From contig CAWCIZ010000001.1 of NCBI GenBank assembly GCA_963795855.1, positions 320,001-384,000 on the forward strand: 64,000 nucleotides of DNA, given 5' to 3'. Under the pieces are notes generated by a model that saw nothing but the letters and a program-made list of their open reading frames with translations, made no database searches and was not told the origin of the DNA. This stretch comes from Vulcanimicrobiota bacterium. Lineage in GTDB: Bacteria; Vulcanimicrobiota; Vulcanimicrobiia; Vulcanimicrobiales; Vulcanimicrobiaceae. The position numbers and the translations under genes were made by a program. Of the stretch, positions 1 through 64,000 are shown one piece after another. How positions within the stretch are numbered: position 1 is the first letter of the stretch; each line of letters begins with the position of its first letter.

Positions 1-64
1 TTATCGTGAGTGAACTTTTCGAACGACCCAGAGACACAATGTGCAGAAAGGAGTGACGGCAGTT

Positions 65-229
65 ATGATTTCCAGTATTAAAACCGGCATGCGCCCGCAT
101 GGGCTCGCAATTTTTACATGCACCGTCAATCCGAACGGCGGAGTGCTGCACATTGCGGAGTTGTTTCGAATCGAGGTTCGGCGCCTTAGGGCAAGCCGTC
201 AACCGCACCTTCGAAGCCTCCGCGAGTAA
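65..229 (+). CDS. putative short leader ORF (54 aa)
   Basis: AAAGGAG Shine-Dalgarno-like motif upstream of ATG 65; TAA stop lies in the loop of the hairpin at 214-244; no recognisable homology. Confidence 0.3.
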   Translation: MISSIKTGMRPHGLAIFTCTVNPNGGVLHIAELFRIEVRRLRASRQPHLRSLRE

Positions 230-244
230 TCCGGAGGCTTTTTT
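214..244 (+). terminator. intrinsic terminator-like hairpin
   Basis: AAGCCTCCG-loop-CGGAGGCTT followed by a T run. Confidence 0.65.
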
Positions 245-255
245 CATTCACAAAA

Positions 256-456
256 GTGAGGCGTATCATGGACCACTGGATAAGTGCGCACATCGATAGA
301 CGCCGCGACGAACTGCAAGCCGACGCCGCCCGCACCCGCATGATACGCATGCTGGAGAGCGGCCGAAGTATCAGCGTCCGCGGCCGCATTGCAGACGGAG
401 CTGACTCGCTCAGCACTGCATTAGCGAATCTGGCGCAGCGGTTGAGGACTTCCTAA
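256..456 (+). CDS. small hypothetical protein
   Basis: 66-aa helical-looking ORF (RRRDELQADAARTRMIR); start could be ATG 268. Confidence 0.5.
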   Translation: MRRIMDHWISAHIDRRRDELQADAARTRMIRMLESGRSISVRGRIADGADSLSTALANLAQRLRTS

Positions 457-1067
457 CGGGAGTCCTCTTCGCGCAGCAGCGCGTACAGCGCGTGATCGTG
501 AAACCGATCGCGCGATCGCTGCACTTCGCGCAGAATGCCTTCGAGCTGGAACCCTAAGCGCTCGGGAATCCGGCGGCTGCGAACGTTTTCCGTTTCCGCG
601 CGAATTTCGATACGGTGCAGATCGAGCGCTTCGAATGCGTATTCCGCGAGCAGATGGACGGCCCGCGTCATGATGCCGTGGCCGCTGTGTTCTTTGTCGA
701 GCCAGTAGCCGACGCGCGCATTGGCGTTCACCCAGTCGATCTGATGTAAGTCGATGGCGCCAATCGGCGTGCCGTGGCGCCAAATGCCGGCTTTGAACGC
801 GGTGTGTTCGTACGCTTCCTTTTCGGCTGCGCGCAAAAATCCGTACGTGTCCGAAACGTCGATGACGCGATCGATCCACGGCATCCACGGCGCCAGATGT
901 TCGCGGTTGCGAATCGTCACGTCGTAGAGCGAATCGGCGTCTTGCACGCGAAGAAGACGCACCTCGGTGCGCTCGTCGACGTGCAGGCAGAAGTCAACGA
1001 GCGCCGCCGTTATACGCGGCGGCCGAATTACAGATTCCCGAGGTCCGGTGGCGTCGGCTGCGTCCAT
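453..1067 (-). CDS. GNAT acetyltransferase, RimJ/RimL family
   Basis: NREHLAPWMPW, ARVGYWLD, GHGIMT, NVRSRRIPERLGF motifs; true start probably nearer 1000. Confidence 0.9.
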   Translation of the reverse strand: MDAADATGPRESVIRPPRITAALVDFCLHVDERTEVRLLRVQDADSLYDVTIRNREHLAPWMPWIDRVIDVSDTYGFLRAAEKEAYEHTAFKAGIWRHGTPIGAIDLHQIDWVNANARVGYWLDKEHSGHGIMTRAVHLLAEYAFEALDLHRIEIRAETENVRSRRIPERLGFQLEGILREVQRSRDRFHDHALYALLREEDSR

Positions 1068-2449
1068 ATCGTCGTAAAGGTTTTCAGCGTGGCTTGCGAA
1101 CTTACTGCTTGCCCGAGCGCGCGTTGTGAAAGCGCCAAGCCGTAGAGCGCGCGCGGATCGTTCGGGTAGCGCGTCAGCGCAGCTTCGAACGCAGTTTGCG
1201 CTTGGTCGTAGCGCTTTTGCCGGTAGTAGAACGCGCCCAGCGCCTCTGCCGCGGGAAATACCGGCAACTGTTCGGCGCCGTCTTCGCGCTGCTGATAGGC
1301 GATCGCGCGCGTAAGCGCGTCAACGGCGGCATCGGTTCGCCCATCGTGCTCGTCGATCGCCGCTGCGAGCAGCCACCGGTAATCGCCATCGATGTTTCCG
1401 TATAGCGCCAGCATTTTGCGAGCATCGTCCATCACGCCGAAATGCACGTCGGTCAATCCTCGCGCGAGCGGAGCGTAGAACTCATTCGTCGCGCCCGACG
1501 AAGCGATGCGCTGCCACTGTCCAAAGCGCGCCCAGGTTGCCCACAGATCGCTGCCTTCGTATTCATGACCGACGCGCGCGGCCCACGCTTCCGCAACGTG
1601 CAGATCTCCGAGCATCAGCGCGTTCGTCCATCCGGTGTACGCGTCGTGCGCGCCGTAATGCAGTTTGAACGGCCGATCGGTTTGCGCGTTCCATTGCTCG
1701 CGCAGGCGCCAGGCGGTCTCGCTTACCGCCAGGGCCTTCGCGTACTCGCCGACTTCCGTATACGTGTGCGCGGGCATATGCGCGAGGTGCTCTTCGGCGG
1801 GATCGAGCGTCCATGTTGCCACGCGATCTGCGCACACAAGTGCGGGACCGCGGTCTGCCGCGTAATCGTACGCGTGCATGCACAAGTGATTGGCGAATAC
1901 GTGGTTTGGATCGCGAGCCAGGACACGTGTGATAATTGCGACCGCATCGGCATCGGGATGTTCGACACCGCTGTGCTCGAGCAGCGCCTCGGCATCCAAC
2001 ATGGCCGCATCGTCGTCTTGCGGATAGGCCGACACCAGCGCCGCCATCGCCGCGCGGTATTGCGCTTCGGCGCCGTCGTGCTGTTCGTAGATGCCGCCGT
2101 AGCGTTTCGCAGCCGCATCGATGTACGCGCGTTCCTCCGGCGAGGCATAGCGTTGGAGCGAGAGTGCGTGAAGTGCGGCTGCGTGTGCGCGCGCGAAGCG
2201 GGCCGGATCGAGCGGCGTGTTGAGATCGGTACCGTTGGCGAGCGCTTCGCCCCAAGCCGCGATCGCGAGGTGCGGGTCATGGCGCAGCGCCGCCTGAAAC
2301 GCGAGGTTCGCCGCATCGCCGTCGTAGGTGTACAGCAGCGTAAGGCCGCGATCGAACGCCGCTTGCGCTTGCGCATCGCGCGTCGTTACCGGATGATGAG
2401 CGCTCGGGGTGAAAGCGAGCGCGGCTGCCAGGGCGAGGGCGGCTATCAC
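1028..2449 (-). CDS. secreted TPR-repeat protein
   Basis: GTG 2449 overlaps the TopIB stop; signal peptide; AQAAFDRGL, HLAHMPAHTY and C-terminal TPR-like repeats. Confidence 0.8.
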   Translation of the reverse strand: MIAALALAAALAFTPSAHHPVTTRDAQAQAAFDRGLTLLYTYDGDAANLAFQAALRHDPHLAIAAWGEALANGTDLNTPLDPARFARAHAAALHALSLQRYASPEERAYIDAAAKRYGGIYEQHDGAEAQYRAAMAALVSAYPQDDDAAMLDAEALLEHSGVEHPDADAVAIITRVLARDPNHVFANHLCMHAYDYAADRGPALVCADRVATWTLDPAEEHLAHMPAHTYTEVGEYAKALAVSETAWRLREQWNAQTDRPFKLHYGAHDAYTGWTNALMLGDLHVAEAWAARVGHEYEGSDLWATWARFGQWQRIASSGATNEFYAPLARGLTDVHFGVMDDARKMLALYGNIDGDYRWLLAAAIDEHDGRTDAAVDALTRAIAYQQREDGAEQLPVFPAAEALGAFYYRQKRYDQAQTAFEAALTRYPNDPRALYGLALSQRALGQAVSSQATLKTFTTIWTQPTPPDLGNL

Positions 2450-3558
2450 GCCGCTTTCTTCTTGCGTCCCTTCAACGATTGCTTCAATTGGCGAACGGTT
2501 CGTGAACTGTCGGTTTCCTTCGCTCGCTCGCGCAGCAGGGCAAGAACGAATACCTCGTCCGGAAGCAGTCCGTCGGTGTGGCGCATCGCTGCCGGTGCAG
2601 AGATGGCGCCGTGTTCGAGATATGCGTCCACAACCTCGGGGTGCACGTAGCATTTGCGGCACACCGCGGGTGTGTTGCCGAGGCGTTGCGCGACGTCTTT
2701 GATGACGTCCGTCAACCGCTGCTTGCGCTCGGTTTGCGTCTCCGCTGCTTCCAGCTGCGCGAGCAGCGATGCGCAGGTTACGGTACCCAACCACGTGCGA
2801 AAATCTTTCGCGGAAAATTCTTCGTCCGAAATCGCCCGAATGTAGTCGTTGACGTCCGACGAGTCGATCGCGCGCGTCGCGCCATCGTCGTCGACGTACT
2901 CGAAGAGTTGTTGTCCCGGCAAATCTTGGCATTTGCGAATGATGCGCGCGAGGCGGTTGTCGCGCAAATCGATCGCGTGACGCACGCCGCTCTTTCCGCG
3001 AAACGAGAAGCGTACAGTCGAGCCTTGCACTTTCGCGTGCTTGTTTTGCAGCGTGGTCAGTCCGAAGGAGCCGTTGTCTTTGGCGTATTCGTCGTTGCCG
3101 ACACGAATCGCCGTGCTTTCCAGCAATTGCACCACGGTGGCCAGGACTTTTTCGCGCGGCAGTCCCGCAAGCGCCAAATCCGCTTCGACGCGTTTGCGGA
3201 TCGCCGGAAGCGCTTGCGCGAACGCGATCATGCGCCCGTATTTCGTTTCATCGCGGATTTCACGCCAGCGTTTATGGTAGCGATACTGCTTACGCCCGCG
3301 GGCGTCGCGCCCGGTGGCCTGCAGATGACCGTTCTCAAGCGGACAGATCCACACGTCCGCATAAGCGGGCGGGACCGCCAGCGATTTGATGCGTGCCAGA
3401 TCTTTTTCATCGGTAATTTCTTTGCCGTCCGGGGCAACGTACGCGAAATGCTTTCCGCGCGCGATGCGTTTGATGCCGGGCATCGCATCGCTCACGTAGC
3501 GAAGCCCGGCGGCTTTCGCCGCGGCGACCGGATCCGCGAGCGTTTCAGGAGCGGTCAT
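2446..3558 (-). CDS. DNA topoisomerase IB
   Basis: GRKQYRY, IRVGNDEYAK, FRGKSG, SAKDFRTW and LGNTPAVCRKCY (catalytic Tyr) motifs; ATG 3558. Confidence 0.93.
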   Translation of the reverse strand: MTAPETLADPVAAAKAAGLRYVSDAMPGIKRIARGKHFAYVAPDGKEITDEKDLARIKSLAVPPAYADVWICPLENGHLQATGRDARGRKQYRYHKRWREIRDETKYGRMIAFAQALPAIRKRVEADLALAGLPREKVLATVVQLLESTAIRVGNDEYAKDNGSFGLTTLQNKHAKVQGSTVRFSFRGKSGVRHAIDLRDNRLARIIRKCQDLPGQQLFEYVDDDGATRAIDSSDVNDYIRAISDEEFSAKDFRTWLGTVTCASLLAQLEAAETQTERKQRLTDVIKDVAQRLGNTPAVCRKCYVHPEVVDAYLEHGAISAPAAMRHTDGLLPDEVFVLALLRERAKETDSSRTVRQLKQSLKGRKKKAA

Positions 3559-4082
3559 GCGGCCTGACCATCGTAGCGCAGTGTGCCGCCGGCGCGGCGA
3601 ACGCCTTGCGTCAACGCGTGCGGCTGCAGCCGGCCGTTCGCCATGAGGTGCCGCACGTCGATGCCGTGCAGCAGTACGGCAGCGTCGGAAATGAGCCGGC
3701 GGTGGCACCGCCACCACAACGTTTCCGAGCACATGATTGCCGTTTTGCGATGCGACAACGAGTCGACCAGCGAATTCAGGGCGCTCAAAAACCGTTCCGT
3801 TTCCATGTAATCGGCGTATCCGCGAAATGACGGATTGCGCAGCGCCGTATGATGTGAACTCGGTTGCGGGGTGCGGAATCCGCCGAGATCGCGCTCCCAA
3901 ACGTACTCCGCTCCCGCTTCCGCGGGAACCCAGATCGCCATCTTGTCGCCCCACACCCATGGGTGGACGCGACTTTTCGGAACCGTGCGGACATCCACCA
4001 CGCGAGCGATGCCGGCCGCCTGTATCAGGCTTGCGAGTTCGTCCTGCGTAAGTGTGCCGTGCCCGAACGTCAGAAGTTCCAC
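3555..4082 (-). CDS. DUF488 family protein
   Basis: TFGHG, VDVRTVPKSR, LGGFR, IMCSETLWWRCHRRLISD motifs. Confidence 0.88.
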   Translation of the reverse strand: MELLTFGHGTLTQDELASLIQAAGIARVVDVRTVPKSRVHPWVWGDKMAIWVPAEAGAEYVWERDLGGFRTPQPSSHHTALRNPSFRGYADYMETERFLSALNSLVDSLSHRKTAIMCSETLWWRCHRRLISDAAVLLHGIDVRHLMANGRLQPHALTQGVRRAGGTLRYDGQAA

Positions 4083-4246
4083 GTCTACCTGTATATCCGC
4101 TAGCCGCCGCTTTCATACTTGAAGACGCTCTCAATGCGGTCGGTGCATGGCGGCCGTTCGGCCGGTCAGCGCGTCAATGGCATTCGAGCAAGCCGGTAGA
4201 CAGGTGGACGCGCGGTAGCGTAAAATAGCCCGGTCCCCGACAGCAT

Positions 4247-4321
4247 GGGCGCGTAGCTCAGTGGGAGAGCATCCGCTTCACACGCGGGGGGTCGTTGGTT
4301 CAATCCCAACCGTGCCCACCA
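4247..4321 (+). tRNA. tRNA-Val(CAC)
   Basis: cloverleaf GGGCGCG...CGTGCCC-ACCA, anticodon loop TTCACAC, GGTTCAA T-loop. Confidence 0.95.
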
Positions 4322-4392
4322 TTTTGTCGCAGACACGCTTAGAGGTCCGAGTCCGGCGGAGTGCCAATAGTGCTCGCCGGTCTCATGGCGAT

Positions 4393-4469
4393 GGCGCTGT
4401 AGCTCAGTTGGTTAGAGCGCCGCCCTGTCACGGCGGAGGTCGAGGGTTCGAGCCCCTTCAGCGTCGCCA
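4393..4469 (+). tRNA. tRNA-Asp(GTC)
   Basis: cloverleaf GGCGCTG...CAGCGTC-GCCA, anticodon loop CTGTCAC. Confidence 0.96.
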
Positions 4470-4500
4470 TTTTTTCGGACCTCCAACAAGGTTCCGCAAA

Positions 4501-4532
4501 CGAAGAAGCCCCGTAAACACGAGGCTTTTTCG
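4501..4532 (+). terminator. terminator-like hairpin after tRNA-Asp
   Basis: CGAAGAAGCCCCG...CGAGGCTTTTTCG imperfect inverted repeat. Confidence 0.55.
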
Positions 4533-4618
4533 TCTTTTACGGGGCCACGCGCTAAGGCCCGCGAGATGGGAGTATGCCTTTTTGCTGACTACAAAGAACG
4601 ACATAGAATCGCCGGCGC

Positions 4619-4855
4619 TCACGAGTGAAATGCAACAATCAACAGCACCACTACGGCAGCGAGGACTACCGCGCCGCCGATTACCGTAGACAGCACGACC
4701 ATGCCACCGCCGATAAAGCGTATCGCCGGCACACTCGGGTAAAAACGGGACGACTTCAGCCAACCCTCGGCATGGCGTCCAAGCAGAACGATGAACAAAC
4801 CGACGAGCACCCAAAAGCCGCAAATGAAAACTGCGAGCAGCATCATCGGATTCAT
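4619..4855 (-). CDS. small two-TM membrane protein
   Basis: 78 aa with two long hydrophobic segments. Confidence 0.55.
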   Translation of the reverse strand: MNPMMLLAVFICGFWVLVGLFIVLLGRHAEGWLKSSRFYPSVPAIRFIGGGMVVLSTVIGGAVVLAAVVVLLIVAFHS

Positions 4856-5128
4856 TAGGCTTGCGCGTCATCTTGAGGCGCAGGTAGTAATTCCGATAAC
4901 TTTTCGGCTTCTATGCTGGCCCTCTCGATCGCCTTCGGATCTCAGCTATTACTTTCGCGTACTGACTAATCTCCTCGTCCTCGATGCTCTCAGCGGCACC
5001 GCTCGCCTACACGTCAAAGGAGTAGCCTTTGCGAATGCGGTTTCAAAATCTCCTAAGCGATACGTGAAGTCTGTTTCGGAGAGCGTTACATTCTTTAGTG
5101 GTTGCGTCACCAAGTTGCCTTCTTGTGT

Positions 5129-5603
5129 TTATTGACGGTGTGTGAAGGCTTCCGTAGGCGAAACATCGAGCCCGCGTGAGTTCACCCAGTGAACAACGTC
5201 GGCGCCGTCTTGCAAATTGTAGGCCGTGCACTCTGAAATACAATGGAACGAGTGGACGCGCCGCGCCGGTAAGTAGACATAATCACCGGCGTGCAAAGTG
5301 ACGGGTGCTTCTCCTTTGAATTGATGCGACCCGTATCCGCTTATGAGGATTAGCTGCGTATTTGCGGCGTGCCAGTGTGGTGGAATCATGCATCCCGATG
5401 CTATTTTGGCAATCTCCACGGAAGCGCCTCGGCGCGGATCCCCTTCCACCATGGCGACGCGCACGCACGGCGGCAAGAACGGCACTTTAACGAAGCGGGC
5501 GCTTTGGAGTGAAGAGACGTGGGCTGCGGGAGGCTTCTGCGGCCGCCACTCCCGACACCGCAATGATGCCGAGGAGGAGAAACACATATATGGTCGGTCT
5601 CAT
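5129..5603 (-). pseudogene. secreted cupin-domain protein, frameshifted
   Basis: AGGAGG then ATG 5603 gives signal peptide MRPTIYVFLLLGIIAVSGVAAAEA; frameshift near 5535 into the cupin frame (IPPHWH, LHAGDYVYLPARRVHSFHC). Confidence 0.7.
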
Positions 5604-5642
5604 GACGAACCTCCTAATCGTGTGTTCCGGCTAGGGTTCCGT

Positions 5643-5694
5643 CGCCCTGTCACGGCGGAGGTCGAGGGTTCGAGCCCCTTCAGCGTCGCCATTT
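5643..5694 (+). repeat. direct repeat of tRNA-Asp 3' half (att-like), copy 2
   Basis: identical to 4421-4472 (anticodon arm through CCA plus TTT). Confidence 0.95.
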
Positions 5695-5696
5695 AA

Positions 5697-5732
5697 AAAG
5701 AAGCCTCGGTGCATATGCGCTGGGGCTTCTTT
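5697..5732. terminator. bidirectional terminator-like hairpin
   Basis: AAAGAAGCCTCGGTGCAT/ATGCGCTGGGGCTTCTTT inverted repeat. Confidence 0.65.
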
Positions 5733-5734
5733 GT

Positions 5735-6249
5735 TATTTCGCAGCGGCCGGATCGCTGAGCAATTTGCCCGCTCCAACAGCTGCCGAAAGAACGTTTCGA
5801 ACTCCGGATCCAATGCTTGCGCTCGACCGCATTTTCAAAGATTGCTTGTGCGATCGGCATGCGCGCAACCGGCGCGAACGCCGATACCCAAGTGCGCCAG
5901 CGGTGATCGTCCACTGAGCGACCGTTTGCGTAAGAAATAGATGTCCTGCAAGCCGTCAATCCCATTGCGAACGAACATCATTGATTGCAGGTACTCGGGG
6001 TCGTGGTAAGCGCAACTCGCCGATTGTGGGATCGCCGGAGAGATATTCCTTCAACGCTATCGGGCGATCAGTGAGTTGAGCCCGTATATCGTAGATGCGC
6101 TGCACCATGGCGTTTTGAATCTCCATAGTGGCCGCCCTATGCGCCGCATCCGCCTGACGCTTCACTTGAAGTGCTTGCGTGCGAGTATAAACCAACGAAA
6201 TGATGCCGACGCCTATGCCGGACAACCCGAAGACAATGCCCAGGTCCAT
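5735..6249 (-). pseudogene. N-terminal TM hypothetical protein broken by several frameshifts
   Basis: MDLGIVFGLSGIGVGIISLVY... appears to continue in other frames (GLQDIYFLRK; DDHRWRTWVSAFAPVARMP; DPEFETFFRQLLE); end approximate. Confidence 0.55.
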
Positions 6250-6281
6250 TTGATCGGCCCGCTTTCAACGCGTTAGCGGCG

Positions 6282-6335
6282 CGCCCTGTCACGGCGGAGG
6301 TCGAGGGTTCGAGCCCCTTCAGCATCGCCATTTTT
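6282..6335 (+). repeat. direct repeat of tRNA-Asp 3' half (att-like), copy 3
   Basis: matches 4421-4474 with one G>A change at 6324. Confidence 0.95.
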
Positions 6336-6367
6336 CCCCTAGAGTTCTGACCTCCGGGGGGCATAGA

Positions 6368-6395
6368 GAAAAGCCCTGATTTGTCGGGGCTTTTC
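6368..6395. terminator. terminator-like hairpin
   Basis: GAAAAGCCCTGA...TCGGGGCTTTTC inverted repeat. Confidence 0.6.
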
Positions 6396-6920
6396 GCGTC
6401 CTCTGGATACGGCTACAAGGCTGCACGTATGTGGTTCGCATGGACGCCTGACGAGGCACAGCGCTTGCCGATTACGCCGCGCACCTGATGTCGACGGGGA
6501 GAGGCTGCTTCTTGCCGATTAGCATGTCGGTGAACACGATTGATCAGCGGTGCTTGCTCTCTGAGTTCTGATCGCGTTTCCCTCGATGGAATACGAGCGA
6601 TTGCGTATGAGCAAGGCATTGTGCGCCGTGTTGGCACAATGCCAAGGTGGGATGAAGCGCCTTTCTGGTATTGATGCCCGCCTGGAAAAGCGAAGGGCGG
6701 GGATGCGGACATTCGCTGGACTAGGGTGAATTAACCACCGCTGCGAGGCATTGGCGCGCGGCAGATAGCGTACGCGGTGTCGCGACCGCAATAACATGAA
6801 CTCTAACAACGACGTCTTTGAATCGTTCCAGCGGCGGCGCATAGCATTTATGCGTGACTGGCGATGCGGAAGTGACGAGAAGCCGCGCAGCCCTACGATA
6901 TATGTTATAGTGAGCCGCGC

Positions 6921-7472
6921 TTGGACGTGTGCCCCTGTTGCGCATATCCGACTCTGCTCACGTCTCGCCAGTCAACGCACGCGTGTGAGCTGCGACGGCT
7001 GGTGCGATGATGGACAGGACGATCCTCGCTATCGAATAAGACCCGATTACTATGGCGCAGACGAGACAGCCGGGGTTCCCGACTGCGGTCCCAACTACAA
7101 TTACTCGCTGACGGAAGCGCGCCTGAACTTTTCGCGTTATCAGCAGAAGTACCGTCGCAACGACGATCATTTTGATCGCTACTAGCTGATGAAAGAGTGA
7201 GGACGGCACTGATCGCCGCATTCGATTCCCGACCGCCATCGGTCGAACCACAACGCTACATTTCGGCGTTGCCGAAGATCAATGCGATCTTTGGCAGCGC
7301 TCTACGAAGCGCCTCGGGGAAAGCCGTATCTGGGCGGCCAGAAGACGAAGGAATGATACGAGGCGCACAGAAGGCCAGAGCCGCGCGAGACGGGCTCTTC
7401 TGGCGCAGGCTGTACGAGAAGGCGGGCATCGACCCAAGCAGCGGGGCGATTAAGAAGCAGGTCAGCCGTTAG
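6921..7472 (+). pseudogene. CPCC-family cysteine-rich protein, fragmented
   Basis: LDVCPCCAYPTL in one frame, then WCDDGQDD...GPNYNYSLTEARLNF in another; stop at 7185 and a further fragment beyond. Confidence 0.65.
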
Positions 7473-8192
7473 TTATTCTCGTCACCCCGTCCGGTTCTGT
7501 TCTTTTCGGGCTGGATTCGCCCCCCCCAGATAGTAGGCCGCACACGAAATGCAGCGTGATGCGAATGTCAGCGCCGTCCACAGCGAGCGCATCAAACGGT
7601 CATCCTCGACTGCGTCGATCGACGATGCGCCCTCAAAAAACAAATAGGGACGTCGTAATTCTACGAGTCGAGAAATTGAGCGATTCTGCTGGAACCTCTT
7701 CGATAGAACGCTCTCTCAGTGCATAGCGCTCGATACGATCCGCTTTGCGCCACAGACCGCGGTCTTGTTCTGTCAAACCGCGGTAATCCACATGTGGAAC
7801 AGAGGCTGTTTCTTCATCGCGTGGGTATGCGCGAACGAAATGACTCAGCCTGTCAGGGGTGGCTATCAGGGGAGCGACGGCGTATGTTAAGTCCAGCGTT
7901 GTAGCCACTACGGCGTAGGCGCTTTCTGCGTTCCATGAGCCAGCGGTTCGCAGACATCGTTTCGCCGCGACGGAATATCCCAGAGCGGCATAGCGTCTAT
8001 GTGAAAGCCTGTGCTAGAGTCGCACTGCGAAGCCAAGAGCGACGATGGCACCTAGTCGATAGAAAAGCGTATTTCACTTTCGGTCACGGACTTTCTGCCC
8101 AAAGCCAGGAGTCTTCAAAGTGTGCTTTATGCCAACGCGGGCAATGAATCGGCATTTAAAACAAGTCGATGTTCTGCGCCGTGGTTTCTTCC

Positions 8193-8512
8193 TCACTCCT
8201 TGGGGACGAACGTCTGGAAATCTATGCCGCCGATTTTACCACTTGGATCGAAGGCAATGTGCTCGATAACCCTGCCGTTTCGGAACGTTATGGCAAATAC
8301 GTAACCGGTCGCGTCAGTTCCGCGCTTGTCACCGCGTCGAGTTGCGAGCGATCGACGTTTCCGGTTTGAAAGCGGTAGAACCACTCTTTGGCGAGCGCGA
8401 TGATGAACGGCTGAACCGGCCCCGTCGTGGCAGCCGGCGCGCTATCTTGAGCAAAGGCTGGAACGGTGCAAGCCGCAACGGCAATCAAGACCGCGTAGCA
8501 TAACTTAAGCAT
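8193..8512 (-). pseudogene. secreted hypothetical protein with internal frameshift or deletion
   Basis: signal peptide MLKLCYAVLIAVAACTVPAFA; AKEWFYRFQTGNVDRSQL then frame change to YVFAITFRNG...FDPSGKIGGIDF. Confidence 0.55.
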
Positions 8513-8577
8513 GAAATTAAGTACTAAACGGGTTGCGAGCGGCCTGAGATTTTGCGGCTGCATCTGCCTGAACCCGC

Positions 8578-9285
8578 CTAGTGCGCGAACCACGCGAAGT
8601 ACGGGTCACCTAAGAGTATAGCCGAGCTCGGCCGGATTTGCTTTGGTTTGTTTGGTGGTGCGAACGTCACGATGCGCGGGCCGGTTGGAAGAGCGTTTGT
8701 TACAACGTCAAGGATCCAGCTCGCAGCATCGGATCCACCCTCGCCGGCCGGGACCGATATGCGATCGATCGAGGCCGCGCGAACTTCAGATGTCGGGTGC
8801 GGCACGCTCGACCATAGCGCGTAATACCGAGCTCCGAGATACGCGTAGCGACCGCCGGTGCGCACCGGGACGAAGACGATCGGAACCGCCATACATCCCT
8901 TTTCAGCAAGCACGACGAACGCAACGACGTAAGGCAGGCGCGATCCGGCCTTCGGTACGATTGTAAGGTTTGTGGCGGCGCCGCATCCGTCGCCGGGACC
9001 ATCGACCGGCGCGTACGCGTGACCGGCGGCTAAAAACGGCGTAAGCGAAAGCACCTGCGGCGTCATGCCAGGCGCGGACACGCGCACGTATGCCGGCCCG
9101 AGCGCCGTGGCTTTGTATCGTTGGCCCGTCTCGTCGGGATGCTGCCAGCGCAGTTCGGCGGTCCAGTGCAGCGTCGCCCGCACGTCGTCGTACGTCTTGG
9201 TGGTAACGTGATGCGACGTCGAGATCAACGGTCCCAGCGTGAGCGAACAAGCCAAGAGCAGCGTCGACGAAATCGCCTGCGCCAT
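8578..9285 (-). CDS. secreted hypothetical protein
   Basis: 235-aa ORF, hydrophobic N-terminus, TAAGAT 6 nt upstream of ATG. Confidence 0.6.
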   Translation of the reverse strand: MAQAISSTLLLACSLTLGPLISTSHHVTTKTYDDVRATLHWTAELRWQHPDETGQRYKATALGPAYVRVSAPGMTPQVLSLTPFLAAGHAYAPVDGPGDGCGAATNLTIVPKAGSRLPYVVAFVVLAEKGCMAVPIVFVPVRTGGRYAYLGARYYALWSSVPHPTSEVRAASIDRISVPAGEGGSDAASWILDVVTNALPTGPRIVTFAPPNKPKQIRPSSAILLGDPYFAWFAH

Positions 9286-9313
9286 GCGCCTATCTTACCA
9301 TGCCGCTGATGCG

Positions 9314-10077
9314 TCAGGCGACGTCGGTCGTGCCGAGCTGCCGGATTCTTTTCAGCGTTTGGGCGGTTAGAGCGATGCTGTTTGCGATCTCTTCCGCTTG
9401 CGAGAGTTCTGCCAGCGCCGCTTCGTGCGCTTCACGGCATTTCGCGACGTGTATCTGCGCGTCGCGAGTCAAGACGCCCGCCAAGGCGGCGCGCTTTACG
9501 GCCTCCGTTGCGCGCGATTCAGTTTCAAGCAGTTTCGCCTTCGAGAGAGCCACGACGTCCTGCGCTTGGGCTAACCGCGCTTGCAGTTCTTTGACGGAGG
9601 CCTCCGCCGCGGTGAGTTCCTGTCGGACCGAAGCGACCTCGCCTTCCACCTTCGTTTGATAGGCTGCCGCTTTTTCGCTATTTCGAGCGTAGGCCGAAGC
9701 TTCGGCAGTCGCGGTTCGCTCGGCTTCGGCGGCTTGGGCCGCTGCTGCGCGTTTCTCGTCGAGCTTCAGGTTCTCACTCAACGAGCGTGCCTGTGCAGCC
9801 TCCTTCGCGAGCATTTCCTCGATGTGGCGCGCGTTTGCCAGCAGCTGTTCCAGCCTCTTGCGGTGTGCCTCCAGCTCTCCGCGCGCTGCGCCGGTAACGG
9901 GCGGTTCGGCGGAAATCGGCGCTGCCCCGGCGGTTTCGGCAAAATGAATCTGCTCGATCTCGCAAGGCTGATCGTTTTCCCGCTCGCTGATGTGAACTCC
10001 GTGAGCACCTCGTCGAGGTCCGGAGCCGAATCGTTTCCTAGACGTGACGAGCGGGAGCCGAACGCGCGGCTCACCAT
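9314..10077 (-). CDS. Ala/Glu-rich coiled-coil protein, probable frameshift in 5' part
   Basis: 9314-9814 frame is heptad-like and stays open upstream without a start; plausible ATG 10077 is in another frame. Confidence 0.55.
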
Positions 10078-10282
10078 GCCCCGTAAGGAGGTATCTTCAA
10101 TATTTCGCTTAGGGTGCAAGGCCGTAATTGCACCTCCGTTGCCGTGGTTCGAAAGACTCCCCCTCCAAGGATAATCGGCAGAACCGGCGGCCATTGTAGG
10201 CACAGGCCTCTTCCCACGGCCGAGCCCGTGACTTTCCCCACGCAGCGCCGCAGAAGCGCCTTGCCGCGGGGCCTAAAGGCCG

Positions 10283-10663
10283 CTATGAGGTGCTATAGGT
10301 GACGCCGCTGGCATGAATATGTACGTTGACGGCAGCGCAGATCGGGATCTTTCCGCCGCTGATCACGGCACCGTTCGAGAACACCGCTTTTACATCGTAC
10401 AGTTTGTAATCACGCGTATCGCTCGACATGTCGACGACCGTATTTTCGCCCGAGTACAGAACATGGTCGCCGAGGACGTCGTCTTCCCAGCTCCCGGCTG
10501 CGGTGGGCGCAACGTACAACTGTTCGATAGCGGTATCGGTGTCGTTAAAGACCCGGAACGATTTCGTGCATGCGCCGGCCGGTGCGACTGACACCGCGAT
10601 AGCGGTCCCGAGAAATGCTAAAGCCAGCATGAACGCGGCAATACGCCGCAATAGAAAAGCCAT
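10283..10663 (-). CDS. small secreted beta-rich protein
   Basis: AAAGGA RBS, signal peptide, NDTDTAIEQLYVAP...WEDDVLG...YDVKAVF. Confidence 0.75.
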   Translation of the reverse strand: MAFLLRRIAAFMLALAFLGTAIAVSVAPAGACTKSFRVFNDTDTAIEQLYVAPTAAGSWEDDVLGDHVLYSGENTVVDMSSDTRDYKLYDVKAVFSNGAVISGGKIPICAAVNVHIHASGVTYSTS

Positions 10664-11196
10664 GATAACACGGTCCTTTCGAATGATTGCCTGCCCGCCG
10701 CATCACTATAGCCGGATGTCTGCTGAATTACCATAGGGCGGAAAGCCCACGGAGTAGTAAGCACGCCAGGATGCGCCGCAACACCGAGGCCCTACGGCCG
10801 AACGGCATCCTAAGGTAAACCGAAAGCGTCGCTCCTATATCACCTTTCGGCGGGCCATCGCGTTGCGTATGCAGCGCACCGGCAAATGCCCGCTGCCTTT
10901 TTGTGCAGGAACGCCGACTGAAATTCGCTCTTGCAAATGGCGCGCAAGGATTCGGCGCCGGCGACGCTTGGTGCGCGTGCGACTTCACCGCCGCAAAGCA
11001 CGCCACGGGCCGTTCGTTACAGGTCGCGGAGGCGAAGCATGGCCAGTTCGGATACGGCTGGCTATACGTTTTCGGCCTCGCCGTAGCAGTCGCGGTTACC
11101 AGCGCTAGCAGATGCAGCATTCAACACCTCCCGGCCATGCAGTGCTCGAAACAAGAATAGGGTACGCAAGGCGTTCGTGACAAATGACGCCGGTCG

Positions 11197-11586
11197 TCAC
11201 GTTCGATTATGCCGGCGCAGGAAGTCGCCGAGGCGCGTCCGTTCGCCCGGCGGATACGTCAGCTGGAGTCCGCAGATCAAGCCGTCGTCGGAAAGCTTCA
11301 CCGACATGGTATGGTCCAGCACGAATTCTTCACCGTCGAGTTGCAGAACGTCGATGAAGCGAATGTCCAGCGGCGCGTTCGGGTCGATTTCGTGGCGAAA
11401 CTCGACTGAGTCGAAAACGTTGCGTCCCTTCTCCGATGCGGCGCGAAACGATTCGACGATTTGGTCCGAGCCGATGATGATTTTCTCGCTTGTGTCGTAC
11501 TGCGCACGCTCCGCTAGGCACGCCGCGGCCGCGACGTAGTCGTCGTCGTCGAGCGCTTGGGCGAAGCGGTGCACGATGCGGCACAT
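11197..11586 (-). CDS. SnoaL/NTF2-like protein
   Basis: IVHRFAQALDDDDYVAAAACLA...GSDQIVESF pattern. Confidence 0.65.
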   Translation of the reverse strand: MCRIVHRFAQALDDDDYVAAAACLAERAQYDTSEKIIIGSDQIVESFRAASEKGRNVFDSVEFRHEIDPNAPLDIRFIDVLQLDGEEFVLDHTMSVKLSDDGLICGLQLTYPPGERTRLGDFLRRHNRT

Positions 11587-11703
11587 ACCATGGCTTGGTC
11601 GCCCGCTTGCTTGCCGAATCCTTGTGGGATTCGCCCTGATAAGCGCTATAATAGTAACCTAAGTTACTATTTACTGCGCATATCGCACGCAGGGAGGTTT
11701 TCC

Positions 11704-12075
11704 ATGCAGAGCCTTGATCAACGCGCTCAACACCTCAGTTTCGCCACACCCGAAGAAGTACGCGAGTTTCCGAACGGAAAGGCGGAGATCATCATCATCG
11801 GCGGTTCGGAAATCGGCCGATATACGTTTCGCCCGGGCTGGCGCTGGTCGGTCGACGTAAAGCCAATCGCCAAAACCGACAGTTGCCAAGTCCCGCACAT
11901 GCAATACCATCTGGCCGGACGGGTTGCGATTCAAATGGACGACGGTACGCAGTTCGTCGCAAACCCCGGCGACGTGACGTCACTCCCGAGCGGACACGAC
12001 GCGTGGGTCATCGGTGACGAGCCGGCCGTGACTATCGACTGGTTCGGCGCCAGCACGTACGCAAAAAAGCAGTAG
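11704..12075 (+). CDS. cupin-domain protein
   Basis: GGAGG RBS; FRPGWRWSVDVKP, SCQVPH, PSGHDAWVIGDEP. Confidence 0.85.
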   Translation: MQSLDQRAQHLSFATPEEVREFPNGKAEIIIIGGSEIGRYTFRPGWRWSVDVKPIAKTDSCQVPHMQYHLAGRVAIQMDDGTQFVANPGDVTSLPSGHDAWVIGDEPAVTIDWFGASTYAKKQ

Positions 12076-12087
12076 GGTAACGCGAAC

Positions 12088-12729
12088 GTGAAACCTCGCA
12101 TCTTCGGCACGGCGTTGCCGGTGCTGTTGCTTATCAGCGCTCCGGCCGCCGCGCAAGTCGCCTCGCCCAACGCGTTCGTCTACAACATGAAGTTGAGTTC
12201 GGGACAACGCGGCATGGACATTTCGCTGGCCTTTACGGTTACTGCGACGGATAGCGACGGCAACCGAAAGGCCGTCGCCGTCGTGAGAGCGCCGAAAATG
12301 GTGCCGCTGGACGGCAAGAAATTCGATGTGACCGTCGATCGCGCAGGCGTCATTACCGTCGGAAGTACGGGAACATTCACGACCGGCGGTGCGGCCGAAG
12401 CGAAGGCGAACAGCGCCGCCGCGATCGGGCCGCTGCTGCAAATGATGATTAATCCGCTCAACGTGTTCGCCGCGGGCTGTGCCGCGGCGCCGTCGCAAAA
12501 AGTCGGCACGACGTGGCATGCGTATTCGAGCGCAGTGATGACGGACGTCGTGTTCACGATCACGGGGCGCGAACAGCAAGGCGGTCACAACACGATCGCC
12601 GTCACAATGTCGTCGCCGGGATCCGGGGCAAGTGTGACGGGGAAAGGTAATTACGACCCGGCCGCGCGTGTCGTCGTGAACGTACATTCGGAAGTGCGCC
12701 AAGCCGCAGGCGCGCGCGAACTGAAGTGA
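12088..12729 (+). CDS. secreted hypothetical protein
   Basis: 213 aa, Sec signal peptide ending APAAA. Confidence 0.7.
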   Translation: MKPRIFGTALPVLLLISAPAAAQVASPNAFVYNMKLSSGQRGMDISLAFTVTATDSDGNRKAVAVVRAPKMVPLDGKKFDVTVDRAGVITVGSTGTFTTGGAAEAKANSAAAIGPLLQMMINPLNVFAAGCAAAPSQKVGTTWHAYSSAVMTDVVFTITGREQQGGHNTIAVTMSSPGSGASVTGKGNYDPAARVVVNVHSEVRQAAGARELK

Positions 12730-12793
12730 TGGACGCCGCACTCGCAAGTCCGTAACGCCGTCACGATCGGAGTTGCTGCGCTGTTATTCGCAT

Positions 12794-13048
12794 ATGAACG
12801 CAGCATCGAACGGTCGTGTTCTTCGCATCGCGTTTGCCGCTTCACTCGCGGTGCATTTGATCGTCGCGGCGGTGTTGTATTCGCGCCCGGTTACGGCGGC
12901 TCCCGAACAAATTCCGGAGCACATGCACGTGTACAAGTTGCAACTTCCGCCGCCGACGCCTACTCCGCCGCCGCCGAAGCCCGCGCTGCCGCATCCACAG
13001 CGCAAGAGCACCGCCGTGCTGCCGGCGATACATCGCGTGCGATTGTCA
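12794..13048 (+). pseudogene. truncated TonB-like protein (N-terminal half)
   Basis: SLAVH TM anchor and PPPTPTPPPPKP linker; runs into the convergent csaA with no TonB C-terminal domain. Confidence 0.55.
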
Positions 13049-13387
13049 GTACAGGCGCGCGCCGTTCGTGACGTTTTGATCCGGGCGAACGAGAACGACG
13101 GCGCCGTTCGCATCGGGAACGCCCAACACGAGGACGTCGCTGGAAAAGCCCGCAATTCTGCGCGGCGGAAAGTTGACGATCGCCAGCACTTGCTTGTCCA
13201 CTAAATCCGCGAGCGCATAGTGCGCCGTAATTTGCGCGCTCGACCGTTTCACGCCGATCTCGCTTCCGAAGTCGATCGTCAGTTTGTATGCGGGTTTGCG
13301 CGCTTGCGGAAATGGCTCCGCTGCAACGATAGTGCCGGTGCGCACGTCGAGGGCGGCGAAGGCGTCCAAAGACGAGATTTGACTCAC
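13046..13387 (-). CDS. csaA: tRNA-binding protein CsaA
   Basis: LDVRTGTI, ARKPAYKLTIDFG, SSAQIT, VNFPPRRIAGF; GTG 13387. Confidence 0.9.
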   Translation of the reverse strand: MSQISSLDAFAALDVRTGTIVAAEPFPQARKPAYKLTIDFGSEIGVKRSSAQITAHYALADLVDKQVLAIVNFPPRRIAGFSSDVLVLGVPDANGAVVLVRPDQNVTNGARLY

Positions 13388-13451
13388 GATGCCGCCTGTT
13401 GGCGCGGCAAGGGGACGACGCCTGCGCAGAGAATCCAAGGCGGTCGCCCGT

Positions 13452-13527
13452 GCCAAGGTAGACCAGTTGGTAGAGCACGTGACTGAAAATTACGGTGTCG
13501 CCGGTTCGATTCCGGCCCTTGGCACCA
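13452..13527 (+). tRNA. tRNA-Phe(GAA) with mismatched D-stem
   Basis: acceptor GCCAAGG/CCTTGGC-ACCA, anticodon loop CTGAAAA, GGTTCGA T-loop; D-stem GACC/GAGC. Confidence 0.8.
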
Positions 13528-13535
13528 TCTAAGAA

Positions 13536-13564
13536 GCAGAGCCCCGCGTTATGCGGGGCTCTGC
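13536..13564. terminator. hairpin between tRNA-Phe and convergent DoxX gene
   Basis: perfect 12-bp stem GCAGAGCCCCGC/GCGGGGCTCTGC. Confidence 0.65.
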
Positions 13565-14113
13565 GATTTCTCCGGTGACGGCGTTTCGCCGGTTGTCGTT
13601 TCTTGCGAAAACGTTCGCTGCGAAAGCATCGAAATTGCGCCGGCGACCGCGCCGCCGACCGCAAGCCACGCATGCAGCGGACGCAGTCTTCTGCCCGAGG
13701 CCGGTTAGACCGTCGAACGAGAACGATCCGTAGCCCTCGTTCGCGAGCACGAGCGCGAGCGCGAGATACATTACGTTCATCTCGTAGCCGCCGCCCGAAT
13801 TCCAGTAGCCCTTCGCTCGATGCACCGTTTCTATGGCGACGAGCATGACCGAAACCAAAAGCGCGGGCCCTATCGGACCGAAGGCGCCGATTGAGATGAG
13901 CGTGCCCGCCGTAAGTTCCGTTGCCGACGCTGCGGTCGCGAAGCGCTCGCCGGGCCGAAATCCGAGCGAATGCATCATCTGCGCGGCTTTGTCGGGGCCG
14001 GGTCCGTCGAACGCGCCGAAAAGTTTCTGCGCGCCGTGCGCTGCCAGCGTTCCGCCGAGTGCGAGGCGGGCTGCCAGCAGCGCGGTATTGCGAAGCGTCT
14101 TGTCGATGTCCAC
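13549..14113 (-). CDS. DoxX family membrane protein, one frameshift near 13696
   Basis: RLALGG...HGAQKLFG, GGYEMN; last TM helix found in the adjacent frame ending TAA 13549. Confidence 0.85.
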
Positions 14114-14115
14114 GT

Positions 14116-14676
14116 TTAACGGATGGCTTGACGGCGCGCCGTGCGCAGTGTGACGCGCACCGCGGATCCTGCGGGCACGCTCATGTTGGTGCGGTTGTTG
14201 CGTGCGATGAGATAACCGCCGGCAGCGCCCAAGAAACCGCCCATGCCGCTCGCCGCGTGAAAGATTGTTTTGCCGAGAATGTTGCCGACGATCATACCGG
14301 CAAGCGCGCCGCCGACCTCTTTGAGCGCATTGTTCTTGGTTTTCGCCTGCATGCCGGTCACGACGCCGTCTACCGCGTAGGTTGCTCCGCTCGGAAGTAC
14401 GAGTTTCGTGAAGGTCATTTGCAACTGCGCCGGACGCCCTTGCCCCGCACGAACGACGCGGGTCACGGAGCCGTACATGTGCGCTCCTTTAACCGAACCG
14501 TCTTCCGAGGTGACGTTTGAGAGTGTGACGGGTTGGCCGGCGTACGCGCTGCCCGTGTCGACGTTGGAAGTAATGACGCCGGCATATTGTGCGCCCGCAT
14601 ATGGGGCTGCGCCAGCGACCTGCGCCGCAAAGAGAATGGTTAGAACCGCCGCCGCGGACGCAAAAACATGACGCAT
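14116..14676 (-). CDS. secreted protein with glycine-zipper segment
   Basis: GGAGG RBS, signal peptide, GGALAGMIVGNILG...GAAGGYL. Confidence 0.7.
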   Translation of the reverse strand: MRHVFASAAAVLTILFAAQVAGAAPYAGAQYAGVITSNVDTGSAYAGQPVTLSNVTSEDGSVKGAHMYGSVTRVVRAGQGRPAQLQMTFTKLVLPSGATYAVDGVVTGMQAKTKNNALKEVGGALAGMIVGNILGKTIFHAASGMGGFLGAAGGYLIARNNRTNMSVPAGSAVRVTLRTARRQAIR

Positions 14677-14720
14677 ATCGTTGAAGACCTCCTGAACTGG
14701 TGGTAATCGGCTAAAGCGAG

Positions 14721-16130
14721 TTACCCGCCTTTGGCGATTTCCCAGCTTCGCAGAATATGGGCTGCAGCCGCGCGGCCGGTCGCAACGCAATCCGGAATAC
14801 CGACGCCGCGGTAAGCGCAGCCGGCAAGCGCAAGGCCGGGCAGCGCATTCACATGCTGATCGATCGCTTCGACGAGTGGTACGTGCCCGACCGCGTACTC
14901 CGGAAGTAGCCGGTTCCACCGTCGCGTAACCGCGAATTCCGGTTCGGCCGTTATGCCGAGCAGCGCGTGAAATTCGTCGCGCGCGATGTTCGCAAGTTCC
15001 GCGTCGGGCAATTCGACCAGTTGCGGCTGGAGAGCGCCGCCGATAAATGCCCGCAGCAGCATCGCGCCGCTGGGCGAGCGTTCGGGGTACTTTTGCGTCG
15101 CGATCGTTGCCGCGGTAATCCGCCGGTTTTCGATATACGGGACGACGAAGCCAGGAGTGGACGGCAGCGGCGGAAGCTCGCGCGCGTCGTACGCAACGTT
15201 GACCGTGGCGATCGAGTTGTAGCGGATGCTTTCCAGCAGCTCCTGCAAGTTGTGGATCGCAATCACGGATGGCGCGCGCTCCCGCATACGCGGGCAGCGC
15301 GCACACCACGGCGTCGGCTTGCGCACGCGAGCCGTCCGCGAATGCGATTCGCCATTCGTTCTCGGCGCGAGCGATCGCGACGACGTCACTCGCCGCGCGC
15401 ACGTGCGGTCCGATGATGTCGAGCATGGCGTCGACGATGCTTTGCAGACCCCCGCGCAAACTCATCAGTTGCGGATTTGCACCGTGTGAAGTACCGGCGC
15501 CGCCGTGCGCGCGCATCGCTCGAGTCAGACTTCCATACGTGCGCTCCATCTCGACGAATTGCGGAAGCGTGGCTTGCATGCTCAGGCGCTCGGGATCGCC
15601 GGAATAGATGCCGCCGATGAGCGGTTGCGCGAGCCGTTCGAGCACTTCAAGTCCGAAGCGGCGCGTCACGAACGAAGCCAAACTCTCGTCTCTCACTCGA
15701 CAATCGTGCGGGAACGAACGGCTCCAATGCCGCTCGTGCCATACCCGGTACGCTGAAGATGCCGCTGGTCAGCAGCGCGGGCAGCGACTTCGGCGAGAAC
15801 AGCCGAAACTCGCTCGGAATCCGGTGCAACTTGCCGCGATGCACGATACGCGAGCCGCGATACTCCGCGCGCATCGCGAACGAGTTCGCGTTCGAGGTTT
15901 AAGCGGCGTAGCAGATCGCGCGCGGCGGGCTTCTCCGCGAGCAGCGAATCGGGCCCGAGCTCCATCGTATAGCCGCCGTCGTGCAGCGTCTGAATGCAGC
16001 CGCCGGCACGAATGCTGCGTTCGTACACTGCGAGGTCGAGGTCTACTCCGCGTTCGCGTTTTGCGTCGAGAAGATCGAGCGCGGCGGACAAGCCGCTCAC
16101 GCCGGCGCCTAGGATCGCTACGCGGCGCAT
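14721..16130 (-). CDS. hemG: HemY-type protoporphyrinogen/coproporphyrinogen oxidase, multiple frameshifts
   Basis: GAGVSGLSAA FAD motif, ELGPDS, PLIGGIYSGDPERLSM, YRGVGIPDC across several frames. Confidence 0.9.
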
Positions 16131-17011
16131 TGCTCGACGAGATCCGCCAGCATTCGAATGAACAGCGGATGATCGTTGAGCGCGGCGGCGCGCTCCATGC
16201 GCACGCCCGCTTCGCGCAGCTGCATTCGCGGCGTCGACGTCGAGATCGTAGAGTATCTCCACATGGTCGCACAAGAAGCCGATGGGCGCGACGATCGCTT
16301 CCCGTATGCCGTGCGAGGGCAAGTCGCGCAGGACGTCTCGCACGTCCGGCTCGAGCCACGTGTCCGCGGGCGAACCGCTGCGGCTCTGATAGGCGATCTG
16401 CCAACACGCGGCGCGCGACGCATTCTGCGACGAGGCGCGCCGAACGCTGAGATTGCGCGACGTAAGGGCTCGCATCCGCCATCGCCTGCGGAATACTGTG
16501 CGCGGTAAAGATCAACGCAACGCCGTCGAACGCATCTTTGCCGAGCCGCTTCAGCGCTTCGAGCACGCGCTCCGCATGCGCCTGGACGAAAAGCGGCCGG
16601 TCGTAATACGGCGGAACGTACGATCGCGTCGGGAATCAAGCCGGCGATATTTGTCCCAACTCGCCGGACTTTGATGCGCAGCCAGAATGACGACGACCGG
16701 CCGAGTGCGGCTTTGCCGCAGCTCGCTCGGCGACGTCGGTCACGAACGGTGCGGCATTGACGTACGCCGGACGAACCGTTGCATCGATGCCGCGGGCCCG
16801 GCAGTTCGCGCGCAAGCGCATCCGCCTGACGCTGCGTGAGTTCGTTGAACGGCGATTTGCCGCCGATGAGCTCGTAATGCTGGACGACTGACTTCGTAGC
16901 GCGCTTGCGGCACGGCCGGCCGTGCAGCACGCGATCCAGAAACGGACGGATCTCGTCCGGCGCTTTCGGGACCGCCGAAGCCCAGCAGCACGACTGCGTC
17001 GCACGCGTCAT
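16118..17011 (-). CDS. hemH: ferrochelatase, multiple frameshifts
   Basis: LLGFGGP, HYELIGGKSP, FTAHSIP, YQSRSG...WLEPD, PIGFLCDHVEILYDLD. Confidence 0.9.
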   Translation of the reverse strand: MTRATQSCCWASAVPKAPDEIRPFLDRVLHGRPCRKRATKSVVQHYELIGGKSPFNELTQRQADALARELPGPRHRCNGSSGVRQCRTVRDRRRRASCGKAALGRSSSFWLRIKVRRVGTNIAGLIPDAIVRSAVLRPAAFRPGACGARARSAEAARQRCVRRRCVDLYRAQYSAGDGGCEPLRRAISAFGAPRRRMRRAPRVGRSPIRAAAVRPRTRGSSRTCETSCATCPRTAYGKRSSRPSASCATMWRYSTISTSTPRMQLREAGVRMERAAALNDHPLFIRMLADLVEQCAA

Positions 17012-18055
17012 CGCGCGCTGCATTCGTGCACCGCATCGATCAGCGCAAGCACGTTGTCGACCGGCGTTTCCGGCAATATGCCATGTCCCAAATTGAAGAT
17101 GTGTCCCGGCTTGCCGCCGGCGCGCCGCAGAATATCGCGCACGCCGCTGCGCGCATCCTCGCCGGCGTTGCAAAGAGCAAGACGGGATCGAGATTTCCCT
17201 GAACGCCGACGCCGTCGCCCAACCGTGCCCACGCCTTCGTCCAGTTCGACGCGCCAGTCCAGGCCGATGACGTCGCCGCCCGCATCGCGCATATCGGTCA
17301 GCAAGCGCCGGTCATCGTTCCGAAATGAATCACGGGCATGCCCGGCGCAATCGCGTCGATCACTTTGCTGAATGCGGAAGAACGTAATCGCGGTAGTCGT
17401 GCGGCGAAAGCGCGCCGACCCAACTATCGAAGAGTTGCACGGCGTGCGCGCCCGCATCGATCTGCATGTTAAGGTAGGCCGCGGTAAGTTGCGCGACCAC
17501 GATCCATGAAGCGATGCCACGTCTGCCGGATCGCGGTACATCAGCGATTTCGTGGCGACGTAGTTGCGCGAGCCTCCGCCTTCGATCGCGTACGATGCGA
17601 CGGTGAACGGCGCGCCCGCGAACCCGATGACCGGCGCCTCGTTGTCGAATTCCTTGCATACGAGCCGCACCGTCTGCGCGACGAATCCGAGCGATTCTTG
17701 CACGCTGACCGGATGCAGCGCGTCGACGTCGCCCATCGGTGCGCACGGTGCGCTCGATGCGCGGGCCGTCGCCCTTTTCGTACGTCAGTCCGGCGCCCAT
17801 CGGCACCAGCGGCAGCAGGATGTCGGCGAAGATGATCGCGGCATCGACGCCCAGCCGCCGAACCGTATCGACCGTCACCTGTGCCGCCGCGTCCGAGTCC
17901 CGGCAAAGTTCGAGAAACGAGAAGCGATCGCGAATGCGCCGGTATTCGGGCAGATATCGTCCCGCTTGCCGCATCAGCCAGACCGGCGTATATGGGGCCG
18001 GCTCGCGCCGGCACGCCCGCAGAAACGGGTGATCGGCTAGGGCGTGCGCGGGCAT
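17008..18055 (-). CDS. hemE: uroporphyrinogen decarboxylase, multiple frameshifts
   Basis: PVWLMRQAGRYLPEY, AAIIFADIL, IGFAGAPFTVASY, QLFDSW, IFNLGHGI. Confidence 0.93.
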
Positions 18056-18156
18056 CGTAGCGCTGCGTTCATCGAGTGCATCCGGCGTCCTTTTTGACTA
18101 ACCTGCGGCCGCCCAGTCTACCGATAAGCAGTTCTGGACACTATTTGGGGGCGTGC

Positions 18157-18981
18157 ATGAAATCGCGTTTTCGCCCGCGTGCTCGTGCTTCGTTCTCGCC
18201 ATGGCGCCGATCGCGGCGCCGCGCATCGCACGCCAGCTGCGCGTCGGCTCGGACATCTCGTACGCGCCGCTCGAATTCTACGCGGGCCATTCCAAGCAGG
18301 TTCAAGGCTTCGACTACGATCTGGCTCAGGCGCTCGTCCGCGCAGATCGGTGACGGCCTTCGATTTCAAAACCACGACTTCAACGACTTGATCAAGATCT
18401 CAACGGCGGCAAGTACGATCTCGTCATCTCCGCGATGTCGGACACGCGCGAGCGCTCGAAGACGGTGGATTTCGTCGACTATTTCTTGGCCGGCAGCGGC
18501 ATGCTGGTGCAGGCCGGCAATCCGCATCACATCTTCAATCTCGCGAGCCTGTGCGGCATGACCGTCGACTTGGAACGCGGCACGTCGCAGGAGACCGCGC
18601 GTCGCAGGCGCAGTCGCAAGAAGTGCGTCGCGCTGGGACTGCACCCGATCACGATGCAGGCGTATGCGACCGACGACGAAGCGCTCCGGCATTTCTTGGC
18701 CGGCGAATCGATGGCGCACATCTCCGACTATCCCGTCGTCGCGCATCTTGCGCGCACGCTCGGCGGCGGCAACAGCGTACATGGTTGGCGGACAGCAGTT
18801 CGGCGTGATTCCGTACGGCATCGCGGTTTCGAAGAAGAATCCGCAGCTGCGCGATCGCGTTCAGACGGCGCTCAAAGCCGTCATCGCAAACGGCACCTAC
18901 GATCGCCTGTTGCGCAAATGGGGCCTGCAGCAAGGCGCGATGCGCTCCGCGCCGGTGAACGCCGGAACGAAATTCGAATAG
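18157..18981 (+). CDS. polar amino acid ABC transporter substrate-binding protein, frameshifted
   Basis: VGSDISYAPLEF, GFDYDLA, MSDTRERSKTVDFVDY, YGIAVSK, NGTYDRLLRKWG. Confidence 0.85.
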
Positions 18982-19689
18982 CTACGGCGAAGCGTCACTC
19001 CGAGCGTGTTCTTGAAAAACCGGACCGCACGCTCCCACGCCTCGTGCGCGGCGGCCGCATGGTAGTGGCCTAACCCCGCGTTGCCGGGCTGGGTTCGGAT
19101 TGCAGAAGCCGTGTTCTGCGTCGTACCAGTACACTTCGTGCGGCACTTTGCCTGTCTTCAGCCGCTCTTCAAACTCGCCGACCTTGTCGGGTGTGAAAAA
19201 CTCGTCGTGAGTTCGCGTAATGGCATTGCAGCGGAATTTCGATCGTGCCGGGATCGCCCGCTTCCGTCGGCGGCAACCCGTAAAAGGCAACGGCGGCGTC
19301 CGGTTCTTTCAAATGCATTGCAGCGAGCAGCGCGAGCGCGCCGCCCATGCAGTATCCGGTGACGCCGGCTCTTCTTGCCGTTCTTCTTGAGATGTTGCAG
19401 CGCGCCGCGCACGTCTTGCGATATGCGTCGTCCGAAAGTCCAGGCCTTCGACCAAATGGTTGGCCTCGTCGCCCACCGCGGCGGTTCGCCCGCGAAACAG
19501 ATCGGGAATCAGCGCGCGATAACCGAGCGCCGCGTAGCGGTCTGCGATGTCCATGATTCGCGGCGTAACGCCCCACCATTCTTCGATGATGACCACGCCC
19601 GGTGCGCTCCGCGTCTTTTTCCGGCGCCGCGTAATAGCCGGGCGCACGCCTTGCCGTCGGGCCGCATGAACTCGATTCTTTTGTCCCAT
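18982..19689 (-). CDS. dienelactone hydrolase family protein, frameshifted
   Basis: EEWWGV, ALIPDLFRG, GVTGYCMGGA, YDAEHGFCN. Confidence 0.88.
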
Positions 19690-19701
19690 GGGCCGGATAT
19701 G

Positions 19702-20063
19702 TTATGCTGTCGCGCCGGCGCCTTCCTCGGAGTCCTGCCGGTCGAGGTTTTCGGCTTTTTCGCTGACAAGCCACCGGTTCGCGGCCTCGATCTGCTTCGG
19801 CGTCGTCGCGCGATTGCAGCCACGTCAAAATCGCCTCGTCGGTCGTGTTCGTACGAATGGCGGCGTCGAATTGCGCCGGGCGTGATGCCCCAGCGCTCCA
19901 AGACGCCCTTGTCCATCGGACACGGATAGATGTAGTCGTGAATCGTGCCGCTCGCGGATGCGCGCGCTTTGTCGAACAGCGCGCGCAAGCCACAGTACGC
20001 GCCGCCCAGCGGCTCGCGGCCGCGCCGCGGGAACGTTTTGCCGTCGCGAAAATCGGTTGCCAT
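19702..20063 (-). CDS. DUF5069-like protein, frameshifted
   Basis: PRRGREPLGG, DKARA, GTIHDYIYPCPMD. Confidence 0.7.
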
Positions 20064-20134
20064 GAGTCGACATAACAGCCTGGCGATCCGGCGACGAGGA
20101 TGCAAAGCGGCGGCTGCTCGCGAACGTAGAGCGC

Positions 20135-20853
20135 ATGCATGAAGAGACGCCTCGTGACGAGCCACGCTGGCATGCGGCATTGGCGTGCCGTGGCGCGCTC
20201 GTGCTCTACGTACGCTGCCGCCCGAAGCTCGTGGTCGGCCCGTTCTGGCTGTTGCCGCTCTCGCTGCTGGCGATCTTGGTGCCGCTCATGGTCGTTCCGC
20301 CGCAGCGCCATCAGGAAGCAACAGTGGCAGCGCCTGCCTCGATCGCGCACATCGCGGTGCTGAACGCTTTCAACGTCGCGACGATCGTGCTGCTTTTCAC
20401 CTGGCAGCTCTCCGCAGCATCATGCGAGGCGATCAACGGGCGAGCAGTTGCTGCTCGCGGCCGTGCAGATTTGGCTCACGAACATGATCGTGTACGCGTT
20501 GTGGTTCTGGGAGATCGACGGCGGCGGACCCGACTCGCGCGGTGCACACGGATGCCGATCGCAGAACTGCGCCGCGCGGACTTTCTTGTTTCCGCAGATG
20601 TCGCTGCGGACCGACGTGCGCGACGCGCATGCGCTGGAGACCGCGGTTTATCGATTACGTCTTTCTTTCGTTCACGAACGCGACGGCGTTCAGCCCGACC
20701 GACACGTTTCCGCTCACCCGACTGGCAAAGGTGCTGATGATGGCCGAGGCGCTGACGTCGCTCGTGACTATCGCGATCATCGCCGGCCGCGCCGTCAACA
20801 TTCTGGGCGGCAGACTATCGCGTGCGACGACGTTCGTGCAATGCTATGCATGA
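20135..20853 (+). CDS. DUF1345-like membrane protein, frameshifted
   Basis: IWLTNMIVYALWFWEIDGGGP, FLFPQM, FIDYVFLSFTNATAFSPTDT. Confidence 0.8.
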
Positions 20854-21610
20854 GTGTGCAGCAAACGAGTACGGCATCGACGGCAATGTCGCCGCGAAAC
20901 GGATAGTCGAGTTCAGCGATGAGCGAGAAGTGACGGCGATCACCGCCGTCAAGGCGAGGACCATCAGGTACTGCGCCTGCGGACGATCGACGCGAAAATA
21001 GAATGAAAACACGACGGTTACCTGCCGGTGAGCAGCATCGTGGCCCAAAGGACGAGCGGGATGCCTTGGCGGTTGTCGTGAATGCGGCTGCGCCGGGCGT
21101 CCAGAAACGTGCCGGCCAAACGTTCGCGCTCGCGTCTGCAGCGCTTGGTCGGCCGCATTGCGCGGGCGCAACGCGGCGACAGTCGCTTCGATATCGTACG
21201 CTGTCGTCGTGCGCTTCGAGGCTCTCGCCGCCGTGACGCATGCTCGGCCATTCGTCGCGTCGACGACGAGTAATGTACCGGTCGACTCGTGCTTTGCAGA
21301 CGCGTGCGCTCGGTTCCGGAAGGCATCCGCGAGGTGATGGAGATCCGACGAGCGCGCTGGCTTCGGTCTGCGCGGTTTGCGCGGCCGTGTCGTACTCTTG
21401 CCAAACGCCGACGACCATGAACGACATCATGACCGCCAGCACGGTGCCGATGATCGTGAGAATCGGGCCCGCGACGTCGTTATGCGTGATCCGTTCGTTG
21501 CGCGTGATGCGCGCCGCGTGAAGGCGAGCGCGCCGCATGCGAGCGCGCACGCGCCGATGACCGAGGCCGATCATAAACAGCCATGCGGGAATGGCATAAA
21601 TCCACGTCAC
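20815..21610 (-). CDS. DUF4239 (bestrophin-like) membrane protein, frameshifted
   Basis: HNDVAG, GTVLAVMMSFMVVGVWQEY, IAELDYPFRGDI. Confidence 0.75.
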
Positions 21611-21704
21611 GCCTGCCCGGTTCGCCGCTGCAACCAGCCGCTCCGGCCGGCGATTGTAGGGCGCGGGCCGCGACCGGGGAGAACGAGGGCCTCGCCCAGC
21701 GTGG

Positions 21705-21775
21705 GCGGGTGTGATGTAATGGCAGCCTGCGACCTTCCCAAGGTTGACGCGCGGGTTCGATTCCCGCCACCCGCT
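21705..21775 (+). tRNA. tRNA-Gly(CCC)
   Basis: GCGGGTG/CACCCGC acceptor, anticodon loop TTCCCAA; CCA not encoded. Confidence 0.92.
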
Positions 21776-21785
21776 CGGGATGTTC

Positions 21786-21857
21786 GGCGACGTAGCCAAG
21801 TGGTAAGGCAGAGCTCTGCAAAAGCTCCATTCGGCAGTTCGAATCTGCCCGTCGCCT
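21786..21857 (+). tRNA. tRNA-Cys(GCA)
   Basis: GGCGACG/CGTCGCC acceptor, anticodon loop CTGCAAA; CCA not encoded. Confidence 0.93.
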
Positions 21858-21877
21858 TATAAAATTTTACGATGACT

Positions 21878-22842
21878 GTGCGAGATTGCAGTATTCGGCG
21901 CCGGCGCGATCGGCGGGTTCATAGCCGCCGCGCTTGCGCGTTCCGGCGTCGAGGTGTGCGTCGTTGCGCGCGGCGCCCACCTCGAAGCGATCCGGCGCGA
22001 CGGTCTGCAGCGTCCGCAGCGAGCTCGGCCGCTTTACCGCCACAGTTCCCGCGTCGCACGATCTGCGCGACTTCGGCGATCCCGATTTCGTGCTGATAAC
22101 CTTCAAGTCGCAGCAGTGGACGGGCGTCTTGCCGCAGTTCGAGCGCGATCCTGCGCGAGCGTGCCGTCTTCGTCACGCTGCAAAACGGCTTGCCGTTCTG
22201 GTATTCACGCGAACGCGCCGCTCGAAAGCGTCGACCCGGGCGGCTGCGATCCTGCGGACGATTCCGTACGAGCGCATCATCGGCGGCGTCGTGCATGCGT
22301 CCGGACATCGTTCCGCGTCCCGGGTTCGTGAATCAAAGCGGCGGCATCGCTCTATCCGATCGGCGAACTCGACGGCATCGACGACGCGGCGCATCAGCGA
22401 GCTTTCGGGAGCGTTCGCGCAAGCGGGACTCACGGCGCCGATCGAGCCGGACATCCGCAGAAACATCTGGCGAAAGCTCGTCAACAACCTCGCGCTCAAT
22501 CCCGTGAGCGCGCTCACGCGAGCGACCGTGCAAAACGATGCTGAGCGATCCGCCCGTGCGCGCGCTGCTGCGCGTCATCATCGAAGAAGGTTTGACGATA
22601 GCGCGAGCGTCGGGCGTCGAACCCGGCGTCGATGCGGACGAGCGTCTGCAAATGGGCGGAGCACATCGCGGACGTGAAGACTTCGATGCTGCAGGACTTG
22701 GAAGCCGGCACGTCCGCTCGAACTCGAGCCGATCGCCGGCGCGGCGCTCGAACTTGCGCGCAGCTACGGCCTCGAAGTTCCGCATGTGGAAACGGTGTAC
22801 GGCCTCACGAAACTGCTCGAACGTGATGCGCTCGGCGGTTGA
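21878..22842 (+). CDS. panE: 2-dehydropantoate 2-reductase family, multiple frameshifts
   Basis: IAVFGAGAIGG, LQNGLPFW, IWRKLVNNLALNPVSALT, KTSMLQDLEAG. Confidence 0.85.
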
Positions 22843-23287
22843 ATGCCGCGCAGGGCGCGTCGAGGAGTATCCCGCCGCCGCCGCGTTGCGTCAAGAGATG
22901 GCGATCGAAATGGGCAGCGACTTCGACGCGCGGTCGAAGGAATGGCGCGCAAAATTTTGCGCGTATTTCGGCGGACGACAATCTGCAGGCAACGCGCAGC
23001 TTTTCCTGGCTCTCGACGGCGAGAGACCCGTCGGCTGCGCGATGATTTCCGTTTCGGACGACTACCGCAGGTTTTGCTTCGGGACGCTGAGCGGGCACGT
23101 GAACGCCGTCTTCGTTCAGCCCGCATATCGCCGCAGCGGGGTAGCGACGCGTTTGATGCAGCTCGTCATCGCGTGGGCGCGCGAGCGCGGCTGCGCGCGG
23201 GTTTTGCTGCGATCGAGCGACGAAGGCCGCGCGTTGTACCAGGAACTCGGTTTTGCCACGGGGCGCGAGATGGAACTCTATCTCTGA
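22826..23287 (+). CDS. GNAT N-acetyltransferase
   Basis: [27 protein letters not shown]. Confidence 0.85.
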
Positions 23288-24059
23288 TGCTCGCGCGCCG
23301 CATCGTACCGTGCCTGGACATCAAGGATGGGCGCGTCGTGAAAGGCGTACGTTTCGTACAGACTGCGCGACGCCGGAGATCCCGTCGAACTTGCCCGTCT
23401 CTACGAAGAATCCGGCGCCGACGAACTCGTATTTCTCGACATCACCGCGACCATAGAAGGGCGTAAAGCGACGCGCGAGGTCGTCCGCGCGGTTGCGGAA
23501 CAGACTCACCATTCCGTTCGCCGTCGGGGGCGGCGCGAGCAGCGTGGACGACGTGCGTGCACTGCTTCGCGCCGGCTGCGATAAAGTTTCGCTCAACAGC
23601 GCCGCCGTTCGGACGCCGCAAGTGCTCGAGGAAGCGGCCGCGGACTTCGGAAGCCAGTGCGTCGTGCTGGCAATCGACGCCCGGCGTAAGCCCGGCACGG
23701 GCAGCTGGGAAGTCGCGATCGACGGCGGCCGCACCCCGACGGGCCTCGAAGCGGTTGCGTGGGCGCAGCGTGGCGCGCAACTTGGCGCAGGCGAGATTCT
23801 GCTCACGAGTATGGACCGCGACGGAACGAAGTCCGGTTTCGACGTTGAACTCACGCGCGCGGTGCGCGACGCCGTAGACGTTCCCGTGATTGCGTCGGGC
23901 GGGGCCGGCAATGCAGACGACTTTGCGCGCGTGTTCGAAGAAGCCGGCGCGGATGCGGCGCTCGCCGCGTCGCTCTTTCACTTCGGCGAACTGGCGATCT
24001 CCGACCTCAAGGCGTTTTTGCGCGCGCGGGGGATTCCAATAAGGCCTTCGACAAGCTGA
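23287..24059 (+). CDS. hisF: imidazole glycerol phosphate synthase cyclase subunit, frameshifted
   Basis: [59 protein letters not shown]. Confidence 0.95.
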
Positions 24060-24063
24060 GCGC

Positions 24064-24672
24064 ATGCTGGAGAACGTTAAGTGGAACGCGGACGGACTCG
24101 TTCCGGTGGTGATCGCCGATGCGCGGACCAACGCGGTGTTGACGCTTGCCTACGCGAACCCCGAGGCGCTCGAAAAAACGATCGCCGAAAAATCGACGTA
24201 TTTGTACAGCCGCTCGCGTCAAAAACTTTGGCATAAAGGCGAAGAGTCCGGAAACACGCAGCGCGTCGTCGAGGTGCTTTCGGATTGCGATCGAGATGCG
24301 GTGCTCTACCGCGTCATTCCGAACGGACCGGCCTGCCATACGGGCGCGGCCTCATGTTTTTACGACGTCGTGCTGCCCGAGCAAAACGCGTTTACTCAGG
24401 CGGTCGCGCATTTACAAGACGTTCTCGAAGCGCGAAAGAACGCCGATCCGCAATCTTCGTACGTAGCCAAACTCTATGCCGGCGGCATCGACGCGATCGG
24501 CAAGAAAATCGGCGAGGAGGCCACGGAGGTGGTGATCGCGGCGAAAAACGCCTCGCGCGACGAACTCGTGTGGGAAGCGGCGGATCTGCTCTTTCACCTC
24601 TTCGTGATGCTCAAAGCCTCGAACGTGACGCTCGAGGATGTAGGCGGAGAGCTGCTACGGCGCGCCAAGTAG
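24064..24672 (+). CDS. hisIE: bifunctional phosphoribosyl-AMP cyclohydrolase / phosphoribosyl-ATP pyrophosphatase
   Basis: SRSRQKLWHKGEESG, DCDRD, ACHTG, KKIGEEATE, EAADLLFH. Confidence 0.95.
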   Translation: MLENVKWNADGLVPVVIADARTNAVLTLAYANPEALEKTIAEKSTYLYSRSRQKLWHKGEESGNTQRVVEVLSDCDRDAVLYRVIPNGPACHTGAASCFYDVVLPEQNAFTQAVAHLQDVLEARKNADPQSSYVAKLYAGGIDAIGKKIGEEATEVVIAAKNASRDELVWEAADLLFHLFVMLKASNVTLEDVGGELLRRAK

Positions 24673-24707
24673 CGGCGCGCAAAGCGCCGCCCGCGCGCAT
24701 TGAGGAT

Positions 24708-26744
24708 TTGGCCGGCGTAGGCGGCGAAACGGCGGAGCGCTTCGCGGAACTCGGCATCCGCACGCCGCTCGACTTGCTGAGCGATTTTCCGTACCGCTAC
24801 GAAGATCTGCGTTATCCGACGCCGGCATCGGCGTTGGGGCTCGGGCGGGGCGAAAATGCCGAGGAAAATGCCGTCGGGCGGATTGTGTGGGTCAAGGAAC
24901 GGCGCGCGCGGCATCTGGCAATCGTGGAAGCGGAACTCGAAGACGAAAGCGGCACGTTCGTTGCAACGTGGTTCGGGCGAACGTATCTCATCGGCGCGCT
25001 GAAGAAAGGGATGCGCCTCTTCGTTCGCGGCCGCGTGCAGCGCACGCTCGCGGGTGCGAAGATGAATGTGGTCACGCATCGCGTGCTCGCGGAGAACGAA
25101 ACGTACACCGGCGAAATCGTGCCGGTGTATTCCGCCAGTAAGACGCTGACGACGCGCAAAATTCATCAAGTGATTTCGCGCAATCTGCCGCACCTGTTGC
25201 TGCTGGCCGTCGAGGATCCGCTGCCGCCATCGATCGTGAGGGAAAAAGCCTTTCCGGCACTCGAGAAGGCTTATCGCGCGATGCATGCGCCGCAAAATCC
25301 GGAGGACGCGGAAAAAGCGCGCGAGCGGTTCATCTTCACCGAGTTTCTCGCGCTTGCGCTTGCCGCGCAGTTGAAGCGCCGCGAACGCAGCTCGGAACAC
25401 ACCGCAGAGCGATTGCGCGCCGCGCCGACGCTGCTTGCCGAATTGGAACGCGAGTTGCCGTTCCCGCTCACGGGCGCCCAGCGGCGCGTCATCACCGAGA
25501 TCTGGGGCGACATGGCGCAGGACGCGCCGATGAACCGGCTTCTGCAGGGCGACGTCGGAAGCGGCAAAACGCTCGTTGCCGCCGCGGCCATTCTGCTTGC
25601 GTCGCGCAGCCGCGTTCAATCCGCACTCATGGCGCCGACGGAAATTCTCGCAGCGCAGCACGCCGCCAAACTCGCGCCGCTTCTGGTTCCCTTCGGCATT
25701 ACGGTCGAAGCCGTCTTCGGAAGTCAGAGCGCCAAAGCGCGCGCCGTCGCGGCGCAGCGCATCGCAAGCGGTGAAGCGCTGCTTGCGGTCGGCACGCATG
25801 CCCTGCTTACCGAGGGCGTGGATTTCAAGCGCCTCGGGCTCGTGGTAATCGACGAGCAGCACCGCTTCGGCGTGCAGCAGCGCGCGCGTTTACGCGCCAA
25901 AGGCGTCGCGCCCCACACGCTTCACATGACGGCGACGCCGATTCCGCGCACGTTGGCGCAATCGATTTACGCGGACTTGGACGTCTCGACCATCGACGAA
26001 TTGCCGCCGGGGCGCACGCCGATCGAAACCTTCGCGCTGCGCCGCACGCGTTTGCATCTGGCGTACGACTTCGTCGAGAAGAACGTTGCCGCGGGACATC
26101 AGGCCTACATAGTAGCGCCCGCGATCGACGAATCGGAAAACGATCTCACGAGCGTCGTCGCGGAAGCCGAGCGTCTGCAGAACGACGTGTTTCCGCATTT
26201 GAAACTCGGACTGCTGCACGGACGGATGACGCCGCGCGAAAAAGAAGACGTGATGCAGCGCTTTTCGCGGAACGACCTGCAGGTGCTCGTGGCGACGACC
26301 GTCATTGAGGTCGGCGTGGACATTCCCAATGCCAGCGTCATGGTGGTGCTCGACGCCAACCGATACGGGCTGGCGCAACTGCATCAGCTGCGCGGCCGGG
26401 TCGGGCGAGGTGCCGCCAAGTCGTATTGCCTGCTCATTGCGCCGGACGAAGCGGGCGAAGTCGAGCGCTTGCAGATCCTGACCGAATCTACGGACGGCTT
26501 CAAGATCGCCGAAGAAGATTTGCAACTGCGGGGGGCGGGCCAGTTCGCCGGCACGGCCCAGTCGGGCAGGACCGAGTTTCGCTTCGGCGACATCGTCCGG
26601 GATTTCGCGCTTTATAAAGAAGCCAGCGCAATCGCTGCGCGGATCGTTCAGGACGATTCGACGCTCGAGCGCGTCGAGCATCGCGGCCTGCGCGCGCTGA
26701 TCGAGGGCGAACCCAGCGCGAGGGCGATGCTCCTGTCGTCTTGA
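24708..26744 (+). CDS. recG: ATP-dependent DNA helicase RecG
   Basis: RLLQGDVGSGKT, MAPTEILA, IDEQHRFG, MTATPIPRTL, QLHQLRGRVGRG; start uncertain. Confidence 0.95.
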   Translation: MAGVGGETAERFAELGIRTPLDLLSDFPYRYEDLRYPTPASALGLGRGENAEENAVGRIVWVKERRARHLAIVEAELEDESGTFVATWFGRTYLIGALKKGMRLFVRGRVQRTLAGAKMNVVTHRVLAENETYTGEIVPVYSASKTLTTRKIHQVISRNLPHLLLLAVEDPLPPSIVREKAFPALEKAYRAMHAPQNPEDAEKARERFIFTEFLALALAAQLKRRERSSEHTAERLRAAPTLLAELERELPFPLTGAQRRVITEIWGDMAQDAPMNRLLQGDVGSGKTLVAAAAILLASRSRVQSALMAPTEILAAQHAAKLAPLLVPFGITVEAVFGSQSAKARAVAAQRIASGEALLAVGTHALLTEGVDFKRLGLVVIDEQHRFGVQQRARLRAKGVAPHTLHMTATPIPRTLAQSIYADLDVSTIDELPPGRTPIETFALRRTRLHLAYDFVEKNVAAGHQAYIVAPAIDESENDLTSVVAEAERLQNDVFPHLKLGLLHGRMTPREKEDVMQRFSRNDLQVLVATTVIEVGVDIPNASVMVVLDANRYGLAQLHQLRGRVGRGAAKSYCLLIAPDEAGEVERLQILTESTDGFKIAEEDLQLRGAGQFAGTAQSGRTEFRFGDIVRDFALYKEASAIAARIVQDDSTLERVEHRGLRALIEGEPSARAMLLSS

Positions 26745-26755
26745 ATTCCGGGCGC

Positions 26756-29428
26756 ATGAACAATGCAGTACGCTTCGTCCGTGCGGCCGCCTTGGTTATC
26801 GGGGCGGCTTTTTTCGCGCATTTGCCCGCGGCGGCGCAGCCGCTTCAAGTGACGCGCGCAACGCTCCGGAATGGTTTGCAAGTCGTGGTCGTTCGCGATC
26901 CGCTCGCGCCGGTGGTCACATCGGTTCTCAATTACCGCGCCGGTTCCAACGAGCAGCAGTTCCCCGGCGAAGCGCACGCCCTCGAACATATGATGTTCCG
27001 CGGCACGCCCGACGTATCGCAAACGCAACTGTTCGAAATCAGCCAGTTGATGGGCGGCGATTACGACGCGGACACGCAAGCGGAAGTCACGCAGTATTTC
27101 TTCCAGGTACCCGCGCAGTATCTGGATGTGGCGCTGCGCGTCGAAGCGGACCGCGCAAAACATGTGACGCTCGCGCAGTCGGGATGGGAAGCCGAGAGCG
27201 GCGCCATCAAACAAGAAGTGACTCAAGACGACAGCGTACCGATCGAAAAGTTGTTTCTTCGCACCATTTTACCGTCGATTTTCAAGGGTACGCCGTATGC
27301 CAAAGACGGCTTGGGCACCCTGTACTCCTTCAATCATCAAATCAACGCAGCCGTGGTGCGCAAGTTCTACGATGCGTGGTACCACCCGAACAACGCGACG
27401 TACGTCATCGCCGGTAATGTCGACGGCCCGTCGACCGTGAAGCTGGTCGAGAAGTATTTCGGAACGATCCCCGCGGCCAAATTGCCGGCGCGCGGCAGAG
27501 TCGTACTGCAGCCGATGAAGTCGGCGACCTACCACGTCGACAGCGATCAGCCGTACTCGATCGTCGCGATGGCATACCGGCTGCCGGGCTGGAAAGACAA
27601 AGATTACGCCGCCGCGCAGATTTTGGAATCGGTGCTGAACAACCAGCGCGGCGACCTCTACGGCTTGGTCGCGTCCGGAAAAGCGCTCTATGCGGGCTTC
27701 CAAGACGTTGAATCCCACGCGTACGCAACGGCGACTGCCGCGCTCTCCATCGTGCCCGTCACGACCAAAGCGGAAAGCGCGGAGGCGGACCTGCGTGCGG
27801 TTCTGCAGGCATATCGCACCAACGGTTTGCCGGCCGATCTGGTCGAAGTCGCGAAGCAGCGCGCGATTGCGGACGCGCAATTCGGTGGCAATTCGATCCA
27901 AGGGTTGGCGTTCGAATGGAGCGATGCCGTTGCCGCGCGCGGCGCGGCGTCGCCCGACGAGTTGATCGACGCGATGAAACGCGTGACCGTTGCCGACGTG
28001 AATCGCGTCTTCCGCGAATACGTGAACCCCGACAAGGCGATCGTCGCGTATGCGGTGCCGAAAAATATCGGCAAAGTGAGTGCCGGCGCCTCCGCTCCGG
28101 CCAAAGAAAACAATACGCTCACGCCGGAAAAGCCGCAGCCGCTTCCGGCTTGGGCGAGCGCCGCATTCTCAAAAGTCGAAGTGCCCGCGGACACGCTGCA
28201 TCCGGTTTCGATGACGCTCGCCAACGGCATGCGCCTCATCGTGGTACCGGAGCATGTGACGAAGACGGTGGAAGTGCACGGCTCCATTCTCTCGGACGAA
28301 GCGATTCAAGCGCCGGCCGATAAACAGGGCGTCGCGGACGTGCTTGCCGGCCTGTTTCCGTTCGGCACCGAGCAATACAGCCGCATTCAACTGCGCCGGC
28401 AGCTGGACCAAATTGCCGCCGACGTCGAAGCGGGAACGGATTTTTCGCTTCGCGTGCTAAGCGATAAATTCGACCGAGGCGTGCAATTGCTCGCGGATGA
28501 GGAACTGCATCCGGCATTGCCCGACGCGGCGTTTCAAATCGTGAAAGGGCAAACGGTCGGGTCGCTCACCGGAGAGATGACGTCTCCCGAACACCTCACG
28601 TCCGTCGCGCTGAACAAGGCGCTCTTCCCGTCCGACGATCCGCTGCAGAAGTTTGCGACGCCGCAAACGGCGAGTGCCGTTGGAATGGACGACGTGAGGT
28701 CGTACTTCGCGAGCGTTTACCGCCCGGACATGACGACCGCCGTCGTCATCGGCGACGTCACGCCGCAGCAAGTGCGCGCGACGTTCGAAAAGTATTTCGG
28801 CGCATGGACCGCGCACGGGCCGAAACCGGACGTGACGCTTCCGCAGGTTCCGAAAAACGACGCGGCGAGCGTCGTCGTTCCGGACGTCGGACGCGTGCAA
28901 TCCGACGTGCAGCTCGCGCAAGTGCTGGACTTGGCGCGCTCCGATCCGGATTGGGCGCTGCTGCAAGTCGCGAACAACGTGCTCGGCGGCGGCGGTTTCG
29001 GCTCGCTGCTCATGGACGACCTTCGCGTCAAACACGGCTACGTCTACGGTGCGTATTCGGAACTGAACTCGAATAAGAATCGCGCGACGTTCGTGTTGGG
29101 ATACGCTTGCGATCCGGACAAGATCGTTCCGGCCCAGCAGCTCGCGCTCGCCGATTTGCGAACGCTGCAGGAAGGCGTCATCTCCGCGGACCGGTTGACG
29201 CGCAGCAAAGCGATGCTGATGAGCGACGTGCCGCTGCGAAGCGCGAGTTTCGACGGCGTCGCTTCCCAATTGCTGCGTTTCGCGTCGTTCGGTCTACCCC
29301 TCGATCAGGCACAAATCGACGCCCAACGGGAACTTCAGGCACAGCCGGCCACGGTGCGGCAAGCCCTGGTGAAATGGGTCAACCCAAGCCGGTTCGTGCG
29401 CGTGGTCCGAGGCCCCGGGCCGAAGTAA
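26756..29428 (+). CDS. secreted M16 (pitrilysin-family) zinc peptidase
   Basis: signal peptide, LRNGL, HALEH (HxxEH), duplicated M16 halves, LRVKHGYVYG. Confidence 0.9.
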   Translation: MNNAVRFVRAAALVIGAAFFAHLPAAAQPLQVTRATLRNGLQVVVVRDPLAPVVTSVLNYRAGSNEQQFPGEAHALEHMMFRGTPDVSQTQLFEISQLMGGDYDADTQAEVTQYFFQVPAQYLDVALRVEADRAKHVTLAQSGWEAESGAIKQEVTQDDSVPIEKLFLRTILPSIFKGTPYAKDGLGTLYSFNHQINAAVVRKFYDAWYHPNNATYVIAGNVDGPSTVKLVEKYFGTIPAAKLPARGRVVLQPMKSATYHVDSDQPYSIVAMAYRLPGWKDKDYAAAQILESVLNNQRGDLYGLVASGKALYAGFQDVESHAYATATAALSIVPVTTKAESAEADLRAVLQAYRTNGLPADLVEVAKQRAIADAQFGGNSIQGLAFEWSDAVAARGAASPDELIDAMKRVTVADVNRVFREYVNPDKAIVAYAVPKNIGKVSAGASAPAKENNTLTPEKPQPLPAWASAAFSKVEVPADTLHPVSMTLANGMRLIVVPEHVTKTVEVHGSILSDEAIQAPADKQGVADVLAGLFPFGTEQYSRIQLRRQLDQIAADVEAGTDFSLRVLSDKFDRGVQLLADEELHPALPDAAFQIVKGQTVGSLTGEMTSPEHLTSVALNKALFPSDDPLQKFATPQTASAVGMDDVRSYFASVYRPDMTTAVVIGDVTPQQVRATFEKYFGAWTAHGPKPDVTLPQVPKNDAASVVVPDVGRVQSDVQLAQVLDLARSDPDWALLQVANNVLGGGGFGSLLMDDLRVKHGYVYGAYSELNSNKNRATFVLGYACDPDKIVPAQQLALADLRTLQEGVISADRLTRSKAMLMSDVPLRSASFDGVASQLLRFASFGLPLDQAQIDAQRELQAQPATVRQALVKWVNPSRFVRVVRGPGPK

Positions 29429-29515
29429 TTCAGCCTGTTTACCCGCTGGACGAGCAACTTCAGCGCGCTTTTTCTTGGTAATATAGTCCAAACGTCCTGC
29501 GATTTAGGTAGGAGA

Positions 29516-31286
29516 ATGGGCGGTACTTTCCCAAGCCTGGACCCAACAGCAACGCGTCCTATGGACTCGGGGGGTGCCGCCATATTTCAGCAAGCGGGCG
29601 CTGACAATCTCGTAGAGCCTTCCCAGCAACACCTTGCTCGTTTGCGCGCTTTGTGGGAGCTGTCGCTCGACCGGCAGAACCACGGGACGCAGATCGAAGG
29701 TTTACTGCAAGAGGCTCGCAGCGCATTGCAATGCGACTACGCGGAGCTTTGGAACGCGCGTTCCGAGCAGCGCGTCGCGTATGCAGGCTCTGACGCATCG
29801 CGCTCGCTCGGCGCGTTGGTAATCGCTGAGGACGTTCCGGCAGACGAACAAGCGATGTTCGTTTTGGAACCGGGTGAAGACGCGCAACTGCAAGCCACGC
29901 TGCGCAGGGCCGGGAAGTCGGCGCTTCTGGTTCGCCGGTTTGAAACGGGACGCGACCGCTACGCAATACTGTTTGCGTGGAGCGAGCGGCGTCCGCGCAC
30001 GCTGAGCCATGCCGAAGAGCAGTACCTCGATTTTCTACAGCACGTTGTCTCGCGCGTGTTGGTGCTTGCGGATAAGCATCGCGAACTTCACGATCGCATC
30101 TCGATCGATCCGCTCACCGGTTTGCAGAATCGCGCAGTCTACGCTCGATCGTATCGGTCATCTCGTTTCGTCCGCGCAGCGCACGCCCTCCGAATTCGCC
30201 GTGCTGTACGTCGATCTGAACGGGTTCAAACAGGTCAATGATTCCCACGGGCATGCCCTAGGCGATCAGGCGATTGCGGAAACGGCCGCGCGCATGCGGG
30301 CCGTGCTTCGCCGCCACGAAATGGCCGGACGGATCGGAGGCGACGAGTTTGCGGTGGTCGTGAAGTTCGACAGCCCCGCGGATTTGGAAGCGGTCGCGCA
30401 ACGCTTGATCGAAGCAATCGCCGAACCAATGACGTTCGGCGGCGTGCGCGTGCGTTTGAATGCCAGTATCGGCATCGCTACGTTTCCCGAGCATGCCGGT
30501 TCGGCGGACGAACTGCTGTCGCGCGCCGACAGCGCGATGTACGTTGCCAAGCGAGGCAACGGGCCGCACTACGCGTTCTACGACCCGCAAAACAAACCGC
30601 GCTTGCCGTCTGCGCCCCCGGTGCACGAAGCCGCGCCGCCGTTCGTGTTTTGCTTTCAGCCAATCGTGGATGCGCGAACGGGCCGCATCGTCGCGGCGGA
30701 AGCGCTCATTCGCTGGTTCGACCCTCTACGCGGGCTCGTGCTGCCGACGGCACTGAACGAGGGCGGCTCGATGCCTCGGCACATCGACCGCAGCGTCGTC
30801 GACACACTCACGCGCGGAGAATACGCGCAGACGCTGCGCGCGCTGCCCATTCACGTCAACGTGAGCGAAGCCGACGACGAATTGCTCGCCGCCTCGTCGG
30901 GCGACGCCGTCATCGCCTTGGAAATTCCGGAATCGCTCGTCGCAAACGAGGCCGATCGGTACGCGGAGTTCATCCGGAACGCGCGCAAGAGCGGCGTGCG
31001 TGTCGGGCTCTCGGATTTCGGCGGAGCCGGTCTGCCGCTGCGGTTTCTCGCCGATCTGCCCATCGACTTCGTGAAGATCGGGAAGATGTCCGCGGTCACG
31101 GCGCGCGCGGCAATCGCGCAAGCGCACCATTTCGGCTGGACCGTCATCGCCGAAAACGTGGAAGAGGAAACGCAGCGTGATTGGCTCGTAAGCGCGGGCG
31201 TCGACGCCGTGCAGGGCTACCAGATCTGCAGCCCGCTGACGCACCGCGATTTCACCAACTGGCTGCGCTATCGGATGCTGAAATAA
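29516..31286 (+). CDS. GAF-like / GGDEF / EAL protein, one frameshift near 30138
   Basis: DPLTGLQNR, then in next frame YVDLNGFKQVNDSHGHALGD, RIGGDEF, AEALIRW, QGY. Confidence 0.9.
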
Positions 31287-33667
31287 TGAGCGCACCTCGG
31301 CTCGCGCGGGATCGGCTCACCGCGCGGTTGCGCGCATCGGCTCGCTATGCAGCAACGGTCGTCTGCGCGCCCGAAGGGTTCGGAAAAACGACTGCGGTGC
31401 GCCAGTACGTGCAAACTCTCGATTGCGAAACGCTCGAACTCGCGCTGCTGCCCGAGCACGGCTCGCTCGCTGCATTCGCGCGCGCTCTCGCGCAGACGCT
31501 GGCGCCGGTCGCACCCGGTTTGGCGTCTTCGTACGCGCACGCGATCGAGTGCGCGCTGCAGTCCGACAAAGCGGAAGAAGAACTCGCGATCTGGTTCCTC
31601 GGGCATCTCGATCGGAAAACCGAGCGGCTCATCGTCGTGGACGATCTGCAGCATGCGAAAGGCGATCCGCGGATCGTTCGGCTCACGGAACGGCTGCTGC
31701 AAGGCGCGCGTCCCGGCTACCGCTGGGTCATCGCCGCGCGCGAACTTCCGGAGGCTCAGCGCTGGACCGCGAACGGCTTGTGCGCACCGGCGATCGACGA
31801 ACTCGAACTGCGCCTCACGCGCGAGGAAATGCGGCAAATCGCCGAGTCGATGGAAATCTCCGCCTCGCTCGCGGAGGCACTATACGGCATGAGCGACGGT
31901 TGGCCGCTGGCGTTCGGCCTCGGCGCGTCCATGCCGGAATGGATCGCGCGGTTGGAGCAGTTGAACCCGGCGAATGCACGCGGGTTGCTCGCCTTTTTGG
32001 CCGAGCAGTTTTTCTTACAATGCGACGCCGCGCTCCAAGGCGTTCTGCTCGATCTTTGCGTATTTGCCACCGTCGACGAACAGATCGCCGCGTTGGCGCC
32101 GTGGCGCGATGCGTGGCCGCAACTGCAGCGTCTCGCTCGAGACGGTCAACTGCTCCTCATGCGGCAAGACGGTTCCATTCAGTTGCGCGAGGTGTTCCGC
32201 CAATTTCTGGACGGCCGCCTGGCCCTGCGCGGTGAAGCCGCAGTGCGGCAGGCGTGTTCCGCCGCCGCGCACGTGCTCGAGTCGGGAGGGCGCGTCGCCG
32301 AAGCGCTTCGCCTCTACGCGCGCGCCAAAGACGACGCGAAAATTCTCGAACTCTGCGAGGAACACGGCTTCGCGCTCGTCGACGAAGGGCGAATCGAAGA
32401 TCTACTGCAGCAACTCGCGGTCATCGATCCGAAGGCGGCGAGCGAGCATCCCGCCGCGCTCTCGATCCACGCTATCGCCGAATCCAACGCGGGTCGCGAC
32501 GACATCGCCGAGTCGTGGTATCTGCTCGCGATCGAGCGCGCCGACACCCCGCAATTGCGCGCAAAAATTGCGTACCGGTACGGGCTCGAATTGGTGCGGC
32601 ACCGCCGCATGGACGGCGTCGCGATCCTCGAGCGCTACGTGGGCGCGGCACTCCCCGCGGACTTGGATGCATCGCTGCGCTCGACGCTGGCGACGGCGTA
32701 CGTGTTGGGCGAACGCTTTGCGGACGCGGGGCGCATGATCGCGACGGCGCTCGCGCTGCTGGATGGGTCATCGTCGAGCCAACTGCGCGCCAAGGTGCTC
32801 CACCACGCCGCGTGGGTGGCGCTCTTTACCGGAGAGGTTCAAGCCGCGAAAACGCAGGCGTCCGAAGCGGTGCGATTGGCTCTCGAGTGCGATATGTACG
32901 AAATCGCGGCGCGCGCGTATTCCGTGCTCTACAACATTTCGTACGACGTCGAAGACGATCCGGAGCGCACGCGCGAAACGCTCGATCGCATTTGGGACTG
33001 CGGCCTCAAAGCGGGCAGCGCGCAGATGCGGTGGTTCGCCCTGCTCGGCAACATCGACATTTGCGCCGAGATGGGCGATCGCAGCGGCCTTGCGGGGATC
33101 GAAAAAGTGCTCGCGGCTCACGGCGTCGATTACGCCGAGCGCGGAACCAGCGAAGCGCTGTTGCCGGCGGAGGCGCTGATGCTTGCCGCGCGCGGCGAAT
33201 TCGCGCACGCGTACGAGATTATTTTTCCGACCGGCGAGCGGCAAGTCACTCCCGATCGGCGCGCGCTGCGTTTCTCGGAGATCGCGTTGTACGCTTCGGC
33301 CGCCGGTCTGGACGAGAAAGCCGATGCGGCGCTCAAAGAAGTGCAGGCCCAACTCCGCGAATGCGACGCTTCGTCACGCCGGGCGATCCGGGCGCAGCTG
33401 AATCGCGCACTAGCCGTGTACCTCGCCGGACGTCGCGCGGAAGCCGCCGAGATCATCGATTACGTCGGGCAGTTCTGCAACGAGATGTCTCCGCGGCTGC
33501 GCGCGCTGTACGACGCGGTTTTAGAGATATTCGCCCACTGGGATGGTGCCGAGAACTACGACCGCGTGTACGATACGCTCGCGCGCCTCAAGGCCGCGCA
33601 CTTCGGCGGCGTCGCCGCGGCGATCGCCGCGCTTCCATGCAGCAGAGAGCAGGTGTCGGTTGCATAA
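31286..33667 (+). CDS. MalT-like STAND ATPase with TPR-like helical region, no C-terminal HTH
   Basis: RDRL, Walker A APEGFGKTT, Walker B LIVVDDLQ, ELRLTREE, SDGWPLA; ATG overlaps upstream stop (TAATG). Confidence 0.85.
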   Translation: MSAPRLARDRLTARLRASARYAATVVCAPEGFGKTTAVRQYVQTLDCETLELALLPEHGSLAAFARALAQTLAPVAPGLASSYAHAIECALQSDKAEEELAIWFLGHLDRKTERLIVVDDLQHAKGDPRIVRLTERLLQGARPGYRWVIAARELPEAQRWTANGLCAPAIDELELRLTREEMRQIAESMEISASLAEALYGMSDGWPLAFGLGASMPEWIARLEQLNPANARGLLAFLAEQFFLQCDAALQGVLLDLCVFATVDEQIAALAPWRDAWPQLQRLARDGQLLLMRQDGSIQLREVFRQFLDGRLALRGEAAVRQACSAAAHVLESGGRVAEALRLYARAKDDAKILELCEEHGFALVDEGRIEDLLQQLAVIDPKAASEHPAALSIHAIAESNAGRDDIAESWYLLAIERADTPQLRAKIAYRYGLELVRHRRMDGVAILERYVGAALPADLDASLRSTLATAYVLGERFADAGRMIATALALLDGSSSSQLRAKVLHHAAWVALFTGEVQAAKTQASEAVRLALECDMYEIAARAYSVLYNISYDVEDDPERTRETLDRIWDCGLKAGSAQMRWFALLGNIDICAEMGDRSGLAGIEKVLAAHGVDYAERGTSEALLPAEALMLAARGEFAHAYEIIFPTGERQVTPDRRALRFSEIALYASAAGLDEKADAALKEVQAQLRECDASSRRAIRAQLNRALAVYLAGRRAEAAEIIDYVGQFCNEMSPRLRALYDAVLEIFAHWDGAENYDRVYDTLARLKAAHFGGVAAAIAALPCSREQVSVA

Positions 33668-34589
33668 CGAGTTGCTGCGCGAGAAAATCTCGCGCCGCGC
33701 GTTGTCTCGCGCGCTTCCGCCCGAGCACCGCTCCATTCTCGCCGAAGTCGTTGCGAAGCGCACTGCCGACCGTATCGTCGCATGGACGTCCGACAAGGAC
33801 GTGAGCCGCGTATTTTCATGGGTGGACTCGGTGCTGCACGATCATCCGCAGCAACGGCGCCTCTACGGCCTGCTATCGTCGACCGTGAGCGCCGCGCTGG
33901 ACGTTCTCTCGGAAGAAACCCGCGTTCCGGTGCAATTACGCTCGAATCTCACGAGCCTGCAGCAGCGCATCGACATACATGTCGGCGCGTACTGCGTGCA
34001 GAACCACGACGGCGTCCTGCAAACCGTCGACCCGGTCGACGCGCGAATCGACGAGTTGTTGCTGCGCTTGTCGACTCAGGACACGCTCACCGCGGAGCAC
34101 TCACGCTCGGTCGGCATGTGGTGCTGGCGCGTGGCCAAACGTCTCGACCTTTCGCGGAGCGAATCGTACATCGTGACGCGCAGCGGTTTGCTGCACGACA
34201 TCGGCAAGACGCTGACCCCGCTCGAGATCCTTATCGCGCCGCGCGCGCTCACCAACGATGAATGGGAGATTATGCGCCGCCACGCCGCCGAGGGCGAGCA
34301 GATGGTGCGGCAGTCGGCCGAACTGCATACGTTCGCGCCCGCAGTGCGCTCGCATCACGAGCGTTTCGACGGCCGCGGTTATCCGGATGGATTAGAGCGC
34401 GGCTCGATTCCATTCTCCGCGCGCATCGTTTCCGTGGCGGATGCATTCAATGCGATGATTGCCCGGCGTCCCTACCGGGCGCCCTTGCCCCCGACGCATG
34501 CCATCGAGGAGCTCAAACGAAACAGCGGGACCCAATTCGATCCCGCTGTCGTCGAAGCTATGATTGACGTGGTGCTTAGTGGCGGATAA
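33660..34589 (+). CDS. HD-GYP c-di-GMP phosphodiesterase
   Basis: EHSRSV, LLHDIGK, HHERFDGRGYPDGL, VADAFNAM, RPYR; TTG 33660 overlaps upstream gene end. Confidence 0.92.
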   Translation: MHNELLREKISRRALSRALPPEHRSILAEVVAKRTADRIVAWTSDKDVSRVFSWVDSVLHDHPQQRRLYGLLSSTVSAALDVLSEETRVPVQLRSNLTSLQQRIDIHVGAYCVQNHDGVLQTVDPVDARIDELLLRLSTQDTLTAEHSRSVGMWCWRVAKRLDLSRSESYIVTRSGLLHDIGKTLTPLEILIAPRALTNDEWEIMRRHAAEGEQMVRQSAELHTFAPAVRSHHERFDGRGYPDGLERGSIPFSARIVSVADAFNAMIARRPYRAPLPPTHAIEELKRNSGTQFDPAVVEAMIDVVLSGG

Positions 34590-34893
34590 CCGACGAAATC
34601 CACCGCAAGTCGATCATCATCGGCGGAAGTCCCGCAACGCCGCTGATCATGACGAGCTTCGGAACGGCGCTCACGCTGTCCATCGGCTGAACTTTCGGCA
34701 CGGCACTGACGCTGTCCATCGGCTGAATCTTCGGCACGGCGCTGACGCTGTCCATCGGCTGAACTTTCGGCACGGCACTGACGCTGTCCATCGGCTGAAT
34801 CTTCGGCACGGCGCTCACGCTGTCGGCCATTGCCGGCGCTGCGGCGCAGACAACCGCGATTGTTCCAAAAATGAGGGTGCGATACGAAGTCAT
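34576..34893 (-). CDS. secreted multi-repeat peptide precursor (105 aa)
   Basis: GGAGG RBS and ATG 34893; signal peptide ending AMA; five DSVSAVPK units joined by (I/V)QPM. Confidence 0.85.
   Translation of the reverse strand: MTSYRTLIFGTIAVVCAAAPAMADSVSAVPKIQPMDSVSAVPKVQPMDSVSAVPKIQPMDSVSAVPKVQPMDSVSAVPKLVMISGVAGLPPMMIDLRWISSVIRH
34657..34824. repeat. 36-bp tandem repeat, four full units plus a 24-bp partial unit
   Basis: units start at 34681, 34717, 34753, 34789; alternating A/B variants. Confidence 0.97.
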
Positions 34894-35009
34894 AACGGCC
34901 TCCCAGAGCAGCAAGAGCCAATTACTGAAATCGTAGCGGTTCAAGGGCGAAACGGCATCTCGCATGACGATCAGAAGTTTGCTTGCTATCGGGAGAGAAT
35001 CTATCAGAA

Positions 35010-35579
35010 ATGCTAGATAGAGCCCACGCTCTTGAAGCGGAAGATCAACGCGCTCCACTGCTTCCCGAACAAGCAGCAGTTCTTGCGCGGCGCGCCACGC
35101 CGACGCTGTTCGTCGTGGACCGTCAGTTGCGTGTGCTGTATTGGCGCGCCGATCCGTCGGAGAGGCGCAAGGACCTGCTGCCGCTCGAGAACGGCGGTTT
35201 GCCGCCACTGCTCGAGTACTCGCTGCTCAAGCTCTTCGCTCACGAGCATGCGAGCGCCGACGGCGTGCGCCGCGCCGGCGTGACCGGTTCCGTGGCGATC
35301 CGCGTGCTGGAACTCTGCGGCGGCGGCTCGGGAGCAGCCTATGCGGTTCTCGTCGAGCGCATCGGGGTTCGCGATCAGTTGCTCGCCGTCGCCTCCCGCT
35401 ACGGACTTTCGACGCGCGAACGGCAAGTGCTCAACCTCGTGGTAAAAGGGCTTCGGAACGAGGAGATCGCCGAGCACCTGTGCATCTCCAAATCGACTGC
35501 CATCTTTCACGTGAAGCAACTTTTGATCAAGACCAAGTCCCGGAACCGGACGGAGGTCGTCGCGAAGATCATTGGCTAG
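35010..35579 (+). CDS. LuxR-family HTH regulator with PAS-like N-terminus
   Basis: GLSTRERQVLNLVVKGLRNEEIAEHLCISKSTAIFHVKQLLIKT; TLFVVDRQLRVLYW. Confidence 0.9.
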   Translation: MLDRAHALEAEDQRAPLLPEQAAVLARRATPTLFVVDRQLRVLYWRADPSERRKDLLPLENGGLPPLLEYSLLKLFAHEHASADGVRRAGVTGSVAIRVLELCGGGSGAAYAVLVERIGVRDQLLAVASRYGLSTRERQVLNLVVKGLRNEEIAEHLCISKSTAIFHVKQLLIKTKSRNRTEVVAKIIG

Positions 35580-36255
35580 CGCCGTTCGCGCGATCGGCTT
35601 CGACTTCGACCACACGCTCGGGATTGACAACAAACTCGAGCGTGTCGCATTTTTGCGGTTGCTCGAGCGCGCGTGCACGATAGGCGGACGCTGCATCGGA
35701 ACGCTCGCGGACGAAATCGTTCGCATCGACGCACTGCTGGCACGACAGCGTTCCGGCGGCTTTACGATAGAAGATGCCGTGCAACGCTTCGTAAGCGAGC
35801 GCGGCGTGAGCGATCCACGCCCGTTCGTTGACGAATACAAACGCATGGCGGTGCAGATGGTCGACTCGTTCGTCATACCCGAGCCGGGCGCGCCGGAAAT
35901 CCTTGCGGAGTTCCGCGCCCGCGGCATTCCGTGCGCCATACTGACGAACGGGTGGTCTCCGCTTCAGCAGCGCAAGGCGCAGCGGGTCGGATTCGAGGGG
36001 CCTGTGCTGGTGAGCGCGGACCTCGGCGTGCAAAAGCCGGATGCGCGCGCCTTCGCGCTCCTCGCGCAGACGCTCGAAACGCCATCGGAGTGCGTCGCCT
36101 ACGTCGGCGACGCGCCGGACACCGACGTCGCAGCCGCACTTGCGGCCGGAATGCGCGGCGTGTGGTTGGACGCGGAAGGCGCGGCGTATCCGCCTCGGTT
36201 GCCGCCGCCCTCGGCCGTCATACACGGTCTCACGGAACTTTCGGCACTCGTGTAG
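35572..36255 (+). CDS. HAD-family hydrolase
   Basis: FDFDHTL, ILTNG, KPD, YVGDAPDTDV. Confidence 0.9.
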   Translation: MASAVRAIGFDFDHTLGIDNKLERVAFLRLLERACTIGGRCIGTLADEIVRIDALLARQRSGGFTIEDAVQRFVSERGVSDPRPFVDEYKRMAVQMVDSFVIPEPGAPEILAEFRARGIPCAILTNGWSPLQQRKAQRVGFEGPVLVSADLGVQKPDARAFALLAQTLETPSECVAYVGDAPDTDVAAALAAGMRGVWLDAEGAAYPPRLPPPSAVIHGLTELSALV

Positions 36256-36266
36256 AATGGCCGCGC

Positions 36267-36815
36267 GTGCCGAAGATCACTGGTGGAAACTTGGGCAGCC
36301 GCAAGCTGAAGTCACCCAAGGGAATGAACGTGCGCCCGACTCCGGGCCGGGTCAAAGAGTCGCTATTCTCGATTCTGCAAACGCGAATCGCGGGTTCGCG
36401 GTTCCTCGATCTGTTTTCCGGCACCGGCGCGATCGCGTTCGAAGCGGCCTCGCGCGGCGCCGCCAAGGTGGTGTGCGTCGAAGGCCACCGCGAAACCGCT
36501 GAAGCCATCGGCGAGGCCGCCGAACAGTTCGGCGTGGCCGATCGCATTGAAGTCGTCTCGGCGCCGGTCGACCGCGCGCTCTATCGTCTGGACGGCCGGT
36601 TCGATATCGTGTACGCCGACCCGCCCTATGCGCAAGAGATTCCGCTGCAGATGTTCCGTCTGCTGCTCGAGCGCAAGTTGCTCGCGGAAGACGCCTTGGT
36701 CATCTTCGAACATAGCGCTCGCACGATTCTTCCGGAGATACCGGGGTACCGCGGCGTTCGTGAAGAAGTCTACGGCGATGTCGCTTTGGCATTCTTCACT
36801 CCCCAACGCGTATAA
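36267..36815 (+). CDS. rsmD: 16S rRNA m2G966 methyltransferase
   Basis: VRPTPGRVKESLF, LDLFSGTGA, EAASRGA, YADPPY; adjacent to coaD. Confidence 0.93.
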   Translation: MPKITGGNLGSRKLKSPKGMNVRPTPGRVKESLFSILQTRIAGSRFLDLFSGTGAIAFEAASRGAAKVVCVEGHRETAEAIGEAAEQFGVADRIEVVSAPVDRALYRLDGRFDIVYADPPYAQEIPLQMFRLLLERKLLAEDALVIFEHSARTILPEIPGYRGVREEVYGDVALAFFTPQRV

Positions 36816-36828
36816 CACGTTGGGCCGC

Positions 36829-37317
36829 GTGCCTCGCGCCATCTATCCCGGCTCGTTCGACCCTCCCACGAACGGCCATCTCGACGTGATCGAACGCGCG
36901 TCGAAGTATTTCAGCGAGTTGATCGTCGCCGTCGTCGTCAACCCGCAAAAGCGCGAACCGATGTTTACGCTCCGAGAGCGTGAGGAAATGATTCGCGAAT
37001 GCGTGGAACGGCTGCCCAACGTCCGCGTCGAGAATTTTCGCGGATTGCTGGCGGACTACGTGAAAGCTCAGGAAGCGGACGTCATCGTCAAAGGCCTGCG
37101 CGTCGTCTCGGATTTCGAAAGCGAGATGTCGACGGCATTGATGAACCGGGCGCTGTCCAACGTCGATACGATGTTTTTGATGTCCGATCAAAAATATTCG
37201 TTCGTCAGTTCGAGCATCGTCAAGGAAGTGTTCTTCCTTGGCGGAGACGTCGGGGCGCTGGTCCCCGATCCGGTCATGCGGGTCATGGCTACCAAACGAG
37301 AGACACTGCGAAAGTAA
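36829..37317 (+). CDS. coaD: pantetheine-phosphate adenylyltransferase
   Basis: YPGSFDPPTNGHLD, KGLRVVSDFE, VSSSIVKE. Confidence 0.96.
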   Translation: MPRAIYPGSFDPPTNGHLDVIERASKYFSELIVAVVVNPQKREPMFTLREREEMIRECVERLPNVRVENFRGLLADYVKAQEADVIVKGLRVVSDFESEMSTALMNRALSNVDTMFLMSDQKYSFVSSSIVKEVFFLGGDVGALVPDPVMRVMATKRETLRK

Positions 37318-37345
37318 GCGAACTATAAACGGGAGGCTACAGCAC

Positions 37346-37905
37346 ATGTCGGTTTATCGCGTTCTGGAAAAGCTCGAGGGTTACGTGCAGGAAGGCACGT
37401 GGCTGCCCGCAGGCTACCGCATTTTGAGCGAAGAGCGGCTCGTCGAGTTCATCGAGAAAATCCGCGCCTCGCTTCCGGAGGAAGTGGGACGAGCAAGATT
37501 ATCGCCAAGGATCAAGAGCGCATGATTCGCGCCGCGCAAGAGAAGGCGCAAGCGATCGTCACGGAGGCGACGTCGAAGCATCAGGAACTCGTCGACGATC
37601 ACGAGATCGTGGATCGCGCGCGTAAAACTGCGGACACGGTACTTCGCGAAGCGGAAGAACGCGCGCGGAAAGTGCGCGAAGGCGCCGATCAGTACGCGAC
37701 GCAGTTGCTCGGCGAGCTCGAGGCGCGCCTATCCGGCGCGCTCGGATCCGTGAGAAAAGGGCGAGAAGCGCTCGCTCCTCGACCGCCCGCGTCCCGTCCG
37801 CCGGCGCCGCTCGCCGAAGCTGCTGCTAAAAGCAAACGAGCCGCGTTCGATGCACAGGCCTCGGAAGAAACGGCCGCTCTGGAGTCGGTAGAACTGGTAC
37901 AATAG
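37346..37905 (+). CDS. coiled-coil protein of the kind often found after coaD, frameshift near 37490
   Basis: GGGAGG RBS; IRASLPEE...AQEKAQAIV...GADQYA...GREAL. Confidence 0.75.
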
Positions 37906-37909
37906 CGGT

Positions 37910-38890
37910 GTGACGCGACTCACGCCGGCTCGTAACCGGTTTCGCCTTTACGTTGCGGCCGCCGTGTTGGCGGCCGTGGCGTCGTTCGCGCCGACGCCGT
38001 ATTCGCTGATGCTGCCCGGGCGCGCGGTCGATTTGCGCGGCGTCGTCAGCGTCGCGCGGCACGCCGCCCCGCGAACGCCGTTTTTCCTGACCGACGTTCG
38101 GTTCGCATCGCACGTAACGCCGTTGCAACTGCTTGCCGCGATGCTTCCCGGCGCCACGATTCTGCGCACGCAGCAGATCGTGCCCGGCAGCATGACCGCC
38201 GTCGAGTATGAAGGCGTCGAACGCGAAGCGATGAGCGAGAGCCAGTCGATCGCGGCGGTCGTCGCCGAGCGCGCCGCGGGACTCAAAGTACCGTATCCGC
38301 GATCGCGCGTGCTCGTCGTGTATTTTTCACCTGCGTCTCGCGCGTCCAAGGCGCTCCGGCCGCTCGACATGCTCGTTGCGCTCAACGGGCATCCAATCGC
38401 TTCGAACGTCGACGTGATTCACGCGCTCGCAGGCGTGCGTCCCGGTACGGACGTGCGCATGACCGTGGTCCGCCGCGGAAACGATCTCGTGGTCAATGTG
38501 CCGACCATGCGTTACGGCGATCGCACGGCGCTCGGCGCATACCTCACGACCATTTACCAGCGTCCGCAGATTCCGGTCGCGGTAACGTTTCATCTTCCGG
38601 ATGTTTCCGGCAGCTCGGGGGGACTGATGTTTGCCCTGGACATTTACCGGCGCCTTCGCCCCCACGTGCTGCACGTTGCCGAACCCGTCGCCGGCACCGG
38701 CACGATCGCGTATGACGGCAGCGTCGGCCCCATTGAAGGCGCGCCGCAAAAAGTTATCGCCGCGCGGCGCGCGGGCGCGAAAATCTTTCTCGTGCCGCGG
38801 GAGAATTACAACGAAGTCGCGCGCACTAGCGGGATTCGCGTCATCCCGGTCGCGACGTTCCGGCAGGCGCTGCGCGCGCTCGATCGTTAA
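37910..38890 (+). CDS. YlbL-like PDZ / Lon-type S16 protease
   Basis: N-terminal TM, PDZ-like region, SGSSGGLMFAL, AGTGTI, QKVIAA. Confidence 0.88.
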   Translation: MTRLTPARNRFRLYVAAAVLAAVASFAPTPYSLMLPGRAVDLRGVVSVARHAAPRTPFFLTDVRFASHVTPLQLLAAMLPGATILRTQQIVPGSMTAVEYEGVEREAMSESQSIAAVVAERAAGLKVPYPRSRVLVVYFSPASRASKALRPLDMLVALNGHPIASNVDVIHALAGVRPGTDVRMTVVRRGNDLVVNVPTMRYGDRTALGAYLTTIYQRPQIPVAVTFHLPDVSGSSGGLMFALDIYRRLRPHVLHVAEPVAGTGTIAYDGSVGPIEGAPQKVIAARRAGAKIFLVPRENYNEVARTSGIRVIPVATFRQALRALDR

Positions 38891-39835
38891 ACGGGCGGTG
38901 CTTGAACGTTCTGCGCAAACGCGTCCAAGCGGGCGCGATCGATCGCTTTGACGCGGCCGCGATCCAACTCTACCGCGCCGGCGTTCTTCAGACGCAGTAA
39001 AGCGCGAGCGGCCATGTCGCGCACGGTGCCGGCGGCAGCCGCGATTTGCGCCTGCGAAAGATTTTCGACGCCCGGAAGGCCGCGCGTCATCCCGACGGAC
39101 GCGCGCGCGTAGCCGAGCAAGAACTTCGCGACGCGCTGCAGCACGTGCGCGAACGCCAAATCGGAGATCGTATCGATGGAACGGCGGCGCCCCTGCGAGG
39201 CGGCCGCCAAAAATCCGAGGGCGAGTTCGGAGTCGTTGCGGCACGCGTGCAGCACCGCTTCGCTGGGAAGCGTGACGATCGTCGCGTCGGTAAGCGCTTC
39301 CGCACGCGTGGTAGCGCCGCCCTGATCGAACGCGCCGGAATCGTTGAGCATGTCGTGCGTGAGTCGCTCGCCTAGCGTGTGCGTTTTTCCGTCCGGGGAA
39401 AGCAGCGTGAGAATCGCTTTGCCGTGCTTGACGATGCCCAGGTACGGCCACATCTCGCCTTCGTCGAAGATCGTTTCGCCGGCTTTGAACGTTCGTTCGC
39501 TCATCTGCCCGGCGAGATCGCGCGTGGTGCTGCTCTTCGCGGTCGCAAACGGCGGAACGTGCTGCGAGAAACGCCTCGCCTTCCGCGTTTTCGTCGATCC
39601 GTTCCAAGCGGACCGTCCAGCGGTTCGAACCCAAGTTGCGCGCATCCCACGAGAACTTGCCGGGGCGCAGCTGCGTGATTTCGTTTCGAAGCGCGCGCGG
39701 ATCGGTCTCCTCGTTGATTTCGAGGACCGCGCCCACTGTCAGTTTGTCGAAGGCGTCGAGAATCTGCTCGGTCTTGGTCGCAGGCGGAAGCGAGCGGGCA
39801 TCAAGCGTGATGGCCGCGGGACGGTTCATAGGCAT
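38887..39835 (-). CDS. DUF2249-like domain fused to Crp/Fnr regulator, frameshift near 39575
   Basis: LDARSLPP...FDKL...DPRAL; then cNMP-binding region and LSQAQIAAAAGTVRD HTH. Confidence 0.82.
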
Positions 39836-39897
39836 CGGGCCGTTGGTTCCCTGCGGGAGCGGGAAACCCCGCCTGACCCGGCGATAGTTGTAATCCC

Positions 39898-41109
39898 ATG
39901 TCCATCCCCATTTCCGACACCGACGTAGTCGTCATCGCCGGCGCCCGCACGCCGTTCGGCAACTTCGGCGGCGTGTTGTCAAGCCTTTCGGCCACCGACC
40001 TTGCGGTGCATGCGGCGCAAGCCGTTCTCCAGCGGAGCGGCGTTCCGAAAGAGCGCATCGACGACGTCGTCTTCGGCAACGTCATGCAGACCAGCGCCGA
40101 CGCGATCTATCTCGCGCGGCATGTGGGTCTTCGGTCCGGCATCCCGATCGGCGTTCCCGCGCTTACGTTGAACCGTTTGTGCGGCAGCGGGCTGCAAGCG
40201 ATTCTGACTGCAGCGAATGCGCTGCGTTTGGGTCAGAGCACGTACGCGCTCGCGGGCGGCACCGAGTCGATGAGCCAAGCGCCGCACGTCGTGCGCGGTG
40301 CGCGGAACGGCTTCCCGCTCGGCTCGAGCGTGAAATTCGAAGACACGCTGTGGGAAGCGCTGACCGACTCGTACAACGGCTTGCCGATGGCGATCACCGC
40401 GGAAAACCTCGCGGAACGCTATGCCGTGCCGCGTGAAGCGTGCGATGAGTTTGCGCTGCAATCGCAAGAAGGCGCGCTGCAAGCGCAAGGCGACGGCTAT
40501 TTCGCCGAAGAGATCGCTCCAATCGAGATCAAAGATCGAAAAGGCGCAATCACTGCAATCGATCGCGACGAAGGACCGCGCGCCGGTTTATCGATGGAAA
40601 AACTTTCGAAACTGCCGCCCCGCTTCCGTAAGGACGGCGTCGTTACGCCGGGCAACGCGAGCGGTATCACCGACGGTGCGGCAGCCGTCGTGCTTACGAC
40701 GGTGAAGCAAGCCAAAGCGGATGGATTGACGTGGATCGGCCGGCTCGCGGGCGCGAGCGTCGTCGGCGTCGATCCGGACGTCATGGGCATCGGCCCCGCC
40801 GTCGCGATTCCGAAAGCGCTGCAGGACGCAAACGTGAAATTGAACGACGTGAAGGTCATCGAAATCAATGAGGCTTTTGCGCCGCAAGTGCTCGCATGCC
40901 TCAAGGAAATGAGAATCGCGCGGGGCGACGGTGCGCGAATCAACCCGCACGGCGGCGCGATCGCTCTCGGGCATCCGCTCGGCGCGTCCGGTGCGCGGAT
41001 CGCGTATACGGCGATGCACGAGTTGCGGCAAAACGGCGGCGGCTTCGCAGTCGCGTCCGCCTGCATCGGAGGCGGCCAAGGCATCGCGGCGGTCTTCACC
41101 GCGGAGTAA
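39898..41109 (+). CDS. acetyl-CoA C-acyltransferase (thiolase)
   Basis: NRLCGSG, GNASGITDGA, EINEAFA, GHPLGASG, CIGGGQG. Confidence 0.96.
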   Translation: MSIPISDTDVVVIAGARTPFGNFGGVLSSLSATDLAVHAAQAVLQRSGVPKERIDDVVFGNVMQTSADAIYLARHVGLRSGIPIGVPALTLNRLCGSGLQAILTAANALRLGQSTYALAGGTESMSQAPHVVRGARNGFPLGSSVKFEDTLWEALTDSYNGLPMAITAENLAERYAVPREACDEFALQSQEGALQAQGDGYFAEEIAPIEIKDRKGAITAIDRDEGPRAGLSMEKLSKLPPRFRKDGVVTPGNASGITDGAAAVVLTTVKQAKADGLTWIGRLAGASVVGVDPDVMGIGPAVAIPKALQDANVKLNDVKVIEINEAFAPQVLACLKEMRIARGDGARINPHGGAIALGHPLGASGARIAYTAMHELRQNGGGFAVASACIGGGQGIAAVFTAE

Positions 41110-41110
41110 C

Positions 41111-41650
41111 ATGAACGATCGACCCTCCAAGCGGCCATGGTTCACGCTTTCCCGCGCCTTGGATGCTCTCGCCGTGCTCCTCGTGCTGTTCGTGGCGTAC
41201 CGGATCTTCGTCGCGCCGCGGTATCTGAGCACTCGCAACGCGCACCCGGCGCCGCGTGTCGTCTATCAAACGCTGGACGGAAAGCCGTTCGCGCTCGCGC
41301 AGCAGCACGGACGCGTCGTGTTTCTCGATTTCTGGGCGTCTTGGTGCGAGCCGTGTAAGCTTTCGCTGCCGATGGTCGAAAAGTTCGCCCGTTCTCATCC
41401 GAAAGTGGAGGTCGTTCCGGTCGACGTCGGCGAGCCGCGGGACGTGGTCGCCGCATTTGCGCGCTCTCACGCCATGCAAAACGTGGCGCTGGATCCCAAG
41501 ACGCTTTCACAAGGCTTTTTTCAAATCGAAGGCTTCCCGACGATGGTCGTGATCGATCCGCAAGGCCGCATCCGCGCAACCTGGACCGGCTTCAATCCGG
41601 CCATCGCCGCGAACATGGCGCACGCCGAACGGGTTCTTTCATCGTCGTGA
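41111..41650 (+). CDS. TlpA-family membrane-anchored thiol-disulfide oxidoreductase
   Basis: N-terminal TM, DFWASWCEPC, GFPTMVVIDPQG. Confidence 0.9.
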   Translation: MNDRPSKRPWFTLSRALDALAVLLVLFVAYRIFVAPRYLSTRNAHPAPRVVYQTLDGKPFALAQQHGRVVFLDFWASWCEPCKLSLPMVEKFARSHPKVEVVPVDVGEPRDVVAAFARSHAMQNVALDPKTLSQGFFQIEGFPTMVVIDPQGRIRATWTGFNPAIAANMAHAERVLSSS

Positions 41651-42630
41651 ATGTTCCGAAAGCCGAGATCCACATCCATTTGGAAGGCGCCACGAGCGCC
41701 GAAACCTATTTCGAAATAGCAAGACGCAACGGCGTGGAGTTGCCCGCACACGACCTGCCGCAGTGGCGGGATTTTTTTCATTACGACGACTTCGATCACT
41801 TCATCGAGGTGTACGTTACCTCGACGAAACTCTTGCGGCGCGCCGAGGATTACGAATTCATCGTGCGGCGGTTCGGCGCTCGGCAAGCCGCGCTGAACGT
41901 GCAGTACACCGAAGCGTTCGTGAGCTGTTCGCTCGTTCCGTCCGGCGTCGCTGCGGAGGAATTTCTGGACGCGCTGCGCCGCGGGAGCGAGTCGGTGGAA
42001 CGCGATCACGGAGTCCGCGTCGCCTTCATCGGCGACATCTCGCGCGAGCTTCCGGACAGCCGCCATCGCGTCGTGGATCTGGTCAGCCAAGGACGCAAGC
42101 GCGGCACGTTCATCGGTTTGGGACTCGGCGGTCCGGAAGTCGGCTTTCCGCCCGAGCTCTTCGAAGACGCGTTCGCGCGAGCGAGAGCCGCAGGCTTGCG
42201 CGTCGTCGCGCATGCGGGAGAAACCGGCGGCGCCAAAAGCGTGCGCGGCGCGCTGGATTCCCTGCGCGCGGAGCGCATCGGGCACGGCGTGCAGAGTTTG
42301 CAAGACGAAGCGCTCGTCGAGCGGTTGCGCGGCGAGGGCGTTCCACTCGAAATCTGCCCGCACAGCAATTACCGGCTCGGCGTCGTCGCGCCGGGCGAAC
42401 CGCATCCGATACGCGCGCTATTCGACGCAGGCGTCCGATGCACGGTGAATTCCGACGATCCGGCGATGTTCGAAACGGACATTAACCGCGAATACCAGCT
42501 GCTGGAGGAGCAAGGCTTTACCGCCGAAGAGCTGCGTCGCCTGAATGCGTGCACGCTCGATGCAACGTTTCTCTCCGATGCGGACAAACGCGCGCTGCGC
42601 GACCAGTGGGGCCTTACCGCGAACCTTTGA
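41647..42630 (+). CDS. add: adenosine deaminase family
   Basis: PKAEIHIHLEG, AHAGE, ERIGHG, EICPHSN, VNSDDP. Confidence 0.9.
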   Translation: MNVPKAEIHIHLEGATSAETYFEIARRNGVELPAHDLPQWRDFFHYDDFDHFIEVYVTSTKLLRRAEDYEFIVRRFGARQAALNVQYTEAFVSCSLVPSGVAAEEFLDALRRGSESVERDHGVRVAFIGDISRELPDSRHRVVDLVSQGRKRGTFIGLGLGGPEVGFPPELFEDAFARARAAGLRVVAHAGETGGAKSVRGALDSLRAERIGHGVQSLQDEALVERLRGEGVPLEICPHSNYRLGVVAPGEPHPIRALFDAGVRCTVNSDDPAMFETDINREYQLLEEQGFTAEELRRLNACTLDATFLSDADKRALRDQWGLTANL

Positions 42631-43591
42631 TGTCGCCGTCGATTTCCGCCATCAGCGCTTGACCGGGCACGAGCGTAAAGGCGGGCAGCATGAAATGCAG
42701 CGTGTTGTCAAAGATGGTTCCGAAGATCATTCCCGATGATTTGCCGGCGCTGAAGAAGCTCAGATTGTAGCGCAGCTGGTCGTCCAAGACGAACGGAAAC
42801 CAGACGTCGACGATCGTTCCCGCCGCAAAGGCGATCGGCTTGGAGCCTCCCGCTTCGAGATCGAAGTAGCACACCGCATCGGGACCGCCCCAACCCGGCG
42901 CGGGCGCATGGCTCGGCGCGAATTCCGCCTGGGTCGGCGGCCGAGCGAAGAAACGCGTCAGACGAGCATCCGGCGTCGCGTCGTTGGGCGAATACGTAAC
43001 GGTGAAGTCGTATCCGCTGGTAAATGCGCGAACCGGCGGATGAATGGTTCCGCCGCCGTTTCGAAAGCGTACGTCGGCACTAACGGCGTAGACCTCGCCG
43101 GAGCAGCTGCGCGAAGCCCCCGAGTTTCGAACGTCCGTATTATGTGCGCCGGCTGCGGCAACGAGGTCCCGATGCATGCCGGCATTCGCGAGCGTTTCGG
43201 GAGTCGGCGGCCGCATGAAAGATGGCGGCGCGTACGCGTCCGGATACGACGTGGTGGGAACCAGCGGAAACGCCGTTTGGCGATACCAACAGCCAGAGTA
43301 GAACGTCATGTCCAAGGCATCCCACCAGCGATCGTTCTGCACGACGAGCCCCATGATGCCGTGCTGCTTCCCGGAATTCCACGAGAGCAGCGCTTGATCT
43401 CCGGCAACGACGACGTCGCTGACGGGGACGTTTTCCGGCTGTGCGCCGGATTGCCGCACGCGCCGCGCGAGAAGGCGACGCGCGTTCGACCGCACGGTGG
43501 AAACGGCACCGTGCGCTCCAAAGTCGTCGGCGCGCGCGCATAGCGGGACGAACATCAGCACTATTGCCGGTAAGATCCCCAGCACTTTCAT
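42614..43591 (-). CDS. secreted hypothetical protein
   Basis: signal peptide MKVLGILPAIVLMFVPLCARA. Confidence 0.65.
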   Translation of the reverse strand: MKVLGILPAIVLMFVPLCARADDFGAHGAVSTVRSNARRLLARRVRQSGAQPENVPVSDVVVAGDQALLSWNSGKQHGIMGLVVQNDRWWDALDMTFYSGCWYRQTAFPLVPTTSYPDAYAPPSFMRPPTPETLANAGMHRDLVAAAGAHNTDVRNSGASRSCSGEVYAVSADVRFRNGGGTIHPPVRAFTSGYDFTVTYSPNDATPDARLTRFFARPPTQAEFAPSHAPAPGWGGPDAVCYFDLEAGGSKPIAFAAGTIVDVWFPFVLDDQLRYNLSFFSAGKSSGMIFGTIFDNTLHFMLPAFTLVPGQALMAEIDGDIKGSR

Positions 43592-43668
43592 CTCGGCGGG
43601 ACGTTCGACGGACGCGCGCGCGAACGCTACCGAAGGAAGGCCCGCAGTGCGAAACAATACTGCAGGGT

Positions 43669-44634
43669 ATGGTTGTTCGCAGGCGACCCGCTCGCGTATC
43701 CCGCCCGGCCCGCGTGGGGTTGGCGGCGCTCGCGTTCGTCATCGGTGCGGCCGTTCTGCTGTACTTTTCCGCGCGCGCATTGCGCGGCGGTTCCGGATAT
43801 CAAATCGGCGTGCGTTTTCCATCGGCGGCCGGCGTCAATCCTGGGGCGCAAGTCTTTCTGAGCGGTGTCGACGTGGGCACCGTCAGCAAAGTAATCATAT
43901 TGCCGGACGCAAGCGTCGACTTCATTCTTACGATCTTCCGCAACACGGACATCTCGCGCAGCGCGAAATTTTCGGTGCAAACGTCATTGACGGGATCTCC
44001 GAGCGTCGCCATCACGCCGCCGATTCTGCGCCTAGCGGCGAATCAGACGCCGGGGCCGGTGCAGCGGAGCGAGGTGCTGCCGAAGTACGTGCTTCCGGTG
44101 GCGGAGCAGCCCGTCGGCGTGACGCCCTTGACGCTTGAAGCGATCATGGGCCAAGGAAAAGCACTCGGGAACCGCGCTTCCGCGGTATTGGCGCTTGCAA
44201 AACCGTACGGGGCGCGCCTGCAGCGCCATCTGCAAAACGCGCGCGCAAACGGCGCTGCGACGGCGCAGGAGTTGCAGGGAGTGCGGCCCGCACTGATGGG
44301 CGGCCTGCAATCGACGATCGCGCGCGCTAAAGCGAACGCAGCGCAAGCGCAGACGATTCTGCGGCAGCGCGACCAAGGAAAGCTTACCGCAGTTGCGGCG
44401 GCGTTTACGCGAACGGCGGGGGACATGAAGCGCACGGCGGCGTCGCTGGATGCGATGAAACGCGATCCGCAGTTGCGTGCGAGCGTGCAATCCGCGCAGG
44501 TGCAATTACGCTCGGCGACCGCGAATCTCGCGAAACTCTCCGTGGATTTGCAGCGGATTGCGGGCAGCGCGCAGACGAAAGCGGAACTGCGCGATGCGGG
44601 TGCGCGGCTGCACGCTATTCTTCAGCGTCTGTAG
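43669..44634 (+). CDS. MlaD/MCE-domain protein
   Basis: TM, FPSAAGVNPGAQVFLSGVDVGTV, long helical C-terminus. Confidence 0.85.
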   Translation: MVVRRRPARVSRPARVGLAALAFVIGAAVLLYFSARALRGGSGYQIGVRFPSAAGVNPGAQVFLSGVDVGTVSKVIILPDASVDFILTIFRNTDISRSAKFSVQTSLTGSPSVAITPPILRLAANQTPGPVQRSEVLPKYVLPVAEQPVGVTPLTLEAIMGQGKALGNRASAVLALAKPYGARLQRHLQNARANGAATAQELQGVRPALMGGLQSTIARAKANAAQAQTILRQRDQGKLTAVAAAFTRTAGDMKRTAASLDAMKRDPQLRASVQSAQVQLRSATANLAKLSVDLQRIAGSAQTKAELRDAGARLHAILQRL

Positions 44635-44638
44635 GCGG

Positions 44639-45433
44639 CTAATTCCGCTTCCATTCGGCTTTGCGCTTTTCCAGGAAGGCGCTCGTGCCTTCTTTGAAGT
44701 CGTTCGTATTCACCAGCGTGCCGAATTCCAGCGCTTCGAGTTCGAGCGCATCCGCCAGCGGCAGATGCGCTCCGCCGTTGATGGCGCGCTTGCACGCCGC
44801 GACCGCAAGCGGCGCTTTCTGCGCGATCGTCGCGGCAAGTTTTTTTGCGGCGGGCAGCAGTTCGTCTAGCGGAACGACGCGTTCGACGAGTCCGATCTCT
44901 TTCGCCGTCTGCGCGTCGATCAGCTCGCCGCTCAGGCAGAGAAACATGGCCATCCCTCTGCCGGCAAGACGCGTCGTGCGCTGCGATCCGCCGTAGCCCG
45001 GAATGAGGCCCAGGTTTACTTCCGGCTGCCCGAAGCGCGCGTTTTCACTGGCGATGCGTATGTCGCCGGCCATGGCGAGTTCGCACCCGCCGCCCAAAGC
45101 GAAACCGTTTACCGCCATGATCACGGGTTTACTCAGGCGTTCGATTTGCAGCGTAAGCGCTTGTCCGGCGCGCGCTTTTTGTGCGCCTTCGACCGCGTTC
45201 GCAAGGGCGTTCAGTTCACCGATGTCGGCGCCCGCGGCAAACGCTTTGGTTCCCGCGCCGGTGAGGATGATGCATCGCACGGCGTCGTCGTCATCCAAAT
45301 CCGCGAGTGCCGACGCCAGTTCGGCGAGCAGTTGCGCATTCAGCGCGTTCAAAACGCTCGGCCGGTTTAGCGTGACGACCGCGGTCGGCGCCTCAACCTC
45401 GACGACGATCGTTTCGTACGTTCTAACCGGCAT
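44639..45433 (-). CDS. enoyl-CoA hydratase (crotonase)
   Basis: AFAAGADI, NGFALGGGCEL, FGQPEVNLG. Confidence 0.94.
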   Translation of the reverse strand: MPVRTYETIVVEVEAPTAVVTLNRPSVLNALNAQLLAELASALADLDDDDAVRCIILTGAGTKAFAAGADIGELNALANAVEGAQKARAGQALTLQIERLSKPVIMAVNGFALGGGCELAMAGDIRIASENARFGQPEVNLGLIPGYGGSQRTTRLAGRGMAMFLCLSGELIDAQTAKEIGLVERVVPLDELLPAAKKLAATIAQKAPLAVAACKRAINGGAHLPLADALELEALEFGTLVNTNDFKEGTSAFLEKRKAEWKRN

Positions 45434-46280
45434 AGTCGTAGAAGCCCTTTCCGCTCTTGCGTCCGAAATGGCCGGCGAGCACCATGCGTTTGAGCAGCGG
45501 GGGCGCCGCCATCATCGGATCTTTGAATTCGTCGAACATGATTTGCGCGATGTAATACGTTGTGTCGAGGCCCACGAAGTCGAGGAGTTCGAGCGGTCCC
45601 ATCGGATAGCCGCAGCCGAGCTTCATGCCCTTGTCGATGTCTTCTTTGCTCGCAAGGCCTTCTTCGTACACCTTGATCGCATAGAGCAGATACGGCACGA
45701 GCAGGCGGTTTACGACGAAACCGGTGGTGTCTTTGGCGAGGATCGGCTCTTTCCCCAATTTGCGGGCGAAGTCGAAGAGCGAGTCGACGACGTCTTGCGC
45801 CGTCGCGATCGTTTTGACGACCTCGACGAGCTTCATGATCGGCACCGGGTTGAAGAAATGCAGGCCGGCGACGCGGTTGGGCCGTTTCGTTTTCGCCGCC
45901 AATTCGATGACGCACAGGCTCGACGTGTTCGTACAGATGATTCCATGCGGAGCCAACAGATCGTCGAGTTGCCGGAAGAGCTGCACTTTTGCCTCGACGT
46001 TCTCGACGATCGCTTCGATGACGAGGTCGCACTCGCGCAGATCCGCCACGCTGGTCGTCGCGGTGATGCGTCCCAGAATGGCGTCGCGGTCCGCAGCGGC
46101 AAGCTTTTGCTTCTCGACGAACTTCTCGAGCGATTTCGCAATGCTCTGCATGCCGCGCTGCAGCGGTGCGTCGGCGACTTCCATCAGTACCACATCGAAC
46201 CCGGCGGCTGCGCAGGTTTGCGCGATGCCGTTGCCCATCAATCCGGCGCCGCAGACGCCGACTTTACGTATTTCGTTCAA
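45423..46280 (-). CDS. 3-hydroxybutyryl-CoA dehydrogenase
   Basis: GAGLMGNG, EAIVEN, TNTSS, HFFNPVP, GFVVNRLL, PMGP. Confidence 0.94.
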   Translation of the reverse strand: MNEIRKVGVCGAGLMGNGIAQTCAAAGFDVVLMEVADAPLQRGMQSIAKSLEKFVEKQKLAAADRDAILGRITATTSVADLRECDLVIEAIVENVEAKVQLFRQLDDLLAPHGIICTNTSSLCVIELAAKTKRPNRVAGLHFFNPVPIMKLVEVVKTIATAQDVVDSLFDFARKLGKEPILAKDTTGFVVNRLLVPYLLYAIKVYEEGLASKEDIDKGMKLGCGYPMGPLELLDFVGLDTTYYIAQIMFDEFKDPMMAAPPLLKRMVLAGHFGRKSGKGFYDYAG

Positions 46281-46377
46281 AACCTACTCCTCCAGGTAAA
46301 ACCGCGCTCAAGTTGTCTAATTGCGTGAGCGGAACCTTTGCGGCTATACTGGTAGGCTGAAAGGAGGGTGTCCCGAC

Positions 46378-47014
46378 TTGCGCACTGCTTATCACGAGGC
46401 ACTTGAATCCACCCGCTTAGACGTCGTTCGCCTCGGAGCGCTCGCCGGAGACGCCATCCGTCTCGCCGTTGAGGCGCTGGAGCGCCGCGACTCCGCCGCC
46501 GGAGCGCGCGTGGTGGCGGGGGACGACGTTATCGACGACTTACGTCGCAAGATCGAGTCCTCGTGCATCGAGCTCATTTGGCGTCAGCAGCCGGTAGCGG
46601 GAGAACTGCGCGAAATTGCCGCCATGCTGGAAATCGCCACCGATCTCGAACGCGTCGGCGACTACGCCGTCGACATTGCCAAGCATGCAATCAAGACTTG
46701 CGGACGTGACGCTTCGGCCCGCACGCGTCGAAATCGATCGCATCGCCAGCGTCGCTCACGCGATTCTGCTCGATGCAATGCGCGCGTATACCGAGCGCGA
46801 TGCGGATCTCGCGGAACGCGTCATCGAGGAAGACGACGAAGTCGACCGTCTCTACAAGCGCGGCGTCAAGGCGCTTCAGGAAGAAATGGCCTCCGATCCG
46901 GAAATGGTCAAGGCCGGCACGCGCATGCTGTTCGTGCTCGCGGCACTCGAGCGCGTCGGCGATCGCGCCAACAACATCGCTTGGCACACGAAGGAAATGA
47001 TCGGAACGGCTTGA
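46378..47014 (+). CDS. phoU: phosphate signalling protein PhoU, frameshift near 46697
   Basis: QQPVAGELR, DLERVGDYA, DDEVDRLY, LERVGDRANNIA. Confidence 0.92.
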
Positions 47015-48162
47015 CGACACCGCTTCCACGCGATCTCTTCGCGGTTACCGAACAGTACACGTATCTGAATCACGCCGCCGTCGGAATCCTCGCACGCCCG
47101 ACGCGCGAAGCGCTGCACGCGTTTATCGACGCGCACGCGCGCGAAGGCGTGTTGGGCGTCTTTCCATACGAACGGCGGATGGAAGAGTATCGCGCGCAGA
47201 TCGCGCGTTACATCGGCGCGCAGCCCGGGACCATCGCCGTACTTCGAAATACCGGCGACGGCGCAAACGCGATCGCGGGCGGCTATCCTTGGCAGCCCGG
47301 TGACGAAGTGCTTCTGCCGGACAACGAGTTTCCCGCGAACGCACAACCCTGGCTTGCGCTGCGCGAGCAAGGCGTCAACGTGCGGTTCGTCGAGACCGCG
47401 CTCGAGCGGCTGACGCCGGACGTGCTGCGCCGCCGCATTAGCGCCCGAACGAAAGTGGTTACCGTCTCGTGGGTGTCGTTCGCCGACGGGTACCGCCACG
47501 ATCTCGCGGCGCTGGCGGAAATCGCGCACGAACGCGGCGCAATCCTGGCCGTCGACGGCATTCAGGGCCTGGGCGCCTTTCCCATCGACGTGCAAGCGCA
47601 CGGTATCGACGCGTTTTACTGCGGCGGTGCGAAATGGATGCTCGCGCTGCAAGGCGTGAGTTTCTTGTACGTGCGGCCCGAGCTCGTCGAACGCTTGCGT
47701 CTGGCTGCGCCGGGATGGCGATCGGTTGCGAACATATGGGACTTTTTGGACTACGACCAGCCGCTCGCTCCGGATGCCTCCAAGTTCGAGGGCGGCACCC
47801 CCAACTTCATCGGCGCGTTGTCGCTGTCCGAATCGATCGCCGTTTTCCAAGAAGCGGGAACCCGGCGCATTGCCGAACACGTTCTTGCGCTAACGGACCG
47901 GCTGGCGGAGAACCTGCAGTCGGCCGGGGCAGAAATTGCCGGAGTTCGCGGGTCGAACGAATCGTCCGGAATCCTCACGTTTACACTGCCCGGAAGCGAT
48001 GCGGTCGCGCTCGGCAAAGCGTTGCAGCGTGAGGGGTTCGTGACGACGTATCGTTCGAACGGCGTTCGCGTTGCTCCGCACGGTTACAACACGTTCGCCG
48101 AGATGGACGCGCTCGTCGACGCCGTCAGGCGCTATAGAAAGGAAGTTCCATGCTCCCGCTGA
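47011..48162 (+). CDS. class V PLP-dependent aminotransferase / cysteine desulfurase-like
   Basis: YLNHAA, VDGIQ, GAKW (PLP Lys), FEGGT, RVAPHGYN. Confidence 0.9.
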   Translation: MTTPLPRDLFAVTEQYTYLNHAAVGILARPTREALHAFIDAHAREGVLGVFPYERRMEEYRAQIARYIGAQPGTIAVLRNTGDGANAIAGGYPWQPGDEVLLPDNEFPANAQPWLALREQGVNVRFVETALERLTPDVLRRRISARTKVVTVSWVSFADGYRHDLAALAEIAHERGAILAVDGIQGLGAFPIDVQAHGIDAFYCGGAKWMLALQGVSFLYVRPELVERLRLAAPGWRSVANIWDFLDYDQPLAPDASKFEGGTPNFIGALSLSESIAVFQEAGTRRIAEHVLALTDRLAENLQSAGAEIAGVRGSNESSGILTFTLPGSDAVALGKALQREGFVTTYRSNGVRVAPHGYNTFAEMDALVDAVRRYRKEVPCSR

Positions 48163-48794
48163 TTCTCGCCGCGGCGATGTCCACGCCCGCGCCCGCGAAC
48201 GGAACGTACACGTACGTGATGTCGATGAACGGCACGCAGGTGGAAAAAACCGCCGTGACGGTAACCCGAGACGCCGCCGGCAACGTCGTGCTGAACGAAA
48301 ACGCTACCGGAAACATGAACGGCCGGACCGGAGCGGTGAAGGACACGCTGACGCTCGACGGCGCGCTTTCGCCCGTCGGATACTCCGCGGATGCGTCGAT
48401 CGCCGATTCGCGTTCGATGAAGGCAGCGCTCGCGTTCGAGAACGGCGAGGCCAGGCAAAGCGGCGACGTTACGAAAACCTACGATCTCGTCGCGGACGCG
48501 AAACATTTCGTCGTGCTCGATTTTGGGCCGTTCAGCGGGTATTTCGCCCTTCCCGCGCAGATGCAGGCGTGGAACGACCAGCCGGTGATCGCGATCGTGC
48601 CGATGTACGCACAAGGCGTCCCGCTAGCGGTCGACAAGACGTTCGCGCCCGATCGCCCGAAGAACGTCCCTGCCGGCGACGTGCAGATTTCGGTGAAAAC
48701 GCCGGTGCAATTCACCGTATGGTACGACCCGAAGACGCTGGTCGTCGATCAAATGAACGTACCGGCCGAAGGCGTCAACGTCACCCGCGAATAG
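48150..48794 (+). CDS. secreted hypothetical protein
   Basis: short signal peptide, beta-rich 214 aa. Confidence 0.65.
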   Translation: MLPLILAAAMSTPAPANGTYTYVMSMNGTQVEKTAVTVTRDAAGNVVLNENATGNMNGRTGAVKDTLTLDGALSPVGYSADASIADSRSMKAALAFENGEARQSGDVTKTYDLVADAKHFVVLDFGPFSGYFALPAQMQAWNDQPVIAIVPMYAQGVPLAVDKTFAPDRPKNVPAGDVQISVKTPVQFTVWYDPKTLVVDQMNVPAEGVNVTRE

Positions 48795-48812
48795 GTCTGC
48801 TCCGGCGGGTAT

Positions 48813-49223
48813 ATGTCGCTCATGAAAATGCTGTACATCGGCGTCGCGCTCGCCGTTGCATTGACTGCATGCGGCGGCGGCAAGAGCCAATCGACGAACG
48901 CCAACACCTACGGCCGGACGACCACCAATAACTCCGCGAACGGTGGAAGCACGGCCGGCACATCGACTGCGGCGGTGCCCTCGAGTCTGCATTGCGGAGC
49001 GGTTTCTCCCGTGTGGGCCAACGAACGCACCCACGTCTACCACGTCGCGTCCGATCCGTATTACGGCCGCACCAAGCACGGCGCGTACATGTGCCCGCAG
49101 CAAGCGGCTCGAGAAGGGTATCACGCCGCCGGCGCGAGCGGCAGCGGCTCGATGCACGGCGGCCATCATCGCAAGCGCAACTCGATGCAGGCGCAGCCTT
49201 CGCCGTCGCCCGCTTCACCCTAA
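48813..49223 (+). CDS. lipoprotein
   Basis: lipobox LTAC; VWANERTHVYH...YYGRTKHGAYMC...A..EGYH small domain. Confidence 0.75.
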   Translation: MSLMKMLYIGVALAVALTACGGGKSQSTNANTYGRTTTNNSANGGSTAGTSTAAVPSSLHCGAVSPVWANERTHVYHVASDPYYGRTKHGAYMCPQQAAREGYHAAGASGSGSMHGGHHRKRNSMQAQPSPSPASP

Positions 49224-49227
49224 CGCG

Positions 49228-49959
49228 CTAAAGAATATCGAGGCGGCCGCCGTCCACGACGAGCGTCGTACCGTTGACGAACCGCGCTTCGTCCGAGGCG
49301 ACGAAGCAGATTGCGGCCGCCAAGTCCTCGGGTTTCCCGACTGCGCCTTCGATCTTTTCGGCGCCGCTCTTGACGTTCGGGTTGTTCCAGAGCATCGGCG
49401 TATCGACTGCGCCCGGCGCGACGGAGTTGATTCGAATCTTGCGCTGCTCCATTTCGATGCTGAAGCCGCGCGTGAAGGCTTCGATCGCTCCTTTGGATGC
49501 GGCGTACGGCACGACGTTCGCCGTCGTTTCGTGCGCGTGCACGGAGCTGATGTTGATGATGACGGAACCCGGCGGCATGTGCGGCACGCCGTACTTCGCG
49601 AAGAAGAACACCGACCCCAGATTCGTGTCGATGACGCGAAAAAACTCCGTTTCGGCGATGTCGACGATCGGCGTGAACGTCATCATGGCGGCGTCGTTGA
49701 CGATCACGTCGAGCGATCCGTAGGTCTGCACGGCCTTTGCTATCGACGCTTGCACCTGAGTGGAGTTTCCGACGTCGACCGCAACCGCAATCGCTTGGCC
49801 TTTTGCGGCGACTATTTCATCTACCGTCGTTTGCGCCGTTTCTTCGTGCAGATCGGCCACGACCACGCGTCCGCCTTCGGACGCCATGCGTAGGGCCGTC
49901 GCGCGCCCAATCCCGGAACCCGCCCCGGTGACGAGGCATGTTTTCTCGCTGAATCGCAT
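49228..49959 (-). CDS. SDR oxidoreductase
   Basis: TGAGSGIG, NISS, YAASK. Confidence 0.93.
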   Translation of the reverse strand: MRFSEKTCLVTGAGSGIGRATALRMASEGGRVVVADLHEETAQTTVDEIVAAKGQAIAVAVDVGNSTQVQASIAKAVQTYGSLDVIVNDAAMMTFTPIVDIAETEFFRVIDTNLGSVFFFAKYGVPHMPPGSVIINISSVHAHETTANVVPYAASKGAIEAFTRGFSIEMEQRKIRINSVAPGAVDTPMLWNNPNVKSGAEKIEGAVGKPEDLAAAICFVASDEARFVNGTTLVVDGGRLDIL

Positions 49960-49998
49960 GGAAAGCGGCTTCGGCTCGCCGCGTCGAAACCCCGCGCG

Positions 49999-52116
49999 AT
50001 GCAGCGTTCATTTCGTTTCGGCGTCGCAACCGCGGACCATCAGTGCGAAGCCTACAACGGACAAGACGACATTCGCGACGTGTGGGAACGCGTTCGGGGT
50101 CTGACGCAACGCGGCCGCGCCACCGACTTCTGGAACCGCTACCGCGAAGACGTCGACCTCGCCAAAGGTCTTGGATGCACCGCGTTTCGCCTTTCGCTTT
50201 CGTGGGCGCGCCTCGAACCGCAGGCCGGCGTGTGGGACGACGATGCGTTCGAGCATTACCGCGCCGTGCTGCAATACATGCGCGATTCAGGCATGATGAC
50301 GGTCGTGACGCTGCACCACAATACGTGGCCGCTGCACGTCCAGGCAGCCGGAAACGGCGCGGGGATGCTGGACGAGGAGTTCCCGCATCGCATGGAACTC
50401 TATGCCGAGCAGATCGCGCGGCGGCTGGGCGATCTCATCGATCACTACGTGACGATAAACGAGCCCAATCAACTCGTCTACGGGTTCATCAAAGGTTTTT
50501 GGATGCGCGCCTACCCGATGCCGCCGGGACTGCCGCCATTCGCCAGCTCCGAAGAGCAGATGGACGCCGTGCTTCGTTTGATTCCGAATCTGTTTCGTTC
50601 CCACGCACGCATGCGCGCGGCGATTCAGCGCCTGCGGCCCGGCGCGATGGTCGGAGCGAATCCGCTCATTCTCGGCTTGCCGCGCTGGCTGCAGCACATG
50701 ATCGATCGGAATGCCACACGCTTGAAAACTCCCGCGCATGCGCGCATGCAGGCGCGGCGTCTGGCGCAGCGCTCGCTGATCGATTCAGGCGCCGTCGACG
50801 TCTCGCTCGCGCAGCTCACGATGACGCACGAACGCATGCAGCACGTGCTGTTTTCCGAAGCGTATCTCGTCGCACATCCGGCCGTGCTGCACGATGCGTC
50901 GGTTGCGCTGCCCCAATCGTTCGATGCCTGGAGAGGCCGCGTCGGCGTTTTACGAGACGCGCCGATGGCGCAGCAGGCCGCGGGTTTTTTTCCGGATGCG
51001 GCGATCGCGTTCTATCCCGACGCCGGGCACGCGGTCGACGCGCTCGTTCGAGGCGAGTGCGACGTGATTTTCGACGACGACGTCATTCTGCGCCAGCACG
51101 CGAACGGAAAACTGACGTTGACGCCGATACCGGGCAACGAGCAGCCGTTTTGCGCGGCAATGGCGCTGGGCAGCCGCGCGCTGCTCAACGCGGTCGACCG
51201 CGCGCTGCGCGCGTTCAAACGGCAGCATCCGGATTTGCCCACAACGCACAACCGGAAAACCGTCGCCGACATCGGTGCGGCATCGGAACCGGCCGGCGCC
51301 GTGCCCGATCTCGACGACTCGCTGAAGAAGATCCGAAAGCGCGGCGTGCTGCGCGCAGGCATTTATCCCGGCGTCGAAGGGTTGTGCATGGCCGACGGCA
51401 AGGGCGGCTATAGGGGACTCGAACCGGATCTTGCCCGCGCAATCGCGCGCGAGGTGTTGGCAACGCCGGACGCGCGGGTCGAATTCGTTCCGCTTACGCG
51501 CGCCAAGCGCCTTACGGCAACACGCTCTCCGCTGCGCGCGTTCGACAACGTGCGAAAAGCATTTGCGATGTTCGGCACGCTCGTAGGCACGAACTGGTGG
51601 AATCTGGGGATGGCCGGGAAGCTGCCGCAGTTCCTTTGTCCGCCGGAATGCGCGGGAACGCTCGACTACGTCGGACTGGATTATTACTGGGGCGTTCCAT
51701 CGATTCGTCCGGGGCAGATCCAGCGGCTGCTGTCGGCGGCTGAATCGCGGTACGGCAACGCGCCGGTATGGCCGAACGAATTGGAGAGCATCCTCGAAGA
51801 AGCGCAAGAGCAATTTCCGGGCAAGCCGATCGTCGTCATCGAAAACGGCTGCGTCACCAGCGCGGACGGTTTCACGCGCGCGCAATATCTGGATGCGCAC
51901 GTCAAACAGGTGGATCGCGCACTCGAAAAGGGGCTGCCGATCGAAGCCTATCTGTGCTGGAGCATCACGTCAAACCGCGAGTGGGGCCTGCAGTTCGACG
52001 ACAACAGCGACTTCGGGCTCTATCACATCGACTTGGATCGCGATCCCGAGCTTCGGCGCGTGCCTACCGAAGCCAGCGCGCGCTACGCGGAAATCATCGC
52101 GGCTCACGACGGCTAG
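49999..52116 (+). CDS. GH1 glycoside hydrolase with inserted circularly permuted SBP family 3 domain
   Basis: FGVATADHQ, TINEP (acid/base), IENG (nucleophile), WSITSNREW; insert at about 50773-51530. Confidence 0.88.
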   Translation: MQRSFRFGVATADHQCEAYNGQDDIRDVWERVRGLTQRGRATDFWNRYREDVDLAKGLGCTAFRLSLSWARLEPQAGVWDDDAFEHYRAVLQYMRDSGMMTVVTLHHNTWPLHVQAAGNGAGMLDEEFPHRMELYAEQIARRLGDLIDHYVTINEPNQLVYGFIKGFWMRAYPMPPGLPPFASSEEQMDAVLRLIPNLFRSHARMRAAIQRLRPGAMVGANPLILGLPRWLQHMIDRNATRLKTPAHARMQARRLAQRSLIDSGAVDVSLAQLTMTHERMQHVLFSEAYLVAHPAVLHDASVALPQSFDAWRGRVGVLRDAPMAQQAAGFFPDAAIAFYPDAGHAVDALVRGECDVIFDDDVILRQHANGKLTLTPIPGNEQPFCAAMALGSRALLNAVDRALRAFKRQHPDLPTTHNRKTVADIGAASEPAGAVPDLDDSLKKIRKRGVLRAGIYPGVEGLCMADGKGGYRGLEPDLARAIAREVLATPDARVEFVPLTRAKRLTATRSPLRAFDNVRKAFAMFGTLVGTNWWNLGMAGKLPQFLCPPECAGTLDYVGLDYYWGVPSIRPGQIQRLLSAAESRYGNAPVWPNELESILEEAQEQFPGKPIVVIENGCVTSADGFTRAQYLDAHVKQVDRALEKGLPIEAYLCWSITSNREWGLQFDDNSDFGLYHIDLDRDPELRRVPTEASARYAEIIAAHDG

Positions 52117-53555
52117 TTGCCGTCGGGTTTCGCCATGCACGGCGCCATAACGGCGTCCGTCATGCCGTGGATCAGCCGTTTGTCCGCCGGCGCGACGGTC
52201 GCGAGAACTCCGCCGACGTGCACGGTTTCGCCGGTGACGAAATAGTACGGGCACAGCCGCACGCGCCCGTCGAACGTGCGAATTTCATCGTGCTCGGGAT
52301 CGTAGTATTCCTGGCGGACGCGCTTGCCTTTGTGGAACCGCTGTAGGATGCGCGGCGTTTTCTCGTACTCGCCCGTCGCTTCCCGAAGCGTCGCAATCCA
52401 TTCGTCTTTGGTGAGATCGTTCGCGACGCGAACGCCGCGCGACCCCCATGCGAGCTCGGAGAAGCCGGAAGGTTTGACGACGTAGTCGCGCTCGCTCTTG
52501 CCCAAATCGGCGAGCTGCATCCAATCGGACACCGGTGCTCCGCCCGCTTCGAGACCGCCGATCACGCCTTGCGGCGGAAGCGGACGCGGATCGATCACCC
52601 AAGTCTGCGGAAACAACTGCTGCAGCCGCGCGTAGATCGCTCTGCCATCCTTGCCGAGTTCGGATTCCCAAAGTTTTCGCAGCGCCGAGTGATGGAATAG
52701 CGCGAAGCTCAATTTCTCCTCGAGCTGTGCTTTCGGCGGCGGCGTCATCTCGACGCGTTTGTGGCGTGCCGCGTACAGCATCAATTCCTGTTTCGGAACG
52801 TTCAGCAGATCGAAAAGTTCGAAGTTGCGGTAGATCGCATCGATCTTTTCTTCGCGGCCGCCCTCGAAGCGGACGAAAAGCGCGTCTTCGGTGAAGACGA
52901 TGTCTTGCGGTTTGCACACGTACGCGCTCAGGACGTTCAGCTTGCGCAGCGACTCCGCAAGCCATTGCAGTTCGGGACGGTAGTCGCCGGATTCGTCCGA
53001 AACGACGATCGCGACGGCGGAACGTTTTTTACCGGTCGCCGCGTCGAGCATCGCTCCGAATTGTTTCGGAATCCCGTCGGCTCCGCCGACGCTCTCCATG
53101 CCCAAACGGCAATACGCTTGCGTCATCGCGCCGACGAAGCCCATGCCGCCGGGAACGCTGTCGAGTTCGCTCGCGATGAATCCGCCGTCGGTGAGAATCA
53201 AGTCGGGACGCATGATGCCCGGAAGTTCTTGCTTGAACCGGTTCTGCCGGGAGAGACGCACGATGTGCTCGGGTTTGCCCTGATCTAAATACTCCGCGAT
53301 GAACGCCGGGGCCGAGCCGCGCGCGCTGCGGTTGTACAGTGCGTTGAGCGCCCGGTAGAACGCGAGCAGGTCGTTGCCGACGCCGGTGATTTTTTGGATG
53401 GTCGCATCGGACAATGCAAACGGCTCGGGGCTGACGCGCCAGGGGATCCGTTCGTCCAGGTTCTCCACCTTGAAGAGACCGGGCGGGATCGCTTCGTAGA
53501 GGAAGCGCGCTTGCTCACGAGCCGTGAGGTTGGGGGCGAAAGCCGAACAGGCCAT
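52113..53555 (-). CDS. glutathionylspermidine-synthase-like ATP-grasp protein
   Basis: MRPDLIL...ELDSVPGG, IYRNFE, VVKPSG...WGSRGV, ILQRF, RVRLCPY; start uncertain. Confidence 0.65.
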   Translation of the reverse strand: MACSAFAPNLTAREQARFLYEAIPPGLFKVENLDERIPWRVSPEPFALSDATIQKITGVGNDLLAFYRALNALYNRSARGSAPAFIAEYLDQGKPEHIVRLSRQNRFKQELPGIMRPDLILTDGGFIASELDSVPGGMGFVGAMTQAYCRLGMESVGGADGIPKQFGAMLDAATGKKRSAVAIVVSDESGDYRPELQWLAESLRKLNVLSAYVCKPQDIVFTEDALFVRFEGGREEKIDAIYRNFELFDLLNVPKQELMLYAARHKRVEMTPPPKAQLEEKLSFALFHHSALRKLWESELGKDGRAIYARLQQLFPQTWVIDPRPLPPQGVIGGLEAGGAPVSDWMQLADLGKSERDYVVKPSGFSELAWGSRGVRVANDLTKDEWIATLREATGEYEKTPRILQRFHKGKRVRQEYYDPEHDEIRTFDGRVRLCPYYFVTGETVHVGGVLATVAPADKRLIHGMTDAVMAPCMAKPDGN

Positions 53556-53786
53556 TGAAAAGCTACAATCCTCCCAGTCGATAGCGACCATGGATGGCCG
53601 CACGCCGGGCGCGACGGGAAGTCGCACCGGCCGGCCAACCGTCGGGGATTTTTGACATGCCGAAGGCGATGTATCGGCGCCGCATCAGCCCCTAGAATAC
53701 CCCAAATGGCGTCGAAGTTGCAGCTTGCTCCGCCCGGCAATGCCCTACAAAAAAATGAGCCGTCCAGCCTAAGGTGAACCTAAAAT

Positions 53787-53802
53787 AATGACGTAAGTCA
53801 TT
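53787..53802. promoter_or_regulatory. palindromic operator-like site AATGAC-N4-GTCATT
   Basis: perfect 6-bp inverted repeat in an AT-rich divergent intergenic region, just before the GGAGG RBS of 53820. Confidence 0.45.
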
Positions 53803-53819
53803 TTTGGAGGTACCACCAC

Positions 53820-54323
53820 ATGACCAAGTTAGCGATCGCCGCGGCGGTATGCGTAGCGTTCTTTGCCGGCATGCTGACGCCGCATACGTTCGCAGCAGTG
53901 AGCGCCGCACCGGTTTCCGCCGTCTCGCCGGCTCAGGGATGGAACCTGCACATCGACGCGGAGAAGCATTTTGATGCCCACCCGGCTGAGATCGCGCACC
54001 ACTGGTGCAAAGCCGTCGCAGATTCGATGTTGGAATGCCAGATTTACGACAGCGACGCACCCAACGCGCACCTCGTGGCCGTCGAAACGATTGTGAATCC
54101 GGCCGCGTATCGAAGCTTCCCGGCCGAGGAACAGGCGCTGTGGCACTACCACAAGACGGAAATCCCGAAGGTCAATGCCACCCTTCCCGGCCTCTCGCCG
54201 GCACAGCAGAAACAGGTCGTCGAGCAGATCAGCGACACGTATGGGAAGATTTGGCTGCTCTACGACCCGCTCGCTACCGGCGGAATGCCCACCGGACGGC
54301 CGACGGTAACGGTCCTGAAGTAG
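53820..54323 (+). CDS. DUF1264/OBAP-family secreted protein
   Basis: AHHWC, CQIYDSD, LVAVE, LWHYHKTE, TYGKIW. Confidence 0.8.
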   Translation: MTKLAIAAAVCVAFFAGMLTPHTFAAVSAAPVSAVSPAQGWNLHIDAEKHFDAHPAEIAHHWCKAVADSMLECQIYDSDAPNAHLVAVETIVNPAAYRSFPAEEQALWHYHKTEIPKVNATLPGLSPAQQKQVVEQISDTYGKIWLLYDPLATGGMPTGRPTVTVLK

Positions 54324-54326
54324 CTC

Positions 54327-54719
54327 CTACTTCACCGTAATGGCGCCCGGCGTGAGCATGGCGCTGTCGACGCGCACCGTTCCGCCCTGCAAAAGCAGGG
54401 TCAGGTGCAGCACGCCCTGCATTCCGAGGCGCTCGAGCGGCAGATCTTGGATGGTGCGCGACGCCTCTTCGCCGGCGATGAATTGCAGCGTTGCGTCCTG
54501 ACTGACGGACCCGTGCGCCGTGGAGAACCGCTCGCTGACCCGGATCGGTAAATCGCGGCCTGGAGCCGCCGTGGCGGCGCCGGAAACGCAGTATGTCGCG
54601 GCCAGCGGCGTACCGCGGACGTTCAGCGTCTCGTGCGTGCAACGCACTGCGGGCTGCGCCTGCGCGGCGCCTCCGAGGGACAAGGCAAGCGCGGTTGCCA
54701 GGGCTATTCGGCGCTCCAT
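54327..54719 (-). CDS. secreted hypothetical protein
   Basis: signal peptide, 130 aa. Confidence 0.65.
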   Translation of the reverse strand: MERRIALATALALSLGGAAQAQPAVRCTHETLNVRGTPLAATYCVSGAATAAPGRDLPIRVSERFSTAHGSVSQDATLQFIAGEEASRTIQDLPLERLGMQGVLHLTLLLQGGTVRVDSAMLTPGAITVK

Positions 54720-54834
54720 GTTCTTATAACGTTACGCACGGGACTTTTGACTCCCGCCGGTCGTTCTGCCGACATAGTAAGAGTAGACACTCTTGCGGAC
54801 GCGCGGATTTGACGCGGGGTATACCATGTACGTG

Positions 54835-55650
54835 ATGCCTTTTGACCTCATTGCACTCGATCTCGACGGCACGCTCCTGAATTCACGCGAAGACATTTCG
54901 CCGCGCAACCGCCGCGCAATCCGTGCGGCGCTGGATGCCGGCATTCGCATCGTGCTCGTCACCGGTCGAGGCGTCGATACACCCATCCGCATCAGCAAAG
55001 AGCTGGGCTTGAATTTGCCGATCATCTGCGCGCACGGCGCGCTCACCAAAGATTTTTTGGCGAACAAGACGCTCGGCCACGTGCCGGTCCCGCTGCAATA
55101 CGCCAAACCGATGGTCGAATTCGCCGAGCGTAACGGCCTGTCGATCGCGCTGTATTCCGAAGAGTTCTTTTACCGGCTCGAAGGCTCGAGGCTGTACATG
55201 GACGACATGACCGGCCCCGCATGGCGGGAGGTCAAAACGTTTGAAGACGTCATGCGCGCCGCGCCGACGTTCGTCCGCTTTCTCGGCAAGGAATCCGTCG
55301 AAGCGATGCAGCGCGAGTTCGGCGATTTGCCGCTGCATTTCAAGATCGAGCATTGGCTCGATTTCGTCGAATGCGCCGTCACGAGCCGCGATGCCACCAA
55401 ACAGCGCGCGCTCGCGCGGCTTTGCGCCGACTTCCAAATTCCGGCGGAGCGCGTGCTCGCAGTAGGCGATTCGCGCAACGACGTGCCGATGCTGCGCTGG
55501 GCGGGCATGGGCATTGCGATGGGCAACGCGCTCCCGGAAGTGCGTCAGTCGGTGGGCCACCTCACGGCTACGAACGACGAGGACGGCGTGGCGCTGGCGC
55601 TGGAGCGGTTCGCGCTTCCGCCGCCGCGCATGCAGAAGAAACCCGCCTAG
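54835..55650 (+). CDS. Cof-type HAD-IIB hydrolase
   Basis: LDLDGTLL, VTGR, VGDSRNDVPM, AMGNA, NDEDGV. Confidence 0.93.
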   Translation: MPFDLIALDLDGTLLNSREDISPRNRRAIRAALDAGIRIVLVTGRGVDTPIRISKELGLNLPIICAHGALTKDFLANKTLGHVPVPLQYAKPMVEFAERNGLSIALYSEEFFYRLEGSRLYMDDMTGPAWREVKTFEDVMRAAPTFVRFLGKESVEAMQREFGDLPLHFKIEHWLDFVECAVTSRDATKQRALARLCADFQIPAERVLAVGDSRNDVPMLRWAGMGIAMGNALPEVRQSVGHLTATNDEDGVALALERFALPPPRMQKKPA

Positions 55651-55652
55651 CA

Positions 55653-55910
55653 GTGAATCAACCCCCGCCCAGTCCGGAATACGAAGCGCGGCTGCGCGCG
55701 ATACTGACCGATCGCGACTGGGAAGCGCTGCGCGAATTTTCACGCGAGCAAAATCAAATCCCCGACGACATCTACAACAAGGACCGGCACTTTTGGGAAG
55801 TGCTGATGCATAAACTGATCTGCAATCGCATCGATACGCTGGGATTGCAGGAAAGTTCGCGCCAATGGCTGGCGGACAACGGGTACACCGCGGACCTGGG
55901 AGACGTGTAG
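55653..55910 (+). CDS. small hypothetical protein
   Basis: 85 aa, tightly packed between operon neighbours. Confidence 0.6.
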   Translation: MNQPPPSPEYEARLRAILTDRDWEALREFSREQNQIPDDIYNKDRHFWEVLMHKLICNRIDTLGLQESSRQWLADNGYTADLGDV

Positions 55911-56159
55911 ATGCTCGTGCGGGTACTCGCATTCGCGCGCATGCGCGAACTGCTCGGAGGCGCGTCGCACGACCTGCAGATCGAGGACGGTGCGACGGTC
56001 GCGGACGTGTGGGATGCGCTTGCCGCAGGCCACGACGCGATCGTACCGCTGATCGGCTCTACCCGCATCGCGCGCAACGGGCGCGTCGTCACGGATTCCA
56101 GCGAACTGGTGCGCGACGGCGACGAGCTCTCGCTCTTGCCGCCGGTCGGCGGCGGCTGA
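55911..56159 (+). CDS. moaD: molybdopterin synthase sulfur carrier subunit
   Basis: FARMRELLG...DGDELSLLPPVGGG. Confidence 0.9.
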   Translation: MLVRVLAFARMRELLGGASHDLQIEDGATVADVWDALAAGHDAIVPLIGSTRIARNGRVVTDSSELVRDGDELSLLPPVGGG

Positions 56160-56599
56160 TGTTCGAGATTACCGCCGGCGCGATCGATGCGGCTTCCGTA
56201 GAGCAGCGGGTTCGTTCGCGGGCGAACGGAGCCGTGGTAACCTTCTCGGGTATCGTGCGCGAAAAATCGGACGACGACCGGCTCGTTACGGGACTTTCGT
56301 ACGAGGCGCATGCGTCGATGGCCACTGAGGAATTTGCGCGGATCGCGGACGAAGCGCGGGAGCGTTTCGGCGCATGCGACGTTGCGGTCGTGCATCGCAC
56401 CGGCGACTTGCAGGTCGGTGAAATCGCCGTGGTTGTTGCCGTTGCCGCGGCGCACCGCGCAGCAGCGTTCGACGCATGCGAATACGTCATCGACGAACTC
56501 AAACGCCGAGCGCCGATTTGGAAGAAGGAACGGTACGCCGACGGCGGCGCGGGTGTTTGGAAGTCGAATGAATGTAACGCTGCATCGCATCAGCGCTGA
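56159..56599 (+). CDS. moaE: molybdopterin synthase catalytic subunit
   Basis: GAVVTFSGIVR, LSYEA, HRTGDL, AHR, ELKRRAPIWKKE. Confidence 0.93.
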   Translation: MFEITAGAIDAASVEQRVRSRANGAVVTFSGIVREKSDDDRLVTGLSYEAHASMATEEFARIADEARERFGACDVAVVHRTGDLQVGEIAVVVAVAAAHRAAAFDACEYVIDELKRRAPIWKKERYADGGAGVWKSNECNAASHQR

Positions 56600-57284
56600 G
56601 AACAATCCGGTCGCGATACTCGAATACGAGCCGCGGCGTTCGCGCGGCGTTACGGTCGTCGCGGGCCACGGCTACTCGAGTTCCAAACACAATTTGGATT
56701 TTCTCTGCAATTTTTTAGCCGGCCACGGGTACGCGCTTTTCAGTCTGGATTTTCCCGGACACAAACTCGGCGCCGGCGGCGGAACGCTTCGCGGAATCGA
56801 GGACTTGACCGATGCGATGGGCGCGGCCGTCGCGTTCGCACGGTCGCATACCGATGGGCCGCTGTACGTCATGGGACACAGCATGGGCGCGATGACGGCG
56901 CTGTTCACGGCGGCCGCGGATTCCTCGATCGCCGGAACGATTGCGATTACGACCGGCTACGGCCGGCCGAGCGCCATAGACGCGTTGCGGGGAAAGGGCG
57001 TTACGGATTTTCGCTCGGCGTACGTCGACGGTGTCGCACTTCCGGAATTGGTCGAAGGCGTGGACGAACGTTTCGCGCAGGCGCTGCCGCGTTTGGCTGG
57101 GCGCCCGCAGCTGTACGTTGCCGCGCAGCGCGACGCGATGGTCAGCCGGCGCAGCGTCGAAGACCTCTATCACCGTGCGCCCGAACCGAAAACTTTCGTG
57201 CTCATCGACAGCGATCATACGTACGCCGGCGACAACGCGCGAGGCCAAGTGCTGCAATGGCTGAACGGCTTGCATCCCCGCTGA
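56568..57284 (+). CDS. alpha/beta hydrolase
   Basis: HGY, GHSMG nucleophile elbow, C-terminal Asp and His (SDH). Confidence 0.85.
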   Translation: MNVTLHRISAENNPVAILEYEPRRSRGVTVVAGHGYSSSKHNLDFLCNFLAGHGYALFSLDFPGHKLGAGGGTLRGIEDLTDAMGAAVAFARSHTDGPLYVMGHSMGAMTALFTAAADSSIAGTIAITTGYGRPSAIDALRGKGVTDFRSAYVDGVALPELVEGVDERFAQALPRLAGRPQLYVAAQRDAMVSRRSVEDLYHRAPEPKTFVLIDSDHTYAGDNARGQVLQWLNGLHPR

Positions 57285-58377
57285 TCGCGGGACTTCGACG
57301 GTACAGCAGGCACCTGCTCATTCCGGAAGTCGGCGTTGCGGGACAAGAGCGGCTCGCGTCCGCGCGGGTGCTCTGCATCGGCGCGGGCGGATTGGGCTCG
57401 CCGGTGCTGCAGTACTTGGCGGCCGCGGGAGTCGGGCGTATCGGCGTCATGGATGACGACGCCGTAGACGAAAGCAATCTCCAGCGCCAGACGATATTCG
57501 CAACCTCGGACGTCGGCAAGCCGAAAGCGCAAGTCGCCGCGCAGCGCGTGCGCGAGATCAACCCTTTGGTTGCCGCGGATCCCATTCAGCTCGATTCGAC
57601 GCGGCGAATGCGCGCGAACTCGTGCGGTTGTACGACGTCGTCGTCGACTGCACGGATCGTTTCGAAACGCGATATCTCGTCAATGACGCATGTGCGCTCG
57701 AAGATACGCCCGACGTCTATGGATCGATCTTCCGGTTCGACGGCCAAGTCAGCGTTTTCGCGCGCGGCCGCGGGCCATGTTACCGCTGTTTATTTCCGCA
57801 GGCGCCGCCCGCCGGCACGGTGCCGACGTGCGCCGAAGGCGGCGTTCTCGGCGTTTTGGCCGGCATCGTCGGCACCATGCAGGCGAATGAAGCGCTCAAA
57901 CTGGTGCTGGGTATCGGCGAACCGCTCATCGGGCGACTGCTGCTGGTCGACGCACTCGGCGCGCGAATGCGCGAGGTCACGATCGAGCGCGATCCGGCGT
58001 GTCCGCTCTGCGGAACGCAGGCGTCCATCACCAGCGTCGTAGCGGAGCCGGCGGAAGATGAACCTTCCGACGTGGATGAGATCGAGGCCGCACTGCTCGA
58101 CGACGTCTTGCGCGACGCGGTGCTTCTCGACGTGCGTGAACCGCACGAAGCCGCGCTCGGCACGGTGGAACGGTCGGTGCACATTCCCGCCTCGCAGCTT
58201 CCCGGGCGGCTGCACGAATTGAACTCCGCTAACCGGTACGTCGTCGCGTGCCGCGTCGGACAAAAATCGCTCTGGGCAGCCCGCTTGCTGCGCGACGCGG
58301 GATTCCGGCGTATCCTGCACCTGCGCGGCGGATTGCTGGCGTATGCCGCGCAGCACGATGAATTCGCGTTCTTTTGA
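57257..58377 (+). CDS. moeB: MoeB/MoeZ adenylyltransferase with rhodanese domain, frameshift near 57595
   Basis: RYSRH, GAGGLGSP, SNLQRQ, PCYRCL, CAEGGVLG, LLDVREPHE. Confidence 0.92.
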
Positions 58378-58378
58378 G

Positions 58379-59227
58379 ATGCAAACCAAACCGTTCGGAC
58401 CCGGTCGCGTGGAAGTCGCGACGATCGGCCAAGGCACGTGGGATATTCCGGAAAGCGGTGCTCGGCGCTCGGAGGCGATTGCTGCGCTGCGGCGCGGGAT
58501 CGCGCTCGGACTCACGCACATCGACACCGCGGAAATGTACGGCAGCGGCGGCGCCGAGGAGATCGTCGGCGAAGCCATTGCCGGCATTCCGCGCGAATCG
58601 CTGTTCGTTACGAGCAAGGTGCTGCCGAGCAACGCGAGCTACAAAGGTACGCTCGAGGCCTGCGAGCGCTCTCTGCGCCGCATCGGCACGGCGTATCTCG
58701 ATCTCTACTTGCTGCACTGGCCGGGTTCGCATCCGCTCGAGGAAACGATGCGGGCTTTGGAAACGCTCGTCGAACAAGGCAAGGCGCGCTTCATCGGCGT
58801 GAGCAATTTCGACGTCGACGACGTGCGCGAGGCCCAGTCGTACCTGCGCACCGTTCCGCTCGCGAGCGACCAGGTGCTGTATCATCTGCGCGAGCGCGGA
58901 CCCGAAGCGCAACTGGTGCCGTACTGCGCGCGCGAACGCATCGCGCTGGTCGGATATACGCCGTTCGGCCGCGGACGATTTCCGCGAACGCAAGCGCAGC
59001 CTGACGGCGTGCTCGGGCGCGTCGCTGCCGCATGCGGCAAGACGGTCCGGCAAGTCATTTTGAATTTCCTCACGCGCGAACCGCATGCGTTCGCGATACC
59101 GAAAGCTTCCCGCGTCGAACATGTGGAAGAGAATGCCGGCGCGAGCGGGTGGACGCTGAGCGCAGAGCAAGCCGCAGCGATCGACGCTGCATTTCCGGTG
59201 CATGCGGGACCGCTCGCAAGCCTCTGA
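58379..59227 (+). CDS. aldo/keto reductase
   Basis: IGQGTW, IDTAEMYG, LDLYLLHWP, IGVSNF, IPKAS. Confidence 0.94.
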   Translation: MQTKPFGPGRVEVATIGQGTWDIPESGARRSEAIAALRRGIALGLTHIDTAEMYGSGGAEEIVGEAIAGIPRESLFVTSKVLPSNASYKGTLEACERSLRRIGTAYLDLYLLHWPGSHPLEETMRALETLVEQGKARFIGVSNFDVDDVREAQSYLRTVPLASDQVLYHLRERGPEAQLVPYCARERIALVGYTPFGRGRFPRTQAQPDGVLGRVAAACGKTVRQVILNFLTREPHAFAIPKASRVEHVEENAGASGWTLSAEQAAAIDAAFPVHAGPLASL

Positions 59228-60382
59228 TCCGGAGGCGATAAAACGTCTGGCATGCCGAGCCGCGATCGAACTCGGAGCGGCGGACGTGCGCGTGGCACCG
59301 GCGCATACGGATGAAACGGCGCGCCAAGCGATGCGCGCCGCGTTCGCTCGCGGCGACTTCACGACCTGGCGCTACGACGACGACTACGCGCGAAAAGCGT
59401 CTGCTCCGGAACACGTACTCGTAGGCGCGCGCAGCGTCATCTGCATTGCGATGCCCTATCGCACCGGCGAACCCGATCGCGCGCCGCTTTCGGGCCGCGT
59501 TTCGAACTATGCGTGGTCGGCCGATTATCACCGGCGCGTGAAAGCACTGCTCGCGGAAGTTGCGCGCCGCATCGACGAGGCCGCCGGCGCGAACGTTACG
59601 GCGATCGCGTGCGACACTAAGCCCCTTGCGGAGCGCGCTTTCGCTGCGCGCGCGGGACTCGGATGGGTCGGCAAACATACGAATCTCATCAATCCTCGAG
59701 CGGGCTCGTTCGTATTCTTGGGTGAGATCGTCACCACGATCGCGCTTGCGCCCGATACGCCGCTCAAGAAGTCTTGCGGGAGCTGCTCGCGTTGCGTCTC
59801 CGCGTGCCCGACCGGGGCGCTGCGCGGCGATTACACGATCGACGCGACGCGGTGTATCGCCGACCTCACGCAGCGCACCGATGCAATTCCGCGCGAGATG
59901 CGCGGACTCGTGGGGACGTGGGTGTGGGGCTGCGATCTCTGCCAAATCGCGTGCCCGCCGAACGATCGGCGCATCGGTTCGCGCCGGCGAAAGCAACCGG
60001 CCGCTCTGGGCGGACGCCGCGACGCCCTCGCTGATAAGCCTGCTCCGCCTGCGCAGCGGCGACTTCAAAAGGACGTACGCGAAAACGGCAATGGGTTGGC
60101 GCGGTGCCGCGGTTTTGCGCCGTAACGCCGCCGTCGCATTAGGCAATACGCTCGATCGCAGCGCCGTTCCGGCGCTTGTTCGCACAATAACCGAGGATCC
60201 GCATGCGATGGTGCGCGGGCACGCGGCATGGGCGCTCGGCCGCATCGGCGCGCAACGCTGCGATCGAGCGCTTGCGCGCAGCTCTGCAAATGGAACCGGA
60301 CGAGAGCGTCCGCTCCGAGATAAGGGCGGCGCTCGATGACGCCGGAACCACGCACGACGCGTGCGCGTTACAGCGGGTATGA
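59202..60382 (+). CDS. queG: epoxyqueuosine reductase, two frameshifts
   Basis: VSNYAWSADYH, AGLGWVGKH, CGSCSRCVSACPTGA, GCDLCQIACP, RRNAAVALGN HEAT tail; start uncertain. Confidence 0.92.
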
Positions 60383-61029
60383 AGCGAATCGTTTCGGCGG
60401 CTGCCGCGCTGGTTTTCGCTTGTGCCGCCGCGGCCGTTTCGCTCGTGCCGGCGCACGCGGCCAATCCGGCAATCGCGGATCTGGTCAAACGCATGACCGC
60501 GGCCGACGACCTGCGCAGCTACACGGCGAGCGTTCACGCGGACATTGCGATGCATTCATTTCCGTATTTGAGCCCTTCGCTCGACGGCACGTATTATCAC
60601 AAAGAGCCGAGCAAAAATAAGATCGTTTTCACCAGTGGACTGCCGTTCATTGCCCAACAGTTCAGCAAAGTGTACCCGCAGGTCGAAAGCCCGGCGCGCT
60701 GGGACGCGGTTTATGACATGGCGGTCGAGAGTACGGACGGATCCTACACGACGTTGAAACTGGTGCCGCGCAAGCACGGGCGCATCGATCACATCGACGC
60801 GAAGATCGACGACCGCACCGCCGATCTCGTTCAACTGCGCTGGAATTACAACGACGGCGGGTACGCGACGCTGGATCAGAGTTACGGCGTCGTCGACGGC
60901 CACCGGCTGGTCACGCAGCAGACGGGGCACCTGGACGTTCCGCACTACAACGCGGACCTGAAATCGACGTTCAGCGCCTTCAAACTCAACGCCGACATCC
61001 CGGATTCGATCTTCGCTGATAACGGCTAG
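60379..61029 (+). CDS. secreted LolA-like protein
   Basis: signal peptide, LKLVPRK, C-terminal LNADIPDSIF. Confidence 0.6.
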   Translation: MKRIVSAAAALVFACAAAAVSLVPAHAANPAIADLVKRMTAADDLRSYTASVHADIAMHSFPYLSPSLDGTYYHKEPSKNKIVFTSGLPFIAQQFSKVYPQVESPARWDAVYDMAVESTDGSYTTLKLVPRKHGRIDHIDAKIDDRTADLVQLRWNYNDGGYATLDQSYGVVDGHRLVTQQTGHLDVPHYNADLKSTFSAFKLNADIPDSIFADNG

Positions 61030-61065
61030 CGCGGGGGAAGCTGCGCGTTCGCGGGAATAAGCGCA

Positions 61066-62086
61066 GTGATGGCCGCTCCAATCCTCGACCTGACGCGCGA
61101 ACTGCTCGCGGATCAGTTCAACCGGCCCGTTACGTACGTTCGCATCTCGGTCACGGACAAGTGCAATCTTCGCTGCGTGTACTGCATGCCGGAGCACGGC
61201 CTGCCCTGGCTGCCGAAGAGCGACATCCTTTCGTACGAGGAGATCGCCCAGCTCGGTACGGGCTTTCGCATCGGCGGGCGTGCGCAGCATCCGCTTATCC
61301 GGCGGTGAGCCGCTGATACGCAAGAATCTGGCCCGCCTCGTTGAGGAAATTTCCGCAATCGACGGTATCGACGACATTTCGCTCTCGACGAACGCGCTGC
61401 TGCTGGAAGAGCATGCCGACGCGCTGGCTGCGGCGGGATTGAGGCGCGTAAACGTTTCGCTGGACACGCTTCGCGAAGAGCGCTTTTTCGAAATCGCTCG
61501 GCGCCCCGGGCTCGACCGCGTCATCGCCGGAATCGATGCGGCGATCGCTCGCGGCCTCGAACCCGTCAAAATCAATTGCGTGGTCATGCGCGGCGTCAAC
61601 GACGATGAGATCGAAGCGTTCGCGCAGTGGACGCGCGAGCGCGCGGTCTACGTGCGCTTCATCGAACTGATGCCGGTTCAAGAGAATCTCGGCATCCAGC
61701 GCGACGCGTATATGAGCGCGGACGAAATACTCGAGCGCGTTGCACGCATCGGCGAATTGCAGCCGTCCGCCGGACCCGGAGGTAATGGTCCGGCGCGCTA
61801 TTTCGCGTTCGCGGGCAGCGCAGGCGCCGTCGGCGTCATCAGTCCGCTCTCGCACGATTACTGCGAGCGGTGCAACCGGGTGAGATTGACGGCGGACGGC
61901 CGGCTGCGGCTCTGCTTGTTCGGCGACCACGAAATCGATCTGCGAACGCCGCTGCGGGAAGGCGCCTCGAGTGAAGAGCTGGCGAGCATGCTGCACGCGG
62001 CAATGCTGATAAAACCCGAACGGCACCATCTCAGACTCGGCGAGGCGGCTTCGCGCATGCGCGCTTTCAGCGAAATCGGCGGCTGA
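61066..62086 (+). CDS. moaA: GTP 3',8-cyclase, frameshift near 61260
   Basis: [36 protein letters not shown], terminal IGG. Confidence 0.95.
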
Positions 62087-62149
62087 CCGGCCGAGGGGGC
62101 CGTCACACCGCGCCGAACCTCGACGTTACAAGGCAAAGGGGGCCAGGAC

Positions 62150-63799
62150 GTGGAGCAGGTCTACCTCATAGCCAGGGAAGCACCGGCGGCACACGCGCGC
62201 GTGGAGGCGCTGGTCCGCGAGCATCAGGTGAAACTTGCCCGCTACGTGCGCCGCATGGTCGGGGATGCCGACGTTGCGCTCGACATCGTGCAAGACGTCT
62301 TTTTCGCGGCGTACCGGACGCTGCAGGCGGACGCGGCGCGGCCGCTCACGGCAGGCTGGCTCTACAAGACCGCCACCAACACCTCGATATCATTTTTACG
62401 GAGGAAGAAGATTCTGCGATTCATGCCGCTCGAGCGCGATCCCGACGTGCGTTCGCTGCGCATCGACGAGCGCAGTGCCGCATCGCTCGATCTGCAGGCG
62501 GCTATGCAGCGTCTTCCGGCCGATCAGGCCGCCGCAATCATGCTCACCAGCTACGCCGGGTATTCATCGGCGGAAGCCGCGGCCATCCTCGGCACGACGG
62601 CGGATGCGGTGCGGCAGCGTGTCTGCCGCGCGATGCGCACGCTGCGGGCGGTAATGGCGGAGAGTGACGTGAAATCGAATCTGCACGATCGCATCGAAGC
62701 GATCGCCGGCGCTATAGCGCTCGGTGAAGCCGCCGACGAAGAACGGCGGCATTATCGCGAGCACATCGCCGCGTGCGCGACGTGCCTGCGCGCCTTGGGC
62801 GGTGAGCGCGAGATCGAACGCGTCGCGAGCACCGTTGCATTCGCGCGCGACGAAGAGATTTGGGAGCCGAACCTCGGCGACGTGGTTGGCGCCCGTGCGC
62901 GCGGGCGAGCCCGCGCGCTGCGCTGGAGCGCCGGCGCCGCCGGCCTCGCGATAGCCGCCTCCTTCGGCATCCACCTCGTCTTCGCGGCCGCGGTACCGCG
63001 CATGAACCCCGCGCTCGGTGCGCCGGTCGTCATCAACGCGGGCCCGACGCGCATCGTTCTGGAGCAAAACACCGCCGCGCAGAAACCCGCTCCGCCGGCT
63101 CCGGCTACGCAGCGCCGTATGATCGTAACGCACAATGTGGTACAGATTGGGCGCGCGCCGGATGTCGCGCCGATTGGTGAATCGACGCTCTCCGCAAGAG
63201 TCGAAAGCAAACCGCGCGCGCTCGTGGCAATCACGGTGCATCCCGATCCGACGGCCGCACCGCCCGCGGCTCGCGACAACGTTCCGCCGTGGCGCCGCAA
63301 CAGTGCGTCCTGGCACACGGTTGCGCGAACGACGACCACCTCGGTTACCGAAACTGCGCCGCAAAGCCTGATGCACAGCGCCGAGTCGTTACAACTCGCC
63401 GCGCCTTACACCACGCGCGAAGTCGCGCCGGTCGGCGGCGACGCGGCAATCAATCCGCAGCCGCCGATGATCGCGTATGACGAAGGGGCGGAAGGCACGA
63501 CGGTGTTCGAAGTGCTCGTCGACGAACGCGGCATGCCGACGAAGTGCGTCATTACGAAGCCCGCGGGGTATCCGATTCTCGACGACGCGGTGTGCAAAGC
63601 CGCAATGAAAGCGCGCTATACGCCGAAGCTGGTCGACGGGCGTCCCGCCGCCGGCGTGTATCACGATGCATTCACGTTTCACATGAGCGATCAGGCCTCG
63701 TCCAACATCAACGGCGTGCGATCGCCGATTCCGGACCAAATGCTTCCGCAGCGCCCGCGCACGCCGGGGAGCGATCCAGGCGGCAATCCGGGCGGTTAA
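62150..63799 (+). CDS. ECF sigma factor / zinc anti-sigma / TM / TonB C-terminal domain, one ORF as assembled
   Basis: DIVQDVF, WLYKTATN, region 4 HTH; HIAACATC; TM; VLVDERG...ILDDAVCKAA...YTP. Confidence 0.8.
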   Translation: MEQVYLIAREAPAAHARVEALVREHQVKLARYVRRMVGDADVALDIVQDVFFAAYRTLQADAARPLTAGWLYKTATNTSISFLRRKKILRFMPLERDPDVRSLRIDERSAASLDLQAAMQRLPADQAAAIMLTSYAGYSSAEAAAILGTTADAVRQRVCRAMRTLRAVMAESDVKSNLHDRIEAIAGAIALGEAADEERRHYREHIAACATCLRALGGEREIERVASTVAFARDEEIWEPNLGDVVGARARGRARALRWSAGAAGLAIAASFGIHLVFAAAVPRMNPALGAPVVINAGPTRIVLEQNTAAQKPAPPAPATQRRMIVTHNVVQIGRAPDVAPIGESTLSARVESKPRALVAITVHPDPTAAPPAARDNVPPWRRNSASWHTVARTTTTSVTETAPQSLMHSAESLQLAAPYTTREVAPVGGDAAINPQPPMIAYDEGAEGTTVFEVLVDERGMPTKCVITKPAGYPILDDAVCKAAMKARYTPKLVDGRPAAGVYHDAFTFHMSDQASSNINGVRSPIPDQMLPQRPRTPGSDPGGNPGG

Positions 63800-63809
63800 C
63801 GAACCCGAT

Positions 63810-64000
63810 CTAGTCGACGGACTTCCGGAAGAACGCGAGCATCTTCTCGGGTTCGGGCATGATTCTGAACTCTTCGAACCCCCACGTTTTCGCCTGACGA
63901 AGCGCGCGATTGTCGTTCATCGGCAAGAGAAACGTGAGCGTCTTCACGTTGCGTTTGGCGGCGATGCGCTGCACTTCTTCGACCAGACGGTTTCCGACTT
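63810..64000 (-). CDS. C-terminus of probable GNAT protein, truncated by window edge
   Basis: RLVEEVQRIAAKRNVKTLTF...NRALRQAKTWGFEE. Confidence 0.55.
   Translation of the reverse strand, partial: VGNRLVEEVQRIAAKRNVKTLTFLLPMNDNRALRQAKTWGFEEFRIMPEPEKMLAFFRKSVD

Follow-up and report, generated by a model that had tools for sequence, protein, structure and literature searches.

A stack of small integrase-free units behind tRNA-Asp in Vulcanimicrobiota, probably formed by accretion with decay

The stacking of integrase-free islets at tRNA genes is a known phenomenon. In the accessible text of the sources, CIMEs (1.2-13 kb) and microCIMEs (130-220 bp; PMC7563491) are defined and their tandem accretion in streptococci is described (PMC7563491, PMC5704250). 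The units analysed here, found in a 64,000-nt stretch of a Vulcanimicrobiota genome (hereafter the window), are likewise att-bounded, free of integrase and arrayed one behind another at a target's 3' end, a class of sites that for CIMEs includes tRNA genes, beside integrase-bearing relatives. The size ranges match as well (here 0.6-8 kb with cargo and 222-263 bp without). CIMEs by the same partial account come from ICEs and IMEs, whereas the parent elements seen at the present site are small integrase elements, and none of the 154 unit ORFs scanned gave a relaxase Pfam match.

The ssrA islands of Dehalococcoides are also in tandem and bounded by copies of the target 3' end; 15 of them have no integration module and were interpreted there as potential CIMEs (PMC3146451, as far as its accessible text goes). 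According to that text their target is a tmRNA, the module encodes a serine recombinase, the repeat measures 20 bp and the cargo is larger. Here, the site is a tRNA anticodon loop, the integrases are tyrosine integrases of several arm families and the repeat measures 45-52 nt. Prochlorococcus tycheposons, in the accessible part of their description, are small tyrosine-integrase elements at tRNAs with successive insertions, partial tRNAs and fragmented integrases, and usually retain the integrase (bioRxiv 10.1101/2020.12.28.424599), whereas the units in the window have no integrase, replication or packaging module. Arm-binding and simple tyrosine recombinases are distinguished in the available portion of PMC8138268. 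A literature search of main texts, with few subscription journals covered, brought up nothing about this locus, nor about one-gene units that have no arms. The present units are unusually small and arm-less, which makes the locus a variant of a CIME-like stack.

Integration into tRNA genes reportedly occurs at distinct sublocations, a distinction made by Williams in 2002. Integrons and CALINs are composed of compact one-gene units that have the start codon near the recombination site and contain no recombinase. The units of the window resemble them in all three respects. They differ from integrons in having no IntI and, as judged by eye against the usual attC features, no attC fold, in the mixed gene orientation of relatives, and in the terminators between units, which would block read-through from a single promoter.

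Repeats and cargo of the window

The features of the locus are listed in Table 1. In BLAST against the whole genome (G000), the tRNA-Asp repeats gave E values of about 1e-19 (copy 2) and 1e-17 (copy 3), and they are 98-100% identical to tRNA-Asp. Measured from repeat to repeat, unit 1 is 1222 nt and unit 2 is 639 nt long, with a GC content of 55% against 62% upstream. The layout proposed in a sequence-only reading was borne out: the 49-nt 3' part of tRNA-Asp recurs identically at 5643 and with one mismatch at 6282, an AAGCC...GGCTT hairpin follows each of the three copies, the units are of about 1.2 and 0.6 kb, the last genes start (ATG 5603 and ATG 6249) 40 and 33 nt from the next repeat, and the cargo genes of the window are all on the minus strand. 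Both units keep the att core and the identity block. A search for further eroded tRNA-Asp repeats between 6331 and 13450 found none. The possibility that the repeats are decayed duplicates of whole tRNA genes was rejected, as a notable flank was seen in just one case out of 56.

Table 1. Features of the tRNA-Asp locus (positions in the window)
Feature	Position	Strand	Remarks
tRNA-Val(CAC)	4247..4321	+	Opens Val-Asp-Phe tRNA cluster; same order kept in relatives
tRNA-Asp(GTC), target gene	4393..4469	+	ARAGORN; identity block 4421-4469
Anticodon loop CTGTCAC of tRNA-Asp	4425-4431		Putative crossover zone, from repeat starts in relatives
Terminator-like hairpin (AAGCC...GGCTT)	4506..4527	.	Left end of unit 1
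78-codon hydrophobic ORF, unit 1	4619..4855	-	No Pfam match
Probable broken small gene, unit 1	4860..5113	-	Weak call; pieces in three frames, translation only, no family match
Secreted cupin gene, unit 1	5129..5603	-	One frameshift after signal peptide
tRNA-Asp 3' part, copy 2	5643..5691	+	Identical; right edge of unit 1
Terminator-like hairpin	5697..5732	.	Left end of unit 2; AAGCC...GGCTT at 5701-5728, A-run before, T-run after
Sole gene of unit 2	5734..6249	-	Family of ~169 aa without Pfam match; frameshifted as assembled
tRNA-Asp 3' part, copy 3	6282..6330	+	One mismatch (6324); right edge of unit 2
Truncated left end of G105-type integrase-bearing element	6331..6395	+	Double hairpin; AAGCC...GGCTT at 6371-6392
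Older accreted zone	6396..12750	.	Contains the 8578-9285 gene; little in common with same-genus genomes
235-aa secreted protein gene	8578..9285	-	No adjoining repeat in window
tRNA-Phe(GAA), far boundary	13452..13527	+	25-51 nt from tRNA-Asp in empty-site relatives

As assembled, both leading genes contain frameshifts. In the cupin gene, the 39 codons read from ATG 5603, which specify the signal peptide, are out of frame with the cupin body; the unit 2 gene is spread over three frames by three shifts, and its stop lies 2 nt from the hairpin at the left end of the unit. Frameshifts were also present in 13 of the 37 conserved genes tested (0.61 shifts per kb), which marks the assembly as indel-prone, so that the shifts in the cargo may come from decay or from sequencing error. 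The four frameshifts in about 1 kb of cargo exceed that rate with a Poisson p of 0.003, a value to be read with the clustering of such errors and with a rate drawn from 37 genes. No promoter was found for either leading gene; one formed by GTGACA in the antisense anticodon loop was rejected, because inspection by eye showed no correctly spaced -10.

The cupin gene was found in 8 of 385 genomes, with repeat-adjacent copies only in G000 and G098, and the remaining six copies sit away from tRNA-Asp repeats. Over 121 aa, the window cupin shares 69% identity with an intact counterpart, which lies in a 624-bp unit in G098. Twenty-five homologues of the unit 2 gene were found, and all 19 that were inspected lie away from tRNA-Asp repeats. 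The gene at 8578-9285 occurs in 3 of 331 genomes and lies behind tRNA-Asp in both G000 and G207; it has 73% nucleotide identity to the sole gene of a 933-bp repeat-bounded unit in G207. One close cupin homologue is labelled Candidatus Baltobacteraceae (equivalent to Vulcanimicrobiaceae, Vulcanimicrobiota). A candidate cassette relic at a secondary site in G054, with CTGTCAC 39 nt before a cupin ATG and then a CAGCGTCGCC stub, was rejected; 24% of background windows match the 3'-half alignment, and the heptamer includes the stop codon of the upstream gene.

The sequence-only reading had recognised no integrase in the window, and indeed no PF00589 (tyrosine recombinase) match falls within it. 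All nine matches in the genome lie elsewhere, and no candidate helper was found in G000. In this genome, which is 86% complete, no serine recombinase was found, and the best score for IntI (TIGR02249) was 70.5 bits against a cut-off of 265. In a comparison by position, not by alignment, G000, G098, G207 and G273 have no such gene in common other than the housekeeping Xer. The type IB topoisomerase encoded at 2446-3558, an enzyme with a tyrosine-recombinase-like fold, was rejected as a recombinase: it was not found in the flanks (about 2 kb) of any multi-repeat array. It is present beside many single-copy loci. A phage helper was likewise rejected, no relative of the G105 integrase or of the cupin being found among viral contigs; the sole viral match to the repeat pattern was a whole tRNA gene. 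A search made in the same context for relatives of the 8578-9285 gene also gave none. Matches resembling tRNA-Pro in L077 turned out to be repeats within protein-coding sequence. One integrase record bears a submitter label from Acidobacteriota.

These results bear on the idea of a true integron-type array, with IntI and attC, or of an assembly artefact. The single, promoter-poor genes of the window, all in one orientation, would suit the former, and the frequency of frameshifted conserved genes the latter. Against them, no IntI rose above the cut-off, the units are delimited by a tRNA 3' half plus terminator rather than by an attC-like palindrome, the three copies differ in their flanks, and the same build is found in 17 other genomes. 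We regard both as very improbable.

The tRNA-Asp site in relatives

Across the class compared, probably Vulcanimicrobiota, tRNA-Asp is an integration hot spot. The 3'-half pattern was detected in 327 of 385 genomes and more than once in 27, five of which are explained by extra whole tRNA genes. The distance from tRNA-Asp to tRNA-Phe is 25 nt in G236, 40 nt in G013 and 51 nt in G149, which represent empty sites; 12 other loci that show both genes have gaps of 571-12016 nt. In the window it is 8982 nt; given the gap of 25-51 nt in relatives, the whole 9 kb was acquired. The hairpins most likely arrived with the elements. Repeats at the site are 45-52 nt long and in relatives mostly start at tRNA positions 26-35, boundaries that point to a crossover in the anticodon loop. 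Mostly they share the T-stem variant of the resident tRNA (exceptions are in G068, G058, G301, G049 and G018), an agreement that fits either local circulation or gene conversion. In G000 the pattern recurs at other tRNAs, where the sequence-only reading had suggested looking: islets delimited by repeated tRNA parts and free of integrase stand at tRNA-Glu (3.5 kb) and tRNA-Val(TAC) (3.9 kb), so that integrase loss is general in this genome.

The catalogue comprises 41 repeat-to-repeat units, the smallest of 222 bp and the largest of 17 kb, drawn from 18 genomes and three metagenome contigs; three degenerate boundaries were set manually, and units truncated by a contig end were excluded. Unpublished genomes contributed as follows: G048 entered the cupin tally and context check, G059 supplied a single arm motif, which belongs to none of the 41 units, and the rest served in tallies only; the conclusions are independent of them. 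With seven integrase queries, integrase sequence was found in 7 of the 41 units, near full length in those of 3.4, 3.9 and 4.1 kb and as fragments in four, and PF00589 scans of 33 whole genomes agree with this content. Integrase-bearing elements at tRNA-Asp are present in G105, G078, G301, G044, G045 and L101. In G049, which has four units, the sole tyrosine recombinase is distant from the array. No unit was found in more than one genome at high identity. ORFs of at least 100 aa in relatives number 61 on the plus and 47 on the minus strand (38 units, heuristic ORF calls).

Arm-type tandem repeats (period 10-14 bp), or a family motif, lie at most 200 bases from a boundary in 27 of the 41 units, a count made with a detector that scored 18 of 300 random window segments as positive and with a motif list drawn from the same data. 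These repeats, putative binding sites by their appearance, can be grouped in about nine families. Arm repeats adjoin every tRNA-Asp integrase of which both ends could be viewed. In five integrase-free units (1.6-6.7 kb) the arms of the two sides match, and these units have the appearance of intact non-autonomous elements, not debris. In unit 1 of G044 and unit 2 of G049, the arm families differ between the two sides, which indicates deletions across a boundary. Two units, of 222 and 263 bp, have no gene. Below 1.5 kb, 8 of 13 units have no arm on either side. Among these are the two units of the window, which contain no tandem arm repeat and no exact known motif as seen by a detector confined to tandem repeats and motifs of the data set. 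Since they are at or below CIME size and without detectable arms, their mobility in cis is doubtful.

Successive stages of loss can be placed side by side. A 4.1-kb unit in G105 has matched arms, a 426-aa integrase and an AAA_25 ORF, and its counterpart in G078, 72% identical, lies directly behind tRNA-Asp. Members of this integrase family were detected in 16 of 385 genomes, distant matches at other tRNAs included, and not in G000. In G002, of the same genus as the window genome, 390 bases of a G105-type left end, including the last codons of the integrase, are conserved at 83% before the similarity breaks off. The 64 bases after the third repeat of the window (6331-6395) match the G105 left end at 55 of 62 aligned positions; neither arm repeats nor an integrase were found in them. 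For another integrase type, some 20 terminal codons survive together with the arm in unit 1 of G017, and a unit of 817 bp in G069 contains an integrase fragment. A second hairpin is present in G002, G003 and G004, preceded in two of them by a GCCA stub alone. Beyond the hairpin, the ends of units 1 and 2 resemble those of no integrase-bearing unit, and no parent was found for either.

Origin of the small units

Taken as a whole, the locus is probably best understood as the outcome of tandem accretion with decay, that is, as a set of CIME-like islets and not as an integron. Direct repeats of the target 3' end stand in tandem, the units contain no integrase or transfer genes, and integrase-bearing elements occupy the same site in relatives. 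Several families of small elements with arm-binding tyrosine integrases would recombine at the anticodon loop of tRNA-Asp, each supplying a replacement 3' half and a terminator. Every insertion would add one 3'-half copy and shift older material outward, a process established for tRNA islands and of which the structure is visible here. Deletions would then strip integrase and arms but spare part of the cargo and the hairpin, which may double as terminator for the cargo gene that converges on it. Such stripping is shown in relatives and after the third repeat; units 1 and 2 would be relics of the same kind, probably end-stage CIME-like islets immobile by themselves. Their repeats may serve as landing sites or, with a matching integrase, permit exit or composite movement.

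The suggestion in the sequence-only reading that these are remnants of tandem islands was sustained by the integrase elements, stumps and arm-only mini-units of relatives and by the truncated element end after repeat 3. The finding that the sequence-only reading had named as refuting its proposal, large integrase-bearing islands in relatives of which the units are deletion relics, was half borne out: integrase elements do occur at the site, but the parents are mostly small (3.4-7.5 kb, one of 17 kb), and neither unit 1 nor unit 2 could be linked to one of them. Several observations weigh against decay. Besides the missing parent of units 1 and 2, the 8 arm-less cases among 13 small units require random deletion to have halted repeatedly within about 40-60 nt of the core, and the near identity of the repeats suggests recent arrival, with little time for erosion. 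The equal spacing of the cupin ATG from the core in G000 and G098 (see below) and the five seemingly intact integrase-free units with matched arms also count against it.

A peculiarity of the arm-less units is their build. One-gene units of this type occur in three genera (unit 2 of G000, 639 bp; G098, 624 bp; G207, 933 bp), with the gene stop near the hairpin and the start near the repeat; that of G098 consists of the hairpin, one intact cupin gene and the repeat. We considered that arm-less minimal cassettes of 0.6-1.2 kb (core, 3' half, terminator and gene) might be mobile in their own right and long have circulated between genera. They would excise as circles and re-enter tRNA-Asp by a core-only integrase acting in trans or, after DNA uptake, by single-crossover homologous recombination in the 49-nt block, in an integron-like capture on a tRNA gene. 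Besides the shared build, several facts are consistent with this: two rare genes (the cupin and the 8578-9285 gene) recur at tRNA-Asp in different genera, neither leading gene was found in any of the seven same-genus genomes searched, fresh repeats adjoin old cargo, a ComEC-family gene is present, and arm-less simple tyrosine integrases exist (PMC8138268, in its accessible part). The distance from CTGTCAC to the cupin ATG, moreover, is 43 nt in G000 as well as in G098 in spite of 32% nucleotide divergence (68% identity) between the genes; however, the sequences of the two spacers show no significant similarity (p 0.31). The shared cargo (68-73% identity) is as divergent as core DNA between the genera (67-76%), so no recent transfer is shown. 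Further points against such mobility are the positions of the other cupin copies and of the inspected unit 2 homologues, the arm repeats that accompany the tRNA-Asp integrases, the failure to find a candidate helper in G000 or, Xer apart, one shared by the four genomes compared, and the failure of any unit to recur at high identity. Independent mobility of the arm-less units is in our estimate unlikely. The earlier proposal of an integron-like stack mobilised in trans gained no support, given that no IntI was found, that orientation in relatives is mixed and that no unit recurred at high identity; as applied to the arm-less one-gene units by themselves it is unlikely.

Alternatively, the right ends could have been made by an integrase. 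Recombination between a cryptic core-like site upstream of the cargo and the right att site would delete integrase and arm in one step, and this single event would explain why genes start at 33-62 nt from the repeat. L101 and the 17-kb unit of G301 exemplify elements in which the integrase occupies the right end and cargo comes straight after the terminator. The flanks left of the core in G000 are loosely tRNA-like by a shuffle test (repeat 2, p 0.002; repeat 3, p 0.095); at repeat 2, this flank of 47 bases is similar to the leader and 5' half of the tRNA itself. However, the value of 0.002 was noticed post hoc as the best of 56 tests (about 0.11 when corrected), the flanks in G098 and G207 show no tRNA-likeness (p 0.87 and 0.99), and no released integrase circle or intermediate was seen. 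This origin appears improbable.

Read as accretion with decay, the locus illustrates a stepwise gain of single genes in a little-studied phylum, by elements that erode until a terminator and a single gene remain. Among its yields are att sequences and two or more types of tRNA-Asp-associated tyrosine integrase with their arm motifs, a useful but conventional resource. If the arm-less units were mobile, a tRNA island could have a mobile unit as small as about 0.6 kb that encodes no protein for its own movement, and island finders based on integrases would miss such gene flow. The G105 integrase, with its arms, and the arm-less units of G098 and G000 make this mobility directly testable in vitro.

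Neighbourhood of the window tRNA-Asp gene

Genes for a type IB topoisomerase and a DUF488 protein lie just upstream of the tRNA-Val-Asp pair, a placement that recurs in many genomes of the window's family (coordinates are collected in the table below). A 10-base block of the tRNA-Asp leader is repeated identically at the first small unit, where it includes the start codon of the secreted cupin gene (minus strand); the distance between block and repeat is similar in both copies. In another genome, G001, tRNA-Asp and its leader are duplicated in tandem, the duplicate lying 108 nt past the first copy and being cut by the contig end.

Inspection by eye revealed an extended -10-like motif approximately 7 nt before the ATG of the secreted protein gene at 8578-9285 (minus strand) and of its G207 homologue. 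As read from the sequence, this motif suggests that both genes may be leaderless and carry a self-contained promoter.

Coordinates of the features described
Feature	Source	Position
Topoisomerase IB and DUF488 genes	window	2446-4082
10-base block, tRNA-Asp leader	window	4378-4387
10-base block, cupin start	window	5595-5604
G105-type end, first hairpin	window	6331-6365
G105-type end	L054	47-110
G105-type end	L110	
-10-like motif region	window	9285-9300
-10-like motif, homologue	G207, L050	
tRNA-Asp and leader duplication	G001, L024	2767-3000
Integrase and tRNA 3' copies	G301, L129	5357-7568
tRNA-Glu(TTC) islet	G000	C3:652653-656246
tRNA-Val(TAC) islet	G000	C3:686290-690257
Integrase, tRNA-SeC	G000	C3:112472-113941
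Integrase, tRNA-Ala(CGC)	G000	C5:12307-14374
tRNA-like sequence	G000	C1:486380-486448

Element ends and islets at other tRNA genes

Ends of the integrase-bearing G105-type element have a first hairpin ahead of the terminator, with a loop similar to one half of a CIRCE operator; this arrangement occurs at tRNA-Val(GAC) too. In G301, a related integrase is followed by two copies of the 3' part of another tRNA, 884 bp apart and accompanied by arm repeats. This locus is the same build at a tRNA other than tRNA-Asp.

Within the window's own genome (G000), a 3.5-kb islet of 54% GC is bounded on one side by tRNA-Glu(TTC) and on the other by a duplicate of that gene's 3' end; it yielded no tyrosine or serine recombinase match. 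At tRNA-Val(TAC), the duplicated part is the 5' rather than the 3' one: 50 nt recur 3.9 kb upstream of the gene with 90% identity, and this islet gave no integrase match. Frameshifted tyrosine integrases directly adjoin tRNA-SeC and lie near tRNA-Ala(CGC), the latter in an island where pieces of relaxase-like ORFs were seen by eye. A tRNA-like sequence uncalled by ARAGORN lies within a tRNA cluster.

Repeats and arrays in other genomes

Two genomes from different families, G058 (L043) and G114 (L045), share the repeat and its flanks identically, reflecting either recent transfer or misbinning; one of the two loci is on a 2.8-kb contig.

Longer repeat arrays were found in family f3 (L010, L011, L012, L030-L034 and L037, from G044, G049, G045, G064, G068 and G069), with up to 5 boundaries per contig, and 10 in G064. 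Their units have in common a right arm of 130-150 nt (70-88% identity), while cargo is unrelated between units and integrase almost absent. As possible non-autonomous mobile elements, these units make a stronger case than those of the window.

Follow-up and report, generated by a model that had tools for sequence, protein, structure and literature searches.

Whether a bacterium could use a STAND ATPase to read a peptide signal of its own making, and convert it into a c-di-GMP response, is the question raised by a locus in a 64,000-nucleotide stretch of DNA from a Vulcanimicrobiota bacterium (this whole stretch is termed the window). Three genes overlap on the forward strand: a GGDEF-EAL gene (29516..31286), a gene for a 793-aa STAND ATPase that is the candidate peptide receptor (31286..33667) and an HD-GYP gene (33660..34589; 309 aa). 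The TAA of the first gene (31284-31286) overlaps the STAND ATG (31286-31288), and the HD-GYP start, TTG 33660, falls within the final STAND codons (stop at 33667). A peptide precursor gene on the reverse strand (34576..34893; 105 aa) is read convergently from 34893, sharing 14 nt with the end of the HD-GYP gene (34589). Divergent from it, across a gap of 116 nt, lies a forward-strand gene for a regulator with a PAS-like domain and a LuxR HTH (35010..35579; 189 aa), for which ATG 35010 is the likely start by orthologue alignment. The two overlaps, the convergent precursor gene and the divergent LuxR gene were all as described in the initial annotation. Pfam domains detected across the locus were GGDEF, EAL, AAA_22, HD_5 and GerE.

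The precursor consists of a leader, five cores and a C-terminal tail. Residues 1 to 23 (34825..34893, reverse strand) resemble a signal peptide by alignment and by a hydrophobicity and charge census, with a basic start, an uncharged hydrophobic stretch and an Ala-X-Ala end immediately ahead of core 1. Five identical 7-residue cores (34660..34824, reverse strand), each with Asp first and Pro last, occupy residues 24-30, 36-42, 48-54, 60-66 and 72-78 and are separated by 5-residue spacers; the corresponding tandem array (34657-34824) had a period of 36 nt, 4.7 copies and a score of 273. Among identical core copies in 18 genes, 96 of 99 variable nucleotide columns were third positions, a count conditioned on identical residues, and 3 of the 4 variable columns in the window's own 36-nt units were also third positions. 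Because variation was so concentrated, the precursor is, as judged from its sequence, a real coding gene that has undergone synonymous drift under a fixed peptide. A ribosome-binding-like site (34899-34903, reverse strand) and a -10-like hexamer (34930-34935, reverse strand) precede the gene; a census of 25 loci detected the former in 24 and the latter in 21, against a 2.5% background for the hexamer. A sigma-70 consensus scan upstream of the precursor detected no full promoter, and terminator-like sites at the locus were at chance level. A Pfam Drf_FH1 match on the precursor was below the cut-off and was taken as compositional.

An AF2 model of the STAND protein (pLDDT 90) comprised a NOD, an arm and ∼10 TPR helix pairs. 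The top Foldseek matches were MalT (8bob) and PH0952 (6mfv), with VIA Z values of 34.8 (rmsd of 2.9 over 382 residues) and 26.2, respectively, and Avs3 was also among the matches. Comparison with MalT 8bob by VIA revealed an NBD-HD-WHD module followed by an arm and a repeat sensor. The Pfam TPR match was weak, and assignment of the sensor as TPR was made from the helix pairs and the structural matches to TPR proteins; NprR, PlcR, RapH and AimR matched this part at Z values of 12 to 14, which are common for helical repeats. Walker A and B are intact in the window's protein and degenerate in three fused receptors (L089, L091 and L092). Pfam detected neither a C-terminal LuxR HTH nor any other DNA-binding domain, and the NCBIfam MalT score was 82.6 bits against a cut-off of 537, which ruled out MalT proper. 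These results indicated that the protein is a MalT-type, NLR-class ATPase with a TPR sensor. A search of 80 genomes outside the order gave matches in 19; every match stopped at or before model position 618, and the C-terminal part of the sensor was not detected in the genomes searched.

The initial annotation had proposed inspecting the neighbourhoods of STAND homologues, and the peptide gene was found beside the orthologous STAND gene in every case. In the 25 clade A loci (Ca. Baltobacteraceae, Eremiobacterota), which were defined by STAND score and whose STANDs form one side of a branch with an SH-aLRT of 100, HD-GYP, a leader-bearing precursor ORF and LuxR were present in 25/25, with differing genomic flanks and with a core sequence that changes between lineages. 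The leader was signal-like in 23 of the 25 precursors when judged by charge and hydrophobicity. Precursor length ranged from 40 to 189 aa and was driven by repeat number. Weak matches to the precursor profile in genomes G160, G127 and G054 did not represent this cassette. HD-GYP, the constant partner, is fused to STAND in four loci of one genus (L084, L089, L091 and L092), and these natural fusions were counted as evidence for peptide signalling. The HD_5 match was strong (1.8e-34), and the HD and HHExxDGxGYP metal-binding motifs were conserved in 21/21 unsplit orthologues and intact in the window, so that the enzyme is a predicted phosphodiesterase. Its ∼125-aa N-terminal domain gave a weak globin/RsbRD_N-like lead (Atlas scores of at most 0.81); Atlas searches with this domain and with the LuxR N-terminal domain named no family convincingly.

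The GGDEF-EAL gene was the loosest member, being present in 21 of the 25 loci and lying upstream, downstream or inverted. Pfam detected GGDEF (7e-33) and EAL (1.4e-30) and matched no family in the N-terminal domain, so that a GAF-like label for this part gained no support from Pfam; the start codon is uncertain. A frameshift near 30136-30138, detected as a tblastn frame switch and a one-base gap relative to a same-genus orthologue, splits the gene. This is likely to be an assembly error, since a single ORF of ∼565 to 580 aa is present in most relatives assembled as many short contigs and 5 of 33 tested genes of the host genome (G000) were split likewise. The GGDEF motif was present in 16 of 18 examined orthologues. 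The first Asp of the EAL loop-6 DDFG is replaced in the window's protein, and the D-F-G pattern was matched in 2 of the 18; with the canonical DDFG and downstream acidic residues of an active EAL incomplete, the domain looks degenerate. The two domains of the initial annotation were thus recovered, in a gene that is split, partly degenerate and loosely attached to the cassette.

Related architectures placed the cassette in a wider setting. In sister clade B (SH-aLRT 98), a LuxR HTH is fused to STAND, giving the MalT domain order, and in 100 of 109 loci STAND adjoins an S53-protease lipoprotein bearing a like core (at least two copies in 83), against a background of 2/338 windows, one of the two being that locus itself. 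This lipoprotein had no Pfam or NCBIfam match; the S53 label derives from a kumamolisin-like PDB match (E of 9e-13) and from S53 catalytic motifs in 91 to 92 of 92 proteins. In four loci of a sister family, STAND is followed by a ∼50-aa lipoprotein that contains a single Asp-to-Pro 7-mer, and no core was called nearby in 25 of 29 clade C loci (STAND-HD-GYP paralogues). The only protein common to all cassette forms was STAND. On these gene comparisons, the window's cassette belongs to a larger family, whose most frequent form joins LuxR to STAND and the peptide to an S53 protease.

The linked subtilase-clan protease of the sister loci, together with repeated cores and a tail conserved in some precursors, could instead point to a cyclic or modified natural product that the regulators control or sense. 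Cyanobactins, which undergo serine-protease processing, offer a comparison for Pro-ended cores, and G000 has a prolyl-oligopeptidase N-domain match. We consider this explanation very improbable: no tailoring enzyme was detected in the interior of clade A cassettes as called, in which respect they differ from RiPP clusters (although such an enzyme might act in trans), core 1 directly follows the leader, and the tail is missing or different in several orthologues.

Receptors and cores were also compared for co-variation. Cores were called by a rule, which included the terminal Pro, without hand curation, which may have left a small number of cores, single-copy or variant, out of register or undetected. 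Three rows in which the rule had picked a non-core word (L036, L086 and L092), loci with a split or cut TPR region, duplicates and six loci of unpublished genomes were excluded before counting. The remaining 123 receptor-core pairs contained 89 distinct cores; 116 were used for the helix co-change and independent-pairs tests, 7 without a full N terminus being excluded. Core changes were accompanied by changes in the first (A) TPR helices, with a mean z of 0.30 to 0.44 (p of 0.0007 to 0.0023, three trees), whereas the second (B) helices gave -0.08 to 0.05 and the NOD was negative. A and B roles were assigned by DSSP and TPR convention rather than from coordinates, A being inner-type. As a control, matched pseudo-traits were taken from S53 columns, and the observed value was attained in 0 of 300 trials. 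The signal came mostly from clade B; clade A alone (18 loci) gave p values of 0.032 for A helices, 0.059 for B helices and 0.079 for the HD-GYP N-terminal domain.

Arg658, Arg662, Arg699 and Arg702 (33257..33391, forward strand) are predicted readers of the acidic first core residue. Positions 662, 699 and 702 were all basic in 93/93 receptors paired with a core of acidic first residue and in 7/30 otherwise, for columns chosen post hoc after the column scan, and 18/18 or 20/21 changes fell on non-acidic branches. Three clade A receptors retain all the arginines despite a non-acidic core. R662 ranked first among 751 columns in three of three trees, but no TPR column survived family-wise correction (R662 was best, at 0.07), and the sole column to pass, V38 (0.015), lies in the nucleotide-binding domain. 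The independent-pairs test was not significant, with 5 pairs and a median p of 0.25. The co-variation that the initial annotation had proposed to test was detected across the A helices and not at any single TPR column after correction.

These data also bear on whether the peptide is sensed by the divergently encoded PAS-LuxR, or by a membrane receptor that is not linked to the locus, while STAND has another ligand. Streptococcal systems often have regulator and peptide genes in divergent arrangement, and the LuxR protein is similar in fold to the autoinducer receptor VqmA; yet the LuxR N-terminal domain exhibited no co-change with cores (mean z of -0.31, p of 0.99), the charge pairing sits in STAND, and clade B has cores with only a bare HTH fused to STAND. 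We regard this arrangement as highly unlikely. Least credible of all is a passenger role, in which the repeat protein would be a low-complexity component of the envelope or the linker of a protease and would only accompany the regulators. Secreted proteins often contain Pro-rich repeats and kin have neighbours in common, but a fixed 7-residue unit in three precursor architectures, the synonymous drift, the low background and a region-specific co-change with a negative control argue against it.

The STAND-TPR peptide sensing with c-di-GMP output put forward earlier gained support from the 25/25 linkage and the TPR-helix co-variation. We infer that this locus probably encodes a self-made peptide signal together with its receptor, an NLR-class STAND, with c-di-GMP as output. 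The precursor would be exported via Sec and cleaved directly ahead of core 1, and a trans-acting protease would trim it after Pro to give a Pro-ended heptapeptide; S53 enzymes are candidates because sister systems bear the core on an S53 lipoprotein, and G000 has S53 genes. The heptapeptide may re-enter cells through an oligopeptide ABC transporter (G000 has 26 SBP_bac_5 matches, which are matches and not copy numbers) and bind the TPR sensor, its acidic first residue at Arg658/662/699/702 and its Pro end near Arg543/Trp510. The NOD would then open as in MalT, and with HD-GYP as the effector that replaces the HTH, STAND could control the adjacent HD-GYP and hence c-di-GMP in either direction.

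The same peptide might instead serve as a cell-internal or envelope reporter, with STAND firing on failed export or on acid-activated S53 release of the core in the periplasm. Sedolisins are acid-active, many precursors are membrane-anchored lipoproteins, two precursors (L093 and L094) retain two cores that follow a charged leader not of signal type, and the organism has an Omp85 gene, so that release would need crossing of an outer membrane. This seems unlikely, as core diversity with matching receptor change is expected of private cell-cell channels and is less needed for a self-monitor, and the up to eight core copies per precursor suggest an amplified signal.

For the signalling reading, a more tentative proposal concerns feedback. 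The LuxR protein (AF2 pLDDT 81), found at 25/25 loci, had EL222 and VqmA as top Foldseek matches, and its N-terminal domain contains an RxD-x3-RxxD/E stretch (35145..35174, forward strand). In 21 aligned orthologues D48, E51 and R53 were invariant, with R46 in 19, R52 in 20 and D/E55 in 20; the stretch was not detected in two G000 paralogues of the regulator. It is a possible c-di-GMP contact and is treated as a lead only. Perhaps, then, PAS-LuxR senses c-di-GMP and exerts feedback at the shared divergent promoter while GGDEF-EAL sets an opposing level, although we would not favour this step. We lean slightly towards the broader view that an order of diderm soil bacteria evolved, independently of RRNPP systems, a large family of NLR-class-ATPase peptide channels with at least 89 heptapeptide variants and co-evolving TPR grooves. 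Its precursors would take three forms (stand-alone secreted repeats, very small lipoproteins, and repeats joined to an S53 protease of their own), its output would be swapped between fused LuxR and c-di-GMP enzymes, and here the loop would close via a c-di-GMP-reading PAS-LuxR.

Characterised bacterial STANDs have metabolites or phage proteins as ligands, and cytoplasmic peptide quorum sensing is known from Gram-positive RRNPP receptors. If the proposal is true, a STAND with a self-made peptide as its ligand would link the two fields and extend intracellular peptide signalling to a diderm, mostly uncultured phylum, tied directly to c-di-GMP. The 123 natural pairs would be a ready specificity code with a predicted charge pair, and orthogonal peptide switches might be drawn from them. 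The initial annotation knew of no described system with this combination, and our search of the open-access literature likewise found none.

The resemblance to VqmA and EL222 lies in the PAS-like domain and LuxR HTH; identity is 15 to 17%, and the window's LuxR has the conserved Arg/Asp motif instead. That motif recalls BldD, whose c-di-GMP-binding signature is given as RXD-X8-RXXD in PMC4151990: two Arg/Asp motifs occur in the same order, but the spacing is 3 rather than 8, the last Asp is often Glu and the fold differs, so that the BldD signature itself is absent. MalT and PH0952 share the NOD-arm-TPR architecture, to which clade B adds MalT's C-terminal LuxR HTH. MalT has maltotriose as inducer and opens when triggered by it, according to PMC6468293. 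Unlike MalT, the window's STAND has no HTH, scores far under the MalT cut-off and has as its genetic partner a self-encoded peptide that co-varies with it. Avs receptors have cell-killing effectors, whereas the proposed ligand here is self-made and the partners are regulatory. The likeness is of a STAND NTPase with a TPR sensor for a polypeptide, Avs-type sensors binding polypeptide ligands and sensing phage proteins in the account of PMC13581612. With RRNPP(A) systems (Rap/Phr, NprR/NprX, PlcR/PapR and AimR/AimP), the cassette appears to share a small propeptide with a putative Sec-type leader, a short core, a cytoplasmic TPR receptor and duplicated cores; the signature in PMC10075063 comprises a Sec propeptide of 10 to 100 aa, a TPR receptor of 250 to 500 aa, directly adjacent genes and intragenic core duplication. 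RRNPP receptors also bind the re-imported mature peptide, a property on which the data here are the receptor-core co-variation. The precursor, with 105 aa in the window and 40 to 189 aa across loci, straddles the upper limit of the propeptide range. In contrast, the receptor here is a STAND ATPase with a NOD and lies outside that size range, and HD-GYP lies between receptor and precursor, which are adjacent only in the STAND-HD-GYP fusions. The host is outside the Firmicutes and has an Omp85 gene, the output would run through HD-GYP or through a LuxR HTH fused to STAND, and sister forms bear the signal on their own protease. The cassette thus parallels RRNPP in logic while failing its signature, and what is new is the receptor class, the precursor designs and the output.

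Re-reading of the window, which spans positions 320001 to 384000 of contig C1, bore out the five genes, overlaps and orientations that had been proposed in the initial annotation. The first gene, encoding the GGDEF-EAL protein, is interrupted by a single frameshift near positions 30136 to 30138, and since the same kind of split was detected in 5 of 33 genes tested from this genome (G000), it was taken as a probable assembly error. Two ORFs of 59 and 127 aa at 37346 to 37905 appear to be one split gene, whose counterpart in the same-genus genome G005 is a single 174-aa ORF; this appears to be another sign of assembly indels. The peptide precursor consists of a 23-residue signal-type leader and five identical 7-residue cores, the first placed directly after the leader. 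Synonymous drift among the core copies and the presence of an upstream ribosome-binding-like site and a -10-like hexamer indicated that this ORF is a real gene. An M16 peptidase gene (∼890 aa, signal-like N-terminus) lies directly before both STAND-HD-GYP loci of contig C1 (window positions 26741 to 29428; contig positions 56156 to 58834) and was found among orthologous cassettes only in G005; its product could be a processing enzyme or the gene a chance flank.

Of the 348 family genomes, 212 had a STAND profile match with an E value of 1e-100 or better, a tally in which only two candidates were scored per genome and seven unpublished genomes were counted. Named relatives were Ca. Baltobacteraceae or Eremiobacterota MAGs, with the NCBI rank Vulcanimicrobiaceae. 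The regions examined were 100 of those listed, with the best scores favored, together with 42 metagenome loci and loci obtained earlier; once loci that were duplicated, unpublished or split in the TPR region had been removed, 160 receptors were left. One of the retained loci, L119, appears to be that of an unpublished genome (G202) and could underlie one clade B pair.

Receptors of the window's cassette type formed clade A (22 receptors and three split or partial loci; SH-aLRT of 100 in a 73-row tree). An HD-GYP gene, a LuxR gene and a leader-bearing ORF were present at 25/25 loci, as expected under the check proposed in the initial annotation, in which homologous STAND genes would have such a peptide gene nearby. 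GGDEF-EAL was detected in 21/25, its absence coinciding with a short locus (≤5 kb) in three of the four cases, and the flanking genes varied from genus to genus. STAND and HD-GYP form a single ORF in one genus, probably through one event. Walker motifs A and B are degenerate in fusions L089, L091 and L092, which suggests signaling without ATP turnover. Precursors of 40 to 42 aa at L093 (2080 to 2208) and L094 (near 5370 to 5490), with two Cys-containing cores and three charged leader residues, are possibly non-secreted, intracellular versions. The subclade nearest the window has, two genes upstream of its cassettes, a gene for a family-5 solute-binding protein (L081, checked with Pfam; L031, L032, L033, L082, L083, L123 and L125, by resemblance), which is a candidate importer gene or marks a shared insertion site.

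Clade B (109 receptors; SH-aLRT of 98 in a thinned set) is characterized by a LuxR HTH at the C-terminus of the STAND protein and by a neighboring lipoprotein that has a kumamolisin-like domain and, at its N-terminus, Gly-separated 7-mers. Cores were called at 100 of the 109 loci by a rule into which the terminal Pro is built and which fired in 2 of 338 G000 windows, one being that genome's own clade B locus. This locus (contig C3, 614967 to 618752) comprises genes for a LuxR-fused STAND protein (with a frameshift in this assembly) and for an S53 lipoprotein bearing three cores unlike those of the window, a second S53-like gene and a small, anti-sigma-antagonist-like gene. Group C (29 receptors, not one clade) combines STAND and HD-GYP, sometimes with an S53 gene, and had a core in only 4/29. 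In one S53 gene (L190 of genome G274, 3882 to 5327, upstream of a STAND-HD-GYP pair), repeated Asp-to-Pro words lie within the protease domain and not at the N-terminus. At L127, a leader of the clade A type carries a lipobox. Four loci of a sister family encode a ∼50-aa lipoprotein bearing one core. At L022, L024, L025 and L026 (sister family f2) and L047, a distant STAND-HTH gene precedes small lipoprotein ORFs in which one or two core-like words occur, and an HD-GYP-like gene comes next; the motifs of its product are altered in L025. The sole component common to all forms was STAND.

The 123 receptor-core pairs contained 89 distinct cores. The co-variation of core and TPR residues suggested in the initial annotation was detected in the first helices of the TPR pairs, where changes coincided with core changes (mean z values of 0.44, 0.34 and 0.30; P = 0.0007 to 0.0023; three trees, 116 full-length pairs). 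Family-wise correction left no single TPR column significant; the sole passing column was V38 in the NBD. With the same trees and pairs, no co-change with cores was observed for second TPR helices or the NOD. First helices would, by TPR convention, line the groove. Among 92 clade B pairs, the core scored 0.47 versus -0.05 ± 0.10 for 300 matched pseudo-traits of the neighboring protease. The top columns for the first core residue were R662, R698 and R699. In an arginine set chosen post hoc, positions 662, 699 and 702 were all basic in 93/93 receptors with an acidic first core residue versus 7/30 others, and changes at 658, 662, 699 and 702 fell on non-acidic branches, which hold 27% of substitutions, in 18/18 or 20/21 cases. 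An independent-pairs test (five pairs) was not significant. Clade A alone, which is underpowered, gave P values of 0.032 for A helices, 0.059 for B helices, 0.079 for the HD-GYP N-domain and 0.99 for the LuxR N-domain. Overall, a real, conserved peptide-receptor pairing of STAND and precursor is well supported by this comparative sequence evidence.

An AF2 model of the window's STAND protein (pLDDT of 90, pTM of 0.85) had MalT and PH0952 as its best structural matches and predicted a NOD, an arm and about ten helix pairs; the Walker motifs are intact. In the favored reading, the precursor would be exported, trimmed and re-imported as a mature peptide, whose binding in the TPR groove would open the NOD and allow STAND to control HD-GYP. 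Such a route is possible on gene content, since G000 encodes Omp85 and S53 proteins together with many family-5 solute-binding proteins. Among output proteins, HD-GYP motifs were intact in 21/21 examined and the GGDEF motif was present in 16/18; the EAL domain has a degenerate loop 6. In G000 (contig C2, 108622 to 108774), an ORF of 50 aa that contains two Cys residues resembles a RiPP precursor; a paralogous PAS-LuxR gene and a fragment of a cupin-like gene lie nearby. The cassette LuxR combines a PAS-like domain and an HTH with a conserved RxD-x3-RxxD/E stretch that is absent from two paralogues. This stretch is reminiscent of the BldD signature (PMC4151990) without matching it, and the resemblance is therefore a lead only.

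No description of such a system was found in the open-access literature searched, mostly at the level of abstracts. A term search of PMC13581612, on bacterial STAND receptors, gave one match, in its reference list, with Eremiobacter, HD-GYP, LuxR and quorum absent; its STAND family tables could include the clade. The window's system resembles RRNPP signaling (PMC10075063) in its proposed working yet is not a member, and its STAND protein is like MalT (PMC6468293) in fold but is not MalT.

Follow-up and report, generated by a model that had tools for sequence, protein, structure and literature searches.

What is made from a small bacterial gene that encodes one heptapeptide five times over behind a predicted export leader, and which protein would read the product? 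The gene lies in the 64,000-nt stretch of DNA analysed here (the window), and an earlier note had taken it for a multi-core secreted precursor with a leader and five units. We confirm the open reading frame, with the same translation, as 105 aa on the minus strand (Table 1). The earlier interpretation stands as far as a conserved multi-core precursor is concerned; it missed the STAND-TPR / HD-GYP / luxR cassette around the gene and two sister architectures, and this context carries the main argument below. The gene probably serves signalling between cells, in a so far undescribed system of a phylum that has been little studied.

Table 1. Features of the precursor locus (window positions) and of the two sister layouts (locus positions).
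Feature	Position	Strand	Evidence or remark
GGDEF-EAL gene, N-terminal part without Pfam family	29516..31286	+	directly upstream of STAND gene in 13/17 loci
MalT-like STAND ATPase + TPR sensor domain, no LuxR HTH, 793 aa; candidate receptor	31286..33667	+	AAA_22
HD-GYP protein, unannotated helical N-terminal part, start codon uncertain; candidate output	33660..34589	+	HD_5 E 2.5e-34
Precursor gene, 105 aa	34576..34893	-	ORF translation and homologues
Predicted Sec-type leader, residues 1-23 (basic residue, hydrophobic stretch, Pro at -4, Ala-x-Ala)	34825..34893	-	
Heptapeptide core 1, Asp24-Pro30, directly behind predicted signal peptidase site	34804..34824	-	
Core 2	34768..34788	-	
Core 3	34732..34752	-	
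Core 4	34696..34716	-	
Core 5	34660..34680	-	
Hydrophobic tail, 27 residues	34579..34659	-	
Ribosome-binding site of precursor gene (Shine-Dalgarno-type purine run)	34899..34903	-	5 bases before ATG; kept in 16 aligned loci
Conserved -10-like hexamer, three invariant positions; putative promoter element	34930..34935	-	16 aligned loci
Conserved 8-nt box about 21 nt upstream of hexamer; possible activator site	34957..34964	.	four invariant columns, 16 loci
Divergent LuxR-type regulator, unannotated ~115-aa N-domain + GerE HTH	34983..35579	+	GerE E 3.4e-13
Sedolisin-like lipoproteins with heptapeptides	L096:2964-4148 (G000:C3); loci L104-L155	- (L096)	
Hydrophobic ORF, Pro/Gly-rich end, between STAND-TPR-HTH and HD-GYP	L097 ~4815-4740 (G000:C2, about 192815-192738); L174-L198	-	

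The precursor gene and its heptapeptide family

The five eight-residue units of the window precursor are identical (starts at 34824, 34788, 34752, 34716 and 34680); as had been claimed, codon differences among them are all synonymous, and the sole amino-acid change, Ile/Val, falls in a linker. Part of this identity is due to recent duplication: TRF reports a period of 36 bp (4.7 copies, 89% matches) and also one of 72 bp at 96%, which marks units 2 + 4 as a recent dimer duplication, so that the five copies are not independent. Core 1 starts at residue 24, right behind Ala-x-Ala, as the earlier note had it, and would be released there by signal peptidase; the best nine-residue hydropathy of the leader is 2.74. 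The QPM that the note placed before the later cores does precede all four of them here, but these residues are not conserved as a cleavage signal in the family. The tail has the same length in close homologues and 0–74 aa across the family, and its amphipathic character is weak (median z 0.62).

The gene is indeed buried in a 210-aa ORF of the ORF list: a GTG-started frame (34576–35208) contains the precursor frame and runs antisense into the luxR-type gene. This ORF and the alternative frames were rejected, since homology begins at the ATG at 34893; a Drf_FH1 (Pfam) match to the precursor was set aside as compositional and below cut-off. Exact look-up in a collection of 15 billion proteins found neither the 105-aa nor the 210-aa product, and did find the neighbouring STAND protein (P0053). 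Sequencing reads gave one DNA run with a small share and one contig with the leader and intergenic part only. Among 32,461 ATG-started frames of 40–220 aa in this genome, 25 frames (about nine places) repeat a 7-mer at least three times, and only at the precursor locus does the first copy lie directly behind a hydrophobic leader; a tblastn search of the same genome found no second gene related to the precursor. Judged by translation and homology, the window gene is a real, conserved multi-core precursor with a predicted signal peptide.

Searches with the precursor yielded 9 close homologues and 42 profile matches, 36 of them short family members. Of 301 genomes searched in the class, 19 have matches, and all 19 belong to the same family as the window; the profile found none in 5 and 32 genomes of two other families. 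We analysed 58 precursors after removal of exact duplicates, six long low-complexity matches (three inspected, three judged by length) and two peptides matching or resembling unpublished genomes; P0025 was retained though the script misplaced its core. The leaders combine a basic residue within the first 8 positions (56/58), a hydrophobic core and Ala-x-Ala (Ala at -3 in 54/58, at -1 in 55/58). Core position 5 is Ala (49) or Pro (9), position 7 is Pro (54) or Phe (4), position 6 is mostly aliphatic and positions 1–4 are variable, giving 46 distinct first cores. Precursors are 40–189 aa long and carry one to eight copies, with linkers of 1–22 aa; 50 of the 58 are multi-copy and 8 are single-copy by script, one of these (P0025) misassigned.

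Between the copies within a precursor, identity is 0.93–1.00 at positions 1–7, 0.52 at position 8 and 0.56 at -1 (50, 48 and 33 precursors, respectively); core identity is inflated by the repeat caller, which needed 4/7 matches and an identical position 7, and tandem-repeat concerted evolution also homogenises core copies, but the drop at position 8 is not built in. Codon changes, counted over pairs that are not independent, are 171 synonymous to 5 non-synonymous in cores and 34 to 28 in linkers. Residues flanking the cores are variable, with no clear cleavage motif in the family, and in two precursors the stop codon comes right behind core position 7. The start after Ala-x-Ala, the drop at position 8, the variable linkers and these two stops together indicate that the conserved unit is a heptapeptide, not an octapeptide, bounded by the predicted signal peptidase site and position 7. 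Of the 7–8-mer DSVSAVP(K) proposed earlier, the first seven positions correspond to the conserved unit; the eighth, a Lys invariant in all five copies of the window precursor, is in the family at large a part of the variable linker. Conservation of the core boundaries in homologues had been set beforehand as the test of the earlier reading, and the boundaries are kept.

Three tail-less precursors of 40–42 aa (L053:2080-2205, L085 and P0052) have Cys at core position 2 and a non-canonical cleavage site, two of them with charged residues in the leader; their export route may differ.

The product need not be released at all. An intact periplasmic or surface protein of low complexity, anchored by the hydrophobic tail and perhaps O-glycosylated at Asp-Ser, would account for repeats rich in Ser, Ala, Pro and Val, for the fixed tail length in close homologues, and for Asp at position 1 (41/58) and Ser at position 2 (31/58); Asp-Ser is an O-glycosylation sequon in Bacteroidota. 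We consider this very unlikely, given that single-copy and tail-less members exist, that linker length varies so widely, that the conserved positions are 5 and 7 rather than 1–2, and that all neighbours are signalling genes. Still less probable, and in our view most improbable, is that the gene encodes a multi-core RiPP precursor and that enzymes with genes elsewhere cyclise or modify its cores into a bioactive product instead of a linear signal. The multi-core layout with terminal Pro does resemble cyanobactin and fungal cyclic-peptide precursors, and some members exchange Cys and Ser at core position 2. Against it, the predicted leader is of Sec type and not a recognition leader, no follower is conserved and position 2 is often non-nucleophilic; a Pfam scan of 19 ORFs across 24285–43657, two of them without a family, found no RiPP tailoring family, in keeping with the earlier note's remark that no such enzyme lies beside the gene.

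Cassette and candidate receptor

The order in the window is GGDEF-EAL, STAND-TPR, HD-GYP, the convergent precursor, whose 3′ end is overlapped by that of the HD-GYP gene over 14 nt, and the divergent LuxR-type gene, whose start is uncertain (the ATG at 35010 is possible). The HD-GYP / precursor / luxR order is kept in 21 published genomes of one Eremiobacterota family, this genome included, and the STAND gene lies upstream in 18 of the 18 with that flank examined (one contig ends earlier and two were left out). The frame of the GGDEF-EAL gene breaks into two near 30130 and is unbroken in a relative; comparable frameshifts in several other genes of this genome suggest assembly errors. Full sigma-70 consensus sequences and terminators were absent from our scan.

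The profile of the LuxR N-domain matches in 95 of 348 genomes, with 27 matches below 1e-16; five of these, in unpublished genomes, were set aside. The precursor gene is present at 21 of the remaining 22, the last lying at a contig end, and at none of six weaker paralogues examined. The N-domain has no Pfam match and no useful PDB match, and its Atlas neighbours are unnamed. A second LuxR-type copy near in sequence to that of the window (L076, G302:C62) sits at the end of a contig, which leaves just 200 nt upstream; either a further cassette or an artefact of binning may account for it. Behind another LuxR-type paralogue (L099:2450-3765, minus strand; G000:C2:104450-105765) comes a gene that has a hydrophobic leader and, in a different frame that the assembly leaves unjoined, about 14 tandem repeats of 8–9 residues rich in Arg, Val, Tyr, Ala and Pro.

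The cassette has no conserved peptidase gene: an M16 peptidase adjoins in 1/17 relatives and a sedolisin-like one in 1/17. The secreted, two-domain M16 peptidase upstream of the cassette in the window (26741–29428) was on this count rejected as a member. Two further ORFs of the window are without Pfam family, 42614–43657 (minus strand), with a leader-like N-terminus, and 37399–37905 (plus strand).

The candidate receptor is the STAND-TPR protein. As in MalT-like proteins, an N-terminal STAND NTPase with Walker A/B, winged helix and arm is present, and residues 4–396 align by profile with MalT 8bob (NOD, winged helix, arm; E 3e-20). The C-terminal LuxR HTH is absent from the window protein, while two paralogues in this genome have a GerE HTH. 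The C-terminal 473 residues give an all-helical repeat model (pLDDT 95), with a TPR sensor domain such as RRNPP receptors and MalT-like STANDs have; Pfam TPR models on the protein scored below cut-off. Aligned with VIA-align, the model matches Rap3T (Z 20.4, rmsd 4.9, 340 aligned), NprR (Z 20.1, rmsd 5.7, 328 aligned) and MalT domain III (1hz4; Z 17.4, rmsd 4.5, 329 aligned), with APC/C subunits, unrelated eukaryotic TPRs, level with the first two at Z 20.0; Foldseek ranked generic TPR proteins first. The modelled fold is peptide-capable, which does not establish function. A predicted complex between the TPR domain and three units of the precursor scored 0.00 and is counted neither way, and a single-sequence fold of the whole protein was discarded at pLDDT 48.

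STAND and HD-GYP form a single open frame in L052, L054 and the database proteins P0099-P0101 and P0103. In L052 and L054 the Walker A/B motifs are degenerate and the cores end in Phe, not Pro.

Sister layouts in this genome and its relatives

This genome has three further STAND-TPR paralogues. One is followed by a sedolisin-like lipoprotein gene (sedolisin E 1.5e-5), in which three tandem heptapeptides of the same class as the precursor cores lie between lipobox and catalytic domain. We collected 70 homologous peptidase loci (the 30 best matches and 40 picked down the ranking, one of the 70 frameshifted). One to six heptapeptide cores, partly scored by eye, lie in 58 of these, and a STAND-TPR gene lies beside 55 of the 58 (two show none before the contig end, one has no flank); among 11 core-free loci, none has a STAND gene in the fetched flank. 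These heptapeptide lipoproteins span many more genera than the free precursor.

Behind a second paralogue, STAND-TPR-HTH, lie a hydrophobic ORF of 25 aa and then an HD-GYP gene. In the clade of this paralogue, the third STAND clade, HD-GYP is present at 24/24 loci, and an ATG-only scan of these found a hydrophobic ORF of 20–26 aa that is clear in 17, variant in 4 (one variant has three tandem repeats) and absent in 3; these peptides are without the heptapeptide pattern. A third paralogous cassette (L098:3900-8600; G000:C1:58900-63560) contains an M16-like peptidase, a frameshifted STAND gene without HTH, an HD-GYP gene and a sedolisin-like lipoprotein, also frameshifted, in which one core-like heptapeptide occurs.

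The sole partner common to all three layouts is STAND-TPR. The genomes are kin, so that the associations stand for a handful of independent evolutionary events and not dozens. None of our claims depends on the unpublished genomes.

The sister layouts bear on who would read a released heptapeptide. Another protein might do so: the LuxR-type N-domain, the N-terminal part of the HD-GYP protein, or a membrane receptor elsewhere. The LuxR-type gene is the direct divergent neighbour in all 21 cassettes, and its N-domain, free of any Pfam or PDB sequence match, forms a clade that coincides with the precursor. Yet at the 30 best sedolisin-like genes, all bearing same-class cores, neither the LuxR N-domain nor HD-GYP occurs within 1.5 kb, while a STAND match is found at all 30, and we regard a different receptor as unlikely. 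They also bear on whether the cores are signals. As protease-directed elements (cleavage-site arrays, competitive substrates or inhibitors), cores would serve the sedolisin-like lipoproteins, releasing the catalytic domain from its lipid anchor, with the free precursor acting as decoy or regulator; this fits their place between lipobox and catalytic domain, and Pro at position 7 with small residues at 8 suits a post-proline site. We hold it to be quite unlikely, because a cleavage site need not be identical at all seven positions within a precursor yet vary between lineages, and because the link to a cytoplasmic STAND-TPR protein and the cassette's missing conserved peptidase would be left unexplained.

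Proposed mechanism and comparison with known systems

On balance we lean towards an exported heptapeptide signal that is re-imported and read by the STAND-TPR protein, with a cyclic-dinucleotide output. By its conserved leader features, the precursor would be exported by Sec, signal peptidase I freeing the N-terminus of core 1. Extracytoplasmic peptidases, with the system's own sedolisin-like lipoproteins as candidates, may then cut after the terminal Pro and trim away the linkers, so that one precursor would yield as many as five identical heptapeptides. Re-entry could use a family-5 oligopeptide ABC importer, for which the genome has genes (26 SBP_bac_5 matches, fragments included). The recurrent genomic association and the fold suggest that the heptapeptide binds in the TPR superhelix and switches the ATPase or oligomer state of the STAND protein. 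Lacking an HTH, the latter would act on the neighbouring HD-GYP phosphodiesterase, to which it is fused in some genomes, and so, in opposition to the GGDEF-EAL protein encoded upstream, change the level of c-di-GMP or of a similar dinucleotide. The divergent LuxR-type protein may drive the precursor promoter, and core variation between lineages would give signal specificity.

Several observations tell against this reading of re-imported signal and STAND-TPR receptor. In the main layout the precursor adjoins HD-GYP and luxR, not STAND; the third-clade peptides differ in pattern; neither a cassette peptidase nor a cleavage motif is conserved; and the modelled fold matches unrelated TPRs of eukaryotes as well as it matches Rap and NprR. 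According to an excerpt of PMC9758169, the cultured member of the phylum is diderm, so that the peptide must cross an outer membrane to act between cells.

A broader proposal, which we offer tentatively as plausible but short of probable, is that MalT-like STAND ATPases of Eremiobacterota are a fourth, independent class of peptide-pheromone receptor, in which an NLR-like ATPase-TPR switch reads genome-encoded heptapeptides in a diderm host, with cyclic-dinucleotide turnover or transcription as output. The three precursor designs would be the multi-core secreted one, cores within a self-processing sedolisin-like lipoprotein, and a short hydrophobic peptide.

Intracellular peptide signalling has been described mainly for Bacillota and their phages. 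If the same logic operates here with a STAND receptor, a cyclic-dinucleotide output and a diderm host, peptide communication should be expected more widely, and orphan MalT-like proteins would gain a natural ligand class. Current detectors exclude the system by their length and adjacency rules. The 46 natural core variants and the neighbouring candidate receptors make specificity directly testable.

The nearest known systems are those of RRNPPA (Rap-Phr, NprR-NprX, PlcR-PapR, AimR-AimP). Excerpts of PMC11343458 and PMC9765709 describe duplicated pheromones there as Sec-exported propeptides with several copies of a 5–10-residue pheromone, re-imported by Opp to a cytoplasmic TPR receptor. The proposed likeness is of exported multi-copy propeptide, re-import and TPR receptor, with processing and binding putative here, and Rap3T and NprR are among the top structural matches of the TPR model. 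The differences are that the host is a diderm phylum and not Bacillota, that the output is apparently an HD-GYP enzyme, and that the first core directly follows the signal peptide. Multi-copy precursors are the rule here (50 of 58, up to eight copies), against 1–4 copies and a share of 6.7% of large propeptides in the same excerpts. The propeptide has 105 aa here and 40–189 aa across the family; the limits are 10–100 aa in RRNPP_detector and 50–120 aa in an excerpt of PMC11343458. The candidate receptor has 793 aa against the 250–500 aa of the detector, and an HD-GYP gene sits between it and the precursor; a precursor adjoins the receptor candidate only where STAND and HD-GYP are fused, as do peptide genes in the sister layouts. 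The system is thus proposed to work like RRNPP signalling but is not a member, since receptor length and gene adjacency put it outside two of the detector's five criteria.

The third STAND clade, in which a hydrophobic ORF with a distinct C-terminal segment comes directly behind the receptor candidate, is reminiscent of Rgg-SHP and ComR-ComS, taking SHPs as described in an excerpt of PMC10075063. That likeness applies to a paralogue and not to the window gene, and receptor class and host differ. The enterococcal pheromones are encoded within lipoprotein precursors and derive from the signal sequence. The sedolisin-like layout shares the placing of a putative signal within a lipoprotein precursor; its cores, unlike those pheromones, are in tandem, after the lipobox and inside a peptidase.

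MalT, which senses maltotriose, and the MalT-like (LAL) STANDs share NOD, winged helix and arm with the protein of the window, and its TPR sensor matches domain III; the differences are the missing HTH and the coupling or fusion to HD-GYP. We found no MalT-like protein linked to an encoded peptide ligand in the literature searched, which took in a minority of subscription journals, and no description of this signalling system in literature outside subscription papers and bioRxiv supplements. The precursor most likely belongs to an undescribed peptide-communication family read by STAND-TPR proteins.

What the first reader, a model, noticed from the sequence alone, without database searches (positions are those of the whole stretch)
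49999..52116. GH1 glycosidase with a circularly permuted amino-acid-binding domain inserted in the barrel
Seen: one uninterrupted 705-aa ORF with both GH1 catalytic motifs (NEP at about 50458, ENG at 51841) separated by a roughly 250-aa insert. The insert shows SBP family 3 motifs in swapped order. The normally later part (SGAVDVSLAQLTMTHERMQHVLFSEAY...AVDALVRGECD...LLNAVDRAL) comes first, then a linker, then the normal N-terminus (SLKKIRKRGVLRAG...GLEPDLARAIA...VEFVPLTRAKRL). The two ends meet where they would be contiguous in a normal SBP. There is no signal peptide. Known: engineered allosteric switches are made by domain insertion combined with circular permutation. Inference: a natural ligand-gated cytoplasmic glycosidase.
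Basis: partly seen in the sequence, partly recalled or inferred. Interest (0 to 1): 0.8.

Follow-up and report, generated by a model that had tools for sequence, protein, structure and literature searches.

The report
Glycosidase with welded-in permuted binding domain
This gene encodes a sugar-cleaving enzyme with a re-ordered amino-acid-binding domain spliced into its middle, a layout shared by many bacteria that resembles engineered protein switches, although in this lineage half of the binding clamp is eroding and switching is untested.

Summary
The intact 705-aa ORF is a GH1 barrel, all catalytic residues kept, with a circularly permuted family-3 solute-binding domain (residues 259-510) between strands 5 and 6. 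Its two ends meet within 0-4 residues of native glutamate/aspartate binders. It is no assembly artefact: 240 of 240 listed homologues share the order, 102 of 301 genomes sampled from this phylum carry it, and so do cultured Nostoc. This scan noted the family before on other DNA; no paper was found. Ligand gating is untested and only partly supported. Relatives that include cyanobacteria keep a complete Asp/Glu pocket. In this lineage only the large-lobe pocket is conserved; small-lobe contacts are replaced, and that lobe or the whole insert was lost repeatedly. Modelling docks the large lobe and the permutation linker, not the small lobe, on active-site loops. Best reading: a cytoplasmic beta-glycosidase tuned by a weakened, retuned ligand site (about 0.45); main rival, a structural or vestigial insert (0.3). 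A divergent dehydrogenase gene occurs only alongside it (50 of 50). Lipid-degrading neighbours of distant members hint at glycolipid-type substrates.

The parts
49999..52116 (+). Whole gene: GH1 glycosidase with inserted circularly permuted SBP family 3 domain, 705 aa (P0001)
49999..50772 (+). GH1 barrel strands 1-5 plus two family-specific helices (residues 1-258); Q15, H107, N154 and acid/base E155 (50461-50463)
50773..51228 (+). Normally later part of the SBP (residues 259-410): large-lobe strand with Q272, T274, R279 (50833-50835), the small lobe, and the native C-terminal helix
50878..51132 (+). Small lobe of the SBP (residues 294-378). D360 kept; P322 and A342 replace the Thr and Tyr of canonical relatives; deleted outright in several relatives
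51229..51312 (+). Permutation linker joining the old C-terminus to the old N-terminus (residues 411-438); residues 416-428 are modelled as the main docking element on the barrel
51313..51528 (+). Normally N-terminal part of the SBP (residues 439-510) ending just after R504 (51508-51510), the equivalent of GlnH Arg147
51529..52116 (+). Return helix and GH1 barrel strands 6-8 (residues 511-705); Y563, nucleophile E615 (51841-51843), W654, E661, W662
49228..49959 (-). Divergent short-chain dehydrogenase (243 aa), 39 bp from the GH1 start; conserved partner gene in this phylum

Best explanation
P0001 is a cytoplasmic retaining beta-glycosidase of a distinct GH1 subfamily. The subfamily's ancestor took up, once, a permuted Glu/Asp-type binding protein in the loop between barrel strands 5 and 6. 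The large lobe is held on the barrel by the permutation linker, and the segment carrying the ligand-binding R279 lies against the loop that follows the acid/base glutamate; the small lobe hangs free. Binding of a small amino acid or carboxylate would shift that segment and the helix after R504 and so tune the entrance of the active site: a modulator rather than an on/off gate. Relatives that include cyanobacteria keep a full two-lobe Asp/Glu clamp. In this lineage the site is reduced mainly to the large lobe and retuned (Thr to Gln at 272, Lys to His/Tyr at 456), which predicts weaker binding and perhaps another ligand. The substrate is most likely a beta-glycoside with a hydrophobic aglycone (glycolipid, steryl or terpenoid glycoside), and the neighbouring dehydrogenase would oxidise one of the products. 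Shown by sequence: architecture, permutation, conserved catalytic and pocket residues, losses, gene pairing. Modelled: folds and docking. Inferred only: catalytic activity, ligand binding, coupling, substrate.
For: Catalytic and subsite -1 residues Q15, H107, N154, E155, Y563, E615, W654, E661 are present in 73 of 73 family rows. GlnH's published Asp contacts R147, T162, S164, R169, W232, D250 (PMC6069109, passages) map to R504, Q272, T274, R279, A342, D360. In 72 L107-like relatives: R 71, T 50/N 17, T 72, R 72, Y 62/F 5, D 72; in 61 close relatives: R 61, Q 61, T 56, R 61. Pocket positions exceed background conservation: large lobe 0.89 vs 0.68 in close relatives, both lobes 0.93-0.95 vs 0.62-0.72 in the L107-like group. 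The insert model is closest to Peb1A, an Asp/Glu receptor (Z 13.8, rmsd 3.8 A, 161 aligned). Full-chain model pLDDT 87.5, pTM 0.89. Split into three chains, the insert re-docks: score 0.71, best of 3 controls 0.00 (mark reached by 116 of 157 solved and 2 of 215 mismatched pairs, counts only rough here), contacts agree at least 92%, partner pLDDT at least 84; interface is residues 416-439, 277-286, 390-397 on barrel 25-34, 112-120, 167-184, 582-584, 665. An isolated large lobe of T. maritima ArgBP still binds arginine at about 3 uM (PMC7589609, passages). The SDR is found in 50 of 301 genomes, all 50 among the 102 with the GH1. Lipid-type neighbours occur in 13 of 80 metagenome loci.
Against: No activity or binding was measured. 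In close relatives the small-lobe pocket is no more conserved than background (0.49 vs 0.55): position 322 is P 29, A 14, L 13 of 61 against T 71 of 72 in the other group, and D360 holds in only 45 of 61. The small lobe is missing in 5 of 120 top hits, with four different junctions seen; 2 of 8 such distinct proteins have also lost R279. Six full-length relatives lack the insert but keep the catalytic set. No small-lobe residue is named in the modelled interface, so the usual hinge closure has no evident lever on the barrel. The conservation test ignores kinship and burial, and three of its nine positions (456, 322, 384) were chosen from recalled SBP structures. The lipid-type neighbours are absent from all 80 genome loci of the close group, their queries were seeded from those same loci, and no background rate was measured.
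Confidence: 0.45

Rival explanations
1. The insert is now structural or vestigial in this lineage. The large lobe and linker cover and shape the barrel's loops, or a permanently bound amino acid stabilises the fold, and activity does not respond to ligand levels.
For: Repeated deletion of the small lobe and of the whole insert with catalytic residues intact. Small-lobe pocket at background conservation. The strongest modelled contacts come from the linker, not the pocket. Micromolar sites such as GlnH (Kd 4.8 uM Asp) would be saturated at millimolar cytoplasmic glutamate (recalled concentration).
Against: R279 and Q272 are present in 120 of 120 and R504 in 119 of 120 close hits while the lobe around them drifts. 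The L107-like group keeps the complete two-lobe pocket. 115 of 120 close hits keep all four insert segments.
Confidence: 0.3
2. The SBP pocket is a second substrate site. It grips the amino-acid or carboxylate end of a glycosylated conjugate and raises its local concentration, like a carbohydrate-binding module.
For: The large lobe docks on loops at the active-site face, and R279's segment touches the loop after E155. Family-3 binders of sugar-amino acid conjugates exist (SocA, Z 13.4), and some family-3 folds are enzymes (cyclohexadienyl dehydratase hits).
Against: The L107-like pocket matches free Asp/Glu binders residue for residue, in which the ligand is buried. Neighbour genes point to lipid-like rather than amino-acid conjugates. 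The pocket-to-active-site distance could not be measured.
Confidence: 0.13
3. The ligand site is real but controls something other than catalytic rate, such as oligomer state, membrane attachment or a partner interaction.
For: Pocket conserved while the mobile lobe is not named in the barrel interface. A close solved GH1, Pyrococcus BGPh (1vff, second hit), is membrane-associated (PMC4687101, passages).
Against: No oligomer or membrane model was run, and no partner beyond the SDR gene was found.
Confidence: 0.1
4. Assembly chimera or recent accidental fusion with no function.
For: The window's genome is a 6-contig assembly, 86% complete; its reads could not be inspected.
Against: The same order in 240 of 240 listed homologues, in 102 of 301 genomes, on multi-megabase contigs and in cultured cyanobacteria, down to 34% identity.
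Confidence: 0.01

Closest known systems
GH1 beta-glycosidases (PF00232): BGL167 (4r27), Pyrococcus horikoshii BGPh (1vff), Cba3 (8znv)
   Same: TIM-barrel fold, NEP and ENG motifs, full subsite -1 set. BGPh is membrane-associated and prefers long alkyl glucosides.
   Different: A 250-aa SBP insert between strands 5 and 6; family signatures D13, R660, D671, S658 and a C-P-x-x-C stretch not seen in the 13 outgroup rows; far below every NCBIfam GH1 cut-off (best 158.5 vs 478.5 bits).
Asp/Glu-type family 3 solute-binding proteins: Peb1A (2v25), E. faecium glutamate binder (5eyf), GlnH (6h1u), GltI
   Same: Fold and, in the L107-like group, every published GlnH-type contact or its usual equivalent.
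   Different: Circularly permuted, no export signal, embedded in an enzyme. In P0001, T162 becomes Gln and W232 becomes Ala. The stand-alone relatives found are all in normal order.
Engineered PBP switches: MBP-beta-lactamase RG13, xylose binder-xylanase fusions, R-ncp-iGluSnFR1 (permuted GltI with a fluorescent protein)
   Same: Domain insertion combined with circular permutation of a binding protein or its partner (PMC6335823, passages).
   Different: Those are man-made and their switching is measured; most place the enzyme inside the binder, while here the binder sits inside the enzyme.
Natural proteins with family-3 sensor modules: BvgS/EvgS kinases, GluR0 and other glutamate receptors, MltF, SBP-kinase fusions
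   Same: Use of the same fold as a regulatory or accessory module (fold hits; SBP-kinase fusions noted in PMC6069109).
   Different: In those the module is extracytoplasmic or terminal and in native order (recalled); the review of SBP signalling searched has no occurrence of 'hydrolase', 'fused' or 'permut' (PMC8050422, term search only).

Membership tests
GH1 (PF00232) | Profile match above the curated cut-off and (beta/alpha)8 fold | tested here: met
   138.8 bits vs cut-off 22.6; Foldseek top hits all GH1, E about 1e-17
GH1 (PF00232) | Acid/base Glu in NEP after strand 4 and nucleophile Glu in ENG after strand 7 | tested here: met
   E155 and E615, each 73 of 73 family rows
GH1 (PF00232) | Subsite -1 residues (Gln, His, Asn, Tyr, Trp, Glu, Trp) | tested here: met
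   Q15, H107, N154, Y563, W654, E661 73 of 73; W662 70 of 73; residue set as listed for SGR_2426 in PMC12369401
GH1 (PF00232) | Retaining hydrolysis of a beta-glycoside | not testable with these tools
   needs an enzyme assay
Named GH1 equivalogs (BGL TIGR03356, BgaS, 6-phospho-beta-glycosidases) | Score above the NCBIfam cut-off | tested here: not met
   158.5 vs 478.5, 107.3 vs 475, 87.4 vs 610 bits; the insert splits the match and lowers scores
SBP family 3 (PF00497) | Profile match and two-lobed class II binding-protein fold | tested here: met
   41.7 bits vs cut-off 26.4; insert model pLDDT 86.6, pTM 0.84; Z 13.8 to Peb1A over 161 residues. The aligners covered only the first piece; re-joining of the last 70 residues is inferred from model confidence and sequence continuity
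SBP family 3 (PF00497) | Native chain order and export signal, partner of an ABC transporter or membrane sensor | tested here: not met
   order swapped; no hydrophobic N-terminus; no conserved transporter neighbour seen
SBP family 3 (PF00497) | Alpha-amino and alpha-carboxylate contacts (Ser/Thr, Arg, Asp) | tested here: met
   T274, R279, D360 present in P0001
Asp/Glu-specific binders (GlnH, Peb1A type) | Side-chain contacts Arg147, Thr162, Trp/Tyr232 | tested here: not met
   P0001 keeps R504 but has Q272 and A342; the L107-like group does meet it (R 71, T 50, Y 62 of 72)
Ligand-gated enzyme switch (domain insertion type) | Sensor domain in physical contact with catalytic-domain loops | tested here: inconclusive
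   model supports docking of the large lobe and linker (0.71 vs best control 0.00); a model, and the mobile lobe is not named
Ligand-gated enzyme switch (domain insertion type) | Activity changes on ligand binding | not testable with these tools
   needs assays with and without ligand

The most novel reading that the evidence does not exclude
A widespread natural enzyme switch built the way protein engineers build them: a permuted glutamate/aspartate clamp welded into a glycosidase so that cellular amino-acid status sets the breakdown of glycolipids or other hydrophobic glycosides. The family would also supply a natural series (full clamp, retuned clamp, one-lobe, no insert) showing how such allostery is gained, tuned and lost.
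Probability: 0.35. Interest if true: 0.88.

Novelty: new variant of a known kind. Interest (0 to 1): 0.7.

Why it matters
Domain insertion plus circular permutation is the standard laboratory route to allosteric switches, and no natural SBP-in-enzyme case turned up in the ten literature searches run. If the ligand site tunes catalysis, this links amino-acid (nitrogen) status directly to glycoside breakdown in soil bacteria and cyanobacteria, and gives engineers an evolved insertion point and docking linker. It is testable now: members exist in cultured Nostoc, and natural variants without the small lobe or the whole insert are ready-made controls. Even without gating it defines an uncharacterised GH1 subfamily with a probable new substrate class.

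Tried and rejected
Sequencing runs: none was listed for 49100-52300, so reads and expression were not examined; this is no evidence either way. Plasmids: no match to the Nostoc homologue at E 1e-60. Promoter and terminator scan of 49700-50300: nothing. A stand-alone permuted SBP as donor: not found among 37 shorter hits; those in permuted order carry GH1 pieces or are short fragments, and the whole SBPs are in native order. Two tandem partial SBPs instead of one permuted domain: rejected because the pieces are complementary, the insert alone models compactly, and sequential alignment to tandem BvgS or GlnPQ domains gives rmsd 19-20 A. The convergent ATP-grasp-like neighbour (52113-53627) as partner: only 5 of 80 loci. 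The GH31 neighbour as a true sulfoquinovosidase: not accepted, since a conserved Arg is Gln. Surveying cyanobacterial genomes for gene context was not possible. Literature: ten full-text searches, of which 32, 51, 78, 105 and 109 targeted the architecture; none listed a paper on it. The library lacks most subscription journals and no supplements were read, so a mention in a table could have been missed.

Full report
Observation. Window 49999-52116 (+) is one open frame of 705 aa, with NEP at 50458 and ENG at 51841. Pfam GH1 matches in two stretches. SBP_bac_3 matches residues 260-408 to profile positions 53-118, and the piece at about 451-509 to positions 1-55. The order is therefore swapped. 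Against solved chains the piece ending near residue 508 stops at GlnH position 110 and the piece starting at 263 begins at 112. For the more canonical homologue in L107 the two ends overlap by 2-4 residues in 5eyf, Peb1A and GlnH. The break lies in the helix just after the arginine that binds the ligand's side chain. The short overlap would fit an origin by duplication and trimming; that is inference.

Structure. AlphaFold2 on the 120-row alignment gives pLDDT 87.5 and pTM 0.89 for the whole chain, and all top Foldseek hits are GH1. The insert leaves after strand 5 and two helices and returns by a helix before strand 6. Folded alone it gives pLDDT 86.6 and pTM 0.84, and its best match is Peb1A (Z 13.8, rmsd 3.8 A, 161 residues), tied within 1 Z with other family-3 binders. 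The aligners are sequential and cover only the first 160 or so residues. I could not view coordinates, so the re-joining of the last 70 residues into the large lobe rests on model confidence, sequence continuity, and the poor fit to tandem domains (rmsd 19-20 A). With the protein cut into three chains, the insert re-docked on the barrel: score 0.71, best of 3 controls 0.00 (mark reached by 116 of 157 solved and 2 of 215 mismatched pairs, rough here), contacts agreeing at least 92%, partner pLDDT at least 84. The named interface is the permutation linker (416-439) and large-lobe residues 277-286, 380 and 390-397 against barrel residues 25-34, 112-120, 167-184, 256-257, 513-516, 582-584 and 665. 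No small-lobe residue is named; the tool warns that this does not prove lack of contact. No like complex is solved as far as my searches show, but these are pieces of one natural chain, so a pass is less surprising than for separate proteins.

Distribution. All 120 listed hits of P0001 (of 829) and all 120 listed hits of the L107 protein (of 939) have the swapped order, 240 of 240. The representative search reaches full-length members at 34-57% identity. In a sample of this phylum 102 of 301 genomes and 21 of 100 genera match. Record titles of close loci are mostly Vulcanimicrobiota/Eremiobacterota. Named distant carriers include Verrucomicrobiota, Chloroflexota and cultured cyanobacteria such as Nostoc sp. 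PCC 7524 and Halotia branconii on contigs of 6.6-6.9 Mb. A chimeric assembly is excluded for the family; this locus's own reads were not available. Databases already carry the two-domain label, without the insertion or permutation. Three earlier notes of this scan describe the same family in other genomes.

Catalytic part. Q15, H107, N154, E155, Y563, E615, W654 and E661 are present in 73 of 73 family rows, including those without the insert. The family has its own signatures against 13 outgroup GH1 rows: D13, S658 for Asp, R660, D671 for Arg, and two cysteines at 547 and 551. Glu at 661 argues against a 6-phospho-glycosidase (recalled knowledge). Activity is inferred.

Binding pocket. GlnH binds Asp through S164, R169, D250 (amine and carboxyl) and R147, T162, W232 (side chain) (PMC6069109, passages). 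These map to T274, R279, D360, R504, Q272 and A342. In 72 L107-like rows the pocket is canonical: R504 71, T/N272 67, T274 72, R279 72, Y/F342 67, D360 72, and T322 71. In 61 close rows the large-lobe side is held (R504 61, Q272 61, T274 56, R279 61) but the small-lobe side is not (322 mostly P/A/L, 342 variable, D360 45). Pocket versus background conservation is 0.89 vs 0.68 (large lobe) and 0.49 vs 0.55 (small lobe) in close rows, and 0.93 vs 0.72 and 0.95 vs 0.62 in the L107-like rows; random position sets reached these values in 2%, 64%, 0.3% and 0.3% of draws. This ignores kinship and burial, and positions 456, 322 and 384 come from recalled structures.

Gain and loss. A quick LG+G4 tree of 86 rows on 407 barrel columns, insert dropped, separates the 73 family rows from 13 other GH1 (SH-aLRT 99). 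Rows without the insert are scattered: P0141 (degenerate remnant) groups with full-insert P0136 and L138 (100), P0154 with P0137 and P0138 (93, long branch), P0139 and P0142 are unresolved, and P0148, P0153 and P0163 group with full-insert P0146 at the base (96). P0139 still carries what looks like the insert's last strand and arginine. One gain and several losses is the simplest reading, but I ran no clade test, and the basal three could be primitively insert-free. The small lobe alone is excised in 5 of 120 close hits and in further genomes, with four different junctions. Six of 8 distinct such proteins keep R279. An isolated large lobe of T. maritima ArgBP binds arginine at about 3 uM (PMC7589609, passages), so one-lobe forms may still bind, but two have lost the arginine, which shows decay also happens.

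Gene context. A divergent SDR starts within 100 bp in 43 of 80 genome loci. In the 301-genome sample it is found in 50 genomes, all among the 102 with the GH1, and within 150 bp of it in 45 (kin are not independent). It fits no named SDR family above cut-off among the 25 shown. Other flanking genes vary. Among 80 metagenome loci ranked by a distant member, 13 (10 of the 53 with at least 3 kb of flank) hold a cholesterol-oxidase-like GMC enzyme, patatin, alpha/beta hydrolase, acetoacetate decarboxylase-like or GH31 gene; none of the 80 close genome loci does. The GH1s of nine of these loci compared are 41-75% identical to each other, so more than one clade is involved. The GMC enzymes' best solved hits are cholesterol oxidases but score well below the family cut-off. 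The GH31 passes the YihQ cut-off (707.7 vs 553 bits) and is closest to sulfoquinovosidases, which act on glycolipid head groups (PMC13436972, passages). The second-best solved GH1 hit, BGPh, is membrane-associated and prefers long alkyl glucosides. Together these point, moderately and indirectly, to a hydrophobic aglycone. Queries were seeded from these loci and no background was measured.

Verdict. The architecture is real, old, widespread and not found in the literature searched. It is a GH1 member by fold and catalytic residues; its insert is a family-3 fold but not a transport protein. It works most plausibly like an inserted sensor that modulates the enzyme (0.45). That case is stronger for relatives with the complete pocket than for this protein, whose small-lobe contacts are eroded. 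A structural or vestigial role (0.3), a second substrate site (0.13) and control of assembly or location (0.1) remain open. Interest 0.7; novelty: new variant of a known kind.

Noticed in passing
window 52113-53627 (-): 504-aa protein with no Pfam or NCBIfam hit; Atlas look-alikes are circularly permuted type 2 ATP-grasp and glutathione-synthetase-like clusters (0.95-0.99). Overlaps the GH1 stop by 4 bp, convergent; beside the GH1 in only 5 of 80 loci.
   Followed up: partly
L090:3532-5916, L094:6850-9216, L099: YihQ-like GH31 genes next to family members whose closest named relatives are cyanobacterial. They pass the YihQ cut-off but have Gln where solved sulfoquinovosidases have a conserved Arg. 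A 2026 review reports no credible sulfoquinovosidase in cyanobacteria, so these may be a related glycolipid alpha-glycosidase. Host taxa of the loci are not known.
   Followed up: partly
L083, L092, L093, L094, L096, L107, L138: A recurring cluster of cholesterol-oxidase-like GMC enzyme, patatin, alpha/beta hydrolase and acetoacetate decarboxylase-like genes, sometimes fused (L107, 1150 aa). One literature search found no paper on it.
   Followed up: partly
window 51637-51651 (residues 547-551) and residues 16, 618, 653: A C-P-x-x-C stretch is kept in 71-72 of 73 family rows and absent from outgroup GH1s; other cysteines sit next to active-site motifs. Possible disulfide, metal or redox site.
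   Followed up: no
window 51970-52011 (residues 658-671): The usual GH1 Asp and Arg at these two positions are replaced by Ser and Asp, with a new invariant Arg at 660: an apparent charge swap specific to the family.
   Followed up: no
window 49960-49998: Only 39 bp separate the divergent SDR and GH1 starts (40-98 bp in relatives), so promoters must overlap the genes; no sigma-70-like site was found.
   Followed up: partly
G047, G049, G146, G173, G174, G191 and others: Several genomes show the gene split or with internal stops; these may be long-read frameshift errors or pseudogenes. A few genomes (G125, G182) hold two full copies.
   Followed up: no
window about 18237-18924 (+) (G000:C1:338237-338924): The genome's only other SBP_bac_3 match lies in this same window, in two pieces with a TGA inside the first.
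   Followed up: no
window 57257-58377, 59202-60339, 61066-62086: The MoeB-like, QueG-like and MoaA-like genes each appear as two overlapping frames (names from motif recall), suggesting frameshift errors in the assembly; the GH1 gene itself is unaffected.
   Followed up: no
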